From positions 3,859 to 67,858 of the forward strand of contig CAMDIK010000007.1 of the NCBI GenBank assembly GCA_945898725.1: a stretch of 64,000 bases of DNA, written 5' to 3'. The stretch is from Rickettsia typhi (GTDB taxonomy: Bacteria; Pseudomonadota; Alphaproteobacteria; Rickettsiales; Deianiraeaceae). A program made the translations under genes and the position numbers. Shown here in pieces: positions 1 to 64,000 of this stretch (the stretch's first letter is position 1; every line of letters starts with the position of its first letter). Below the pieces are notes generated by a model, which worked only from the letters and a program-made list of their open reading frames with translations, had not been told where the DNA came from and searched no databases.

Positions 1-679
1 TAAAAAAATCATCATCGATAGCAGTTTTACCCTTGATTTTATTGATAATTTCTTCAATTCTGTTCGCCGTATTTAATATTATGCTTTCGCTTGTTAAAAA
101 TTCAAAATATTCTTCCGCACAGTGGATTTCTTTAGTATTTACAGGGCTGGAAAACTTACATCCCCTTACCGCATTGGAAATTTTTACCCCAAAAATGTTA
201 CCATCAAGCGGTTTTTGGTTGAAAATTGCAGTGATTCCACGAATTGGACGAATCCACTCAAAAGTTCCATTCCAACGCATGGTTTTTACCCATATTTTCT
301 GGGAATCTACCAAGAATTCAGCAATTTTTTGTGGCAAAATATCGGCAGTATCTAAATTTTTTTCGGGGGTGGTGTATTCATAATGTTCTCCATTTTTCCC
401 CAATGAATTCAGGGTAATTGCGTATTTTTTTACAAAACCTTCCAGCGCCTGTTGCGGTGCAGAAATTTTCGGCCCACGAATAATCTCTGATTTTACGGTG
501 AATTTATCGCTTAAATTGCATAAAAACACCATTCTTACAGGGGTTGTGTAAAATTTCACACCGGCACGATCTGTGCTAAAATTTTTTGCAAAAAAATCCA
601 GCAATTTTGAGAAAATAATCTCACTGTGCATCTCTGCTGGAACCTCTTCCGTGTAAATTTCCAATAAAAATTCTGCCAT
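1..679 (-). CDS. glyS: Glycine--tRNA ligase beta subunit, N-terminal ~226 codons (gene runs off the left edge)
   Basis: My own minus-strand translation from the ATG (complement of 677-679) gives MAEFLLEIYTEEVPAEMHSEIIF...RGPKISAPQQALEGFVKKY. The LLxExxTEExPA start is the conserved GlyS N-terminus. The frame stays open to base 1, so it is absent from the ORF track. The + ORFs 33..383 and 122..355 are antisense shadows. Confidence 0.8.
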   Translation of the reverse strand, partial: MAEFLLEIYTEEVPAEMHSEIIFSKLLDFFAKNFSTDRAGVKFYTTPVRMVFLCNLSDKFTVKSEIIRGPKISAPQQALEGFVKKYAITLNSLGKNGEHYEYTTPEKNLDTADILPQKIAEFLVDSQKIWVKTMRWNGTFEWIRPIRGITAIFNQKPLDGNIFGVKISNAVRGCKFSSPVNTKEIHCAEEYFEFLTSESIILNTANRIEEIINKIKGKTAIDDDFF

Positions 680-751
680 ATTTACTGTAAATATATAATA
701 TATAGCATTATTAACATACTTTTTTTATTTTTCAATTGACTTTTTTTATTT

Positions 752-1510
752 TTGATATTTAGTATGTTTTTACAGCTATTTGTATTTGTGATGTCTGATA
801 CTTTTTCAATTTGGAATGCCTTAATTCACGCGAGTTTAGTGGTGAAAATTGTGCTTGGTTTGTTGTTTTTACTTTCAATTGGAAGTTGGAGTATTTTTTT
901 CCAAAAACTTTCCGGTATAAAACTTGCAATTTCGCGAAATAGTAAGTTTGAATCAAAGTTCTGGTCAGGAATTATGCTGGAAGATTTTTACCAGGTGATA
1001 AAAGGTGGTAAATTTAAGAGCTTTTATGCAGATATTTTTAGCAGCGCAATGGAGGAATGGATGTTAAGTGATATTACAAAATCCGTTATGGCTGTTGAGT
1101 TTATCAAGATTGGGGTCAGGGAAAGAATTTTAAGTGGAATGGAAAGAGAGAAGGTGAAAATTCAAGGAAAACTTTCCAAAGGACTGGGATTTTTATCGCT
1201 AATTGCATCAACCTCACCATTTATTGGTTTATTTGGTACGGTTTGGGGTGTTATGAATAGTTTTGCATCACTTTCTCAGGCTGGAAGTGTGACGCTTTCC
1301 GCGATTGCCCCTGGTATTTCCGAGGCGCTTTTTTCCACGGCTATTGGTCTTTTTGTTGCCTTGCCGGGCGTTGTTTTTTATTCAAAAATTCACGGAAAAG
1401 TTGACGACCTGAACACAACTTTAGATTCTTTTTCAATAGATATTGCAAATGTTCTGTCTAGAGAGTTGGATAATTTTTCGGTAAAAAACTATATGGAAGT
1501 TAATAAGTAG
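752..1510 (+). CDS. tolQ: Tol-Pal system protein TolQ (MotA/TolQ/ExbB proton channel)
   Basis: Three predicted TM segments and the family signature region LIASTSPFIGLFGTVWGVMNSF. It is followed by tolR and a TolA-like gene. The track start at 752 is TTG; ATGs at 764 and 791 are equally plausible starts. Confidence 0.85.
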   Translation: MIFSMFLQLFVFVMSDTFSIWNALIHASLVVKIVLGLLFLLSIGSWSIFFQKLSGIKLAISRNSKFESKFWSGIMLEDFYQVIKGGKFKSFYADIFSSAMEEWMLSDITKSVMAVEFIKIGVRERILSGMEREKVKIQGKLSKGLGFLSLIASTSPFIGLFGTVWGVMNSFASLSQAGSVTLSAIAPGISEALFSTAIGLFVALPGVVFYSKIHGKVDDLNTTLDSFSIDIANVLSRELDNFSVKNYMEVNK

Positions 1511-1515
1511 AATAT

Positions 1516-1965
1516 ATGGCGCTACCTACCAGACCCGCACAGGTTATAAAATTTAGCAAAAAAAGACGCAGCAGTGGCATTCCGCCAGAGATAAATGTCA
1601 CTCCATTTGTTGATGTTTTGCTTGTTTTGTTGATTATTTTTATGGTTGCATCGCCTGCTATTGTTTCCGGTTTGAATATCGAACTTCCGCGCGGTGAGGC
1701 AAATCACGAAGTTATGGCTAATGATAAAAGTATAACGGTTACGTTGGATAGCTCTAATCAAATTTTTGTGAATGATTCGCGAATTTCAAGGGATGGTTTG
1801 GGCGTGCAAATTGATTCCGCTTCCGATGGAAATAAAGATGCAATTATCTTCCTGCGTGCTGATAGAGTTTTGCAATATGGGGCGATTATGTCGGTTATTA
1901 ATGACCTGGCGAAGAATGGGTATGCAAAAATTGTGCTTGTAACGGAGGATGAAAAAGGAGGATAA
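1516..1965 (+). CDS. tolR: Tol-Pal system protein TolR (ExbD/TolR family)
   Basis: 149 aa with a single N-terminal TM and the ExbD/TolR pattern EINVTPFVDVLLVLLIIFMV. Starts 5 nt after the tolQ stop. Confidence 0.85.
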   Translation: MALPTRPAQVIKFSKKRRSSGIPPEINVTPFVDVLLVLLIIFMVASPAIVSGLNIELPRGEANHEVMANDKSITVTLDSSNQIFVNDSRISRDGLGVQIDSASDGNKDAIIFLRADRVLQYGAIMSVINDLAKNGYAKIVLVTEDEKGG

Positions 1966-2947
1966 CAAAACAGATCTTGCGAAAAAGCCAGCGCCAAAAC
2001 CCAAGGTTCGCAAGCCTAAAGCTTCAGATCTGATACACGATTTTGAGATAGATATTATCAAGTCTATTCCAATTTATGACAGATTTATTACATTTTTACG
2101 CAGCATTTGGAAAAAATCCAAATTGCAGTTGATGTTTGACCTAAAGGATGAAGGTGGAAATGCGCAGAAAAGCATTGAAATTGCCTTCGCAATTCACTTG
2201 ATTCTTTTAATTCTGATAATTTTCCCGTATGACAAGCTTTATGTGAAAAATATCGTTAGACCATCGGGTGTTTTTGTAAAATTGCAAATGATTTCCAAGC
2301 CAAATCCAAATGGAAATAATATTGCCGCCTCGAATTTAGTTGATGTGCAAAGCAATCAAAAGGCGTTGGATAAATCAAGCGCTGCTGCACTAAATCCCAA
2401 AAGCGATGCCGTTGTGAAAGGTGGAATTTCCTCTTTATTGGACGATATTAACTCCAAAGTTAGGAATATTATTGACAAAAAACCGGAAACAAAAAAAGCA
2501 ACCGAAGCAAAGCAAGTGGCGAAAAATTCCAGTGCAAATTCGCAAAATTCGCCCGATGGAACGGGTATAAAAGATGCAGCAGATGATGCGCAAGACATAA
2601 ATTCCGTCACCTCCCATGGTGAAATGGACAGCGTGCAAAACGGAAAGCAGATTATCGCCGCGCAATTGCATGCCTGTTGGACGGCAACCCAGGTAAATTC
2701 CCAAATGCCGCCTGGAATTTCTGTGGATGTTGTGCTGCATTTTTCTTCAGATGGAAACATTCAAACCTACAATATCTTGCCAAAACAATATGCAAATCCA
2801 AACCAGGCTTTGGCGTATTCAACGGCGGTGGATAGCGCAAGGCAGGCGATCTCAAATTGCCGATATATCAAGGGATTAAGCGTAAATACATACGATTCCT
2901 GGAAGGTTTTGAATGTGTCTTTCAAGTATTCAAAGATTGATTTATAA
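1949..2947 (+). CDS. tolA: TolA-like protein (N-terminal TM anchor, K/A/S-rich linker, TolA/TonB-type C-terminal domain)
   Basis: Overlaps the tolR end by 17 nt. It has one TM (IAFAIHLILLILIIF), a low-complexity linker, and a C-terminal domain with the pattern ...CWTA....PGISVDVVLHFSSDGNI... typical of TolA/TonB C-termini. Its position after tolQR supports the call. Confidence 0.55.
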   Translation: MKKEDNKTDLAKKPAPKPKVRKPKASDLIHDFEIDIIKSIPIYDRFITFLRSIWKKSKLQLMFDLKDEGGNAQKSIEIAFAIHLILLILIIFPYDKLYVKNIVRPSGVFVKLQMISKPNPNGNNIAASNLVDVQSNQKALDKSSAAALNPKSDAVVKGGISSLLDDINSKVRNIIDKKPETKKATEAKQVAKNSSANSQNSPDGTGIKDAADDAQDINSVTSHGEMDSVQNGKQIIAAQLHACWTATQVNSQMPPGISVDVVLHFSSDGNIQTYNILPKQYANPNQALAYSTAVDSARQAISNCRYIKGLSVNTYDSWKVLNVSFKYSKIDL

Positions 2948-3016
2948 TTCTGTGGGTAAAACAATTTTATTGACTAATATTTTTTTACATGGAAACTGGA
3001 ACAAAATTTTACTGCT

Positions 3017-4426
3017 ATGAATTTTGATATTTTAGTTATAGGCGCGGGGCCGGGTGGATATGTTTGTGCAATTAGAGCGGCGCAATTAGGTTTAAAAGTG
3101 GGTATTGTTGAAAAAGAGCATTTTGGCGGAATTTGTGCCAATTGGGGCTGTATTCCCACGAAAGCCTTGCTGAGATCTTCAGAAGTTTATCACCTTGCAA
3201 AACACGCGAAAGATTTTGGCGTTATTGCTGAAAATATCAAACCTGATCTTAGCGCGATGATTGCGCGATCTAGAAATGTTGCAAAAACAATGCAAAATGG
3301 CGTCTCATCCTTGATGAAAAAAAATAAAATCGAGACAATAAACGGCACAGCAAATTTTGTGGACAAAAATACCATAGAAGTGCAAAATGATGGAAAATCT
3401 TTCCGGTTTACAGCTAAAAATATCGTGATTGCAACCGGTGCTCGCGCCAGAATTTTGCCCGGTTTTGAGCCAGATGGAGAGCGAATTTGGACTTATAAAG
3501 AGGCGATGAATCCAAGCTTTACTCCGAAATCTGTGGTTGTCATTGGTAGCGGCGCAATCGGCGCAGAATTTGCCTATTTTTACAACTCAATTGGCGTAAA
3601 AACCACTATTTTAGAGGCAATGGATAGAATTTTGCCGGTGGAAGACAAGGATGTTTCAAGTTTTGTGGAAAAATCTTTTAAAAAAGACGGAATGGACGTG
3701 CAATGCGGGGTGAAATTGCAATCTATGCGCCGTGATAAGAAATCTGTTGAGGTTTTTTACGAACTTTCTGGGCAAAAAATGTCAATCGTCGCAGATGCTT
3801 TAATTATGGCGGTGGGCGTGGTGCCAAACACCGAAAATCTTAATCTTGATCTCGCAAATGTGAAGTTGGACGGTAAAAATTTAGTAAGCGTAGATAGCTT
3901 TTGTCAGACATCCACTTCAAATATTTATGCAATTGGGGATATTGTTACGGGTCCATGGCTTGCCCACAAAGCGTCTCACGAAGGCGTGATTGTTGCAGAA
4001 AAAGTGGCGTCAGAGCTGGGAAAATACGATAAAAAGAAGATTCATCCAATCGTTCGTGAAAATATACCCGGGTGCACTTATTGCAAACCCCAGGTTGCAA
4101 GTTTGGGCTTGACGGAGGAAAAAGCTAAAGAGAAATTTAAAGATATAAAGGTTGGAAAATTCCCTTTGATGGCAAATGGAAAAGCCGTTGCGCTTGGTGA
4201 AATTGATGGTTTTGTGAAGATAATATTTGCAGGAAATACTGGAGAAATTATTGGTTGTCACATGGTTGGTGCCGAAGTTACAGAGATGATTCAGGGTATT
4301 GGAGTTGCAAAACAAGCCGAGCTTACCGAGGAAGATTTAATGCAAACAATCTTTCCACACCCAACAATTAGCGAAAGCATACATGAAGCGGCGCTGTCTG
4401 CTTATGGAAAGGCGTTGCATTTCTAA
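3017..4426 (+). CDS. lpdA: Dihydrolipoyl dehydrogenase (E3)
   Basis: FAD fold VIGAGPGGYVCAIRAAQLG, redox-active disulfide motif GGICANWGCIPTK, second dinucleotide fold VVIGSGAIGAEFA, and C-terminal HPTISESI. Confidence 0.95.
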   Translation: MNFDILVIGAGPGGYVCAIRAAQLGLKVGIVEKEHFGGICANWGCIPTKALLRSSEVYHLAKHAKDFGVIAENIKPDLSAMIARSRNVAKTMQNGVSSLMKKNKIETINGTANFVDKNTIEVQNDGKSFRFTAKNIVIATGARARILPGFEPDGERIWTYKEAMNPSFTPKSVVVIGSGAIGAEFAYFYNSIGVKTTILEAMDRILPVEDKDVSSFVEKSFKKDGMDVQCGVKLQSMRRDKKSVEVFYELSGQKMSIVADALIMAVGVVPNTENLNLDLANVKLDGKNLVSVDSFCQTSTSNIYAIGDIVTGPWLAHKASHEGVIVAEKVASELGKYDKKKIHPIVRENIPGCTYCKPQVASLGLTEEKAKEKFKDIKVGKFPLMANGKAVALGEIDGFVKIIFAGNTGEIIGCHMVGAEVTEMIQGIGVAKQAELTEEDLMQTIFPHPTISESIHEAALSAYGKALHF

Positions 4427-4525
4427 TCACGTAACCACAGAGAGATTTTTATAAATGCTTATAATTTTAGTGTGAATCCAAAATTCAGCATAGAGAATAA
4501 TAAATATTTTAACCTATTTTAAGCT

Positions 4526-5629
4526 TTATTTATCGACATCTATTTCGTCAATTTTGCTTTCAGCAAGCTCCTCTTCGCTTGGAACTTCCTCCTCCGTGAT
4601 ATCAATTGTTCCAAATTTGGCACGAATTTTTTGCTCCAACTCATCAGCAAGTTTGTGATCTGATTTCAACAACTCTCTAACCTTTTCCTTTCCTTGCCCA
4701 AGTTTTTCGTTGTTGTAATAATAATATGATCCAGATTTTTGCAACAAATCCATCTTTTCTGCTATGTCCAATATCTCCCCTTCTTTACTAATTCCCTGTC
4801 CATAAAGCATTTCAAGTTGAACTTTTTTGAACGGCGGAGCAACTTTATTTTTTACTATTTTAAATTCTGTAATTGAACCGCATGGCTCCTCTTTTGAATA
4901 AAGGGTTTTAATTTTCTTCACCTCAATACGAACTGAAGCATAGAATTTTAATGCAAATCCACCTGTAGTTGTTTCTGAAGGACCTTGAGAGTAGCCCGTT
5001 GATATTTTTGCCCTAATTTGGTTGATGAAAATCACAATACAACCAGTTCTAGAAATAGAAGCCGTGATTTTTCGAAGCGCGCGAGACATAAGTCTTGCTT
5101 GCCCGCCAATCCCCTGCTGATCCATATCTCCATCCAATTCCGCTTTGGGAACTAGTGCTGCAACAGAATCTATTACCAAAACATCAACAGATCCGGAGCG
5201 AATTAATGTGTCACTAATTTCCAAAGCCTGCTCCCCGCAATCAGGCTGGGAAAGTAGTAAATTATCCAAATTAACACCAAGTTGCTTTGCATATTTGGGG
5301 TCTAAAGCGTGTTCTGCGTCAATAAATGCACAATTTCCACCAAGTTTTTGGGAAGAAGCGATAACCGTGAGAGCTAGTGTTGTTTTTCCAGAGCTTTCGT
5401 GCCCAAATATCTCAACAATTCTACCTTTTGGAAGCCCCCCGCAACCAAGAGCTGCATCAAGAGACAAAAATCCCGTTGGTATTACATCAACTTTCATATT
5501 AGATTTTGTGCCAAGCATCATAACCGACCCCTTGCCATACATTTTTTCAATTTGCCCTATTGCATCTTGCAAAGATCGCATTTTTGCACTATTTTCAACG
5601 CTTTCCGCGCTTGCTTTTTCTTTCGCCAT
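4526..5629 (-). CDS. recA: Recombinase RecA
   Basis: Walker [13 protein letters not shown], then [11 protein letters not shown] and [10 protein letters not shown]. The track start at 5644 is TTG; the ATG at 5629 (MAKEKAS...) is the more likely start. The C-terminal tail is acidic. Confidence 0.95.
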
Positions 5630-5708
5630 ATGCAAATATACCAAAAATCAACACAAGCAAGCCTCAGATTATTTAAAAAGCAAGCATTTTTTACAAAAAA
5701 ATTCCTTG

Positions 5709-6524
5709 CTATATATTATATATAAAAATATTATTTTCTTCGGCAAGCTGTTGAATTTGCCCAGGATTGTCAAGAATGGTGTTTTTTGGGTTAATTGCAA
5801 TGCCGCAAAAGCCTGATTCCACAAGATTTTTTATGGTTTTTTCACCGATTGTTGGCGCATCCAGCCGCGTATCTTGATTGGTTTTTATCAACTTTACAAG
5901 CACAGGATTTCCAGTAAATCTGCCATTTTCCCGGTATTTTTTGCACCGCGCGATAAGCTCGTCAGTGCCCTCCGCGGCTTCAATTCCGATGACCCTTCCA
6001 TTGCATATTGCAACTGATTGCGCTATGTCAAAATCTGCTATTGCACCCAGTATTTTCACGCCAAATTCTATGTCATTTTGCTGTTCTTTTGTTGGAGATT
6101 TTGATGTTTTTAAGATATTGGCGGGCAGAAAATCGATTGGATTTAGTATTTTAATACCTTTTTTTTCAACAAAACCCGCAATTAGCGTGAGAATTGCATT
6201 ATCTCCGCGATTTTTTAGACGCAAAATTTTCCATATCAACACAGCTCCTAATATATCTGGTTTTATTGCCTTAAAATCAGGCAAATTCATACCGCCAATC
6301 ATCATGATATTTTCAATTTTTTGTGCCTTGATTGTGCGAATAATTTTACCAATTTTGCCAAGTGGGATAATTCTGTGCGGGTAATTTTGAAGTCTTTCAT
6401 CTGAATATATCTGATCCAGTAATATCAAAAAAACCCCATTCTGCTGGGAGATAATTCTATTTGCCACCTCAAATGGCATACTTCCATTTCCACAAATAAT
6501 GCAGTATTTCACAATTTTTTTCAC
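5709..6524 (-). CDS. lpxI: UDP-2,3-diacylglucosamine pyrophosphatase LpxI (DUF1009 family)
   Basis: 271 aa with N-terminal IICGNGSMPFEV and C-terminal TRLDAPTIGEKTI...GFCGIAI, the pattern I recall for the alphaproteobacterial LpxI that replaces LpxH. Confidence 0.7.
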   Translation of the reverse strand: MKKIVKYCIICGNGSMPFEVANRIISQQNGVFLILLDQIYSDERLQNYPHRIIPLGKIGKIIRTIKAQKIENIMMIGGMNLPDFKAIKPDILGAVLIWKILRLKNRGDNAILTLIAGFVEKKGIKILNPIDFLPANILKTSKSPTKEQQNDIEFGVKILGAIADFDIAQSVAICNGRVIGIEAAEGTDELIARCKKYRENGRFTGNPVLVKLIKTNQDTRLDAPTIGEKTIKNLVESGFCGIAINPKNTILDNPGQIQQLAEENNIFIYNI

Positions 6525-6657
6525 ACTTACCCCGCCTATTTACATGGGTTATAAATAAAATTCAAGCCTGTATACTGATTTTTTAAAAAAAATAAAAAAG
6601 TACTTGCATAATAAAAAAAACGGTATTGAGTATTGGCGTGTGTTTTGTATATATATT

Positions 6658-7371
6658 ATGTCTAATACTCGTTTTAGTGCTTTTAGCTCAACAAAAGTGG
6701 CGTCTTTTAATCAAGGACTTAGAGAATATATGCTTGGCGTATATAATTATATGACAATTGCACTTGCAATTAGTGGCGTTGTGGCTTATTTTACTGCTTA
6801 TTCAGGGCTGGCTTATGTTATATTTTCAGGTCCACTGGGAATGTTGGTTGCCTTTGCTCCACTTATTATGTCTTTTTATTTAGCCTTTAAATTTCAGAGC
6901 ATGAGCTTTGAATCTGTAAGAAATTTCTTGCTTTTATACGCTGTTTTAATGGGACTTTCCCTGTCTTCAGTGTTTTTGGTATATGCCATGGAAAGCGTTG
7001 CTCGTGCATTTTTTATTACCTCTGGAATGTTTGGATTTATGAGCATTTACGGCTATACAACCAAAAAAGACTTATCTTCAATGGGTTCTTTTTTAATGAT
7101 GGGCGCTATGGGAATTTTAATTGCTTCTATTGTTAATATTTTTATGCATAGCCAGGGACTTTCTATGCTGATTTCATTTCTTGCTGTTATTATTTTCACA
7201 GGGCTTACCGCTTATGATACGCAGAAAATTCGTGATATGTACTACTCCCTTGGTAATAATACTGAAATGGCAAAAAAAGTTGCAGTATTCGGCGCATTTC
7301 AGCTTTATATGGATTTTGTGGTAATATTTGTTCATATGTTAAGATTACTTGAAGCCGCAAGAAGGAACTAG
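6658..7371 (+). CDS. Bax-inhibitor-1/YccA family inner-membrane protein
   Basis: Seven hydrophobic segments and the family motif TAYDTQKIRDMY near the C-terminus. The track start at 6604 is TTG; the first ATG at 6658 gives a typical ~237-aa protein. Confidence 0.8.
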   Translation: MSNTRFSAFSSTKVASFNQGLREYMLGVYNYMTIALAISGVVAYFTAYSGLAYVIFSGPLGMLVAFAPLIMSFYLAFKFQSMSFESVRNFLLLYAVLMGLSLSSVFLVYAMESVARAFFITSGMFGFMSIYGYTTKKDLSSMGSFLMMGAMGILIASIVNIFMHSQGLSMLISFLAVIIFTGLTAYDTQKIRDMYYSLGNNTEMAKKVAVFGAFQLYMDFVVIFVHMLRLLEAARRN

Positions 7372-7573
7372 TAAAACATAAAAACAGTCTATCTGAATTT
7401 ATTTGAGAGTGCAATTGATTATTTAAATGAAGCTCTAGAATATTACTTAAAAGCCAGAGATTCTGATAATACAAGATTGTATAAATTTTGTATTTTACAT
7501 GTTATTAAATATTTGTTGGTCAAAAATAACTTGACAATTCCAGAGCAGTCGTTTTGCTCTAAAAGCTATGTAT

Positions 7574-8569
7574 TCAGCACTGTGCAAAATGTAATTTTAA
7601 ATAATTACACACAGCAAGTCCACTTGCAAATGCACTTTCCACCCCGGTTCCAAAGCACCAATCTCCGCACGAAATCAGGTAATTTTCCCAATCTGCGAAG
7701 AACCCCCCTTCCACCCCCGGCAAATTCGCTTTTGCATAAAGCCAGCGATGCACTTGCATGGTTGAGGGGTGTAGATTTTTTTGAAAAACATCCTCCAATT
7801 CAGCGATAATCACTCTTCCAATTTCATCTTTATCTCTATCAATATTTTGCTTTGCCCAGCTGTGATCTGTAAAAACAACCAAGCTTGAATGCGCTTTTCT
7901 GCCGGGTTTTTGATGATTTGCAATTAGAAAATCAATCGCGCAGTTTTGAAAATATGCAACATCCCAGTCGTGCGAATGCAAAATTTCCCCTTCAAAACCA
8001 AGCATCGCGGCAAATGTGGGAAGCATTTCACGCTTTGCTATTTCGGCAAAATAAGAGCAATTTTGCGGCAATATTTCCGCCGCCTGGGGCGCTGGAGTGG
8101 TTGTAATTACCACGTCAAAACCTTGATATTTCTGCATTTTATCGTCAATTAGCTGCCATTTTTGCGATATTTTTTCAAGTGTGATAATTTTCGTTTCCAG
8201 TTTTACATCCAAGCTTTGTGCAAGATATTTTCCAATTGAATTCATCCTTGGCGTTCCAATAAAACAGGTTTCCGCTGGAAAATTTGGGGTGTATATTTTT
8301 GAATGAAAGCTGCTGTCTGCAAATTTCAAATTCCACGGGGTAACCAGATTTTTAAGCATAAGCGGGCGCAAAAAACTCTTAAATTCTTCGGTTTTTACGG
8401 TGAAAAATGGCGCACCGTGATCAAATTCCCAGTCACCCACATAGCGCGTTGCCATTCTTCCGCCAACGCCCCTGGATTTTTCAAATACTGTAATTTCCGC
8501 TTGATTTTTCAGCAAATTTGCCATCACAAGCCCTGCAAAACCCCCGCCTATTATTGCAATTTTGGTCAT
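7574..8569 (-). CDS. NAD(P)/FAD-dependent oxidoreductase (renalase-like, COG3380-type)
   Basis: N-terminal Rossmann motif KIAIIGGGFAGLVMANLL followed by EKSRGVGGRM. Size is 331 aa. Confidence 0.7.
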   Translation of the reverse strand: MTKIAIIGGGFAGLVMANLLKNQAEITVFEKSRGVGGRMATRYVGDWEFDHGAPFFTVKTEEFKSFLRPLMLKNLVTPWNLKFADSSFHSKIYTPNFPAETCFIGTPRMNSIGKYLAQSLDVKLETKIITLEKISQKWQLIDDKMQKYQGFDVVITTTPAPQAAEILPQNCSYFAEIAKREMLPTFAAMLGFEGEILHSHDWDVAYFQNCAIDFLIANHQKPGRKAHSSLVVFTDHSWAKQNIDRDKDEIGRVIIAELEDVFQKNLHPSTMQVHRWLYAKANLPGVEGGFFADWENYLISCGDWCFGTGVESAFASGLAVCNYLKLHFAQC

Positions 8570-8645
8570 AATTATTTAGCAAACTGCATCTTAATTGTGA
8601 ATATTTCTGTTTTTGTCAAGGGATTTTTTGCATAAAAATTTTGCA

Positions 8646-9356
8646 TCACAAAAGCCCAATTCGAATATTAAAATCTTCCAGCCGCCTCTTAATTTCCTTG
8701 TAATTTGGGGTAAACTCCCCCTGAAGTTTGTGAAATTTGGCACCGTGATTTTTGTGCTTTAGGTGACAAAGTTCGTGCATTATTACATAGTCAATGCACT
8801 CAAACGGGGTGTGAATTAAGTGCGTATTTAGGGTCATATTTCCATCACTAGACATGGAACCCCACCTGGATTTCATTTTTCTTAAGGTTAAATTCGGGTA
8901 TGGATATTGGTGTTTTTTGGAAAAAATGGCAAAATTTACCTTCAGCCTTTCTTCAAAAACCTCTTTTGCCATATCGGAAAACCATTTTGTGAGTATATTT
9001 TTTACACTTCTTTTTGGTGTTTTGTGGATGAAAATTTCACTCTCCGTATGCATGATTGAATTATTTTTCGCCTCTACAACCCGCAGTTGATATTCCTTTC
9101 CAAGGTAACAAAAAACCTCACCGCTTACATATTCCTTTTTTCGTGGTAAGTTCTTTTGATTTTGCTGAAAATGCTCAATTTTCTTGCTTATCCAGGCTTG
9201 TTTTTGCTCTATAATTTGGTCAATATTTTTCTGCGGCAACCACCTGGGAACGCGCACTTTTACAGTGCAATCGGGGTAAACTTGAATAGAAATACTTCTG
9301 CGATTTTGGGAGGGGAGAATTTGAATTTTGCAGTCTTTGTTTATCATAATTTGCAA
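8646..9356 (-). CDS. YgjP-like zinc metallohydrolase (DUF45 / M48-like)
   Basis: 236 aa with the C-terminal zinc motif YVIMHELCHLKHKNH characteristic of DUF45/YgjP proteins. Confidence 0.75.
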   Translation of the reverse strand: MQIMINKDCKIQILPSQNRRSISIQVYPDCTVKVRVPRWLPQKNIDQIIEQKQAWISKKIEHFQQNQKNLPRKKEYVSGEVFCYLGKEYQLRVVEAKNNSIMHTESEIFIHKTPKRSVKNILTKWFSDMAKEVFEERLKVNFAIFSKKHQYPYPNLTLRKMKSRWGSMSSDGNMTLNTHLIHTPFECIDYVIMHELCHLKHKNHGAKFHKLQGEFTPNYKEIKRRLEDFNIRIGLL

Positions 9357-9480
9357 TGTTTTGACGATTTTACTGTGCTATAAATTCACACCATTTCCTG
9401 TTTGTCAAGCAAATTTCCTTGATTTTAAGAATAATCTATTTTGAATTTCACGATTACGCTTGTGTGTTGAGTAAAATTAT

Positions 9481-10452
9481 ATGAAAAAGTATCAGCTATT
9501 GGTGATTATTGTTTTGTTTGCGTGTGCAAGAAGCGCCGTGGGCATTAAATCGTGCGAGGATATTACAAATTCACTAACCAAGCACGGGATTAATGTTTTG
9601 CGGAGTGAAAAAATGACAGGCGGATTTGCAGATTTAGTTTGCAAAATCAATACAGGAAGTAATTTTATTGTAGTTAAATATTTTCGCGATAATCAAGATT
9701 TTTTGAATGAGTCAAAGATTTTTTTCGCATCGCAAAATAGCAATATTACCCCAAAAATTCTAAAAACATTCCCGGAAAATAGATTGATTGCCATGAGCTT
9801 CATCGATGGAAAGTTTGTTAATTTTCTTGATAAAAGAGAGGCGAAATTGACTAGAAAATTTGGAAGCGTGTTGCGTCAATACCACCAAATTGAATATGGC
9901 GATTCCCCGGTTAGGGATATTGTTCTTGAAAAGGCAGATAAAATTTTACCTATATTGCACGGTGATTTGCGCAATAAAGTGCTGTTTGTTCTGGAAAAGT
10001 ATCAAAAATTTAACATCAAACACCCGGGAATTTGTCACGGTGATTCGTGGAAAAACAATTTCCTTGTAAACAAGAATGATGAGGTGATTGTGATAGATTT
10101 TTCCAATAGCCACAGGTGTAGCAATGTTTTGCTTGATTTGGCTGACCTGGTGGTGTCATATTCTGCACATGAATCTGATGAAATGCATATTATGCATGGA
10201 TATTTCAACAGAAAGCCAACAAAAGCAGAGCTTTCTGAAGTTAGTTTATTGAAAAAATTTGCCAAATTTAAAGTTGCCTTGAGCGTGCTTGCTCTTTTAG
10301 AGGGGCAAGAAATCAACCTTGATGATTTAATCCTGGGAGAGGATTGGAATTACAAAACCCTGAACTCCGCTTACGAAATTGGCACAAAACCATTCAATCC
10401 AGCGGAATTTGCAAAAGCTCTGATAACCGAGGCGTTTAATGATTTGAGGTAG
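9481..10452 (+). CDS. Phosphotransferase of the APH/choline-kinase fold with an N-terminal signal peptide
   Basis: Signal-like N-terminus MKKYQLLVIIVLFACARSAVG. Brenner-type catalytic motif ICHGDSWKNNFLV followed by VIVIDFSNS (the DFG-equivalent). Confidence 0.6.
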   Translation: MKKYQLLVIIVLFACARSAVGIKSCEDITNSLTKHGINVLRSEKMTGGFADLVCKINTGSNFIVVKYFRDNQDFLNESKIFFASQNSNITPKILKTFPENRLIAMSFIDGKFVNFLDKREAKLTRKFGSVLRQYHQIEYGDSPVRDIVLEKADKILPILHGDLRNKVLFVLEKYQKFNIKHPGICHGDSWKNNFLVNKNDEVIVIDFSNSHRCSNVLLDLADLVVSYSAHESDEMHIMHGYFNRKPTKAELSEVSLLKKFAKFKVALSVLALLEGQEINLDDLILGEDWNYKTLNSAYEIGTKPFNPAEFAKALITEAFNDLR

Positions 10453-10612
10453 AAGATCGGTAGCGCTGATATGCTAATAACCTAATTAAGCACTCTGTCT
10501 TTTTGCAAGTATTTTACAACAATCAATACTACAAGCGAACTGCGATGTGATGCAAAATTTAAGCAGCTGGTTTGCCGCTTTAGTAAAAATCTTATCGCAA
10601 TAAATCCATTCC

Positions 10613-12865
10613 TTATATTGTAGACATAATTGCCATGTGGAATACGTCTCTGGAAGTGGCGTATGGCGGAACAATTTGCACAGATTTTTCAAATCCGCTA
10701 AGTATTGGCCCGATTATCACCGCTTTTTCCAAAGCCTCAACCAGGCTTGCGGATATTTGCGCAGAGTGAAGCCCAGGCATGATTAATATATTAGCATTTC
10801 CTGACAATCTTGAGAAGGGGTACATTTGTTTCCCGTTTTGCGTTAGCGCTGCAAATGGCGTCATTTCGCCCTCGTATTCGAAATCAACCTTCATTCCATC
10901 CAATATTTCAACCGCCTTGCGCACTCTTGTTGATTCATTTTTTAGATTTGACCCAAAGTTTGAATGCGACATGAATGCAACTCTTGGTTTAATTCCAAGC
11001 TTGTGCACAAAATTCGCCGTTTGTATTGCATTTTGAGCTAATTCTTCAGATGATGCAAGTTCTGTGCAGGCTGTGTCTGATACGAAAATCATATGATTTT
11101 GCTGGGCTAGAATTGAAATTCCCATTAGTTTTTGTTGCGGTTTTATTTTATGGTACTTGGAAATTGAGTCTAAAACCGTTGAATATGAGCGCCCAACGCC
11201 ACATATTACAGAGTCAACCAAGCCAAGGTCAAGCAAAACGGATGCAAAAGCATCGCGATCTTTCTTGATCAAACTTTCGCAGTCTGATCTCAAAAATCCT
11301 GATCTTTGTAACTTGTTATACAAAATTTCCACGTAAGATTCAAGATCTCCTTGTTTTTCCAATGCATTAATAATCTCAATATCATTAAGCTTTACGCCGC
11401 ATTCTGCAGCTATTGATTCAACTTTTTCTTTTCGTCCAAGTAGGTAAGATTTGCCGTTTCCGGAATCTCTCCATAACGCCGCGGCTTTTATTGATTCTAT
11501 TGATTCTCCTTCAGAAAAGCAAATTTTCTTGTTAGATTCGGCATTTTCTGAAACCAAGCTGACGGCGCTCACTATTGGGTCTAGACGCGATTTTAGCTGT
11601 AGTTTGTATTTTTCAATATCATCAATTTTTACACGGGCAACACCTGTTTTCATTGCAGCTTTTGCAACTTCCGATGCCACTTCAACTATCAACCTTGGGT
11701 CAAATGGTGTTGGAATTATATATTCTCTGCTGAATTCAAGTTTTTTCCCAGGATATGCAAGCATTACCTCGTCTGGCACCGCCAATTCTGCAAGTTTTGC
11801 GATCGCCTCTGCAGCTGCGATTTTCATTTCATTGTTAATACAAGATGCCCTTGTGTCAAGCGCGCCACGGAAAAGAAACGGAAAGCACATAACATTGTTG
11901 ACTTGATTGCTATAATCCCCCCTTCCAGTTGCAACTATCGCATCTGGGCGAGCTTCGTATACCTCTTCCGGCATTATTTCGGGTTCGGGGTTTGCCATTG
12001 CAAAAATAACAGGATCTTTTGCCATTCCCATAAGCATTTCCTTGTTAAACGCGCCCTTTGCAGACAGTCCAAGTAAAACATCTGCGCCTTTTAGGGCGTC
12101 GGTAAGAGTGCGTGCGCTGGTTTCAACTGCGAATTTCTCTTTCCATTCATTCATACTTTCTGTTCTGCCTTTATATATTACGCCTTTTTGGTCGCAAAGT
12201 ATTGCATTTTGTGGCTTTACACCGTATTCAATTATCATTTTTAAGCAAGAAATTCCCGCCGCACCTGCGCCATTTACCACCACTTTCATGTCGGAAAATT
12301 TTCTACCTGTGAGTTTTGCCGTATTAATTAAGCCAGCTAAAGTTATTATTGCCGTTCCGTGCTGATCGTCATGAAATACAGGAATATCAAGTAGCTCCTG
12401 TAATTTTGTTTCAATATAAAAACATTCAGGTCCACGAATATCTTCCAAATTTATTCCACCCCAGGTTCTGCCGATATTTTTTACAATATTTACAACTTCC
12501 TCAGGATCTCTTGATTCTATCTCAATGTCCACCGAATCTATATCTGCAAAACGCTTAAAAAGTGCGCTTTTCCCTTCCATTACGGGCTTTCCTGCTAGAC
12601 TTCCTATATCTCCAAAGCCAAGAACAGCGGTTCCATTGGAAATTACAGCTACAAAGTTGCCTTTTGAGGTATATTCATAAGCTAAATCGGGGTTTTTTTG
12701 AATTTCCAAGCACGGAAAACCAACACCGGGTGAGTATGCTAAAACTAAATCTCTACCAGTGGAAAGTGGTTTAATTAATGCCATTTCTAGCTTCCCTGGT
12801 TTTACAGAGCGATGAAATTCCAAGGCTTCTTCCTTGGTTACTTTTATGGTTTTATTTTCTGGCAT
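10613..12865 (-). CDS. maeB: NADP-dependent malic enzyme (malic enzyme domain plus phosphotransacetylase-like C-terminal domain)
   Basis: 750 aa. N-terminal LAYSPGV...VAVISNGTAVLGFGDIG and VVVNGAGAAGISC, with a PTA-like C-terminal half. Confidence 0.95.
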   Translation of the reverse strand: MPENKTIKVTKEEALEFHRSVKPGKLEMALIKPLSTGRDLVLAYSPGVGFPCLEIQKNPDLAYEYTSKGNFVAVISNGTAVLGFGDIGSLAGKPVMEGKSALFKRFADIDSVDIEIESRDPEEVVNIVKNIGRTWGGINLEDIRGPECFYIETKLQELLDIPVFHDDQHGTAIITLAGLINTAKLTGRKFSDMKVVVNGAGAAGISCLKMIIEYGVKPQNAILCDQKGVIYKGRTESMNEWKEKFAVETSARTLTDALKGADVLLGLSAKGAFNKEMLMGMAKDPVIFAMANPEPEIMPEEVYEARPDAIVATGRGDYSNQVNNVMCFPFLFRGALDTRASCINNEMKIAAAEAIAKLAELAVPDEVMLAYPGKKLEFSREYIIPTPFDPRLIVEVASEVAKAAMKTGVARVKIDDIEKYKLQLKSRLDPIVSAVSLVSENAESNKKICFSEGESIESIKAAALWRDSGNGKSYLLGRKEKVESIAAECGVKLNDIEIINALEKQGDLESYVEILYNKLQRSGFLRSDCESLIKKDRDAFASVLLDLGLVDSVICGVGRSYSTVLDSISKYHKIKPQQKLMGISILAQQNHMIFVSDTACTELASSEELAQNAIQTANFVHKLGIKPRVAFMSHSNFGSNLKNESTRVRKAVEILDGMKVDFEYEGEMTPFAALTQNGKQMYPFSRLSGNANILIMPGLHSAQISASLVEALEKAVIIGPILSGFEKSVQIVPPYATSRDVFHMAIMSTI

Positions 12866-12994
12866 TGATAAATCAAAAAATCACCCAAAGCTTTTCTGTA
12901 ATAATATATTTGTCAAACAAAAAATATCGTATTAATTTTATTGTTGAATATAAAAAAAATGCTTATATTTTATAGGAAATAAAACTTATTTCAA

Positions 12995-14608
12995 ATGGCA
13001 TTAAAAAAATTTATTTTAAGTCAAAAGGCTCAGCCGGAAAAAAATTTTATATCTATTATTGGCGTTTCAGACGATGCAATATATATGTTACATTTTAAAA
13101 ATGGCAGTATTGTTGAGCGCATTTCCATTAAAAAAATTGAGGAAATAGGCAAGATTTCCAGCTATTTACGCCAGCATAAAAGCACTCATATATATGTTAG
13201 TATATATGACTCGGCAATCCGCATAGAGAAAAAATATCTTCCTAGCGTAAAAGATATTACTAGCATGAGGGCGATTCAAGAAAGACTGCCAAATACACTA
13301 TGCGTTTTTACCCAGCAATTAACCCATGGGGGACTGGGGAAACAGGTTATGATTGCCGGAAGATTGGATAAAATGTCTGTGCATAAAAATATCGCAGGAG
13401 TTGTAAATCTTGCAATAAAAATACCAAATCCCGTCTGGCAGTTTGAAATTATTCAGCACGATGTTAATCTGTGGATTAGAGATTTGTATAAATTTGTAGA
13501 TGACCACCTGGTTTATATTATAATTGCCTCTAAAGAAGGGCAGATTTACACTGCATTATGCGCAAAAAACGTTGCAATATCGTTAAAAACTGAAAAATCT
13601 CACGAAGATTTACAAAAACAAATTAATGACGAGATAGATAAAATTAACTCGGTGTATTCCAGGCATGAAATTCACAAAGACATCGAACTTCCTGACCACG
13701 TTCCAGATATTGTTGTGCTTACGGATATTGAAGCATTACGAAATGCAAAATTTCAGAGTTTATCATCTGAATGTAGATTCCACCATGAGTATTTTCAGGG
13801 TGAAAATCAAGAGCTTAGCATAGTTGAATATGCTACAATAAATAGCATAAAATACCACCCCGTCACCTATGTGGTAAATAACGACATTATTCAAAAAATG
13901 CGAATTTTTAAGGCTGAAAAGGTGATTAGGCTTGGTGCGTTGATAATTAGTAGCTTGAGCCTAGCTATTGCGGTGATAAAAATTTCTACATACAGCGTGC
14001 AAAATGAACTTGCAATTAGTCAAAAAAAACATTCGGTTAAGGAGGTAGAGCAGCGCCTCCCCCCGTCAGAAGAGCTTGAAAAAATGTCAACTTTGATGCT
14101 TTTAAAAAATATGTCAGAGATTTACAAAATTAGCCTTAGCGCAAATTGGGGCAGAGACCTTGATGCTATTTCCAAGATTTTAAGCAATGCCAGCGGGGCT
14201 TATTTGACTAAATATACCTGGAACTGCGCCGAAAAATGCTTAACAAATAGCAAGAGAAGCCTTGATTTGACGATTGATTTTGCAAATTCAAGCGGATATT
14301 TGCAAACAATTTACCACTCTGCTTCATATCTAAATGATAATCTTCAGCGCTATTTTGGCGATAACTATACCATTAAAGGCTTGAATTATAAATATCAAGT
14401 TGACATTGAGAGGCAATATTTCTATCGCAGAATGAACATTAATATCTACCCAAAAAATGAAAATGACAAGCCTGTTGAAGAGTTGTCTTTAAAGGATATG
14501 CCCGTGCATGCTGGGAAAAATGTATCGCAAGACCCCCCCCTTGCCACTATAAAGCCGGAAGCTCACCAGGAAGATGATGCCGCCGGAGATGGAAGTGGGA
14601 ATAAGTAG
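12995..14608 (+). CDS. Hypothetical bitopic membrane protein (~310-aa cytoplasmic domain, one TM, ~210-aa extracytoplasmic domain)
   Basis: Long ORF at a divergent promoter region. It has a single hydrophobic segment, VIRLGALIISSLSLAIAVIKI. I recognise no catalytic motif. It is the first gene of a tight three-gene set. Confidence 0.6.
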   Translation: MALKKFILSQKAQPEKNFISIIGVSDDAIYMLHFKNGSIVERISIKKIEEIGKISSYLRQHKSTHIYVSIYDSAIRIEKKYLPSVKDITSMRAIQERLPNTLCVFTQQLTHGGLGKQVMIAGRLDKMSVHKNIAGVVNLAIKIPNPVWQFEIIQHDVNLWIRDLYKFVDDHLVYIIIASKEGQIYTALCAKNVAISLKTEKSHEDLQKQINDEIDKINSVYSRHEIHKDIELPDHVPDIVVLTDIEALRNAKFQSLSSECRFHHEYFQGENQELSIVEYATINSIKYHPVTYVVNNDIIQKMRIFKAEKVIRLGALIISSLSLAIAVIKISTYSVQNELAISQKKHSVKEVEQRLPPSEELEKMSTLMLLKNMSEIYKISLSANWGRDLDAISKILSNASGAYLTKYTWNCAEKCLTNSKRSLDLTIDFANSSGYLQTIYHSASYLNDNLQRYFGDNYTIKGLNYKYQVDIERQYFYRRMNINIYPKNENDKPVEELSLKDMPVHAGKNVSQDPPLATIKPEAHQEDDAAGDGSGNK

Positions 14609-14620
14609 TTTTTGATTATT

Positions 14621-15256
14621 ATGGACGCGTTTACAAGACATAATTCACACAGAGTAGCTCGTCATACCAGTCCCCGCCAAAGCGCATTGCTAACCCATAA
14701 GGTGCAAATTATTTCCATCGCAACTTGGATTTTTCTCACTTTTATGTCAATTGGTTTTATGTTTTATGCAATACATTACCAAGACAACTCTGATGATATT
14801 TTGCACAAACTTGATAAAAGGATGCATGCCGCACAGCATACATTAGACGATTACGCTTTTTATACAAAATCTGCGGAAGATATTATAAAAAACAGCAATA
14901 ATATTCCCAAAAATAGGTTATTAATTTCGGGTTTTGACGATGCTAAATTGAATATTTTGCTTGAGAAATTTGCAGATAATTTTACTGTAAAACCAAAGAT
15001 CACAAAAGAGCAGGGTGAGTGTAATTCACAATTTCCTGATAGCAATTTTCAACAAGCGCAGTGTTATAAAATTAACCTATTGGTTGAACAATATAGTAGC
15101 GATGATCTGAATATTCAGTTTTACAAATATCTGCAGGACGCTTTGCCGGGATTTGTAATTCCTGTGAAAATTTTAGCCACACGTAGCGAAAACGATGGCG
15201 GCGCTTCTTACGCGCTGGAAAGTCAATATTATTTTGTATATTTTGCGGAAAAATGA
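14621..15256 (+). CDS. Hypothetical membrane-anchored protein (one N-terminal TM)
   Basis: The track start at 14612 is TTG; an ATG at 14621 lies 13 nt after the upstream stop. One TM segment (IISIATWIFLTFMSIGFMFYAI). Confidence 0.55.
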   Translation: MDAFTRHNSHRVARHTSPRQSALLTHKVQIISIATWIFLTFMSIGFMFYAIHYQDNSDDILHKLDKRMHAAQHTLDDYAFYTKSAEDIIKNSNNIPKNRLLISGFDDAKLNILLEKFADNFTVKPKITKEQGECNSQFPDSNFQQAQCYKINLLVEQYSSDDLNIQFYKYLQDALPGFVIPVKILATRSENDGGASYALESQYYFVYFAEK

Positions 15257-15846
15257 AGGTTTTATTAGTAATTTTAGCTATTTTCACCCCAGGTGTTTGC
15301 TGCTCTGTTGAAAAAATAAATCTGGCGAGCATAACCCACAAATATCCTGAAAATTTCAAGGAAAATACTGACGATTTCTTGAAAAATCTTGGCGAAGCAA
15401 GGGGTGTATTGCTTGAAAACAACATGCAAATAGATCAAGAAACTGGAAAAATAAAGAAAATTGCAGTGCAAAAGCGCAGTATGTTTGCAGGAAATTCCGA
15501 GAATTATATATATCTTCAAAGTATTTCCACCTCTCAGGGTGGTGGGTGGTCGATTATTTTAAACAATCTTTCAATAAGCAGCCAATCTGCGTATAAAAAA
15601 ATTGGAAATCTTGCAGAAATTATCAAAGTTCAAAAGGGTAGGGTTGTGGTCAAATTGACCAACCCGGATGTGTCGAAAATTGCTAAAAATAAAAATCAAA
15701 ATGGCAACAAAGTCTATTCTATCAATCGCAATGGACTTGAGACGTACTATCTTTTAATAGGTGTAAATGAAATATTTGATTTAGAAAATTACCTTATTAT
15801 GACGGGGAATATGGCTGGAGTTGGGCATTATATTGCGCGCACGTAA
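15253..15846 (+). CDS. Hypothetical exported protein (signal peptide, beta-rich C-terminal domain)
   Basis: Overlaps the previous ORF by 4 nt (ATGA). N-terminus MKVLLVILAIFTPGVCCS. The 3' end overlaps the convergent birA by 19 nt. Confidence 0.55.
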   Translation: MKVLLVILAIFTPGVCCSVEKINLASITHKYPENFKENTDDFLKNLGEARGVLLENNMQIDQETGKIKKIAVQKRSMFAGNSENYIYLQSISTSQGGGWSIILNNLSISSQSAYKKIGNLAEIIKVQKGRVVVKLTNPDVSKIAKNKNQNGNKVYSINRNGLETYYLLIGVNEIFDLENYLIMTGNMAGVGHYIART

Positions 15847-16544
15847 TTTAAAAATTCCAAGCTGCCGGAGGATATTTTAACCACTTCCCCACCTTCAAGA
15901 GCAGCAACAGCGCTGCCATTTTGCGTAAAATCTTGCAAAATCCCTAACCTGCCATCTTGTAATTGAATTTTTTCACCAAACCCGAATGCAATTTTTTTAT
16001 ATTCGTCAATTACCTCATTTTTTTCAAGATAAAGTGGCAACTGCTGCGCAACTTGTGAAATAATTTCATTTGGCGTGATTTTTACCCCGAATTCCTTGAG
16101 AATATTTGATATAGGGTATGGCATTTCCGCTTCCGGGTGAGATATAAGATTCAGCCCAATGCCTATAATGCAGTATTTTATGTTGTCTTTTTGCTCGATA
16201 TTCACAATAATTCCTCCAATTTTCTGATTATTGCAAAAGATGTCATTCGGCCATTTTAAGGTAACTTTATTGGAAATTCCAAATACTTCCAGTGATTTTG
16301 CCACGGACAACCCGGCTTTGATCGACGCCAGCGCTATTTCGCTTGAATTTTCTTGCAAAATTACAAATGAAACAGCCAAATTTCCCATTGCGCTGTGCCA
16401 CTTGCTACCCGATCTTCCAATACCATTTGTTTGATTTTTTGTGTATATGATTGAATTTTGCAGAATATCCCCGCTATTTATTGCGCTGATTGCATACTTT
16501 TGCGTGCTTGCAATTTCCGGTAGAAAAATATACTCAAATTCCAT
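15828..16544 (-). CDS. birA: Biotin--[acetyl-CoA-carboxylase] ligase
   Basis: Motifs GIGRSGSKWHS (the GRGRxGRxW equivalent) and KWPNDIF. The start overlaps the rnj stop by 1 nt (TAATG). Confidence 0.85.
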   Translation of the reverse strand: MEFEYIFLPEIASTQKYAISAINSGDILQNSIIYTKNQTNGIGRSGSKWHSAMGNLAVSFVILQENSSEIALASIKAGLSVAKSLEVFGISNKVTLKWPNDIFCNNQKIGGIIVNIEQKDNIKYCIIGIGLNLISHPEAEMPYPISNILKEFGVKITPNEIISQVAQQLPLYLEKNEVIDEYKKIAFGFGEKIQLQDGRLGILQDFTQNGSAVAALEGGEVVKISSGSLEFLNYVRAI

Positions 16545-18244
16545 TAGACTTCGTGAATAATAACAGATACAATAGGGGTTTTTTCGAATTTTCTTTCAAT
16601 ATCCTTGCCAACGGAAGAAGAGATTATGCCTTCAATTTTTTCCAAATTTGCTTTGTTTTGTAAAACACCTTTCGCGCCCTTTCCAAGCCCGGAGAGGTAT
16701 TTTTCCAAATGATTTTGGGCATTTTTTATGATGTGAGCCATAGCTTTTGCCGTATTTGCCTCGTCCAAAAGCCCTATTAATCTGTGATCAATATTTACAA
16801 TTTTAAGCTTTTCATCAATTGCGATAGATAAATTTACCACGCCGGAATCTTTAATTTTTCTGCGCTCGCGCATGGTTTTTGAAGCCGGGGATAGTAGCAA
16901 ATTTCCGTCCACGCATAGGTAATCTGTGAATACTGTTCCCACTTTTTTTACGTCATCCGTGGAAACAACAAGTACGTCACCATCTTTTACAAAAATGGAT
17001 TTATCCGCCAGTTTTTTTTCGTGAATCAACTTGCAATGCGCGCGTAAATGCACAGATTCCCCGTGCACCGGTATGCCAATTTTCGGCTTTAACATTGAAT
17101 ATAATTCGCATAGTTCATCTTTTTTCGGGTGCCCGGAAACATGCACAAATGCCTCTCTTTCGGTTACAACATTTATGTTTTTATCAGCCAATCTATTCAT
17201 TGTTGCGGAAATTTTCTTTTCATTTCCGGGTATTATTTTTGAAGAAAATATCACGGTGTCGTGCGCATTAATCTTGATTATTGGGTGGGAATTATTAGAA
17301 ATTTTCGCCATACTTGCTAGAACTTCGCCTTGGCAACCGGTGCAAATCATCAAAACTTCTTTGCGTGGAAGCTTTGCCGCCTCTTTTGCATCCATAAAAC
17401 TTTCTGAAGATAAATAGCCACATTTCTTAGCTATTGCTGTAATTTTTGACAAAGAAAGCCCGGAAAGCCCCACAACCCTTCCCGTTCTTTTTGCAACATT
17501 GCACAAGGTTTGAATTCTTGCCACGTTTGATGCAAAAGTTGTAACAAGTACCATGCCTTTTTGATTTTCAACTATATTATATAGATTGTGCTCAAGCTCG
17601 CCCTCGCTTTGCGATCTGCCTTCTGAAAGCACGTTTGTTGAGTCACAAACCACTGCAGTTACGCCTTCTTTTGCAATTTTTTCAAGCTTGGAAAAATCAC
17701 TTTTTTCACCAACTACCGGGCTTTCGTCAAACTTCCAGTCGCCTGTATGAAATATTTTAACATCCCCGCCTTTTATGAAAATTCCGTGCATTTCCGGTAT
17801 TGAATGCGTTAAAAATACCGGTTCTATTGTGAAATTTCCAATTTTAATTTCTGCGCTTTTAATTTCCTTCATTTTAACGTCGGAATAGTCGCCAAGCCTG
17901 TCTTGTAGGCGTAATTTCAGGAATTCCAATGCAAATTTTGTGCCATATACCGGGCATTTTAAGTCTTTTATAAAATGAGAAACCGCCCCCACGTGATCTT
18001 CGTGCACGTGCGTTAACACTATTGCGCTAATTGGAATTTTGTTATTTCGAATAAAGGAAATATCCGGAACTATTATGTCTGCCCCGGGAGTTATGCGCTC
18101 TTCTGAAAAAGACGCGCCACAGTCTAGCATTATCCAGGTATTTTTATAGCAATAAAGCATTAGATTTTTGCCTATATTGCCGCATCCGCCAAGGGGTATC
18201 ATTATTACATTTTCCGCGTCGGATGGAATTGAGAACTTTGCCAT
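16544..18244 (-). CDS. rnj: Ribonuclease J
   Basis: 566 aa with the metallo-beta-lactamase motif LTHVHEDHVGA, a beta-CASP region and a C-terminal domain. Confidence 0.9.
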   Translation of the reverse strand: MAKFSIPSDAENVIMIPLGGCGNIGKNLMLYCYKNTWIMLDCGASFSEERITPGADIIVPDISFIRNNKIPISAIVLTHVHEDHVGAVSHFIKDLKCPVYGTKFALEFLKLRLQDRLGDYSDVKMKEIKSAEIKIGNFTIEPVFLTHSIPEMHGIFIKGGDVKIFHTGDWKFDESPVVGEKSDFSKLEKIAKEGVTAVVCDSTNVLSEGRSQSEGELEHNLYNIVENQKGMVLVTTFASNVARIQTLCNVAKRTGRVVGLSGLSLSKITAIAKKCGYLSSESFMDAKEAAKLPRKEVLMICTGCQGEVLASMAKISNNSHPIIKINAHDTVIFSSKIIPGNEKKISATMNRLADKNINVVTEREAFVHVSGHPKKDELCELYSMLKPKIGIPVHGESVHLRAHCKLIHEKKLADKSIFVKDGDVLVVSTDDVKKVGTVFTDYLCVDGNLLLSPASKTMRERRKIKDSGVVNLSIAIDEKLKIVNIDHRLIGLLDEANTAKAMAHIIKNAQNHLEKYLSGLGKGAKGVLQNKANLEKIEGIISSSVGKDIERKFEKTPIVSVIIHEV

Positions 18245-18323
18245 ATTATATTATATATCACACTAGTATGAGTGCTATTTTTAAAAAGTCAATTATTTTC
18301 TTGTGGTTTGGAAAATCATAGAA

Positions 18324-20096
18324 TTACTGGCACGCAACGCATTCTTCATAAAGCGAACCTGTGGAGTTATCTTCTGAAGATTTTACGGCATTATTTTCCA
18401 TTGCAACCAACATTGAGACTTTGTCTGCGCGAGACATTGCAATTGACCTTAAGTAATATAGGCTTTTCACCCCCTTTTTCCAAGCATTAAAATGCAATAA
18501 GTGCAAGTTTTTTTTCGTAATATCTGACTTTACAAATAGATTGTTCGAAGCTGCTTGGTCGATATATGGCGCGCGATCGGCTGCAAAATCTATAATCCAC
18601 ATTTGGTTAATTTCGTGCGCTGTTTTAAATATAGATTTCGTGTAATCATCGAGAAATTCCAAATGCGAAACCGATCCCTCATGACTTGAAATGCTAGACC
18701 AAACATCGTCAGTATTTTGCCCAAGTTTTGTTAATACCACGTCAAGATATTTATTTTTTACGGCAAAAGACCCCGTTAGTGTTTTATGGGTATAGTAATT
18801 TCCATTGCTTGGTTCAACCCCGGGCGAAGTTCCACCGGTTATAATTGAAATTGAAGCAGTTGGCGCGATTGCAGTTTTATTGGAAAATCTTTCGCCGGAA
18901 TTAACGCTTTGCGCATCAGGGCAGGCCCCCCTTTCTTTACCGATTGAAATTGAAGCAGCATTTGCCTGGGTTTGTATGTATTGAAATATGCTTTTATTGA
19001 GCGATTTTGCCGCAACGGACTCAAACGGCAGGTTGTTTTTTTGCAAATAAGAGTGAAAACCCATAGCTCCAAGCCCAATGCTTCTTTCGCGCATGGCTGA
19101 ATATTTTGCATTTTTCATGCTATCCGGCGCGCGTTTTATAAAATCTTCCAAAACATTGTCAAGCATATACATAATATCCAGTATAAATTGCTGATCATTT
19201 TTCCATTCATCATAATATTCAAGATTTACAGAAGAAAGACAGCAAACTGCCGTGCGTTCATTTCCCAAGTGGTCAGTTCCTGTGGGAAGGGTTATTTCAC
19301 TGCATAAATTGGAGGTTTTCACTGAAAGTCCAAGCTTTTTTTGATGCTCCGGTATCGCGCGATTTACCGTGTCTATAAATAGCAGGTAAGGCTCACCTGT
19401 TTCCATTCTTGCATTGAGAATTTTTATCCACAAATCTCTAGCATTTACGGTGGAAATTACTTGTTTTGTATGAGGGCTAATTAGACTCCATTTTTCGTCT
19501 TTTTCCACGCATTCCATGAATTTATCTGTAATGCAAATTCCATGATGTAGGTTTAGCGCGCGGCGATTATTGTCACCTGTTGGGCGTCGCATGTCTATAA
19601 ATTCTTCAATTTCCGGGTGATCTATGGGCAAGTACGTCGCAGCGCTACCCCTGCGAAGAGAGCCTTGTGAAATTGCCAATGTTAGCGAGTCCATTACTTT
19701 AATAAATGGAATAATTCCAGAGGTTTTCCCATTACTTCCAACCGATTCCCCTATAGATCTTACGTTTCCCCAGTAACTTCCAATTCCGCCACCTCTGCTT
19801 GCAAGCCACACATTTTCATGCCATAAATTCGCTATTCCCGATAGAGAGTCATCACATTCATTTAGGAAGCAAGATATTGGCAATCCGCGCTCTAGTCCGC
19901 CATTGCTAAGAATTGGCGTTGCAGGCATAAACCACATTTTGCACATATAGTTATATAGTCTTTCGGCGTGTGTTTTGTCATTGGAATAACAACTTGCAAC
20001 ACGCAAAAATAGATCATCCGGTTTTTCACCTGGAAGAAGATATCTATCTTCCAATACAGCGCTTCCAAAATTAGTTAAACGACTTTCAATACTCAT
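18324..20096 (-). CDS. nrdA: Ribonucleoside-diphosphate reductase alpha chain (class I)
   Basis: 590 aa with FMPATPILSNGG, NLCSEITLP (active-site Cys/Glu region) and a C-terminal cysteine pair ...ECVACQ. No nrdB lies adjacent. Confidence 0.9.
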   Translation of the reverse strand: MSIESRLTNFGSAVLEDRYLLPGEKPDDLFLRVASCYSNDKTHAERLYNYMCKMWFMPATPILSNGGLERGLPISCFLNECDDSLSGIANLWHENVWLASRGGGIGSYWGNVRSIGESVGSNGKTSGIIPFIKVMDSLTLAISQGSLRRGSAATYLPIDHPEIEEFIDMRRPTGDNNRRALNLHHGICITDKFMECVEKDEKWSLISPHTKQVISTVNARDLWIKILNARMETGEPYLLFIDTVNRAIPEHQKKLGLSVKTSNLCSEITLPTGTDHLGNERTAVCCLSSVNLEYYDEWKNDQQFILDIMYMLDNVLEDFIKRAPDSMKNAKYSAMRERSIGLGAMGFHSYLQKNNLPFESVAAKSLNKSIFQYIQTQANAASISIGKERGACPDAQSVNSGERFSNKTAIAPTASISIITGGTSPGVEPSNGNYYTHKTLTGSFAVKNKYLDVVLTKLGQNTDDVWSSISSHEGSVSHLEFLDDYTKSIFKTAHEINQMWIIDFAADRAPYIDQAASNNLFVKSDITKKNLHLLHFNAWKKGVKSLYYLRSIAMSRADKVSMLVAMENNAVKSSEDNSTGSLYEECVACQ

Positions 20097-20353
20097 ATTT
20101 TTTCATTAAAATGAACATTACGCTACATAATAAATATGTACCTAAGGCTTTGGGGTAAGTTTTTTATTTGCAAGAAATTAATATAAAAATTTAGTTTTTT
20201 TTTGAACACCTTTATTCATTTTTTAAACATCCTTCTAGGGTTGATTTGTTGTAAAAAATGGTAAAATTAACAGTAATTCTACAGGATTTTGATAAATGGG
20301 AAACGCCTCTAAAGCGTGAAAAACTACGCAGGTTATATGTATTGTATATATTG

Positions 20354-20488
20354 CTATGCAGAGAGCAATTTTCTTCCTCTTTGTCTACGAGCGGAGATTA
20401 TTTTTCTACCTCCGGCTGTTGACATTCTATGCCTAAAGCCATGTTTGTTTTTTCTTTTTCTGCGACTAGGTTGATATGTTCTAACCAT
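20354..20488 (-). CDS. rpmH: 50S ribosomal protein L34
   Basis: My own translation gives [44 protein letters not shown] (44 aa), the canonical L34 pattern. It is below the ORF-track length cutoff. Confidence 0.9.
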
Positions 20489-20612
20489 ATACAATATACA
20501 AAATTTATTTCTAATAACACTTTATTAACCTAAACTTTTTAAAGTCAAGCAAAAATAACTTGAAAATAAAAATAAATATAATGTATACATAATTTACAAT
20601 TGAGGAATAAAC

Positions 20613-21053
20613 ATGAATACCACTGAAATCATTTCGTATTTACCGCATAGATACCCCATGTTATTGATTGATAAAGTTTTGGAAGTTGTGCCGGAAAAAA
20701 GCATAAAAGTTCTAAAAAATGTCACGGCAAATGAAGAATTTTTTGTTGGGCACTTCCCGCAAGATCCTATTATGCCTGGGGTGCTAATTATTGAGTCAAT
20801 TGCCCAGGGTGCTGGAATTTTAGCAATGAAAACCCTTGAATATCAAGGCAGGGAAGCCAAGGGCAAAAAAGTATATTTCACAGGGATAGATGCTGTAAAA
20901 TTTAGAGGAATGGTAAAACCAGGGGACACAATGATACATCATATAGAGTTGGTTAGGTACAAGCTGGGTATATGTAAATTTTCAGCAAGAACATTTGTTG
21001 AAGATAAGCTTGTGGCAGAGGCGGAAATTTCTGCGATGATAGATTTGAAGTAA
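20613..21053 (+). CDS. fabZ: 3-hydroxyacyl-ACP dehydratase FabZ
   Basis: LPHRYPMLLIDKV and FFVGHFPQDPIMPGVLIIESIAQ. Confidence 0.95.
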   Translation: MNTTEIISYLPHRYPMLLIDKVLEVVPEKSIKVLKNVTANEEFFVGHFPQDPIMPGVLIIESIAQGAGILAMKTLEYQGREAKGKKVYFTGIDAVKFRGMVKPGDTMIHHIELVRYKLGICKFSARTFVEDKLVAEAEISAMIDLK

Positions 21054-21067
21054 TTTTTGTGTAAAAT

Positions 21068-21850
21068 ATGGCTAATGTGCATAATACAGCTATTCTTACA
21101 GGGGATATAGAGCTTGGTGACGGGGTGGAAGTTGGACCTTATTGCGTGTTATCGGGTAGAATTAAAATTGGTAATAATACCGTGCTAAAATCTCATGTTT
21201 GCGTTGCAGATAATACCATTATTGGTGAGGGAAATATTATATATCCCTTTACTTCGCTTGGGGAAGTTCCGCAGGATAAAAAGTTTAACAATGGAGAAAC
21301 CGAGTTGATTATTGGAAATAATAATCAAATTCGCGAGCATGTTACTATAAATAAAGGTACTGAAGCTGGCGGTGGAAAAACCATTATTGGAAGCAATAAT
21401 TTGATAATGTCTATGACTCATATTGCGCATGATTGCATTTTGGGTAATAAAATAGTGATGTCAAACGGGGCGATGATAGCCGGGCACGTTGTGGTGGAAG
21501 ATAATGTTATAATTGGCGGAATGTCTGGCGTACATCAATTTTGCAAAATTGGAAAAGGTGCGATGATTGGCGGAATGTCTGCAGTTCGCGGGCATGTTAT
21601 TCCATTTAGCCTTACAAAAGGTGATTGCGTAATTGGCACTAATATTATTGGTTTAAAGCGCATGCAGTATGAAAAATCTGATATTCGCGCAATAATGGAG
21701 GTTATAAACACGCTTTCTCGAAAACAATCTTCCATGCAGACCATGGTGGCAGATTTTATGAAATCTGAAAACAAATTTGTGCAATATATTGCTGATTTTA
21801 TTAAGAATTCCAATTCTGCTGTTGGGCTTGTGCATTTTGATATATCGTAG
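21068..21850 (+). CDS. lpxA: Acyl-ACP--UDP-N-acetylglucosamine O-acyltransferase LpxA
   Basis: 260 aa of left-handed beta-helix hexapeptide repeats, located after fabZ. HIAHDC region present. Confidence 0.9.
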   Translation: MANVHNTAILTGDIELGDGVEVGPYCVLSGRIKIGNNTVLKSHVCVADNTIIGEGNIIYPFTSLGEVPQDKKFNNGETELIIGNNNQIREHVTINKGTEAGGGKTIIGSNNLIMSMTHIAHDCILGNKIVMSNGAMIAGHVVVEDNVIIGGMSGVHQFCKIGKGAMIGGMSAVRGHVIPFSLTKGDCVIGTNIIGLKRMQYEKSDIRAIMEVINTLSRKQSSMQTMVADFMKSENKFVQYIADFIKNSNSAVGLVHFDIS

Positions 21851-22004
21851 TTTTGTGTAAAAATGTTTAGTTTCGTTCCGGCAAATCTGAAAACAAATTT
21901 GTGCAATATATTGCTGATTTTATTAAGAATTCCAATTCTGCTGTGGGGCTTGTGCATTTTGATATATCGTAGTTTTGTGTAAAAATGTTTAGTTTCGTTC
22001 CGGC
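21761..22004 (+). repeat. Tandem direct duplication, 2 x 122 bp (21761-21882 and 21883-22004), 121/122 identical
   Basis: Read directly. The unit aaatctgaaaacaaatttgtgcaatatattgctg...tttagtttcgttccggc occurs twice back to back with a single t/g difference (gctgttgggc vs gctgtggggc). The unit contains the last 90 nt of lpxA, the 12-nt spacer and the first 20 nt of mnhC. Confidence 0.95.
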
Positions 22005-22335
22005 TTATATAATGTATGCAATATTAGTTCTTGTTGGGCTTGTGGGTGTTGTTATATCTGATAATTTGATTAAAAAAGTCATGTCGCTGAATGTTTTTCA
22101 GGTTGGAATATTATTTTTTTACATCTCAATTTGCTACAAAAGTGGATTAAAACCTCCGGTGATTGACGTTTTACCGGGCGGAATTGGCTATATCAATCCA
22201 GTTCCACAGGTTTTAATGCTGACGGCAATAGTAGTTGGGCTTTCAATTTCTGCAGTTGCCTTGGCTTTAATTGTTAAAATTTCCAAATTATATAACTCAA
22301 TTTCTGAAGAATCAATAAATTCCGATATTGCGTAA
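21985..22335 (+). CDS. mnhC: Na+/H+ antiporter subunit C (MnhC/MrpC, NuoK-like)
   Basis: 116 aa with three TMs and the motif NLIKKVMSLNVFQVGILFFYI. Confidence 0.75.
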   Translation: MFSFVPAYIMYAILVLVGLVGVVISDNLIKKVMSLNVFQVGILFFYISICYKSGLKPPVIDVLPGGIGYINPVPQVLMLTAIVVGLSISAVALALIVKISKLYNSISEESINSDIA

Positions 22336-22393
22336 TAAATGCTTGAAAATTATTTCAGTTGCATTCTGCTGTTTTATGGTTTTGTAAATTGCG

Positions 22394-23737
22394 ATGCCGA
22401 TTTTTGCTATTATATCTGTTATATTCATCAATATTTTGGTGAATTTTTTCCCTGGGGTTAGGGTAAAATTTTTGCAGCGATGCTTCATTGCTACGTGTGT
22501 TATTAGCACTATTTTATCTTGTTTTTTGTTTGGAATTGTCTCAAACCTGGGTGCGTTATTTCTGCTGCTTTCGGGTTTAACTTTTATATTTGTTGCACTG
22601 GAAACGGGTACAAGTTCGCCGAAAAACATTGGCGGTTATATCAATTTAATGCTCCTTACATACCTTTCCTTGCTTGGTTGCTTTATTTCCCGTGACTTGA
22701 TGAGTTTTTATGTATTTTTTGAGGTTTCAATCATACCAATGTTTTTTATAATATTGCTTTGGGGTGGGAAGGAAAAGGTTTTGGCTGCGAAAAGATTTTT
22801 TATTTACACAATCTTTGGCTCGATTTTTATAATCATTCCTATTATATATTTGTATACCGTTGCACAGTCTTTCATTCCACAGGAAATTGCAAGCAATAAT
22901 GCCTTTATTACAATGCCTTCCGGTGTTAAAATTGCTTTGGCGGCATCTATGATTATTGGATTTTGCGTGAAATTGCCAGCAGTTCCGTTCCACACTTGGC
23001 TTCCACTTGCACACGTTCAGGCACCAACTGGTGGCTCTATGATACTTGCGGGAATTTTAATAAAACTTGGCGGATATGGCATAATTCAGTATGTTATGCC
23101 AATATTTCCCGCAGAAATGCTAGCCCTGCAGGACGTATTTATAATTATTGCTATAATTTCGATGGTTTATGCGTCATTTGTTGCAATGGGTCAAAAAGAT
23201 ATCAAGAAAATGATAGCATATTCCTCCGTTGCGCACATGGCTTATGTTTTATGTGGTATTTTTTCTATGAATTCACTGGGAATTAATGGGGCAATTTTCC
23301 AAATGATTAGCCACGGAATTGTATCTGCCGGGTTATTTTACATGATTGGGCTGGTGTATTCCAGAACGCACACCCGTAACATTGAAGACTATGGAAATTT
23401 GTACGAAATATCGCCATTTTACGCGAAATTTTTCCTGTTATTGACAATGGCAAGCGTTGGGCTACCTGGTGCTATTGGTTTTGTTGGTGAAGTTTTGACA
23501 ATTTTATCCTTGGCAAAAGTTTCTATAATTTACATGATTTTACTAGCATCTGGCTGCGTTTTTGGCGCTGTGTATATGCTACATTTGGCAAGAAAATTGC
23601 TATTTGGCGAGAAGTTTAACGGAGATTCAAGCTTAATAACTCCAATGAATTCCTATGAAAAAGTATGCCTGTACAGCTTGGGATTTTTCGTTATATTTCT
23701 TGGCATTTACCCTAATGTGATTTTAAATCTGCTGTAA
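22394..23737 (+). CDS. mnhD: Na+/H+ antiporter subunit D (MnhD/MrpD, NuoN/M-like proton-translocating subunit)
   Basis: 447 aa and polytopic, with PFHTWLPLAHVQAPTGGSMILAGILIKLGGYG and MIAYSSVAHMAY. Somewhat short at the N-terminus (a stop lies 9 nt upstream of the ATG). Confidence 0.8.
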   Translation: MPIFAIISVIFINILVNFFPGVRVKFLQRCFIATCVISTILSCFLFGIVSNLGALFLLLSGLTFIFVALETGTSSPKNIGGYINLMLLTYLSLLGCFISRDLMSFYVFFEVSIIPMFFIILLWGGKEKVLAAKRFFIYTIFGSIFIIIPIIYLYTVAQSFIPQEIASNNAFITMPSGVKIALAASMIIGFCVKLPAVPFHTWLPLAHVQAPTGGSMILAGILIKLGGYGIIQYVMPIFPAEMLALQDVFIIIAIISMVYASFVAMGQKDIKKMIAYSSVAHMAYVLCGIFSMNSLGINGAIFQMISHGIVSAGLFYMIGLVYSRTHTRNIEDYGNLYEISPFYAKFFLLLTMASVGLPGAIGFVGEVLTILSLAKVSIIYMILLASGCVFGAVYMLHLARKLLFGEKFNGDSSLITPMNSYEKVCLYSLGFFVIFLGIYPNVILNLL

Positions 23738-23740
23738 TTT

Positions 23741-24916
23741 TTAATAGAATCTAAACCCAATTTCAATTGCACTTAAGGTGAATGGGTCAACTGTTACGCT
23801 TCTGTCGGCTAAAATTCGCGCATCGCTTAAAGACGTGCTGGTTGTTGTTTCGGTGTAGGAACTTTCAAATTCATAACTCTGCTTGCTCATTATTCTTTTT
23901 ATGCCGGCAAAAAACACGGTATTGCTGTCCATGACGAAATTTAAATGCGCCGAAAGCGTGTAAAGCGAAGATATTGCCCCGCCTGTGCTTAATTCTGGGA
24001 GGTTTAAGTACCCGGTATGAATACCTGCGCCAAATGATGGATAAAATGCCTTTGTGTCGCTCATTATATCTATGTAGCCAGTGAGTCCCATCATATATAA
24101 ATATCCATTTCCGTAGCTATTGCTTGTGTCGAATGTGTAGCCTCTTAAATTGGTAATTGTTGCATCGCCGGATAGCTTGTTGATTGAGGTGGAAATTTCC
24201 CCGCGCAGGAATTTGTTAAGCTTTATTCCGCCGCCAAGACTTAGAAATTTTGACCCCCCTCGTGAGTAATTTTTATCAATTCTGAAGTTGTCAACTTCGC
24301 TTGAAGATGCTGTAACATTTCCCGCGGTTCCCGTGCCGGCTGTTTCGCTGGATGTAAATTGTCCACTACCTGTTAAAGCTCCGCCGGAAATAAATTTGTA
24401 AATTAAACCCGTGCTGAAAGACGGCTGAATTATTTGCGCTTTTGATGGAACATTTGGCGGGGGTGGCGCTGGCATAGGTTCAAATTTTGAAGTATTTGCA
24501 ACCAATCTTTGTCTTGAAAGCATCATAAAATATGGGTTCATTTGCTCATCCGTTTCCGTTGGCATTGGAATAAATCTATATTGCGTTGCCGCTGGAATAA
24601 GCGCCGCGGTATCTTTGGTTGGTTTTAGGTGGCAACCTCCGCAATTCCCCCCACTTTTTTTGCACGGGCATTTTACCACCGATGAAGTATTGCCCCTTTC
24701 CATTTTTGCCAGCGAGTCTTGATTGGTGATAAATTTATCTCCAATTTTCCCACTTTCCGTTGCATTTGGATTTTCAACTTTTCGCACGTTGTTGGTACCG
24801 TCAAAATAAGTATCGGGAAATGCTGCATCTTTTGATGATTGCGGTGCGGCTGCATATGTTTGCGCACATGTCACAATATATATAAATATTGCAATAATTA
24901 CAGACTTCACACGCAA
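23741..24916 (-). CDS. Putative outer-membrane beta-barrel protein with a Cys-rich N-terminal region
   Basis: Signal peptide MRVKSVIIAIFIYIVTCAQTYAAAP. Cys cluster KCPCKKSGGNCGGCH. The C-terminal ~190 aa show alternating beta-strand patterns ending in IGFRFY (a terminal aromatic residue typical of OMPs). Confidence 0.6.
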   Translation of the reverse strand: MRVKSVIIAIFIYIVTCAQTYAAAPQSSKDAAFPDTYFDGTNNVRKVENPNATESGKIGDKFITNQDSLAKMERGNTSSVVKCPCKKSGGNCGGCHLKPTKDTAALIPAATQYRFIPMPTETDEQMNPYFMMLSRQRLVANTSKFEPMPAPPPPNVPSKAQIIQPSFSTGLIYKFISGGALTGSGQFTSSETAGTGTAGNVTASSSEVDNFRIDKNYSRGGSKFLSLGGGIKLNKFLRGEISTSINKLSGDATITNLRGYTFDTSNSYGNGYLYMMGLTGYIDIMSDTKAFYPSFGAGIHTGYLNLPELSTGGAISSLYTLSAHLNFVMDSNTVFFAGIKRIMSKQSYEFESSYTETTTSTSLSDARILADRSVTVDPFTLSAIEIGFRFY

Positions 24917-24948
24917 GATATAACAAACAATCTTTTAACCCTGTATGA

Positions 24949-25524
24949 TTAAATATTATTTTCAAGATATTTTACAATATATTTTTCAAACATTAATCTT
25001 TCATGTGGAACTTGTTTGTTGTATTTATTTAGTATTTGCGTAAGAAATTCAATATTTGTAACGGTGTTGTATTGCGATTGTGAGTCAAAATACCCTGATT
25101 GCGCAAGAATATAGGCTTCTTGCTTGAGATATTCTTCGATAATATTAGTATTGCTGGTTGGGGTTGTGTTGTTTTCTAAAAATTGAGCAATAGATTGATA
25201 TAAATTTGCCTGATGCTGTGTGTTTTTGGCAATAATTGTGTTTATAACAGAGCAAATTGCAACAATGGAAAGGAAGGCTATTTTATTGCCAATTGTTGCC
25301 GCGCCATATTGCTTTATTATGTCTAATTTCACGGTTCCAAGGGAGTTTTCTCTTCCAATCCAAGAGAAATTTACAAGATTTGCAACCTGAATTCTTGCAT
25401 GATTTTTGCTTGAAAATCCGTATTTTACAAATCCTGAAATTATTTCCCCGGATTGCGATAAAATTTTAACAATTCCATCTTTCTCGCCAATTTTATAAGA
25501 ATTTATGATTATTCCGCTTTGCAT
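24949..25524 (-). CDS. recO: RecO-like DNA repair protein (short form, no zinc-finger region)
   Basis: N-terminal OB-fold-like pattern GIIINSYKIGEKDGIVKILSQSGEIISGFVK...NFSW and a later QEAYILAQSGYF, resembling Rickettsia-type RecO as I recall it. Only 191 aa. Confidence 0.5.
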   Translation of the reverse strand: MQSGIIINSYKIGEKDGIVKILSQSGEIISGFVKYGFSSKNHARIQVANLVNFSWIGRENSLGTVKLDIIKQYGAATIGNKIAFLSIVAICSVINTIIAKNTQHQANLYQSIAQFLENNTTPTSNTNIIEEYLKQEAYILAQSGYFDSQSQYNTVTNIEFLTQILNKYNKQVPHERLMFEKYIVKYLENNI

Positions 25525-25603
25525 TTATTTTTTGCATTTATTTTTAATTGACTTTCATTTTTTTTCTTTGCAATACTTTTTTTGACTATTTTTTTACTAC
25601 CTT

Positions 25604-26614
25604 ATGAATACTGATGTTTGTATTATAGGTGCGGGTCCGGTGGGAATTTTTAGCATTTTTCAGGCAGGAATGCTGGGAATGAATTGCCATGTGGTGGATA
25701 TTTTGTCTTTTCCCGGTGGGCAATGCAGCGCTTTGTATCCCGAAAAGCCAATTTACGATATTCCGGCGTACCCAAGCATAGCAGGTGGAGATTTAATAGA
25801 AAAATTAATGGAGCAGGCAAGCATTTTCAAGCCTGTATTTCACTTGAATTCAAGGGCAATTTCCATAGATGGCGATAAAAACTCGGGATTTTCCGTCAAA
25901 ATTTCTTCCAAATCTGGAGAAGAGAAGGTTATTTTTGCAAAATCGGTGATTATTGCCGGTGGTTGCGGGTCTTTTGACGCAAATAAGCCCCCACTTTCCG
26001 GAATTGAGCAGTATGAAAACAACCAGGTGTTGTATTTTATTGATAAAATTTCCAAATTTAAGGATCAAAGAGTTGTGATTGCCGGAGGTGGAGATTCTGC
26101 CGTAGATTGGGCAATTAATCTTGCGGACATAGCAAGATCTGTATATTTAGTGCATCGCCGGGCGAATTTTCGTTGCATGCCCGAAAGCGAAAAGCAGCTT
26201 GAGCGCCTTTCAAGCCTTGGAAAAGTGAAAATTATGGCTCCATTTCAGCTTAAATCTCTAGCAGGGCAGGGCGGCATGATGACCGGGGTGGAAATTCAAA
26301 ACATAGATACCAATGAAGATTTGCTGATTGAGGCGGACTTTTTACTGCCATTTTTCGGATTAAAAACAGAGCTTGGCGTGATTGAAAACTGGGGTTTGGA
26401 AATTAGCAAACGCACAATTCAGGTAAAGCACGGCAGCATGGAGACTTCGCGCCCGGGAATTTACGCAATTGGCGATATTTGCGGATATGAAGGCAAATTG
26501 AAGTTGATTTTATGCGGATTTTCCGAAAGCGCAATGGCAATTCACCATTTATATAGCATAGTTTTCCCCGATAGACCCTTGCATTTTGAGCATTCAACTT
26601 CAAAAAAGTTTTAA
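25604..26614 (+). CDS. Ferredoxin--NADP+ reductase, thioredoxin-reductase-like type
   Basis: DVCIIGAGPVGIFSIFQAGMLGM...FPGGQCSALYPEKPIYDIPAYP, a second fold VVIAGGGDSAVDWA, and GIYAIGDI. Confidence 0.85.
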   Translation: MNTDVCIIGAGPVGIFSIFQAGMLGMNCHVVDILSFPGGQCSALYPEKPIYDIPAYPSIAGGDLIEKLMEQASIFKPVFHLNSRAISIDGDKNSGFSVKISSKSGEEKVIFAKSVIIAGGCGSFDANKPPLSGIEQYENNQVLYFIDKISKFKDQRVVIAGGGDSAVDWAINLADIARSVYLVHRRANFRCMPESEKQLERLSSLGKVKIMAPFQLKSLAGQGGMMTGVEIQNIDTNEDLLIEADFLLPFFGLKTELGVIENWGLEISKRTIQVKHGSMETSRPGIYAIGDICGYEGKLKLILCGFSESAMAIHHLYSIVFPDRPLHFEHSTSKKF

Positions 26615-27576
26615 ATTTTTTGTAAAATTGCGCGCATTTCCTCGAAATTTCCGCTGCAATGCATTGTTATGTCGCACCCGGAATTTTGGCATTGGGATGC
26701 AATTTTCGCCAGAATTTCCAGCAATTCCTGCTTTCCTGTGGTGGATTTTTCGTAAAAATTCACATTGCTATATTGAGATTCAAGGTTTTTGTTGTAAAAT
26801 TTTACCAGCGCCCCCATTTCTATTGCATCCGTCATAATTTTCACCCCCGGGCATAGATTTTTTATATAATCTATAGCTTTTTTTGAGATTGTAAATGGCT
26901 TTTCGGCATCTAAAGCGGTGAAAATTACATGCGCAGTCATGGCTAGTTTGCAAATTGGCGATAATTTCACAAATGGCACGAAGTCCATCTGATTTAATTG
27001 CGCTAAATCCGCTGTAATTACTGGTAAATCTAGGTGGCTGTCGATATTTGCGCGCCCGTGCCCGGGAATGTGTTTTAAAACGCATTCAATACCCTCGTTT
27101 TGGGAAAATTTGATAAACTTTTCACACATTTTGCTAACAAAATCGGGATTTTCCCCGTATGATCTGTCGGAAATAAGATTGGTTTCAACCTTATAAAATA
27201 AGTCCAGCACGGGTGCGAAATTAATATCAAATCCTAGGGTTTTCAATTCCCGTGACATATTTTCCACATTTTTTTGCATAAATTCCTCTGCAGCGCTGTT
27301 TTCTTGCTGAAATTTTTGTGAAAACTCTAGTGATGATGGGTATTTTTGCGTAAAATTTATTCTTTGAACTCGCCCACCTTCCTGGTCAACGCATATTTTT
27401 ACGCTGTTTCCAAGTTTATTTTTAATATCTTTTATTAGATATTTCACCTGCTCCGGGCTTTGAATATTCCTGCTAAATAGCACAATTCCGTATAAATCGC
27501 AGGTTTTTAGCAGATTTTCCTCATTTTCACCAAGGATTGTTGAATTAATTCCAAATAAATAAGACATAACGCGCAT
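26611..27576 (-). CDS. nagZ: Beta-N-acetylhexosaminidase NagZ (GH3)
   Basis: VDQEGGRVQR and KHIPGHGRA motifs. The 3' end overlaps the convergent upstream gene by 4 nt. Confidence 0.85.
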   Translation of the reverse strand: MRVMSYLFGINSTILGENEENLLKTCDLYGIVLFSRNIQSPEQVKYLIKDIKNKLGNSVKICVDQEGGRVQRINFTQKYPSSLEFSQKFQQENSAAEEFMQKNVENMSRELKTLGFDINFAPVLDLFYKVETNLISDRSYGENPDFVSKMCEKFIKFSQNEGIECVLKHIPGHGRANIDSHLDLPVITADLAQLNQMDFVPFVKLSPICKLAMTAHVIFTALDAEKPFTISKKAIDYIKNLCPGVKIMTDAIEMGALVKFYNKNLESQYSNVNFYEKSTTGKQELLEILAKIASQCQNSGCDITMHCSGNFEEMRAILQKI

Positions 27577-27627
27577 TTATATATAAAAATATATATAGGC
27601 ATTTTAAATTATATTCAACAAATTTTC

Positions 27628-30015
27628 TTGATTTTAGAAAAAATACCAGCACGGTTAAGCGCCTGTATTATTTTTACTTATTGGTTCGTGCTAAAAATTA
27701 TTTTATCGCTATTGTTGATATTTTTTATAGAATGTCAATATTCCCTTGCAAGCAGCGCGGTAATTCAGGAGGTTGTTTTGGTAAATAATGGCAGAATAGA
27801 TAAGGAGACTGTGCTAATGTATTCCGGAATTCAAGTGGGGGAGTTGCTGGATGAGATTGCAATTTCCGACATTATTCGCAATTTATACGAAACGGAATAT
27901 TTTTCTTCAATCAAAGTTTCATTTGAAAGTGGGGTGGTGTATTTTGATCTTAAGGAAAACCCGATTGTAAATAATATATATATAGATGGTTCAAAATTGC
28001 TTTCTTATGATAAAATAAAAAATGACCTAAAAACCAAGTCTCGCGGGGTTTATACGAAATATAAAATTAAGTACGATGTTGATAATATTAAATTGCTATA
28101 TCAAAGATTGGGCTATATTTCAGCCATTGTTGAGCCAAAAGTTGTATTTCTGTCGGATAATAGAGTAGATATTGTGTTTGAAGTGGAAGATGGTGAAGCT
28201 GCTACGGTGAAGAAGATAAACATACATGGAAATAATAGCATTTTCACTGAAGACTTACTGAATTTGATACCAATTAAGCAAAAAAAAGCTCATAATCCAT
28301 TTTCCAGCGGAGATAAGTATGAAAATAATAAAATTACCACAGGCAAGGACAATATTATTAATTTTTATAAAGAAAATGGTTTTGTGGACGTGAAAATTGA
28401 TGATGTTACCGTGCAATATGCCAGGGATGCCGGCGATGTTGCAATTGATATATATATCACTGAAAATGAGAAGTATTCCATTAGAAATGTTACCATTGAT
28501 ACCTCTGTTGCCGATGTGAAAGTGGAGCCGATTTTGCTAAATAAGCCCGAAAATGTTTATAATTATATGTTTTCCAGGAAGGATATTATCAATATAAAAG
28601 ACGCACTCTACATGCGCGGTTTTGGTTATTTGTCTGTTGAGGAAAAAATTGCAAATAAGGAAAATGGCAAGCTGGACTTGATTTATTTGGCCTCTGATGA
28701 GGAGGTTAGAAGCGTTTCTTCAATAGTTATCAACGGGAATAAAAAAACAATGGACTATGTAATACGCAGAGAATTGTTATTTTCGGAAGGTTCAACACTA
28801 ATTCCAAAAGATTTACTTCGGTCTGAAAGCAGATTGAGATCTTTGGGTTATTTTAAAAAAATTGAGATCAAGCAAGTGCCAAAAAACAGCAAAGAATCTG
28901 TGGTTTATATTGAATTGGAAGAAGAAGATAGGCGTGGGAATATCAATTTTTCTGCCGGATATTCAAGCTTTGAAGGCAAAGTTTTGTCTTATGGCTTTTC
29001 CGTATTTAACGTTTTTGGCAAGGGTTATGATTTCAATACCAGCTTTTCAACCTCAAGAATTATGAAATCTTTCAATATTGGCTTACATACTATGAGATTT
29101 GGAGATTCCAAGTTTGGGGGTGGGCTGGATTTAGGGTTTTCAAATTTTGACGCCACGCCTTACGGGGTGAATTATACCAGTAAATCTTACTATATTGCCC
29201 CAAGTTTGTCTTATAGGCTGGGTGATAATCTATTTCACACAATTAGTTATTCATACAGGCAAGATAATATGCAAAGGGCGCCGGCAAGTGACGCAAGTTA
29301 TCTGCGAACATTGCTTATGGATCAATTTACTAGCATTGAAACTTCTTCGATTATTAATTCCGTATTTTACGACACGCGTGACAATTTTGTTCTACCAACT
29401 ACGGGAAATAGGCTGGGAATTACCCAAACTATTGCAGGTTTTGGAGGAACGCAGAAATTTTTCAAACATGATGTAGAGCTTACAACTTATCAACAATTTT
29501 TCGGAAAAAGTTACCCTACAATGTTCTCACTTAAAGCGGGGAATATTACCTCATACGGCGGGTCTGATGTTTTGTTTCAAAATAGGTATGCGGTTTGGTA
29601 TTATAATATGCGCGGATTTGGCTATGGGGGAATTGGTCCAAGGCTTGTTGAAACTAAAGAAAATGGCTCGCAATATGTTGATGTTTTGTCTTATCGGGGT
29701 AATAATTACGGAATTTTCACATTTGAACAGCACTTTCCTGTGCCTTTTGCTGCAGATTCAGGGGTTGTTTGGTATTTATTTTCTGATTTTGCAACTTTAT
29801 ATAGCTTTGACGGAAAATCTACTATGATAAATAGCCTTGGAAATACTGAAGAAATTGTGGAATCGCGAAAAATAAGAAACGCAAGCGGTATTGGAATTGC
29901 ATTTCCATCGCCAATGGGCGTTATACGTCTTGACTACTCGGCATATATCAATAAAGCAAAATATGACAGCACCCAGGTATTTAGAATTTCCATTGGCGGA
30001 ATGCCAATGATGTAG
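27628..30015 (+). CDS. bamA: Outer membrane protein assembly factor BamA (Omp85)
   Basis: 795 aa with repeated POTRA-like modules and a C-terminal barrel ending ...VFRISIGGMPMM. The start codon is TTG. Confidence 0.9.
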   Translation: MILEKIPARLSACIIFTYWFVLKIILSLLLIFFIECQYSLASSAVIQEVVLVNNGRIDKETVLMYSGIQVGELLDEIAISDIIRNLYETEYFSSIKVSFESGVVYFDLKENPIVNNIYIDGSKLLSYDKIKNDLKTKSRGVYTKYKIKYDVDNIKLLYQRLGYISAIVEPKVVFLSDNRVDIVFEVEDGEAATVKKINIHGNNSIFTEDLLNLIPIKQKKAHNPFSSGDKYENNKITTGKDNIINFYKENGFVDVKIDDVTVQYARDAGDVAIDIYITENEKYSIRNVTIDTSVADVKVEPILLNKPENVYNYMFSRKDIINIKDALYMRGFGYLSVEEKIANKENGKLDLIYLASDEEVRSVSSIVINGNKKTMDYVIRRELLFSEGSTLIPKDLLRSESRLRSLGYFKKIEIKQVPKNSKESVVYIELEEEDRRGNINFSAGYSSFEGKVLSYGFSVFNVFGKGYDFNTSFSTSRIMKSFNIGLHTMRFGDSKFGGGLDLGFSNFDATPYGVNYTSKSYYIAPSLSYRLGDNLFHTISYSYRQDNMQRAPASDASYLRTLLMDQFTSIETSSIINSVFYDTRDNFVLPTTGNRLGITQTIAGFGGTQKFFKHDVELTTYQQFFGKSYPTMFSLKAGNITSYGGSDVLFQNRYAVWYYNMRGFGYGGIGPRLVETKENGSQYVDVLSYRGNNYGIFTFEQHFPVPFAADSGVVWYLFSDFATLYSFDGKSTMINSLGNTEEIVESRKIRNASGIGIAFPSPMGVIRLDYSAYINKAKYDSTQVFRISIGGMPMM

Positions 30016-30110
30016 GTTTTAGACCTTGTTTTGTGTTTTGTCTCTTTGCCGCCCCAGCTATCAAGATTTTTTTTATAGCTTTTTAGCTTTATTGCATTAG
30101 TCTTGAAAAA

Positions 30111-30569
30111 GTGTTTGATTATTGTGTGTTATTGGAAAATTTTACACCAAAAGTGGTGGTTACGCCTTCGGTTGTTAGTGCAAATCGAGTAAGTATTGAT
30201 GGTAGAATGAAGTATGTTTGGGTTTATAATATTTCCATGGAAAATCATTCCAACGTTGATGTTCAATTAATTAAAAGAAAGTGGTTTATTTCTGATTCCA
30301 GCGGTTTTACCACGGTGGTTGCCGGCGATGGCGTGATTGGGCAGCAGCCTATATTAAAACCCGGGCATGGTTTTGAGTATACAAGCTTTGCAGATTTAAG
30401 TGTAAAATCCGGTTCGATGTGTGGAGAATATATTTTTAAAGTGCTTTTGAGTGAGATTGATTTACAAAAAAAAGATGAAAATGGTGATGAAAATTGCCTT
30501 TTTACGGTTCCAATACCAAATTTTTTCCTTGCAGAGCCTGGGAAAAACGATTTTTTAAAAAAACATTAA
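30111..30569 (+). CDS. apaG: ApaG (DUF525) protein
   Basis: Y-x-I-x-x-N core YNISMENHSNVDVQLIKRKWFISDSSG...VAGDGVIGQQPILKPGHGFEYTS...GSMCGEY...FTVPIPNFFL. GTG start. Confidence 0.8.
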   Translation: MFDYCVLLENFTPKVVVTPSVVSANRVSIDGRMKYVWVYNISMENHSNVDVQLIKRKWFISDSSGFTTVVAGDGVIGQQPILKPGHGFEYTSFADLSVKSGSMCGEYIFKVLLSEIDLQKKDENGDENCLFTVPIPNFFLAEPGKNDFLKKH

Positions 30570-30587
30570 AAAAAATATCTTTTTTTG

Positions 30588-30616
30588 TTGACAAATAAAA
30601 AATAGTAGTTCCAATA
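30588..30616 (+). promoter_or_regulatory. Candidate rRNA promoter (perfect -35 TTGACA after an A/T-rich UP-like tract; weak -10)
   Basis: TTGACA at 30588-30593 is preceded by aaaaaaatatcttttttt. The hexamer 17 nt downstream is ccaata, a poor -10, so the call is tentative. Confidence 0.3.
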
Positions 30617-30684
30617 GCTATGTCTACTTCGCTTTTAACAAAGTTATTTAGACCAACATCGTGAATACAACATACTAAGCACTC

Positions 30685-30731
30685 GCTTTTAAAAGAGCGA
30701 GAGAATACAAGTTTAACGTTAATTCCAAGAG
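30685..30731 (+). other. 5' arm of the 16S rRNA processing stem
   Basis: gcttttaaaagagcgagagaatacaagtttaacgttaattccaagag is largely complementary to 32320-32358 (ctcttggtttaactttgtttctctcgctcttttaaaagc). Confidence 0.7.
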
Positions 30732-30760
30732 ACGTGTGAGAACACGTAAAGCAAGAATCA

Positions 30761-32269
<1,509 letters not shown>

Positions 32270-32275
32270 ACAAAT

Positions 32276-32304
32276 TTATGTAATATTTTTTAAATATTAC
32301 ATAA
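32276..32304 (+). other. Perfect 13-bp hairpin immediately 3' of the 16S
   Basis: ttatgtaatattt / ttt loop / aaatattacataa. It lies between the mature 3' end and the downstream processing-stem arm. Confidence 0.6.
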
Positions 32305-32319
32305 TATTATAAGAAATTT

Positions 32320-32358
32320 CTCTTGGTTTAACTTTGTTTCTCTCGCTCTTTTAAAAGC
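32320..32358 (+). other. 3' arm of the 16S rRNA processing stem
   Basis: Its reverse complement, gcttttaaaagagcgagagaaacaaagttaaaccaagag, matches the leader segment 30685-30731 apart from small bulges. Confidence 0.7.
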
Positions 32359-32399
32359 TAATCGCTTATTTTAGTATGTTGTTTTCTAAATCATAAATT

Positions 32400-32451
32400 A
32401 ATATCATTTTTATTTTAAGTTAAATAATATCATTTTTATTTTAAGTTAAAG
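32400..32451 (+). repeat. Tandem direct repeat, 2 x 26 bp
   Basis: aatatcatttttattttaagttaaat followed by aatatcatttttattttaagttaaag. Read directly in the non-coding stretch after the 16S. Confidence 0.9.
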
Positions 32452-32861
32452 AATTTCAATATTTTGTTAATTTAGAGAATTTATTAAATTCCATTTCACT
32501 CTTTCAGTGTAACATTTATCATCTTTTAAATACGCAAGCTCTCCAAATTCTCTTAAATAAGATAAAAATGAGATAAAAATTCAAGAATTGATTTCTCTAA
32601 AGATTGCTCATTTAGTTGTTGTAACCCTGTGTTGGCATATAGTTCAATTTTCTTGTATTATAAGGCAATTATCACTTTCAACATGCGCTCAATGCCATAG
32701 CAAATATCATTAAAAAAAGTACAAAACAAACCATCGGGATAATTTAATTGCGGAATATTATCCAACCCTCGTAATATATGTTGGCTTGCATCAAGGAATT
32801 CATTGCGAATGCATTGATACATCTTGCTATTAATTTTTTTATGCATATTTAATTCTTATTT

Positions 32862-32896
32862 AAGAAAAATCGGCGATGCAATAATTGCACCACCGA
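32862..32896 (-). terminator. Rho-independent terminator downstream of fusA
   Basis: On the minus-strand RNA, UCGGUGGUGCAA-UUA-UUGCAUCGCCGA forms a 12-bp stem (two G:U pairs) followed by UUUUUCUU. It begins 25 nt after the fusA stop. Confidence 0.75.
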
Positions 32897-32920
32897 CCTT
32901 CTTTAGTTTTTACAATCAAA

Positions 32921-35023
32921 TTATTCTTCCTCTCCAGATTGCTTTGTACCCCCTGTCGCCTTAATGATGTCATCGGCAATGTGCGATGGAACTGGTTCAT
33001 ATTTCTCAAAAACCATAGTATATTGCGCACGACCTTGAGACATTGAGCGTAAATTATTGATGTATCCAAACATGTTTGCCAGCGGAACGGAAGCTTCGAT
33101 AACCTTTGCATTCCCTCTGGAATCAACAGAGCCAACTTGTCCACGTCTAGAATTTATATCCCCGATAACATCCCCCATGTAGTCTTCAGGCGTCACAACT
33201 TCAACTTTCATTATTGGTTCAAGAATTTTTGGATTCAATTGCCCAGCAAGCTTGCGAAATGCGTTCTTTGCGGCAATTTCAAATGCCAAAACACTTGAGT
33301 CAACATCGTGATACTTTCCATCTGTTAATGTCGCCGAAAAATCAATTACAGGGTAACTTGCGTGCAGCCCATTCTCTTTTGCGGCAAGCAAGCCTTTTTC
33401 AACTCCTGGTATATATTCTTTTGGAACAGAGCCTCCTACAATCTTATTCTCAAAAACATACCCAGACCCAGGTTCTGCCGGTTTAAATTCAATGGTAATA
33501 CCTGCAAATTGCCCAGCACCGCCTGATTGCTTTTTGTGTAAATATTCGATTGTTACAGCTTTTGCTAATGTTTCGCGATACGCAACTTGCGGCTTACCAA
33601 CGTTCACCTCAACTTTAAATTCACGCTTCATTCTATCCACTATAATCTCCAAGTGAAGTTCACCCATTCCTTTTAATAAAGTTTGCCCGGTTTCCTGGTC
33701 AGTTTGAACTTCAAGCGATGGATCTTCTGATGCCAATCTATGTAGAGCTATGCCCATTTTTTCTTGATCAACCTGAGTTTTTGGCTCTACGGCAATTTGA
33801 ATTACAGGTTTTGGAAATTCCATTTTTTCAAGGACTATCGGCTTTGTTGGGTCGCATAATGTATTACCTGTTTTTGTATCTTTCAATCCAACCAGGGCAA
33901 CTATATCACCAGCGCGAGCGGATTTTATATCCTCTCTTTGATTTGCATGCATCAATAACATTCTACCAATTCTCTCGGTTTTGCCATTTGTAGAGTTTTT
34001 TACACCAGTTCCAGCCTCAAGCTTTCCCGAATATATGCGAACGAAAGTGATTGATCCAACGAATGGATCTGTTGCAATCTTGAACGCAAGACCGGCAAAT
34101 GGTTCAGTGTCAATCTTTTTTCTAGGAATTTTGATATCAAAATCATCTTCATTTGTGCCTATAACCTCAGGAACGTCAATAGGGGAGGGTAGTAAATTTA
34201 CAACACCGTCCAACAATGGCTGGACACCTTTATTTTTAAATGCCGAACCGCAAAACATTGGTATAAATGCAGTTTTTAAAACACCAGCTCTTAGGCATTT
34301 GATAATTTCAGCTTCAGAAACATCGCCACCTGCAAGATATTTTTCCATAATTACATCGTCTTGCTCAACAGCAGTTTCAACCATTAACATTCTATATTCA
34401 TCAGCTTTTTCCTTGTATTCTGCTGGAATTTCTTCATAGTAATATTCAGCGCCCAAATCTTCACTTTTCCAATAAATCGCCTTCATTTTGATCAAGTCAA
34501 TTATACCTTTAAAATCTTCGCCAAGTCCAATTGGAAGTTGAACCGGAACTGGATTTGCGCCCAATCTTTCACGCATCATAGCAACGCAACGATAAAAATC
34601 TGCGCCAGTACGATCCATTTTATTTGCAAAACAAATACGAGGAACATTATATTTATCAGCCTGCCTCCAAACAGTTTCGGTTTGTGGCTCAACGCCCGCT
34701 ACACCATCTAACACTGCAACAGCGCCATCTAACACGCGCAATGAACGCTCCACTTCAATTGTAAAATCAACGTGCCCTGGGGTGTCAATAATATTAATTC
34801 TATGATCATTCCAAAAACATGTAGTAGCAGCAGAGGTAATTGTAATTCCACGCTCTTGTTCTTGCTCCATCCAGTCCATTGTTGCAGTTCCTTCGTGAAC
34901 CTCTCCAATTTTATGAGATTTGCCAGTATAATAAAGAATTCTTTCCGTTGTGGTAGTTTTTCCGGCGTCAATATGCGCCATAATTCCTATATTTCTATAT
35001 CGTTCAATCGGTACATTTTTCAT
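32921..35023 (-). CDS. fusA: Elongation factor G
   Basis: 700 aa with [28 protein letters not shown] and full-length EF-G domains. Confidence 0.97.
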
Positions 35024-35084
35024 GTTTATTTAAGAATAATTCCATTCTCAGTAAGACATGTTTTTTTATTTTCAAGTACTTTTT

Positions 35085-36290
35085 TTATTTACCCCTTCTA
35101 AAACATCCGCTTTTACTTTTCTTGGGAGGGTCTGTTATAATATGATTGTTCTTACGATATTCACAAACCGGAGCTGCTTTGCTCATGTCATGCGCCGTGA
35201 TTTTACTGTAAACCTCTCTCAATTCCTGTTTATATATTGATATTTTTCCCGACTGTTCTGCAATCTCGTTTTCTTCTCGTCCTAATTTTCTTGAATATTT
35301 TTCAGACTTGTCAGTCGCTATATGTTCATTCATTAACTTATTCTCATATTTTTCACACTTATATTCTATATCACGTCTTGTCTTTTTTAAATCTAGCGTT
35401 TTACCTTTAACTTTGCTTATTTCCGCAATTGCAAGTTCATTGAATACATCTTGAACCTCTATAATAAACTTATACTCTTGGGCTAAATATTCGCGAAATT
35501 CATCAGCTGCACTAGCTTTATTTTTTATACGTTTCAAATTCCACTCCGCCATTCCAGATTGCAATGCTGTTAATTGTGAAAGGAATGGATCCACCGTATC
35601 CAGACCTCTACGCTCCATTATAACCAGAAGCACATCTGCTGCTGTGGCATTTTTTATGTTACTGGGAATTAGTTTTTCAATATATTCTAAAACGTATTTA
35701 TATTTTATATCATAACTCGCTGAATTTATTAAATCACTCAAAGTGCATATTGGCACATTATAGAATTCCGTATCGAATAACTGATTATTCTTCAATCTCA
35801 AGCCTCGCAACGCCTCTTTCATTGCCCACTGATGACTTAACAGCGCCTCTCGCTCTCCAATATTTATATTATTTCTTACATATGAATCTACTTTCCCTAT
35901 GATTAGTGATGCCAATGGATGAGCATTGAGAATTTGATGATGCATCTTAATTGCACCGATCATTAACATCTTATCTCCCCGTATACACCCCCCGCCAATG
36001 CCAAATAAAGATTGTAACAATTCTCCTTTTTTTTGAAGATCGGTTTCTGCTACGTATAGATTGTATACGTATAATATTTGCGTTGTAATGTATCTCCCCC
36101 CAGCATCAAAGAGTGTACGTAATCTATCACTTAACTTACTCTCGCTCAGTTGAAGATGTAATTTTTCCAGCTCTTTTATCTCTTCAAATACGTTCTTTAT
36201 TTCTTCTGAAGAATGTTTCGCTGAGGGAGCGCTATCTCTTTGCCATTCTAGAGATAGAAGGTCTTGACGAAATTGTTTCTTTATTTGCAT
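35085..36290 (-). CDS. Hypothetical protein, 401 aa, no recognisable domain (lineage-specific ORF)
   Basis: An uninterrupted ORF whose ATG lies 24 nt downstream of a perfect consensus promoter. Predicted mostly helical with a K/E-rich C-terminal third. I can name no family motif. Confidence 0.6.
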   Translation of the reverse strand: MQIKKQFRQDLLSLEWQRDSAPSAKHSSEEIKNVFEEIKELEKLHLQLSESKLSDRLRTLFDAGGRYITTQILYVYNLYVAETDLQKKGELLQSLFGIGGGCIRGDKMLMIGAIKMHHQILNAHPLASLIIGKVDSYVRNNINIGEREALLSHQWAMKEALRGLRLKNNQLFDTEFYNVPICTLSDLINSASYDIKYKYVLEYIEKLIPSNIKNATAADVLLVIMERRGLDTVDPFLSQLTALQSGMAEWNLKRIKNKASAADEFREYLAQEYKFIIEVQDVFNELAIAEISKVKGKTLDLKKTRRDIEYKCEKYENKLMNEHIATDKSEKYSRKLGREENEIAEQSGKISIYKQELREVYSKITAHDMSKAAPVCEYRKNNHIITDPPKKSKSGCFRRGK

Positions 36291-36313
36291 ATCGGAAGTG
36301 GGAATGTAATTAT

Positions 36314-36342
36314 ATTATACATCAAAATTGGTTGAATGTCAA
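36314..36342 (-). promoter_or_regulatory. Perfect sigma70-type consensus promoter (TTGACA-17 nt-TATAAT)
   Basis: The minus strand reads TTGACAttcaaccaattttgatgTATAAT (-35 = complement of 36337-36342, -10 = complement of 36314-36319). The ATG of the 401-aa ORF is 24 nt downstream. Confidence 0.65.
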
Positions 36343-36488
36343 GTTAAATTTAAGATTGTATTATGCAGAGGTGCTGCCACACCTCTTTGTTAAGTGATAC
36401 GTCTAATATCTGATCGAGCATTCTTGGTATAGGTGCACAATTCAAGGTTTGTAATAATGCTTTAAGCCCGTCACGCGCGCAATGATTT

Positions 36489-39400
36489 CTACATACATGA
36501 GAACTTGGAACTTTTTATAGCATAAGCGTCTGCAAAGTTACACACAAACTTGCACAATTTATCGGTATCTATTGTGGCCGGTATAAATATTTCAATTACA
36601 CTCATACTTGTCCAGTTATGAACCGGTCTGACAACTGACACACCTTCCATCGAAAGCGTCCTTGCTATACGTTTTACTGTATTCATAATTTCATTACTTT
36701 TGTCCGTTGTCAAGCATAACTTGCAACATTCAACGCCACTACGTGCCTCAGTGGTACAATCTTTAAAATTACAGTTACAGGAATTTTCACCATTACGTCT
36801 ACACGCTACTTCTGCCATGAGCATACCAGCTATTGTTGCCTTACCTGTAGTGTCAGAGCAATTAAGAGCTGTTTTCACTCTATTACTTCTTTCTGCCATT
36901 TTTCCAGTGTCGAAGATTGATAACGTATCTAATATTAATCTTTTCCATTTTTGTTCAGCTTTACTGTCGCCTTTTAACGCCTTTACACAGTTAGGTATGA
37001 CTGTTTTAAGCGCTGATAAGGTTTTAGGTTTCTCAGGTTTGTAAATTTTATCATAGCGTTGCTCCATTTGAAAATATTCCTTTTGCACACCCATATCACT
37101 TGACTCGCAAGCTCTACGCTTGAATATATTTGCCATTTTTTTATGCTTTTTACCAAATTCCTTCTTGGTTTCCTCTGAGGTTTCAGGTTTGTTTAACTCT
37201 TTTGCATCACGGGGTATAATCTTTTGATTGACCAAATAACCGAGTATTCTAAACGATTGATCGTCGCTGTTTTCAAAGCGTCTCGCCAAAGTCCTAACAC
37301 CTTTTCCGCTGGATCCTGACAATCCATCTGTGACATAGTCCTTGCCACATTGTGTGTTGAGGGTTATCTTTGTTTCAGACTTTACAGATTTACTGAATAA
37401 CTCCCCTTTTTCCTTTTCGGAAAGATATTTGGAACTCTTAATCACGCTCAGTATTGAGTGTCGTATAGGATCTTTACCGCGCACTAGATACAGAGGATTA
37501 TTCCACACGTCCATAAACAAATCTACAGGAATTGTAGCAACTTTACTTGCAATTCGATAGTAGGCTGTATCAGGTAGTTTGCATTCATCAGCAACAGGGG
37601 TGTTAAGTGTATTCATTAATATCACAATCAGAGTAGATAATATTTGTTGCCCATCTTGGGGATTGTTATTTTTTAAGAGCGTGTCAAGTAACTCCAAAAA
37701 ATCTCCAACCAATTTTTCAGTCATAACACTGTAAAAATCTTTCTGCACCCTATGGCTGAGCGTCGCATAATTCTCGATCATCTCTTGCGGATTGATTATG
37801 AACATTTCTGCCGGAGCAAGGTTTTTAAAAAGATCTTTTATACCAGGTTCTTTACTATTTTTTATAAAAAGTATCACAGAAACCTTCTCAATGTTTGACA
37901 TCTGCGCGTTAGTGAACATTTTTCCCAGTGCTGAGGTAAAAATATCCACCATTTTGCTCCGTGAATAGCTGTTCTTCGCAAGATTGTCCAATACTATGGC
38001 AAATTGCGTTTTATCGCTTATAATTTTCTTCCATTTTTTACTACCTCTTTTATTGGCGACCAATGCTAGAATGCACATCTTTTCTACACTCATTCGCTGG
38101 TTTTTGAATTGTTTGATCACTTTACAAACTTCCGGTTCGTCAGATTGCATATATTTTGACATTTTTTTCAGGTATTCTTTAAAACCCTTGTCATACTTCT
38201 CAAACTTGTATTGTTCTAGAAACTTGTGTGCCCGGGACTCTAGGCCGTATATTGAAAATTCATTGTTCCTATCTAGACACTTAATCAAGACCGCCAGCAT
38301 TTCATACTGTTCTTGATGTATTTGTGACGATGAATCAAGGGGCGTGAATTCATCTAACCCTTTTTGCACTAATGGATTCAAGACATACTTGAGAGTGTGC
38401 GCGCCTCTGGAAGTATTTTTGATAAATTCTACTATATTAGCTGCTTGGAGCAGCAGATCGCCTATTGGAACGTTACCTAATCTTAGTGATCTATAGATCT
38501 TACGCGCAGCCGTGTCAATTATATCAAATATTTCATCTTCGTTGTAATCGCATTGGTCTATTAACCATGTGTATTTGGAGTGATAAAGAAATACTTCGCT
38601 TAGATTATTACGAACCCAAGGCATAAAACACTTAAGCTTATTATCAAAATTTTTATGCTTCAATGCTTTAAGGTGGAGTATAAGTATCAGGAAATTGTTG
38701 TCCCATTGAAGATTTGGCATCTTTAGTTCTAGTTCTTTGGCTAAATCTGAGAAGTATCTTGACATATCAGCGACACCTCGCTGCGAAAGGTTTTTAGGAA
38801 CTGGTATATCCTTAAACTCAGACAAATTTATTGCATCAATTAGCCAATCCCTCATATTGTTCAAAGCTGTTATCGGATGTCGCTCTATATATTTTTCAAG
38901 ATTGAGCGCTATTTGCTTACTCTTTGAATCTTCATTCCCCTCAACTTCCTTTCTCATATTAATCAATGTGTTTAAGATGAGTCTGAGCATTGCTGTATGA
39001 TCGCTATTAATCTTGATCCAGGGTATATTTTTGCAAAACATACCTAGGATATCGCCATTGTCGTCTAAGAAGCATATTGCCTTTAATGACTCTTCTATGG
39101 TTGTTTTATCTGGTGATGATTTTTTCATTTCATGCAATAAAATTTGAACATTCCTCGCTATTTCTACAGGAGTGAAAAGTTGCATTAGTAATCTGATTTT
39201 GTTCATGAATAATTTTTTATCTATAAAAACACTCCCATTCTTGCCATTTGGATATTTCTTCCAGTCAGATTTTGACAATGTACTTATAATTTTCTTATTT
39301 ATTATTTCATGGTTCTGCACTTGTAATGAGTTTGTTGCAAACATTGCCAGAAATTTCAACAATTTTGCATTATCGAGCCAATAGAGATTTGCTTTATCTA

Positions 39401-40226
39401 ACTTCGTACGTATTTCTCCTTCTATTGCATCAATTAACTCTCTATCTATTGGCACTTCCGTCGTGCCTAGGAGGGTTTGAAATATTGCACGCTCTATCTT
39501 GGGTTCGTAGACTGGAGGCATTTTGATTAATGCGCGCAGAAATACCTGCATAAACACCCTTGGCTTATGCCTCGCTCTCGTCCAGATCTCATTGATTGCC
39601 GACTTCACCCGATGAGCGAATGTGTGAATATTCATATTCATATCCATATCCATATCCCCTTGTTCGACTTTGACTTGATCCCGCATTACATTATTAAAGA
39701 CTCGAAACAGATACTGTTTCCAATCTTCCTGGTCTGGATTGTGATCCACCTCACTATCTAGCATCTGCACTAGAAGTTCTAGGCGCTCCAAAATTCCCCG
39801 GGGGCAATTAAGCCCGAATTCCATCGTGGCCATTTGAGTCGCTATATTCTTTTGGATATCCGGGGCGGATACTGTCTTTAGTAACCTGACAAACTCTACA
39901 ACCCAGTTAGAAATTTCCCCAACCAATCTTTGGCCGTTTAAAACATTCCTCAGTGAATTCATGGTTTGACCCGCAAATTCTGCTTTTGGCGTTTTACCTA
40001 AATCTATAACAACCACCTCCTCAAGGTGTTTTTTTAAAAAAATCTCTAAGTAATTCACAGCCTCGACAGCCTCTGCCTTCGTGGATTCGGGAACTGCTCT
40101 GTTAGCTGTATTTATATCTGCAAATGTTGTCATATTTAGACCTACGTCTATTGAAAAAGCTATCTTGCTAAGAATCACATCCTCAAGTTTGTCTAGCGTA
40201 TTCAAGTGAGTTACTACTCCATCCAT
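36489..40226 (-). CDS. Hypothetical giant protein (~1245 aa), no recognisable domain (lineage-specific ORF)
   Basis: A 3.7-kb uninterrupted ORF. The track start at 40262 is TTG and overlaps the promoter -10, so the ATG at 40226 (MDGVVTHLNTL...) is the more likely start. Largely helical with a Cys-rich stretch near the C-terminus (ACRRNGENSCNCNFKDCTTEARSGVECCKLC). Confidence 0.65.
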   Translation of the reverse strand: MDGVVTHLNTLDKLEDVILSKIAFSIDVGLNMTTFADINTANRAVPESTKAEAVEAVNYLEIFLKKHLEEVVVIDLGKTPKAEFAGQTMNSLRNVLNGQRLVGEISNWVVEFVRLLKTVSAPDIQKNIATQMATMEFGLNCPRGILERLELLVQMLDSEVDHNPDQEDWKQYLFRVFNNVMRDQVKVEQGDMDMDMNMNIHTFAHRVKSAINEIWTRARHKPRVFMQVFLRALIKMPPVYEPKIERAIFQTLLGTTEVPIDRELIDAIEGEIRTKLDKANLYWLDNAKLLKFLAMFATNSLQVQNHEIINKKIISTLSKSDWKKYPNGKNGSVFIDKKLFMNKIRLLMQLFTPVEIARNVQILLHEMKKSSPDKTTIEESLKAICFLDDNGDILGMFCKNIPWIKINSDHTAMLRLILNTLINMRKEVEGNEDSKSKQIALNLEKYIERHPITALNNMRDWLIDAINLSEFKDIPVPKNLSQRGVADMSRYFSDLAKELELKMPNLQWDNNFLILILHLKALKHKNFDNKLKCFMPWVRNNLSEVFLYHSKYTWLIDQCDYNEDEIFDIIDTAARKIYRSLRLGNVPIGDLLLQAANIVEFIKNTSRGAHTLKYVLNPLVQKGLDEFTPLDSSSQIHQEQYEMLAVLIKCLDRNNEFSIYGLESRAHKFLEQYKFEKYDKGFKEYLKKMSKYMQSDEPEVCKVIKQFKNQRMSVEKMCILALVANKRGSKKWKKIISDKTQFAIVLDNLAKNSYSRSKMVDIFTSALGKMFTNAQMSNIEKVSVILFIKNSKEPGIKDLFKNLAPAEMFIINPQEMIENYATLSHRVQKDFYSVMTEKLVGDFLELLDTLLKNNNPQDGQQILSTLIVILMNTLNTPVADECKLPDTAYYRIASKVATIPVDLFMDVWNNPLYLVRGKDPIRHSILSVIKSSKYLSEKEKGELFSKSVKSETKITLNTQCGKDYVTDGLSGSSGKGVRTLARRFENSDDQSFRILGYLVNQKIIPRDAKELNKPETSEETKKEFGKKHKKMANIFKRRACESSDMGVQKEYFQMEQRYDKIYKPEKPKTLSALKTVIPNCVKALKGDSKAEQKWKRLILDTLSIFDTGKMAERSNRVKTALNCSDTTGKATIAGMLMAEVACRRNGENSCNCNFKDCTTEARSGVECCKLCLTTDKSNEIMNTVKRIARTLSMEGVSVVRPVHNWTSMSVIEIFIPATIDTDKLCKFVCNFADAYAIKSSKFSCM

Positions 40227-40250
40227 GGTAATATTAAATATATATGTGAT

Positions 40251-40279
40251 ATTATACACCAAAATTGGTTGAATGTCAA
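40251..40279 (-). promoter_or_regulatory. Perfect sigma70-type consensus promoter (TTGACA-17 nt-TATAAT), paralogous to 36314-36342
   Basis: The minus strand reads TTGACAttcaaccaattttggtgTATAAT. The 33 nt at 40249-40281 are 32/33 identical to 36312-36344. The ATG at 40226 lies 25 nt downstream. Confidence 0.65.
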
Positions 40280-40361
40280 GTAATATCTGATTTTTTATGA
40301 ATTACCCAGTATTTTACTGAATGTGAGTTCTTTTTTTTAACTACTTTGCAAATTTTTTCAA

Positions 40362-41633
40362 CTAGCAAGCTGCAAGTGCTGGATTTTCAATAATACGCTT
40401 TAATTCGGTTAGAAATTCAGCAGCTTTTGCCCCGTCAAGTGCGCGATGATCCACGGAAATCCCAATAGACATAACGCTTGCCGGCACTATTTGCCCAGAT
40501 TTTACAACAGGCTCTTCAAAGATACTTCCCACGGAAAGTATGCACGCTTGGGGTGGGTTTATAATAGCACTAAAACTTTCCACGCCGTACATTCCAAGAT
40601 TTGAAATTGAAAAACCACCACCTTGAAATTCATGCAATTTTAGCTGCCCTTTTCGCGCACGCGCTGCCAAGTCTTTTATTTCTGAAGATATTTCCAAAAT
40701 GCCTTTCTGGTCTGCATTTTTTACGATTGGGGTAATAAGTCCATCTGGAACGGAAACGGCAATTGAAATATCTATATTGTTATAGTATATTATAGAATCT
40801 TCATTCCAAGAGCAATTTGCAAATGGCTTGTTTTTAATTGCAATTGCTGCATATTTTACAATTAGATCATTCACCGAAACCTTGTATTGAGACTTCCCGT
40901 CCTTGTCTTTTGGTGCAGCTTTGTTGATTAATTCGCGCGTTTTCAACAACTCATCAACCAGGCATTTCGCATTTAGGTAAAAATGAGGAACATTTTGTTT
41001 TGACTCCTGTAATCTTTGGGAAATAACTGCACGCATGCTAGAAATTTTTTCAATTCTTACTTCTTCCGGATTGCGCCCGATAAAGCTTGAAAAGTATTGA
41101 TCTGGTTGATTTTTTATGTTCTCAACGTCGCTTTTTACAACCCTTCCATAAGGACCAGTACCTGTGATATTTGATATATCAACGCCGTTATTTTCGGCAA
41201 TTCTTTTTGCAAGAGGGCTTGCAAATACTCTGGAATCTCCCAAATCCACAGCCTTGCATGATTTATTTTGACCCTGTGCTGGGTTGACGGTTTTTTGAGA
41301 ATTTTGCTCGGTTTTTTCTGCAGTTTTTCCTTGCTCCCCATGTAAAAAACCAAGTTTTGGGGTGTAGTTTTCCAGTACGCTTTTGTCTTCTCCTTTTTCT
41401 AAAATTAACCCTATAACCGTATTAACTTTTACACCAGAAGAGCCCGCTGGCACTAGAATTTTGCCTAAAATTCCTGCGTCAATCACCTCAACTTCCATTA
41501 TTGCTTTATCGGTTTCGATTTCCGCTATTAAATCTCCTGATTTTACACCATCTCCCTCTTTTTTTAACCAGTTTGCAATATTTCCCTCTTTCATAGTTGG
41601 GGAGAGTGCCGGCATTAAAACTTCAATAGGCAT
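40362..41633 (-). CDS. pdhC: Pyruvate dehydrogenase E2, dihydrolipoyllysine acetyltransferase
   Basis: Lipoyl domain MPIEVLMPALSPTMKEGNIANWLKKEGDGVKSGDLIAEIETDKAIMEVE, an E3-binding domain (FASPLAKRIAENNGVD), and a catalytic domain with the DHRALDGA motif. The likely start is the MPIEV methionine (41633), not the track start at 41645. Confidence 0.92.
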   Translation of the reverse strand: MPIEVLMPALSPTMKEGNIANWLKKEGDGVKSGDLIAEIETDKAIMEVEVIDAGILGKILVPAGSSGVKVNTVIGLILEKGEDKSVLENYTPKLGFLHGEQGKTAEKTEQNSQKTVNPAQGQNKSCKAVDLGDSRVFASPLAKRIAENNGVDISNITGTGPYGRVVKSDVENIKNQPDQYFSSFIGRNPEEVRIEKISSMRAVISQRLQESKQNVPHFYLNAKCLVDELLKTRELINKAAPKDKDGKSQYKVSVNDLIVKYAAIAIKNKPFANCSWNEDSIIYYNNIDISIAVSVPDGLITPIVKNADQKGILEISSEIKDLAARARKGQLKLHEFQGGGFSISNLGMYGVESFSAIINPPQACILSVGSIFEEPVVKSGQIVPASVMSIGISVDHRALDGAKAAEFLTELKRIIENPALAAC

Positions 41634-41696
41634 AGCGTAAAACACAATTCTAAACCTTTTCTAATTGCAAAAAAATAAAATGCAAATAAATATTTA

Positions 41697-42437
41697 TTAA
41701 AAATGAATTCTGGTGAAATTCACAGTATTTTCAAGCATTTTTAATATCGTTGCAGTAGAAATGTCGCGATCTTGCATGTTATTTGATACACAAGATAAGA
41801 AACTTTTGCGGGAAATTCCCAGGTAGATTGGGAGATTTAGCTGTGTAAATTTAACAATGTTTCTTAATATTTCCCAATTTTGCTCTGCGCTTTTCCCAAA
41901 ACCTATACCAGGATCTAGGGCAACTCTATTAATATCAATTCCATTATTGCCAATAAATTCAAGCTTTTTATGAAAGAAATCTAATATTACTTCTACGATA
42001 TTTTCACTCTGCGGAACGCAAATTTCACTTCTTGCCGGGGCGCATAAGCTGTGCATTAAAATGTATTTTACCCCTTGATTTTCGCGCAAAACATCAATAA
42101 TTTCAGGGAATTTAAGACCGCTAACGTCGTTAATATATTTACATCCGTGCAACACGGCAAATTTTGCAATTTTTGGGTAAAAAGTGTCTATTGAAATCTC
42201 TAAATTTAGGGCTTTTGCAGCTGCTGAAATTATAGGAAAAATGCCTGTAATTATTGAGAATTCTGCTTCTTGTTCCAATAGTTTTGAGTGCGGATTAGTA
42301 GACTGCGCACCAACATCAATTCCATAGTAGTTTTTCTCTTTAAAATACGCCATTTTCTGCTGTATTTGCTTAAAATTCAGGTTTCCGTCGCCTGAAAATG
42401 AGTCTTGTGAAAGATTTATAATTCCAAACTTTTTCAT
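41697..42437 (-). CDS. folP: Dihydropteroate synthase
   Basis: 246 aa with a pterin-binding pattern (INLSQDSFSGDG..., GIDVGAQSTNP, LDPGIGFGK). Overlaps folBK by 4 nt. Confidence 0.85.
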   Translation of the reverse strand: MKKFGIINLSQDSFSGDGNLNFKQIQQKMAYFKEKNYYGIDVGAQSTNPHSKLLEQEAEFSIITGIFPIISAAAKALNLEISIDTFYPKIAKFAVLHGCKYINDVSGLKFPEIIDVLRENQGVKYILMHSLCAPARSEICVPQSENIVEVILDFFHKKLEFIGNNGIDINRVALDPGIGFGKSAEQNWEILRNIVKFTQLNLPIYLGISRKSFLSCVSNNMQDRDISTATILKMLENTVNFTRIHF

Positions 42438-49834: not shown

Positions 49835-51323
49835 TTACCTCTGCTAAAAAACAACAAAATTCACCTTTTTGAATAGCATTTTTCGGGAAAATTACGAACG
49901 AATCTCTGCTGGCTGAAATATTTTCACCCCCGTCATTTGCAAAATTTTCGCCTGATTTTACCAATGTAAAATTCGCTATATTTTCTTGTGCGAAGCGGAA
50001 ATTGCCTGATTTTGCTACGATTTTATCGTATATTCTGAATTTTTTCACCCCCGCTGCGGTTGTTGTGAATTCTTTTCTAAAATGCGCCTGAATTAATTCC
50101 ATTGACTCTTTTGAAAAATATTTCGGATTTTTAAAGGTACTTCCAACTGTTTTTCTGCCAATAGGTTGAGTTTTGGCACGCTTTTCTGAAATTTCTTTCA
50201 TTTTTTTCAAAATTTTCTCACATTCACCACTCTGCCCTTCTAAAACCACTTTAGTTATTATTATATCGCTTGGTAAATTCGCGCTTCTATATGTAAAATT
50301 TACATCTTTTTTATGCAAAATTCCAATATTTCCCGCAAAATCAACATACTCGCAGGAGGTAAAAATATCGGATATTTCCCGCCCATAGCAACCCGCGTTC
50401 ATGTGCACATTCCCCCCGATTGTGCCTGGAATTCCTATTAAAAACTCCATTCCTGATATGCCATTTTCAGCTGCAAATTGTGCCACGGAAAAATCTAAAG
50501 CCCCTGCCCCAACTTCTATTTTTTTCTCTGAAATTTTTCGCATTCCGGAAAAGCCTTTTTTCAGGGAAATTACAGCCCCGCGCACGCCTTTATCGCGCAC
50601 AATTGTGTTTGATCTTGCCCCAATAACGGTTAAAGAAAGGGAATTTTCCGCCTCTAAAATGGTGCATTTTTCCTGTATTATTCGCATAATTCCATCAAGT
50701 GCAACTTTGCTACAGGAATTTTCAATTGACCCCGCTTCGATTGTTACGCCAATTCCTCCATTTCTATCAATAAATGAGTCAAAACTGGTGAATAAATCTT
50801 TGTCTTCTTGGGAAAAGTTCCCCCCGGGAGAAATTATTGTATTTATTTCAAAATTTTCAGCAATTTCAAGATGAGGCAGGGAATTTTTGCAGAAAATAAA
50901 TGGCTTCGAAGCCCTGATCGTTGAGTGAACGTCCAGCAAAATATCACAATTTGAAAAGAACGGAAGTATTGCAACAAGCCTTGCACGCTCGGTATTTGTT
51001 CGATTTCCCACCAGGTTTTCAAGACCTTCAAGACCAAGCAGGCGATTCATGTCTTCCACAACGAATCGCACATTTTGCCTTATTGCCTCTATATTTGCAC
51101 AGATAAATGTCACTTTTCCTGAAGATATTCCGCATTTATCCAGGTGTGGTATTGCGCTTTGCATAATATCAAGCCCGACTGTTTCATTTCCGTGTACGCA
51201 CAGGGTTATTGCTATGTGCGCGCCGGGTTTTTCGCCTTTTATTTCAAAAATACCCTTCCCCAGCTTGGAAAATCTTTGAAAATTCAGCGATATTTTTTCT
51301 AACAAATTGTCAATTTCCTGCAT
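49827..51323 (-). CDS. Chimeric protein: AstE/AspA-family zinc deacylase core (aa ~1-215) fused to a MurB-like (UDP-N-acetylenolpyruvoylglucosamine reductase-like) domain (aa ~215-498)
   Basis: The N-terminal half has CVHGNETVG, ANIEAIRQNVRFVVEDMNRL, DILLDVHST and GVTIEAG, the zinc and catalytic residues of the succinylglutamate desuccinylase/aspartoacylase family. The C-terminal half has VIGARSNTIVRDKGVRGAVISL, GMEFLIGIPGTIGGNVHMNAGCYG, FTYRSANLP and TQPIGRKTVGSTFKNP, all MurB motifs. The region after that is poorly conserved. Confidence 0.7.
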   Translation of the reverse strand: MQEIDNLLEKISLNFQRFSKLGKGIFEIKGEKPGAHIAITLCVHGNETVGLDIMQSAIPHLDKCGISSGKVTFICANIEAIRQNVRFVVEDMNRLLGLEGLENLVGNRTNTERARLVAILPFFSNCDILLDVHSTIRASKPFIFCKNSLPHLEIAENFEINTIISPGGNFSQEDKDLFTSFDSFIDRNGGIGVTIEAGSIENSCSKVALDGIMRIIQEKCTILEAENSLSLTVIGARSNTIVRDKGVRGAVISLKKGFSGMRKISEKKIEVGAGALDFSVAQFAAENGISGMEFLIGIPGTIGGNVHMNAGCYGREISDIFTSCEYVDFAGNIGILHKKDVNFTYRSANLPSDIIITKVVLEGQSGECEKILKKMKEISEKRAKTQPIGRKTVGSTFKNPKYFSKESMELIQAHFRKEFTTTAAGVKKFRIYDKIVAKSGNFRFAQENIANFTLVKSGENFANDGGENISASRDSFVIFPKNAIQKGEFCCFLAEVNE

Positions 51324-51324
51324 A

Positions 51325-52167
51325 TTAATAGTTATACATTTTTTCGTCAGATTCTATCACCGTGCCTATTCCATCTTTGGAAAAAATCTCATTTACCAGG
51401 GAATTTTGCTCTAACCCGCTGATAATATGTATTTTTGAAACACCCCCAAAAATGCTCTCTTTTATGTTTTCCATTTTCACAAACATGCCATCTTTTATTG
51501 CCCCGGAATTCATTAGCGGTTCAATTTCGCTATATTTTATAACCGAAATTTTACCCCCATCCCTGTTCATAACAAATGGAACATCTGATATAAAAATAAT
51601 CTTGTCCGCACCGATGGCAACTGCTATTTTACTTGCCGTTGTGTCTGCATTTATATTCAAAATTTCGCCATTTTGATGGTTAATTCCCAGGCTCGCGCAC
51701 AGCAAAATACCTTCGTTATTCAAAATTTCGCGAATTTTATTTCCATGAACAACAAAAATGTTGCCAACCATGCCAAAATTTCCAACACTCCGCTTTTCAA
51801 TGCCTATAATGCTATTATTTATGGGAAAATGCGAAACAAATGACGCACTTTGCAGGTTTAACATGCCGGAAATATCGGCTATAATTTTCCCGCAGCACAT
51901 TTTTGCGCATTCTATATCGCCATCCAGCGTAACCCTTCTTCCGTTGATTTTTTCCGGCTTTCGATTGTAAATTTTCTCCGACATTTCGTCCAATTGCACG
52001 CCAAATCCGCAAATAATTACAATTTTCACCCCATAATTCTGAAGAGCCTTGATGTTTTCTGTAACATTTTGCAAAGCTTCGTGATTATTTAGAACCTTAC
52101 CGCTAATTTTGATAACAAATATCGAGTTTTTGAATGCTAATTTGTAAAAAGATTCATTGTGATTCAT
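51325..52167 (-). CDS. argB: N-acyl-glutamate kinase (ArgB, amino-acid kinase family)
   Basis: VIKISGKVL, VIICGFGVQ and LNINADTTASKIAVAIGADKIIFISDV. Confidence 0.88.
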   Translation of the reverse strand: MNHNESFYKLAFKNSIFVIKISGKVLNNHEALQNVTENIKALQNYGVKIVIICGFGVQLDEMSEKIYNRKPEKINGRRVTLDGDIECAKMCCGKIIADISGMLNLQSASFVSHFPINNSIIGIEKRSVGNFGMVGNIFVVHGNKIREILNNEGILLCASLGINHQNGEILNINADTTASKIAVAIGADKIIFISDVPFVMNRDGGKISVIKYSEIEPLMNSGAIKDGMFVKMENIKESIFGGVSKIHIISGLEQNSLVNEIFSKDGIGTVIESDEKMYNY

Positions 52168-52179
52168 GTGCTAAAAAAA

Positions 52180-53172
52180 TTATGGATAAATTGGATTTAT
52201 ATTTACAAGCCCGGCATTTTGATTAAAATCAAACATTAAATTCATGCACTGCACCGCATTTCCCGCCGCACCTTTTACCAAATTGTCAATTGCCCCTTGT
52301 ATTAAAATTGTATTATTATCTAATATTGTGTATGAAATATCGCAGAAATTTGCCCCAATAACATTGGCCAATTCAACCTTTTCAACCCTTCTGATAAATT
52401 CATACTGAATGTTAAATTTTTCCAAGCATTTTTCCGCAGGCTCCTGGGTTTTTACGATGCAATTTGCAAATATTCCGCGCACAAATGGCCCGGAAGACGG
52501 AATCATATTCAGTGAAATCTTCGGAAAAGACTGTAAAATTTCGCCAATATGCCTGTGTTTATTGATATTATAGCTAAATAAATTATGGCTTCTGATCGGG
52601 TGGTGCGTGGTATTTGAAATTTTTTTACCACTACCACTTGAACCTGTAATTGCAAAAATATCCACAGTTTTAGCAAAATTTTCCAATGGCAAAAGGCATA
52701 ATTGCGATAAAATTGCAAAGCACCCCGGGTTGGCGATGGCAATTGCATTTTTCACCCCTTCGATATTTTTTTCCACAAATCCGTATGTGAATTTCTGCGA
52801 TAAATCTTCAGAAAAACCCACGTCTGGGTAGTATTTTTCATGTAATTCCTGTGATTTTAAGCGAAAATCTGCCGAAAGATCGATAATTTTTGTAAAACCT
52901 AGCATTTTTCTGACATATTCATGAGATTCCCCGTGCGGAAGGGCTAAAAAAACGCAGTCGCTGTCTTGCACAATTTCCTCAATGCTTGCGGTTGTAAAAT
53001 TCCCCCCCCAGTGAGAGAGGTGCAAAATGCTGTCTCCTATTCTTGTTCCTGCTAAATTTCGTGAGAAAATATGCAAAATTTCAACGTTCTGATGGGCGGA
53101 TAAAATTCGCAAAAGTTCCATGCCCGTGTAGCCAAGCGCGCCTATTATTGATACTTTAATTTTCCCGTTCAT
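52180..53172 (-). CDS. argC: N-acyl-gamma-glutamyl-phosphate reductase
   Basis: VSIIGALGYTGMELLRIL and the active-site region IANPGCFA. 330 aa. Confidence 0.88.
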   Translation of the reverse strand: MNGKIKVSIIGALGYTGMELLRILSAHQNVEILHIFSRNLAGTRIGDSILHLSHWGGNFTTASIEEIVQDSDCVFLALPHGESHEYVRKMLGFTKIIDLSADFRLKSQELHEKYYPDVGFSEDLSQKFTYGFVEKNIEGVKNAIAIANPGCFAILSQLCLLPLENFAKTVDIFAITGSSGSGKKISNTTHHPIRSHNLFSYNINKHRHIGEILQSFPKISLNMIPSSGPFVRGIFANCIVKTQEPAEKCLEKFNIQYEFIRRVEKVELANVIGANFCDISYTILDNNTILIQGAIDNLVKGAAGNAVQCMNLMFDFNQNAGLVNINPIYP

Positions 53173-53173
53173 G

Positions 53174-54208
53174 TTACAAAACTTTACTTAAAATTGCCAC
53201 AATACTATCCACTGAATTTCGCCTAATTGCGTTAAAAACCCCAATATCTACAGTCTTTTTTATGATATTCACCCCAACCATATTATCCGTTACCGGCCCG
53301 GATAAAATGTCTGGTTTAATGCCAATTTTCAAGCAATCTTCATAGATTTTTAGGCTTCCTGGTATGTCATTTGCGCAAATTATGCACAGTGATATGCTAT
53401 TTTTTATTTCCTCGTCCAGTAATAGCTCTTTTACGCCATAATTTCCGTATAGCCCGTCTCCAAGTTCCAAAAAAATCACATCCGCATCTGTGTTATTTAG
53501 ATGATTTATAATGCCTTTCGTTGACTGAATGACTAAATTTTTGTCCTCAATGCACGTTGAAGGAAGCCCGCAATCAACAAATGAAGCCCCGGTAAAACAG
53601 CCACAATCTATCATTTGATAAACATCTTTCATCGCCCCAACGCCTGTAACTTTTGCAACGGCTATATTCTTATTTTCCGAAGCCAAAATTTGTATAATAC
53701 TACTGGCAGTTGTAGTTTTTCCCGAATTCATTCCCGTGCCAACAACGGTTACAATCTTTTTTTTATTTTGTAAATTACTGGCCGGGCTGATGGTTTGATA
53801 GTTTTTAAGCAGCATTTGCTTGCCATTTTCATCAAGAATTGCGCCTATAACACTGCATTTTACAGGACCTCCAACGCTTGAGTTGTAATCTAAACACTCC
53901 CCAGCAACGCCTGCAATATTTAAAACATCCAGCGCATCTCCGGGGTGTAATATTTTTGGAACAACCCCGCACATTCCCTGCATTGCAAATCTTGTTCCCA
54001 AAACCACGGGAATTACATCGCCTTGATATAATACGCACATTCTGCCGGATTTTAATTCAAGTATATTGTAATTCGTGTTCGCATTTACAACTTTCACAGC
54101 CAAAACCGTGCCCATTTCTGCTTGAATATTTTTTGAAATCATCACCTCACGCGGTAGGTTTATATTTTTTGTAATTGACGATATTTTATTTAGAATTATT
54201 TTTTCCAT
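53174..54208 (-). CDS. Walker-A (P-loop) protein of unknown family embedded in the arginine operon
   Basis: 344 aa. The N-terminal ~150 aa are beta-rich. A Walker A motif VTVVGTGMNSGKTTTASS lies at aa ~154-170, followed by IAVAKVTGVGA and DVIFLELGDGLYGNYG. The start overlaps the argF' stop by 23 nt and the stop lies 1 nt before the argC start. Confidence 0.7.
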   Translation of the reverse strand: MEKIILNKISSITKNINLPREVMISKNIQAEMGTVLAVKVVNANTNYNILELKSGRMCVLYQGDVIPVVLGTRFAMQGMCGVVPKILHPGDALDVLNIAGVAGECLDYNSSVGGPVKCSVIGAILDENGKQMLLKNYQTISPASNLQNKKKIVTVVGTGMNSGKTTTASSIIQILASENKNIAVAKVTGVGAMKDVYQMIDCGCFTGASFVDCGLPSTCIEDKNLVIQSTKGIINHLNNTDADVIFLELGDGLYGNYGVKELLLDEEIKNSISLCIICANDIPGSLKIYEDCLKIGIKPDILSGPVTDNMVGVNIIKKTVDIGVFNAIRRNSVDSIVAILSKVL

Positions 54209-55232
54209 CGGACATTAAAAACAAATTGTGCATTAGTGAAATTTGACTCCAAAGGCGATTTTCCGCCTCATTTATTATAACAGAATTCGCGCAATCAAGC
54301 ACATTGCTTGAAACTTCAATATCTCGCCTCACGGGAAGGCAGTGCATAAAAAGCGCATTATTTGTGAGGTTCATTTTGCCCAAATCAAGCATCCAATTTT
54401 GATATTTTGTATAGTAATCATCGGAGTTTTCAAGGGTTTTATTTTGCAAATTTTCAAGTGAAAGCCAAGATTTTGCAATAACAACATCCGCACCGGAAAG
54501 TGCCTGATTTTGATTGTATTCTATGTTAAAACTTTTTGAATATTTTGCAACTTTATCAAGGCATTTTGTGCTTAATTCAAACCCTGGCGGGCATGCCAGA
54601 GTAACATTTGCGCCAAGCATTGCTGGGGATAAAATTTGCGATTGCGGTGTTGCAATTGGCAAATGTTTAATGTGCGGCGCGTAGGTTATTACCACTTTTT
54701 TCCCAGAAAAATCAACGTTATTTTCAAAATTTTCCGCCATTGTCACCAAATCCGCCAGCCCTTGCATCGGGTGAAAGGCATCTGATTCCAAATTTACAAT
54801 CAAAGCCTTCGAAAAACTTGCAAAATTATAGATAAAATCGTCATTTATTAGCGATTCCGGGGAAATATTGGCATCCCCCCTGCCCCCAATAAAATTGCTA
54901 TTTCTAAGCCCGATAATATCCGAATATCGCGACAAAACCCGCGCGGCTTCTTTAATGTGCTCTGGTTTGTCGGAATTCATGGGTACATTTTCCGTTTCAA
55001 ATTTGTATAAACTGCTCATATTTTCGCAAATTACGCTCATTTGCATTTTTTGCGCGGCAATTGAAGATGAAATTCTTGTTCGCAAAGACTCGTTAAAAAA
55101 CAGAAATAATGCTGATTTATCGGGGTATTTTGGAATTAATTGCGGGTTATTCTTAAAAGCAATTGCGTCTAGTGTGACTTTTTTTACAAAATCTAAACCA
55201 AATTCGTCTCCAATTATAAAATTATTTCCCAT
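54186..55232 (-). CDS. argF: N-acyl-L-ornithine carbamoyltransferase (ArgF' type; succinylornithine-type signature)
   Basis: FFNESLRTR (S-x-RTR), HPMQGLAD and FMHCLPVRRD are present, and the canonical ornithine-binding DxxxSMG motif is absent. The segment YKFETENVPMNSDKPEHIKEAARVLSRYSDIIGLRN and VVITYAPHIKHLPIATPQS closely parallel Bacteroides fragilis ArgF' as I recall it. Confidence 0.8.
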   Translation of the reverse strand: MGNNFIIGDEFGLDFVKKVTLDAIAFKNNPQLIPKYPDKSALFLFFNESLRTRISSSIAAQKMQMSVICENMSSLYKFETENVPMNSDKPEHIKEAARVLSRYSDIIGLRNSNFIGGRGDANISPESLINDDFIYNFASFSKALIVNLESDAFHPMQGLADLVTMAENFENNVDFSGKKVVITYAPHIKHLPIATPQSQILSPAMLGANVTLACPPGFELSTKCLDKVAKYSKSFNIEYNQNQALSGADVVIAKSWLSLENLQNKTLENSDDYYTKYQNWMLDLGKMNLTNNALFMHCLPVRRDIEVSSNVLDCANSVIINEAENRLWSQISLMHNLFLMSDGKNNSK

Positions 55233-55234
55233 AT

Positions 55235-56440
55235 TTACTCAAAATCATTAGAATATCTTGTCCAGTATGCATTTTTTGCCTCAAATGAGTGCAGTTTTGC
55301 AAAAGATTTTGCGTCCGCGCCGCTCCATGCGGACATTGTTTCGCCGTATGTTCCAACCGTTTTGTTAAACATTGAATATCTGGAATTTATCGACTCCACT
55401 TGCAAATTTCCATGAGAAATTGAAAGCACAACCTCCCCGGTTACAAAATTATTCGCGCTATTTATCATCGCCTCAATATCCAGCAGCAGCGGTTCGTAAA
55501 AATGCCCCTCGTGAATCATGTCTCCATAGACATTTCCCAGGTGATTTTTCCAGAAAATTTGTTTAGAAGTGAGAACGGTTTTTTCAAGCTCGCAGTGGGC
55601 GAAAATCAAGATTTTATAGCCCGGCGCCTCAAATCCAAGGCGCGCTTTTAGACCCAAAATTGACGTTCCTATGTGGTAGCCCCTGCCGTACCCAGTGGAA
55701 AAACCAATTTCATTCAATGCTTGCATAATTTCAACCCCGGATTGAGATTTTCCGTTAATTTTCATGATATTTCCTGCCTCAAATTCCAAGGAAATTACGT
55801 GTTTTTGCAAATTATTGCACTTATTTGCGTTGGGAAATGCCAAATCTGGCAGTGATTGTTTGGTATCCAGCGTCTCCTTCCCCCCGATGGTATTTCCAAT
55901 TAATCCAGTATTTACAGAGTAATCTTTGTTTTTTGCATCAAATTCCACGCCCTTGCTTTTGATATATTCTAAAGTTTTTTCTCTGGAAAGCCCAAGTTCG
56001 CGAATTGGCGCGAAAATCTCCATTTTTGGCAGAATTGTTTGTAAAGATGACTCAAATCTTATTTGATCTCCACCCGCGCCCGTTGAGCCGTGTGCTATGG
56101 CAGAAATTTCAGAATTGTTCTTAGATATTTTGCATATTTCCTCAACAATCACAGCTCTTTCAGGGCCAACGCACGGCGGATATGTTCCATTTCTGAGGTA
56201 ATTTGCTTTTATTAAGGGAGAGACAAATTTTGCAAATAAAGCGTTGCCGGCGTCAACGTGATAATGCTTTTTTGCACCCAATTTATACGCCCATTTTTCA
56301 ATTTTTTCATTCTCTTTGTGGGAAAATCCACCGGTGTCAACCGTTATTGTTTCAACCTGAAAACCCTGCTCTTGCAGGTAAAGCAGGCAAAATGTTGTAT
56401 CCAAACCGCCCGAAAATGCTAATAAAACCGTTCTTGACAT
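55235..56440 (-). CDS. argG: Argininosuccinate synthase
   Basis: LAFSGGLDTTFCLLYL (PP-loop), AHGSTGAGGDQIRFE. 401 aa. Confidence 0.93.
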   Translation of the reverse strand: MSRTVLLAFSGGLDTTFCLLYLQEQGFQVETITVDTGGFSHKENEKIEKWAYKLGAKKHYHVDAGNALFAKFVSPLIKANYLRNGTYPPCVGPERAVIVEEICKISKNNSEISAIAHGSTGAGGDQIRFESSLQTILPKMEIFAPIRELGLSREKTLEYIKSKGVEFDAKNKDYSVNTGLIGNTIGGKETLDTKQSLPDLAFPNANKCNNLQKHVISLEFEAGNIMKINGKSQSGVEIMQALNEIGFSTGYGRGYHIGTSILGLKARLGFEAPGYKILIFAHCELEKTVLTSKQIFWKNHLGNVYGDMIHEGHFYEPLLLDIEAMINSANNFVTGEVVLSISHGNLQVESINSRYSMFNKTVGTYGETMSAWSGADAKSFAKLHSFEAKNAYWTRYSNDFE

Positions 56441-56446
56441 ATAAAA

Positions 56447-59400
56447 CTAAAAATACTCACTAATAGACATAATATTTACAATATTTTCCGAGGAAAATGC
56501 ATATTCAGCAGCCTTTAAATAGGTTAAAAATGTGTGCAAATTTGAGAAATATTGCATTGACCCAACCTGACTTTGACTGAAGTTATTTTCCGTTAAATTG
56601 CAGAGGATGTCGCTTGATTTTGCGTGCTGAATTTTTAACAACATTTCTTCAATTTCTCCGCTTGAATAGACTTCAATTTCTTTATAAAGCTTCTTAAGTT
56701 TACTGATTAAATTCCCAGTAATTTCAGGATTATCTGCAAGTAAAAATATTTTAGATTCCTTATTAAGTTTGTACCCGGCGGAGATCATTCCCTTGTAAAA
56801 AGATTCTTGCGCAGATTTTCCAATTCCAATCACCTCGCCCGTTGACTTCATTTCCGGGGAAAGATTCATTCCGGCTTTTGGAATTTTTCGTGTTGAAAAT
56901 ACTGGTATTTTTGCCACAAAAATATCCTTTTTCGACAGCAAAGCTGTTTCAATTTTCCCGCCAAACATACAGCTAATTGCCATTTTAACCATATTAATTC
57001 CCATTATTTTCGTGATCACAGGAATGGTTCGCGAAGCCCTGGGATTTACTTCAATTGTGTAAATTTCCCCATTTTTTATAATAAATTGTATATTTATAAA
57101 CCCGATAATATTAAATTTTTTGCAAATTTTCTGCGTAATTTTCAGGATATTTTTACGCAAATCTTCCGGCAAATTGTCCGGATAAATTGCAATACTGTCC
57201 CCGGAATGCACACCAGATTCCTCAATATGCTCTAAAATTGCTGGAATAAATACGTTTTCCCCGTCTGAAATTCCGTCAATTTCAACCTCCAAACCCTGCA
57301 CATATTCGTCAATTACTATGGGGTAACTTTCTGGGTGTACGGAGGATATATAGTTTAAAAATTCAGCCTCATTGCGCAAAATTTTAATTCCATACCCGCC
57401 AATCACGAAAGATGGCCTTGCAATTGCCGGATAGAATATATCTTTTGCCTTTTCCGCGATGCATTTTTCCGAATGAATTAGGATTGTTTTTGGGTAAAGA
57501 ACGCCAATTTCCCCCATTTTCTCGTGGAAAGTTGCTCTATTTTCGGTATCAACCATAGACTGAATAGCGGTGCCAAGTACGGGAACTTTTGTGCCAGTAG
57601 CATGAATATCAAATGCCATTTTTAACGCCATTTGCCCCCCGCATTGAAAAATTACACCCATTGGATTGAATGTGCGAACTATATTTAGCAAATATTCAGC
57701 CTTCATCGGTTCGAAAAATAGGCAATCTGCCATGTCAAAATCTGTGCTTAAAGTTTCAGGATTATTATTTAAAACGAATGCCTGATGTTTGAAATTTTTC
57801 ACTTCTTTTATGGCGTGAACACAGGAATAATCGAATTCTATGCCCTGCCCCACGGCTATTGGCCCGGAGCCGATTATTATTACAGCATTTTCCCCGTTAA
57901 TTTGGGCGGTTTCGCTGGATTCATTGTGTGCAGAATAGAGATAATTGCTGTTGCATTTGAATTCCGCCGCGCAAGAATCCACTTTTTTGTAAACATAGTT
58001 TGATTTTTTTGTATTTGGAACATATTTTTGCAAAATTTCCCAGTGAATTCCGTATTGTAATGCTAAATTTTCATCCTCCGGAGTTAAGCTATTTTTCTGT
58101 GAGACTTTATTCAGAATTTCTGCTATATTTTGCATTTTTTTCAAGAACCAAGGGGTAATTCCTGTGTTTTGAGCAATTTTTTCTATTTTCACACCGGACT
58201 TTAGCAAATTTAAAATCTGCATAAGCCTATCTGCGCTTGGAACCTTAATTTTCTCAAGCAAATCTTCAGAAATTTCCTTACTTGGTGCAAAAATTGCCTC
58301 GTTATATAGCGTAAAAAGCCCTTTTACCAACGCACCCTCAAAGCTTCTGTCAATCACCATAACCTCGCCCGTTGACTGCATTTGTGTGCCTATTGTTCTA
58401 TCTGTAACTTTGAATTTTTCGAAGTTCCATTTGGGAATTTTCACAACAACGTAGTCAATAACCGGTTCGCATGCTGCGCTGGAATTTTTTGTCATAAAAT
58501 TCTTAATTTCGTGCAAATTTTTTCCGATGGCAATATTTGCAGCAATTTTTGCAATTGGGTAACCCGTTGCCTTTGAAGCAAGCGCGGAAGACCTGCTAAG
58601 TCTGGGATTTACCTCAATAACACAGCATTTTGCGTTATCCGGCGACACCGCAAGCTGAACATTGCAAGCGCCTTCAATTTTCAAATTTCTAACTATTTTT
58701 ATAGACAAACTGCGCAATTTTTGGTAAGTTTTGTCGTCTAAAGTCTGGGAAGGGGTAACAACTATGCTATCGCCCGTGTGCACGCCAACCGGGTCGATAT
58801 TTTCCATGTTGCAAATTGCGATGCAAGTGTCATTTTTATCACGAATTACCTCATATTCAATTTCCTTCCAGCCGTATAAGCTTCCCTCTACTAAAATTTG
58901 CCCGATTGTGCTGGAATTAATGCCAAGTGTAGCAATTTTTCTGAATTCTTCTTCATTATGCACAACGCCGCTACCCGTTCCACCAAGCGTGAAGGCTGAT
59001 CTTATCATCACAGGGAATTTTATTTTTTTTGCAAATAACAAAGCGGCTTCAAGGTCTGTAAAAGCTGCGCTTTCCACCGGATCTTCCCCTATTGATCTTA
59101 AAAATTCTGCAAAAAGCTTTCTATCCTCTGCAAGTTTTACGGCTTCAATGTTAGTTCCGATGAATTTTACGCCATATTTTTCCAAAATTCCCGATTCATA
59201 AAGCAAGCAACCCATGTTCAAACCTGTTTGCCCGCCAAAAGTTGGTAAAATGCAATTAATTTTCTCTCGCTGGATGATTTTTTCAACTGTTTCCAGAGTC
59301 ATTGGTTCTATGTAAACCCTGTCTGCAATGGAATTATCCGTCATTATTGTTGCGGGATTGCTATTCAAAACAACGGTTTTATAGCCCGCCTCACGAAGAG

Positions 59401-59491
59401 CGATTAGTGCCTGCACCCCCGCATAGTCAAATTCCGCCGACTGCCCTATAACAATTGGCCCGGAGCCTATAATTAAAGCTATATTACTCAT
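56447..59491 (-). CDS. carB: Carbamoyl-phosphate synthase large subunit
   Basis: Two ATP-grasp halves ([22 protein letters not shown]... and [23 protein letters not shown]...). The likely start is the MSNIALIIG methionine at 59491, overlapping the carA stop by 8 nt (aATGAGTAA), rather than the track start at 59530. Confidence 0.95.
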   Translation of the reverse strand: [1014 protein letters not shown]

Positions 59492-60554
59492 TTGATTCAC
59501 CAAACCATTCATGAAATATAAAATTTGCATCGTCCGTTCCGGGGCAAGATTCCGGGTGAAATTGAGCTGTTTTTATTAGAAATTTTTCCGATATTATACC
59601 CTCTACCGTTTCGTCATTTAGATTGACATATTTTGCCTTTACGCCATTTGGAATGCTTTCCGTTACAACGGAATAAGAGTGATTTTGCGAGATTAAAAAC
59701 ACGCGATTTGTCTCTGTGTCAATTACCGGGTGGTTTGATCCGCGATGCCCGAAAACCATTTTTTCAACCCTGCACCCAAGCGCCAGGCATATTATTTGGT
59801 GCCCAAGGCATATTCCGTAAATTGGAATTTCGCCGATTAGATCTTTGATTTGCGCGATTAAATCTGCTAAATCCGCGGGATTTCCTGGGCCATTTGATAT
59901 GATAATTCTATTTATTGAATATTTTTGGATACATTCTAAAATGTTTGCGCTGTATGGAACGATGAAAATATTGCCGAATTTTGCTAAATTATCTATAATT
60001 CCCTGTTTTACCCCGCAATCTATTAGTAAAATATTTGATTTTGCTGAATTTTCCCCGGGTATGATTACATCTTTTGCAACGCAGCTTGCCAGAATGCAGT
60101 CTTGTGTATTGATTTCAAATTCCTTGATTAATTCGCTACTTTTTTCGCGACTAAACTCTGAAGCCTTCCAAATTCCAAGTTTTTTCACCTTACCATCTCT
60201 GATTTTTTGTGTTAAATCTCTGGTGTCAAGCCCGGTAATTACGGGAATATTGTGGGAATTCAGGTAATTTACAACGCAATCTTCTGCCTCCTTCGCAATT
60301 AGGCAAGATATTTTCGCTGCCTGGCTTTGACTTACCAAAGAATTTAGATTGTAATTTCCGATCAAAGGGTATGTCATTACCACGGTTTGCTGCGCATAAG
60401 ATGGGTCAGTAAAAATTTCCTGATACCCAGTCATGCTTGTATTGAAAACCAATTCCGATATAATGGAATCTACTTTAACCTGCGAATAAAACGATATTTC
60501 TAAACCGTTATCAAATAAACATATATAATTTTCCATTCCTGGGGCGCATAGCAC
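59484..60554 (-). CDS. carA: Carbamoyl-phosphate synthase small (glutaminase) subunit
   Basis: GICLGHQ and the triad region HRGSNHPV...FHPE. The track start at 60554 is GTG; an ATG at 60536 is an alternative. Confidence 0.92.
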   Translation of the reverse strand: MLCAPGMENYICLFDNGLEISFYSQVKVDSIISELVFNTSMTGYQEIFTDPSYAQQTVVMTYPLIGNYNLNSLVSQSQAAKISCLIAKEAEDCVVNYLNSHNIPVITGLDTRDLTQKIRDGKVKKLGIWKASEFSREKSSELIKEFEINTQDCILASCVAKDVIIPGENSAKSNILLIDCGVKQGIIDNLAKFGNIFIVPYSANILECIQKYSINRIIISNGPGNPADLADLIAQIKDLIGEIPIYGICLGHQIICLALGCRVEKMVFGHRGSNHPVIDTETNRVFLISQNHSYSVVTESIPNGVKAKYVNLNDETVEGIISEKFLIKTAQFHPESCPGTDDANFIFHEWFGESNE

Positions 60555-60588
60555 TAACTTAGGTTACAACTTTCTTGACAAGCTAGCT

Positions 60589-61962
60589 TTAATTGTCAAT
60601 ATTATTTTTCATAATTTGAATAAATTCCTCTTTTTTTATCATTCCTGTGTAAACTTTCCCCGATGGATTTTTGTGATTTGCTACATAAATTGAAGGAATT
60701 CCGTGAATTTTATTGTCTTTCATGAAGTCTTCCGCCTCCTTATTCCCCTTATTCGTTATGTCTGCAACCATGTAAATAACGCCAGCATTTTCTATAATTT
60801 CGCTAACATCTGTCGAATTAAACAGGTATAAATCCATAATTTTACAAGTAAGGCACCAATCTGCAGTAAATCTTACAATCACGGTCTTGTTTTGAAAAAT
60901 ATATTTCTCCAGCTTTTCTACGTCAAAATCTATAGCTTTTGGCTTTTCCAGGGTGCTGTATTTATAATCAAGATACATTTTAGCGCCAGAGGTTGTAACA
61001 AAAGTGGCAAGAATGAAAATCATCAGCCAAATAACTACATTAATAACACGATTCGATTTTTTCACGGTAAAAAATAACAAAATTCCAAATAATAGTGTGC
61101 CATTTAAAAATAAAAGTCCAGCATCATTTTGCATTAATAACCAAGAAAGCCAAATTACTGTGCAAAGCGCGATAAAATATGACACAAATTTGATAGAATT
61201 CATCCATTTTCCAGGCTTTGGAAGAATTTTTCTAGGATCTTTCATTGCCGAAATAAGTAAATATGGCATAGCAAGCCCAATGCTCATACATAGCATAGTT
61301 ACCCAGGAAATCATTGCACTATTTGATGAAACGGCAAGGGCAACAACCGAACCCATAAAAGGACCGCAACATGGGGTGGAAAGCAGTGGAATTGTAAGGC
61401 CGTGAATTAATCCTGAAAAAAATGGACCCTTATGCGGCTTGCCAACCTCGTGAGAGTAAATTGCTTTATTCGCCGAAAGCCCAAACACGAAAAACATCAG
61501 CAAAATTCCAAGCATTAGGTAATTTTCGTCTTGAAGATAGCTACCCCACTGGTAAATTTCTTGTTTTTCCTTCGCTTTTGCAATTGCCAGACCGATAAAT
61601 CCAAAAAAAGCAACAATTCCCGTTGCCGTTCCAATGCAAGAATAACGCACCGCGCGCCTGTCATTTTTCTTTGAAAGTTTTGCAATACTTATTGCTTTTA
61701 TTGACAAAACAGGCAGTACGCAGGGCATGAAATTCATTGCAAGCCCGCTTAAAATTGCATATAATATATGATAAAAAATTGACCTTTGCGTTAGGCTTTC
61801 TTCGGCTTTTTCCTCATGGCAATGGGTATTTTTTGCACTTTTTGCGTCCAGATATTTCTGCGTTGAATGCTTTAAAGTGTGATGGCTGCCCGTGCAGGTT
61901 TTTGCAAAAGAATCACACGGATTGCAAAATATAATAATCAAAATAGCCAATAGAAGCTTCAT
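60589..61962 (-). CDS. dsbD: Thiol:disulfide interchange protein DsbD-like (CcdA-type membrane domain plus C-terminal thioredoxin-fold domain)
   Basis: Signal peptide, a polytopic core with the conserved Cys-containing motifs NFMPCVLPVL and STPCCGPF, and a C-terminal thioredoxin-like domain with DWCLTCK. Confidence 0.75.
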   Translation of the reverse strand: MKLLLAILIIIFCNPCDSFAKTCTGSHHTLKHSTQKYLDAKSAKNTHCHEEKAEESLTQRSIFYHILYAILSGLAMNFMPCVLPVLSIKAISIAKLSKKNDRRAVRYSCIGTATGIVAFFGFIGLAIAKAKEKQEIYQWGSYLQDENYLMLGILLMFFVFGLSANKAIYSHEVGKPHKGPFFSGLIHGLTIPLLSTPCCGPFMGSVVALAVSSNSAMISWVTMLCMSIGLAMPYLLISAMKDPRKILPKPGKWMNSIKFVSYFIALCTVIWLSWLLMQNDAGLLFLNGTLLFGILLFFTVKKSNRVINVVIWLMIFILATFVTTSGAKMYLDYKYSTLEKPKAIDFDVEKLEKYIFQNKTVIVRFTADWCLTCKIMDLYLFNSTDVSEIIENAGVIYMVADITNKGNKEAEDFMKDNKIHGIPSIYVANHKNPSGKVYTGMIKKEEFIQIMKNNIDN

Positions 61963-62025
61963 TTTTTCGCAATAAACTTAAATCTCTTAAGGCTTTATAT
62001 ATTTATATAAATTGCAAGCAAAAAT

Positions 62026-62307
62026 TCAAAAAGCAATGCACGTTGAACTTTTTGGCTTATCCATTTCACTCAATTCATCTCTGATACTTGAAAGTCTTTG
62101 CGCCAGCAGGCTTTGACGCTCTTTTTCGCTGGTAATTTCCTCCTGCGATCTTGCCGGGGCATAGATATTGCGCTTATCATTTTGCTGATTCTGATTAATC
62201 TTTATTAATTCCACCCTTACTTTTATAAGTTCTTTTTGCAATTCCTCTTTGGTTTCGCGGTCATTTGGCACGGTTGCTTCCATATAAGTAATAAAAAATA
62301 TAGGCAT
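62026..62307 (-). CDS. Hypothetical small coiled-coil protein
   Basis: An ORF of 93 aa (85 aa from the second Met) with charged heptad-like sequence. No recognisable family, so coding status is uncertain. Confidence 0.3.
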   Translation of the reverse strand: MPIFFITYMEATVPNDRETKEELQKELIKVRVELIKINQNQQNDKRNIYAPARSQEEITSEKERQSLLAQRLSSIRDELSEMDKPKSSTCIAF

Positions 62308-62399
62308 ATTATATCACAATATTTTGCATAAATCAAGAAAATTTTACTTGCTTAATATTGTAAATCTGTTTAGCAAATTTATGCTTGTGCTTTATACCG

Positions 62400-63011
62400 A
62401 TGGAATATTTTATAACTTTTGCATTTACGCACTTTTTGGCAACATTTGGGCCGGGTTTATGCACTTTCGCTGTTATAAAATCGGGAATTTTGCACGGTTT
62501 TGCCAGCGCAAAAAAAGTTGCAATATCCGTTGCCACAATTGATAGTATCTACGGAATATTGGCGGTTATCGGGCTTGGAGAGTTGATATCTTCCTCGGAA
62601 TTTGTTGCAAAAATTGTGCAATTTTTTTCCGGCGGATATTTGCTTTTTCTGGGAATTTACACTATATATGGATACTTGAAAAATAGGTCCAAGGGTGCCG
62701 GAGTGCCTGATGATGGCGTGGTTTCTGCGGGCAAGAATTTTTATATATATGGCATTGTAAATGGGCTTTTGAATATCAAAACAATCATTCTTTATATTGC
62801 AATTTTGTCTGAATTGATGAGAATTTTGACAATACCTGAAAAAATTGGTTATGTATTTTGGTTTGTAATCATGAATTTTGCAATTTATTTATTTATGGCG
62901 CGATTTGTGCAAGTTGCGGTAATTAGAAAATTTATGCTTGAAAAATTCGAGATAATAAATTTAGCATTCGGCATAATGCTTATAGCTTCTGCGTTAAAAA
63001 TACTAACATAA
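62400..63011 (+). CDS. LysE/RhtB-family amino-acid exporter
   Basis: About 203 aa and 5-6 TMs, with N-terminal FLATFGPGLCTFAVIKSGILHG typical of the LysE translocator family. The track start at 62385 is TTG; an ATG at 62400 is listed here. Confidence 0.7.
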   Translation: MEYFITFAFTHFLATFGPGLCTFAVIKSGILHGFASAKKVAISVATIDSIYGILAVIGLGELISSSEFVAKIVQFFSGGYLLFLGIYTIYGYLKNRSKGAGVPDDGVVSAGKNFYIYGIVNGLLNIKTIILYIAILSELMRILTIPEKIGYVFWFVIMNFAIYLFMARFVQVAVIRKFMLEKFEIINLAFGIMLIASALKILT

Positions 63012-63503
63012 TTACTTATTCTGCAGTGATTCCAGAAGATTTATCATTTTATCCGGGTTCATTTTTTCAAAATATTCCTTGTTATTAAGCTGAACAATTG
63101 GCGCCCCTGTGCAAGCTCCTAGACATTCAACCTCTGAAAATGAAATATCCTTATTACTGGTTAGTGTATCTTTGTCTACTCCAAGAATTTTTTGACAAGT
63201 TTCAAGTAGATTTTTCGACCCAACCAGGTGACACGGAACTGTTCCGCAAATTTGTATATGATTTTTTCCAACATCCACAAGGTTGTACATTGTGTAAAAT
63301 GAAGCAACTTCGTAGACTTTTATTACTGGAATTGATAAAAAACTTGCAACATATTCTAGCTTTTCTTTGGTTAAAATATTTTCACCATCTTGCTCCTGTG
63401 CAATCCACAGTAACGCCATAATTGCAGATTTCTCTTTTCCGCTGGGATATTTTTGCAACTCAACCTTGGCTTTTTCTAAATTTATTTCACTAAAAGAAAA
63501 CAT
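63012..63503 (-). CDS. nuoE: NADH-quinone oxidoreductase subunit E (24-kDa, 2Fe-2S)
   Basis: IQICGTVPCHLVGS ... VECLGACTGAPIVQLN, the four-Cys 2Fe-2S pattern. No other nuo gene lies adjacent. Confidence 0.88.
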   Translation of the reverse strand: MFSFSEINLEKAKVELQKYPSGKEKSAIMALLWIAQEQDGENILTKEKLEYVASFLSIPVIKVYEVASFYTMYNLVDVGKNHIQICGTVPCHLVGSKNLLETCQKILGVDKDTLTSNKDISFSEVECLGACTGAPIVQLNNKEYFEKMNPDKMINLLESLQNK

Positions 63504-63511
63504 AGTAAATT

Positions 63512-64000
63512 TTAATAATGAATATCCGAGTTGGCAATTTTCCCTTTGAAAATACGGTAATTCTTGAAAAAATACATCAGCACTATCAAGAGAACCATTA
63601 TCATTAAAGGGAACATCATACTAAAACCATTCATTTCTGGGTGGAATTTTGGCTGATATATATCCAAAACTCTAGGAACAATGTACGGGTACGTGATGCA
63701 AACCAAAATTATCCCGCCATATAGGGCAAAAAGATAGGAAAGTAGCAGATTATTCATGTCTGTGTGGCGGCGCTGGTGTATTATATGAAGAATGGAGTAA
63801 TTTGCAAATATTGACCATGCAATAATCGCTTTTCTCCATGGCGAAGATAGTATTATTGACCGCAAATTTTCATTTGCAAACACAAGAATTGTCAGCAAAA
63901 TGCTAGATAAAAGCAGTAATTTTGTAACTTTTTTTACAATGTTGCACGCCAGTGTGTGTAACTCACCTTCAGTTTTCATCGCAATCCAGTTTCCGCCAAT
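63512..64000 (-). CDS. cydB: Cytochrome bd ubiquinol oxidase subunit II, C-terminal part (gene continues past the right edge)
   Basis: The frame is open to the window end (…IGGNWIAMKTEGELH…). The C-terminus, PLMIMVLLIVLMYFFKNYRIFKGKIANSDIHY, resembles the CydB tail (…YxxWxYxxFxGK…). The track Met at 63979 is probably internal. Confidence 0.6.
   Translation of the reverse strand: MGGNWIAMKTEGELHTLACNIVKKVTKLLLLSSILLTILVFANENLRSIILSSPWRKAIIAWSIFANYSILHIIHQRRHTDMNNLLLSYLFALYGGIILVCITYPYIVPRVLDIYQPKFHPEMNGFSMMFPLMIMVLLIVLMYFFKNYRIFKGKIANSDIHY

Follow-up and report, generated by a model that had tools for sequence, protein, structure and literature searches.

A P-loop protein encoded directly before argC as a probable non-GNAT N-succinyl-L-glutamate synthase

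Gene X encodes a 344-residue P-loop protein between argF' and argC in the window, by which we mean the whole 64-kb stretch of DNA analyzed here. The protein is probably a non-GNAT N-succinyl-L-glutamate synthase that replaces ArgA/ArgJ. The N-acetylglutamate synthase step is the most variable in arginine synthesis and is often recorded as a "gap", so that prototrophs appear auxotrophic in genome-based metabolic models. If the assignment is true, this gap would be closed for at least 583 species-level genomes, including those of abundant soil and sediment lineages (Blastocatellia, Woeseiaceae, Planctomycetota, and Gemmatimonadota) and of predatory or host-associated Alphaproteobacteria, and the gene X product would be a rare P-loop (SIMIBI) enzyme that N-acylates an amino acid. 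A preliminary description of this DNA had suggested that the gene might supply the missing N-acylglutamate step, a proposal now supported by HMM searches, structure, gene neighborhood, the accompanying ArgF' and AstE-like proteins, and a published prediction. What was observed here is where the gene lies, how the family is distributed, its fold and conserved residues, the specificity residue of ArgF', and the natural fusion; from these we infer which reaction is catalyzed, with which acyl group and from which donor.

Gene X and the arginine operon of the window

Gene X lies within a minus-strand operon with the order carA-carB-argG-argF'-X-argC-argB-(AstE-like)-argH, the features of which are as follows.

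56447..60554, minus strand: carB and carA (carbamoyl-phosphate synthase), operon head (ORFs, phmmer)
55235..56440, minus strand: argG, argininosuccinate synthase (Pfam and NCBIfam)
54186..55232, minus strand: argF', AOTCase/SOTCase-type N-acylornithine transcarbamylase (PDB matches, position mapping)
53174..54208, minus strand: gene X, 344 aa, ATG start (ORF, homologs, place before argC, confident model)
52180..53172, minus strand: argC (TIGR01850, 281.7 bits, over cutoff; junction with gene X)
51325..52167, minus strand: argB, N-acylglutamate kinase (AA_kinase family; TIGR00761, 134.6 bits)
49827..51323, minus strand: AstE/AspA-family deacylase with a MurB-like insert (Pfam and NCBIfam domains)
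48530..49834, minus strand: argH, argininosuccinate lyase (TIGR00838, 321 bits)

By ORF coordinates, argF' and gene X share 23 nt, and a single base separates the TAA stop of gene X from the ATG of argC (AAAGTTTTGTAA-C-ATGAACGG); the geometry first described for the 344-aa ORF, with a 23-nt argF' overlap and 1 nt to argC, thus matches both the coordinates and the junction. The start codon is backed by alignment, with homologs starting at the same position. Homologs reach E-values of 1e-170 and relatives are encoded in at least 583 GTDB species genomes, and on this sequence evidence X is a real gene. The nearest GTDB homologs, together with T4SS genes in the closest relative, tentatively suggest an alphaproteobacterial affiliation. 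Designed pentatricopeptide-repeat proteins also matched in phmmer (E 1e-9), an artefact that comes from summing repeat matches to one 25-residue stretch, each of which taken singly has an i-Evalue >100. Homologs of the window carAB are annotated in two of the other loci (L001 and L003). The window also contains a 16S gene.

The operon had been said to lack a glutamate N-acyltransferase, and Pfam and NCBIfam searches identified no argA, argJ, or GNAT gene in it; neither argA nor argJ was found elsewhere within the 64-kb window. No argD, M20-type argE, or argR was found in the whole window.

Two neighbors of gene X bear on the acyl group. The best PDB matches of the window ArgF' are AOTCase and the B. 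fragilis SOTCase (E 1e-45 to 1e-41, against 1e-21 for OTCase), and its score with NF003384 is 239 bits, under the cutoff of 288. At the position that governs acetyl/succinyl specificity, where AOTCase has Glu92, ArgF' has Pro90 (codon 54963-54965); the local sequence reads SDK-P-EHI, compared with DGDT-E-EHI in the X. campestris AOTCase chains. The AstE/AspA-family protein is a candidate N-succinylcitrulline desuccinylase; its MurB-like insert spans residues ~201-427 (coordinates 50043-50723), and the same chimera recurs in one other locus (L089). Because of Pro90 in ArgF' and the AstE-like gene in the operon, the succinyl option, one of two acyl groups initially considered, is favored.

Distribution, gene neighborhood, and fusions of the family

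A survey of 88 loci placed gene X within arginine clusters and, in 83 of them, directly upstream of argC, with a median gap of -4 nt. These loci span Alphaproteobacteria, Gammaproteobacteria (Woeseiaceae), Acidobacteriota, Planctomycetota, Gemmatimonadota, Myxococcota, Spirochaetota, Elusimicrobia, and Armatimonadota, and the adjacency to argC is kept over about ten phyla and through four distinct arrangements of the operon. The clusters carry argB, argC, argD, argF or argF', argG, argH, and argR, often with a deacylase, and gene X is their only recurrent unassigned gene. When representative unassigned ORFs of the surveyed clusters were scanned, no argA, argJ, or GNAT was found; the ORFs that might have hidden a GNAT or ArgJ proved instead to encode DUF805, Cys/Met PLP enzyme, PhnA, DDAH-like, RtcB, tRNA-binding, glyoxalase, DUF4126, and MipA proteins. 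Since the family stands directly before argC in operons that are without the usual first enzyme, its most likely product is N-succinylglutamate.

That X is a passenger whose function is unrelated to arginine is very improbable, since adjacency to argC over so many phyla and layouts is not expected of a passenger gene. Two observations would nonetheless suit such a reading: an outgroup subfamily (22-26% identity) that keeps the same invariant residues is encoded outside arg operons, beside genes for a PGA_cap (poly-gamma-glutamate CapA-like) protein and an ABC exporter, and a fusion of X to a kinase domain (see below) is encoded next to an arginase gene and not within a biosynthetic operon.

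The deacylase content of the clusters varies. Many have none, among them those of Woeseiaceae, Blastocatellia, and a Micavibrio-like clade, which would agree with X being an ArgJ-like recycling transacylase that moves succinyl from N-succinylcitrulline or N-succinylornithine to glutamate and so fills the ArgA and ArgE gaps together; Steroidobacter denitrificans, reported to have neither enzyme (GapMind 2026 preprint), would fit as well. Many other clusters, however, including that of the window, pair X with an M20 ArgE-type or AstE-type hydrolase, transacylation would not need the intact Mg-nucleotide site described below, and X shows no similarity to the ArgJ Ntn-hydrolase fold. We consider a transacylase improbable, and a synthase remains the preferred assignment.

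Among 70 aligned neighboring transcarbamylases, the residue equivalent to Glu92 is Ala in 36, Thr in 15, Pro, Ser, or Val in 5 each, Gln in 3, Gly in 1, and Glu in none, although ~24 of the 70 are canonical OTCases, for which this position is uninformative. The Micavibrio-like clade pairs X with a canonical OTCase, and for this reason no single acyl group can be assumed for the whole family.

In a natural fusion protein of 673 aa, a complete X shares one chain with an amino-acid-kinase domain of the ArgB/ArgA type. The protein was found on four contigs, three of which (L093-L095) come from three separate metagenome samples. Two other apparent fusions were set aside. An X-ArgC fusion (P0239, 549 aa) was rejected because TamB is split into three genes on the same contig, which indicates frameshift errors there, and an ArgG-X read-through on a fragment (P0430) is probably a frameshift-type artefact of the same sort.

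The role of the family has already been put forward, as a prediction only, in the GapMind 2026 preprint, which names the S. denitrificans hypothetical protein ACG33_RS14135 (A0A127FCT3) as the predicted missing N-succinylglutamate synthase. According to the preprint, this family is virtually always encoded in arg operons beside argB/C/D/F'/G/H/R, never occurs together with ArgA (a genome-wide anti-correlation), and neighbors an ArgF' with Ala, Pro, Ser, or Val, not Glu, at the equivalent of AOTCase residue 92. Steroidobacteraceae proteins (MCU0975004.1 and others), MAG-derived entries that served as proxies for ACG33_RS14135, are 34% identical to the window X over 337 aa (E 9e-59), which suggests by sequence that the two proteins belong to one family. 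The window X likewise sits in an arg cluster with a non-Glu ArgF' (Pro90), and our family also has members in Steroidobacteraceae and Woeseiaceae. The window clade differs in having its own layout, argG-argF'-X-argC-argB-AstE-argH, and a deacylase of the AstE type, not the M20 type. To the published prediction we add the X::kinase fusion, the correspondence with DTBS catalytic residues, the finding that the family lies outside DUF1611, the candidate desuccinylase of AstE type in the window clade, and one clade in which X accompanies a canonical OTCase.

Fold, nucleotide site, and proposed reaction

The AlphaFold2 model of the gene X product (pLDDT 93.9, pTM 0.92) consists of two domains, in which the following features were located.

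53771..54208, minus strand: N-terminal all-beta domain, residues 1-146 (AlphaFold2 model, pLDDT 93.9)
53177..53761, minus strand: C-terminal SIMIBI-class P-loop domain, DTBS-like, residues 150-344 (Foldseek, profile search, hhalign)
53714..53740, minus strand: extended Walker A GTGMNSGKT, residues 157-165, aligned to DTBS G8-T16
53642..53653, minus strand: KVTG motif, residues 186-189, with invariant K186 equivalent to the DTBS "second lysine" K37
53624..53626, minus strand: invariant D195, aligned with the DTBS Mg2+ ligand D54
53453..53479, minus strand: Walker-B-like strand VIFLELGDG, residues 244-252, with invariant E248 aligned to DTBS E115

A beta-rich N-domain of ~150 aa and three motifs had been read from the sequence; the model gives ~146 all-beta residues, and all three motifs were found at the positions above. 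In the N-domain, D64, R73, A75, L96, G100, and G103 are invariant among 89 sequences. Foldseek returned no significant PDB fold for this domain (best E 0.36, TM <= 0.38), and among 1.84 billion representatives it is nearly always the N-terminal part of proteins of ~340-370 aa. It is presumed to be a substrate-binding module.

For the C-domain, the top Foldseek match was dethiobiotin synthetase (DTBS; 3of5, E 1.1e-6, TMt 0.54-0.57), which was also the match of a PDB profile search (3fgn, E 7e-4). Comparison of the X profile with E. coli BioD by hhalign, using an approximate BioD sequence, gave an E-value of 1.3e-4 at a probability of only 54%. Within Walker A, G157, M160, G163, K164, and T165 are invariant in the 89 sequences, as are K186, D195, and E248; K164/T165, K186, D195, and E248 map onto the DTBS catalytic residues K15/T16, K37, D54, and E115. 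D251 of the Walker-B-like strand is likewise invariant. From these alignments, the P-loop site looks catalytic.

No Pfam or NCBIfam family matched gene X above threshold. Sub-threshold matches were confined to residues ~145-193 (CbiA, 19.5 bits; DUF1611_C, 17.8 bits; pMurD2, 17.8 bits), and a Pfam scan of 89 family members returned four families, all P-loop, with no match to the N-terminal half. The HMM searches thus place gene X in no known family. GNAT, ArgJ, aminotransferase, and ATP-grasp signatures, all said at the outset to be absent, were indeed not found in Pfam or NCBIfam, and neither a GNAT (Acetyltransf_1) nor an ArgJ (Ntn hydrolase) fold was recovered by these searches or by Foldseek.

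Many SIMIBI-class NTPases, such as HypB, UreG, MeaB, and MinD, act as accessory factors. X could accordingly be no pathway enzyme at all, serving as an assembly factor, scaffold, or regulator for ArgC and/or ArgB, a role that the tight translational coupling of X to argC in almost all genomes would suit. Foldseek also matched HypB, MeaB-like G3E proteins, and SRP GTPases with E-values like those of DTBS, and the kinase-domain fusion could equally mean a regulatory complex. To our knowledge, however, neither ArgC nor ArgB requires a maturation factor or a metal-insertion step. On inspection of the alignment, X has neither the NKxD guanine motif nor the Cys/His metal-binding motifs of G3E proteins, and the second lysine of the DTBS type (K186) is typical of enzymes in the class, not of switches. 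An accessory role would also fail to account for the first step in genomes from which ArgA is reportedly missing, and we regard it as unlikely.

In the pathway proposed here, X would N-acylate L-glutamate, most likely with succinyl, to give N-succinyl-L-glutamate in the first committed step of arginine synthesis. This product would pass to ArgB and ArgC, encoded directly downstream, and from them to an aminotransferase whose gene lies elsewhere; the resulting N-succinylornithine would be carbamoylated by ArgF', the AstE-like hydrolase would strip succinyl from N-succinylcitrulline, and ArgG and ArgH would complete the pathway. Within X, the DTBS-like P-loop domain may bind the nucleotide-diphosphate part of the acyl donor, with the family-specific beta-domain, through its invariant Arg73 and Asp64, positioning the substrates.

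Which donor is used is a finer question, in which we narrowly favor succinyl-CoA over ATP-dependent ligation. Succinyl-CoA is a tentative choice made by analogy with a remote relative, DgcN, for which acetyl-CoA is reportedly the donor in D-glutamate N-acetylation. ATP with free succinate is also possible, at somewhat lower probability; X would then fill the same pathway role as a DTBS-type carboxylate-amine ligase without a CoA thioester: it would phosphorylate a carboxylate, either on free succinate or conceivably at the gamma position of another glutamate molecule, and the acyl phosphate so formed would be attacked by the alpha-amino group of L-glutamate. The rank of DTBS as top match by both fold and profile and the alignment of its four Mg-ATP and catalytic elements point toward a ligase, as does the lack in X of the Rossmann-like DUF1611_N domain. 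The position of the outgroup genes beside PGA_cap and an ABC exporter is a context expected for an ATP-dependent glutamate amide ligase, and ArgX/LysX are a precedent for ATP-dependent N-protection of glutamate. Yet the same residues could equally hold the ADP moiety of CoA, the hhalign probability is that of the approximate BioD comparison given above, and the one characterized P-loop enzyme known to N-acylate glutamate, DgcN, has been described as an acetyltransferase. The remaining bacterial ArgA analogues known to us all use acyl-CoA.

The donor would decide whether the succinylglutamate synthase proposed here is an acyltransferase of a second DgcN-like lineage or a ligase of a new, CoA-independent kind. 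A ligase would be a carrier-free bacterial counterpart of ArgX bearing a beta-domain of previously unseen fold, and a new solution to the first step of arginine synthesis in hundreds of species from some ten phyla; on that reading, the outgroup would consist of enzymes that ligate glutamate and belong to capsule-like polymer loci.

Comparison with known enzymes

DgcN (DUF1611; PF07755 and PF17396; PDB 7XRJ) is, like X, a P-loop protein of ~340 aa, and it acylates glutamate at the alpha-amino nitrogen, the type of reaction proposed for X. DgcN is, according to the GapMind 2026 preprint, an acetyltransferase with remote structural similarity, by Foldseek, to the predicted family. A weak impression of DUF1611 membership had also been gained from the window sequence. 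DUF1611_C is the commonest weak Pfam match in the X family (52 of 89 members, best E 8.6e-6), but all these matches fall under the gathering threshold: PF07755 scores 17.8 bits on the window X against a cutoff of 25, and members scanned singly score 19.1-20.5 bits over profile positions 7-68 of 201 only. None of the 89 members matches the Rossmann-like DUF1611_N (PF17396), the N-domain of X being all-beta, and 7XRJ is not among the best 50 of 188 Foldseek matches with E <= 0.001 (the best 50 reach E 3.1e-5). DgcN is moreover catabolic and acts on D-glutamate, whereas X belongs to a biosynthetic arg operon, and no DUF1611 gene was found in the retrieved X loci. By these profile comparisons, X lies outside DUF1611/DgcN, and the early impression comes down to generic P-loop similarity.

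Among solved structures BioD matches the C-domain best, and the two share the extended P-loop GTxxxxGKT, the second lysine, and the Mg2+ ligands Asp and Glu. In BioD, ATP serves to activate a carboxylate-type group before an amine attacks it; X may also use ATP. Unlike the form of BioD used for comparison, a single-domain protein of ~225 aa, X has two domains in 344 aa, the extra one being the beta-domain of 146 residues, and its context is arginine and not biotin. The AAA_26 model matched weakly in only 2 of the 89 members, and the NCBIfam BioD models gave no match.

ArgX and LysX of the LysW pathway are the established case of ATP-dependent N-protection of glutamate, and the linkage in their product, gamma-glutamyl-glutamate, closely resembles succinyl-glutamate in its chemistry. 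Both are ATP-grasp enzymes that require the LysW carrier; X has neither feature, with no ATP-grasp match in Pfam or NCBIfam and no LysW-like gene noted in the clusters inspected.

The reaction proposed for X is that of ArgA2 (BT3761) of Bacteroidetes, a GNAT-type N-succinylglutamate synthase with genetic support (PMC9026213), and both are arg-operon genes in a succinyl pathway with ArgF'. Their folds are unrelated, X being without a GNAT signature, and the role of X is predicted. In classical ArgA and bifunctional NAGS/K, a kinase-like domain is paired with an acylating domain. The X::kinase fusion would reproduce this pairing in reversed domain order, with a P-loop protein in place of a GNAT as the predicted acylating domain; the window X itself is unfused. 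By analogy, the fusion would mirror the kinase-plus-acyltransferase design of classical ArgA.

The operon of gene X

Gene X lies within a minus-strand arginine operon of the order carA-carB-argG-argF'-X-argC-argB-AstE/AspA-argH, in which all genes but X were assigned from ORFs and Pfam/NCBIfam matches.

59484-60554, minus strand: carA
56447-59530, minus strand: carB
55235-56440, minus strand: argG
54186-55232, minus strand: argF'
53174-54208, minus strand: X, 344-aa ORF
52180-53172, minus strand: argC
51325-52167, minus strand: argB
49827-51323, minus strand: AstE/AspA-family gene, 498 aa
48530-49834, minus strand: argH

As in the preliminary description, X is a 344-residue ORF that overlaps the 3' end of argF' by 23 nt, with a single base between its TAA stop codon and the argC ATG; its start codon is backed by homologs that begin at the same position. 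Pfam and NCBIfam placed X in no curated family and gave only sub-threshold matches (CbiA, 19.5 bits; DUF1611_C, 17.8 bits; pMurD2, 17.8 bits), all within residues ~145-193. The operon had been described as lacking a glutamate N-acyltransferase, and it indeed contains no argA, argJ or GNAT gene; these and argD are also absent from the 20 other window ORFs scanned, and phmmer against all ORFs of the 64-kb window found no argD, M20 argE or argR.

A LysE-type amino-acid exporter gene adjoins the operon (62385-63011, plus strand), and one also does so in L001, a 61%-identity relative (1233-1823, minus strand). A complete, solitary 16S rRNA gene lies at 30761-32269 (plus strand) with no 23S or 5S match in the 64-kb window, so the rRNA genes appear not to be linked, an arrangement seen in many reduced or host-associated genomes. 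On the contig of the closest relative (L089), genes of type IV secretion resembling VirB8 and CagX lie close to the arginine operon (3749-4591 and 19944-20696), a hint that the lineage is host-associated and alphaproteobacterial.

Distribution and gene neighborhood of the X family

A first, word-indexed search returned 33 clusters and gave an appearance of rarity, which we rejected because that count reflects the sensitivity limit of the method. With each GTDB species represented by one genome, a pattern scan detected an X relative in at least 583 genomes, and a search seeded with the gammaproteobacterial X protein of locus L078 recovered 7,505 or more clusters at E ≤ 1e-30, every one annotated as hypothetical. 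A profile of the N-terminal domain, searched among 1.84 billion 50%-identity representatives, matched 939 at E ≤ 0.001 and 453 at E ≤ 1e-10; in nearly all of the 150 matches listed, the domain is N-terminal in proteins of 340-370 aa or fragments thereof, and is therefore essentially confined to the X architecture.

When ORFs were called in 88 loci and matched to reference arginine proteins, argC directly followed X in 83 (median spacing, -4 nt). Two of the five exceptions (L007, L008) are short contigs of an outgroup subfamily, one (L039) is an ORF-calling artefact, and two (L038, L063) are real. Four operon layouts recur:

Micavibrio-like Alphaproteobacteria: X-argC-argB-argD-argF
Most phyla: (argR)-argG-X-argC-argD-argF'-argB-(M20 argE)-argH
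The window's clade: (carAB)-argG-argF'-X-argC-argB-AstE-argH
Myxococcota-type: X-argC-argD-argB-M20

Representative unassigned ORFs scanned inside these clusters included no GNAT or ArgJ and encoded unrelated proteins, leaving X as the sole recurrent unassigned gene and N-acylglutamate synthase as the only step never represented. X is probably the N-succinylglutamate synthase of the first step, a role well supported by gene context. The earlier proposal that X may substitute for the missing N-acylglutamate step was supported by every test run, and an independent preprint makes the corresponding prediction for a Steroidobacter protein, citing its conserved place in arginine operons, its anti-correlation with ArgA, position 92 of ArgF' and a weak Foldseek match to the D-glutamate N-acetyltransferase DgcN (7XRJ, E 1.4e-7, rmsd 5.6 Å) (GapMind 2026 preprint). 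Many X family members are attributed to Steroidobacteraceae, the source of the preprint's protein, and one of these aligns end to end with the window's X (34% identity over 337 aa, E 9e-59); X is therefore taken to belong, as a new and divergent member, to this recently predicted enzyme family.

Several other genes occur in or near these clusters. A small tRNA-binding-domain (PF01588) gene lies between argC and argD in four loci from Blastocatellia and Pyrinomonadaceae (L061, L065, L084, L085). In L003, a hexapeptide-repeat acyltransferase gene accompanies a second gene of the amino-acid-kinase family (16214-17681, minus strand), ~3 kb downstream of the arginine operon on the opposite strand. 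The outgroup subfamily (392 aa, 22-26% identity) lies outside arginine operons (L090 10001-15539; L091 793-6331).

The acyl group

Against the PDB, the window's ArgF' matched AOTCases and the B. fragilis SOTCase at E 1e-45 to 1e-41, versus 1e-21 for OTCases. Its best match is a chain reading DGDT-P-EHI, other X. campestris AOTCase chains reading DGDT-E-EHI; the window's protein reads NSDK-P-EHI, which places Pro90 at the position of AOTCase Glu92. Replacement of Glu92 by A, P, S or V switches the enzyme to N-succinylornithine (GapMind 2026 preprint, citing Shi et al. 2007). Across X loci, the neighboring transcarbamylase never carries E at this position but A, T, P, S, V, Q or G, although the residue is uninformative for the ~24 canonical OTCases of the Micavibrio-like clade (TIGR00658, 322-342 bits; cutoff 281), whose presence means that ArgF' is not the exclusive partner of X. 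In this clade (L009-L033; e.g. L010 14643-15554, L013 14155-15072), the OTCase that replaces ArgF' also scores above the NF001986 cutoff, and argB and argD are often separated by a gene for a DUF805 membrane protein.

Where other X clusters encode an M20 ArgE, the window's clade has an AstE/AspA-family deacylase (L003 11320-13527; window 49827-51323; L001 12918-13829; L029 12917-13786), which fits a succinyl group; the AstE-type enzyme could serve as a non-orthologous N-succinylcitrulline desuccinylase. L003 encodes it as a 735-aa fusion with ArgH, and L001 carries a plain 303-aa AstE-like gene. The window's gene has an in-frame MurB-like insert of ~225 aa (about 50043-50723) where its two domains meet, made up of FAD_binding_4 and a portion of MurB_C (positions 54-251 of the 303-position MurB model). 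The chimera recurs in L089 (500 aa), and between the two genes the insert is better conserved (68%) than the AstE parts (51-54%), so that it is genuine and selectively maintained. In L001, argG and argF' are separated by a transpeptidase (PBP-type) gene of 262 aa (7974-8762), which, next to the MurB insert, is a second cell-wall gene embedded in this lineage's arginine operon.

Fold, chemistry and comparison with known enzymes

Built from an alignment with 31 homologs, the AlphaFold2 model of X has high confidence (pLDDT 93.9, pTM 0.92) and consists of an all-β N-domain (residues 1 to ~146), as the β-rich ~150-aa region noted earlier had suggested, and an α/β C-domain. Foldseek against the PDB placed the C-domain in the SIMIBI P-loop class, with dethiobiotin synthetase (DTBS) first (3of5, E 1.1e-6, TM on target 0.54-0.57), followed by SRP54/FtsY, HypB and MeaB-like proteins; DgcN (7XRJ) was absent among the best 50 matches. 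Family profiles matched only DTBS (3fgn, E 7e-4) and MobB among PDB sequences, over the P-loop-to-β2 region. The N-domain, modelled alone with equal confidence (pLDDT 93.9), had no significant structural match (best E 0.36; all TM-scores ≤ 0.38) and, as modelled, appears unprecedented. The interest of X centres on this domain and on its chemistry.

The preliminary description had a weak impression of DUF1611 likeness, which did not hold. DUF1611_C was the most frequent weak Pfam match (52 of 89 members, best E 8.6e-6; CbiA 27, MobB 25), but in members inspected individually it spans only profile positions 7-68 of 201; Woeseiaceae members match MobB only, and the N-terminal half of the 89 members matched no Pfam family, DUF1611_N included. 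X therefore falls outside the DUF1611 family, and at sequence level its similarity to DgcN is no more specific than that to DTBS, CobQ or MobB, which weakens the argument for a DgcN-like working without removing it.

We tentatively consider succinyl-CoA as the donor, at somewhat under even odds, on the precedent of DgcN, a P-loop protein that N-acetylates glutamate; to our knowledge, every other bacterial ArgA analogue uses acyl-CoA. An ATP-dependent ligase using ATP and free succinate is considered only somewhat less likely; in its favor, DTBS is the closest solved structure, X has no Rossmann-like DUF1611_N domain, and every Mg-ATP catalytic residue of the DTBS set is invariant in X. In the 89-sequence alignment, invariant residues comprise D64, R73, A75, L96, G100 and G103 of the N-domain, G157, M160, G163, K164 and T165 of the extended Walker A, and K186, G189, D195, F210, G214, T218, E248, D251, A279 and G304. 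hhalign (probability 54%, E 1.3e-4) equated K164/T165 with K15/T16, K186 with K37, D195 with D54 and E248 with E115 of E. coli BioD; the BioD numbering used agrees with published positions. The outgroup subfamily, which also speaks for a ligase, retains the GTGMNSGKTT, K, RD, PST and E..D motifs beside an 840-aa PGA_cap (poly-γ-glutamate CapA-like) protein and an ABC exporter encoded downstream. The remaining probability, about as large as that of the ligase, falls mainly to an accessory NTPase role or an ArgJ-like transacylase.

An apparent X-ArgC fusion (P0239) was rejected as an assembly artefact, and an ArgG-X fusion (P0430) was set aside as probably the same kind. A third protein, P0436, one of the N-domain matches, combines X with an amino-acid-kinase domain; it occurs on four contigs, three of which, from separate JGI metagenome samples, are shown (L093 5860-7881; also L094, L095), and its ORF extends to an upstream ATG to give 673 aa with a complete X. 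The kinase domain most resembles ArgB and the corresponding kinase-like part of ArgA (TIGR00761, 127 bits, below the cutoff of 151), and the gene lies outside an arginine operon, divergent from an adjoining arginase gene. Classical ArgA likewise pairs an acylating module with an ArgB-like domain, and this shared design ties X to the N-acylglutamate step by evidence other than gene order. ArgA2 (BT3761), the Bacteroidetes enzyme for the same reaction, is a GNAT protein unrelated to X (PMC9026213).
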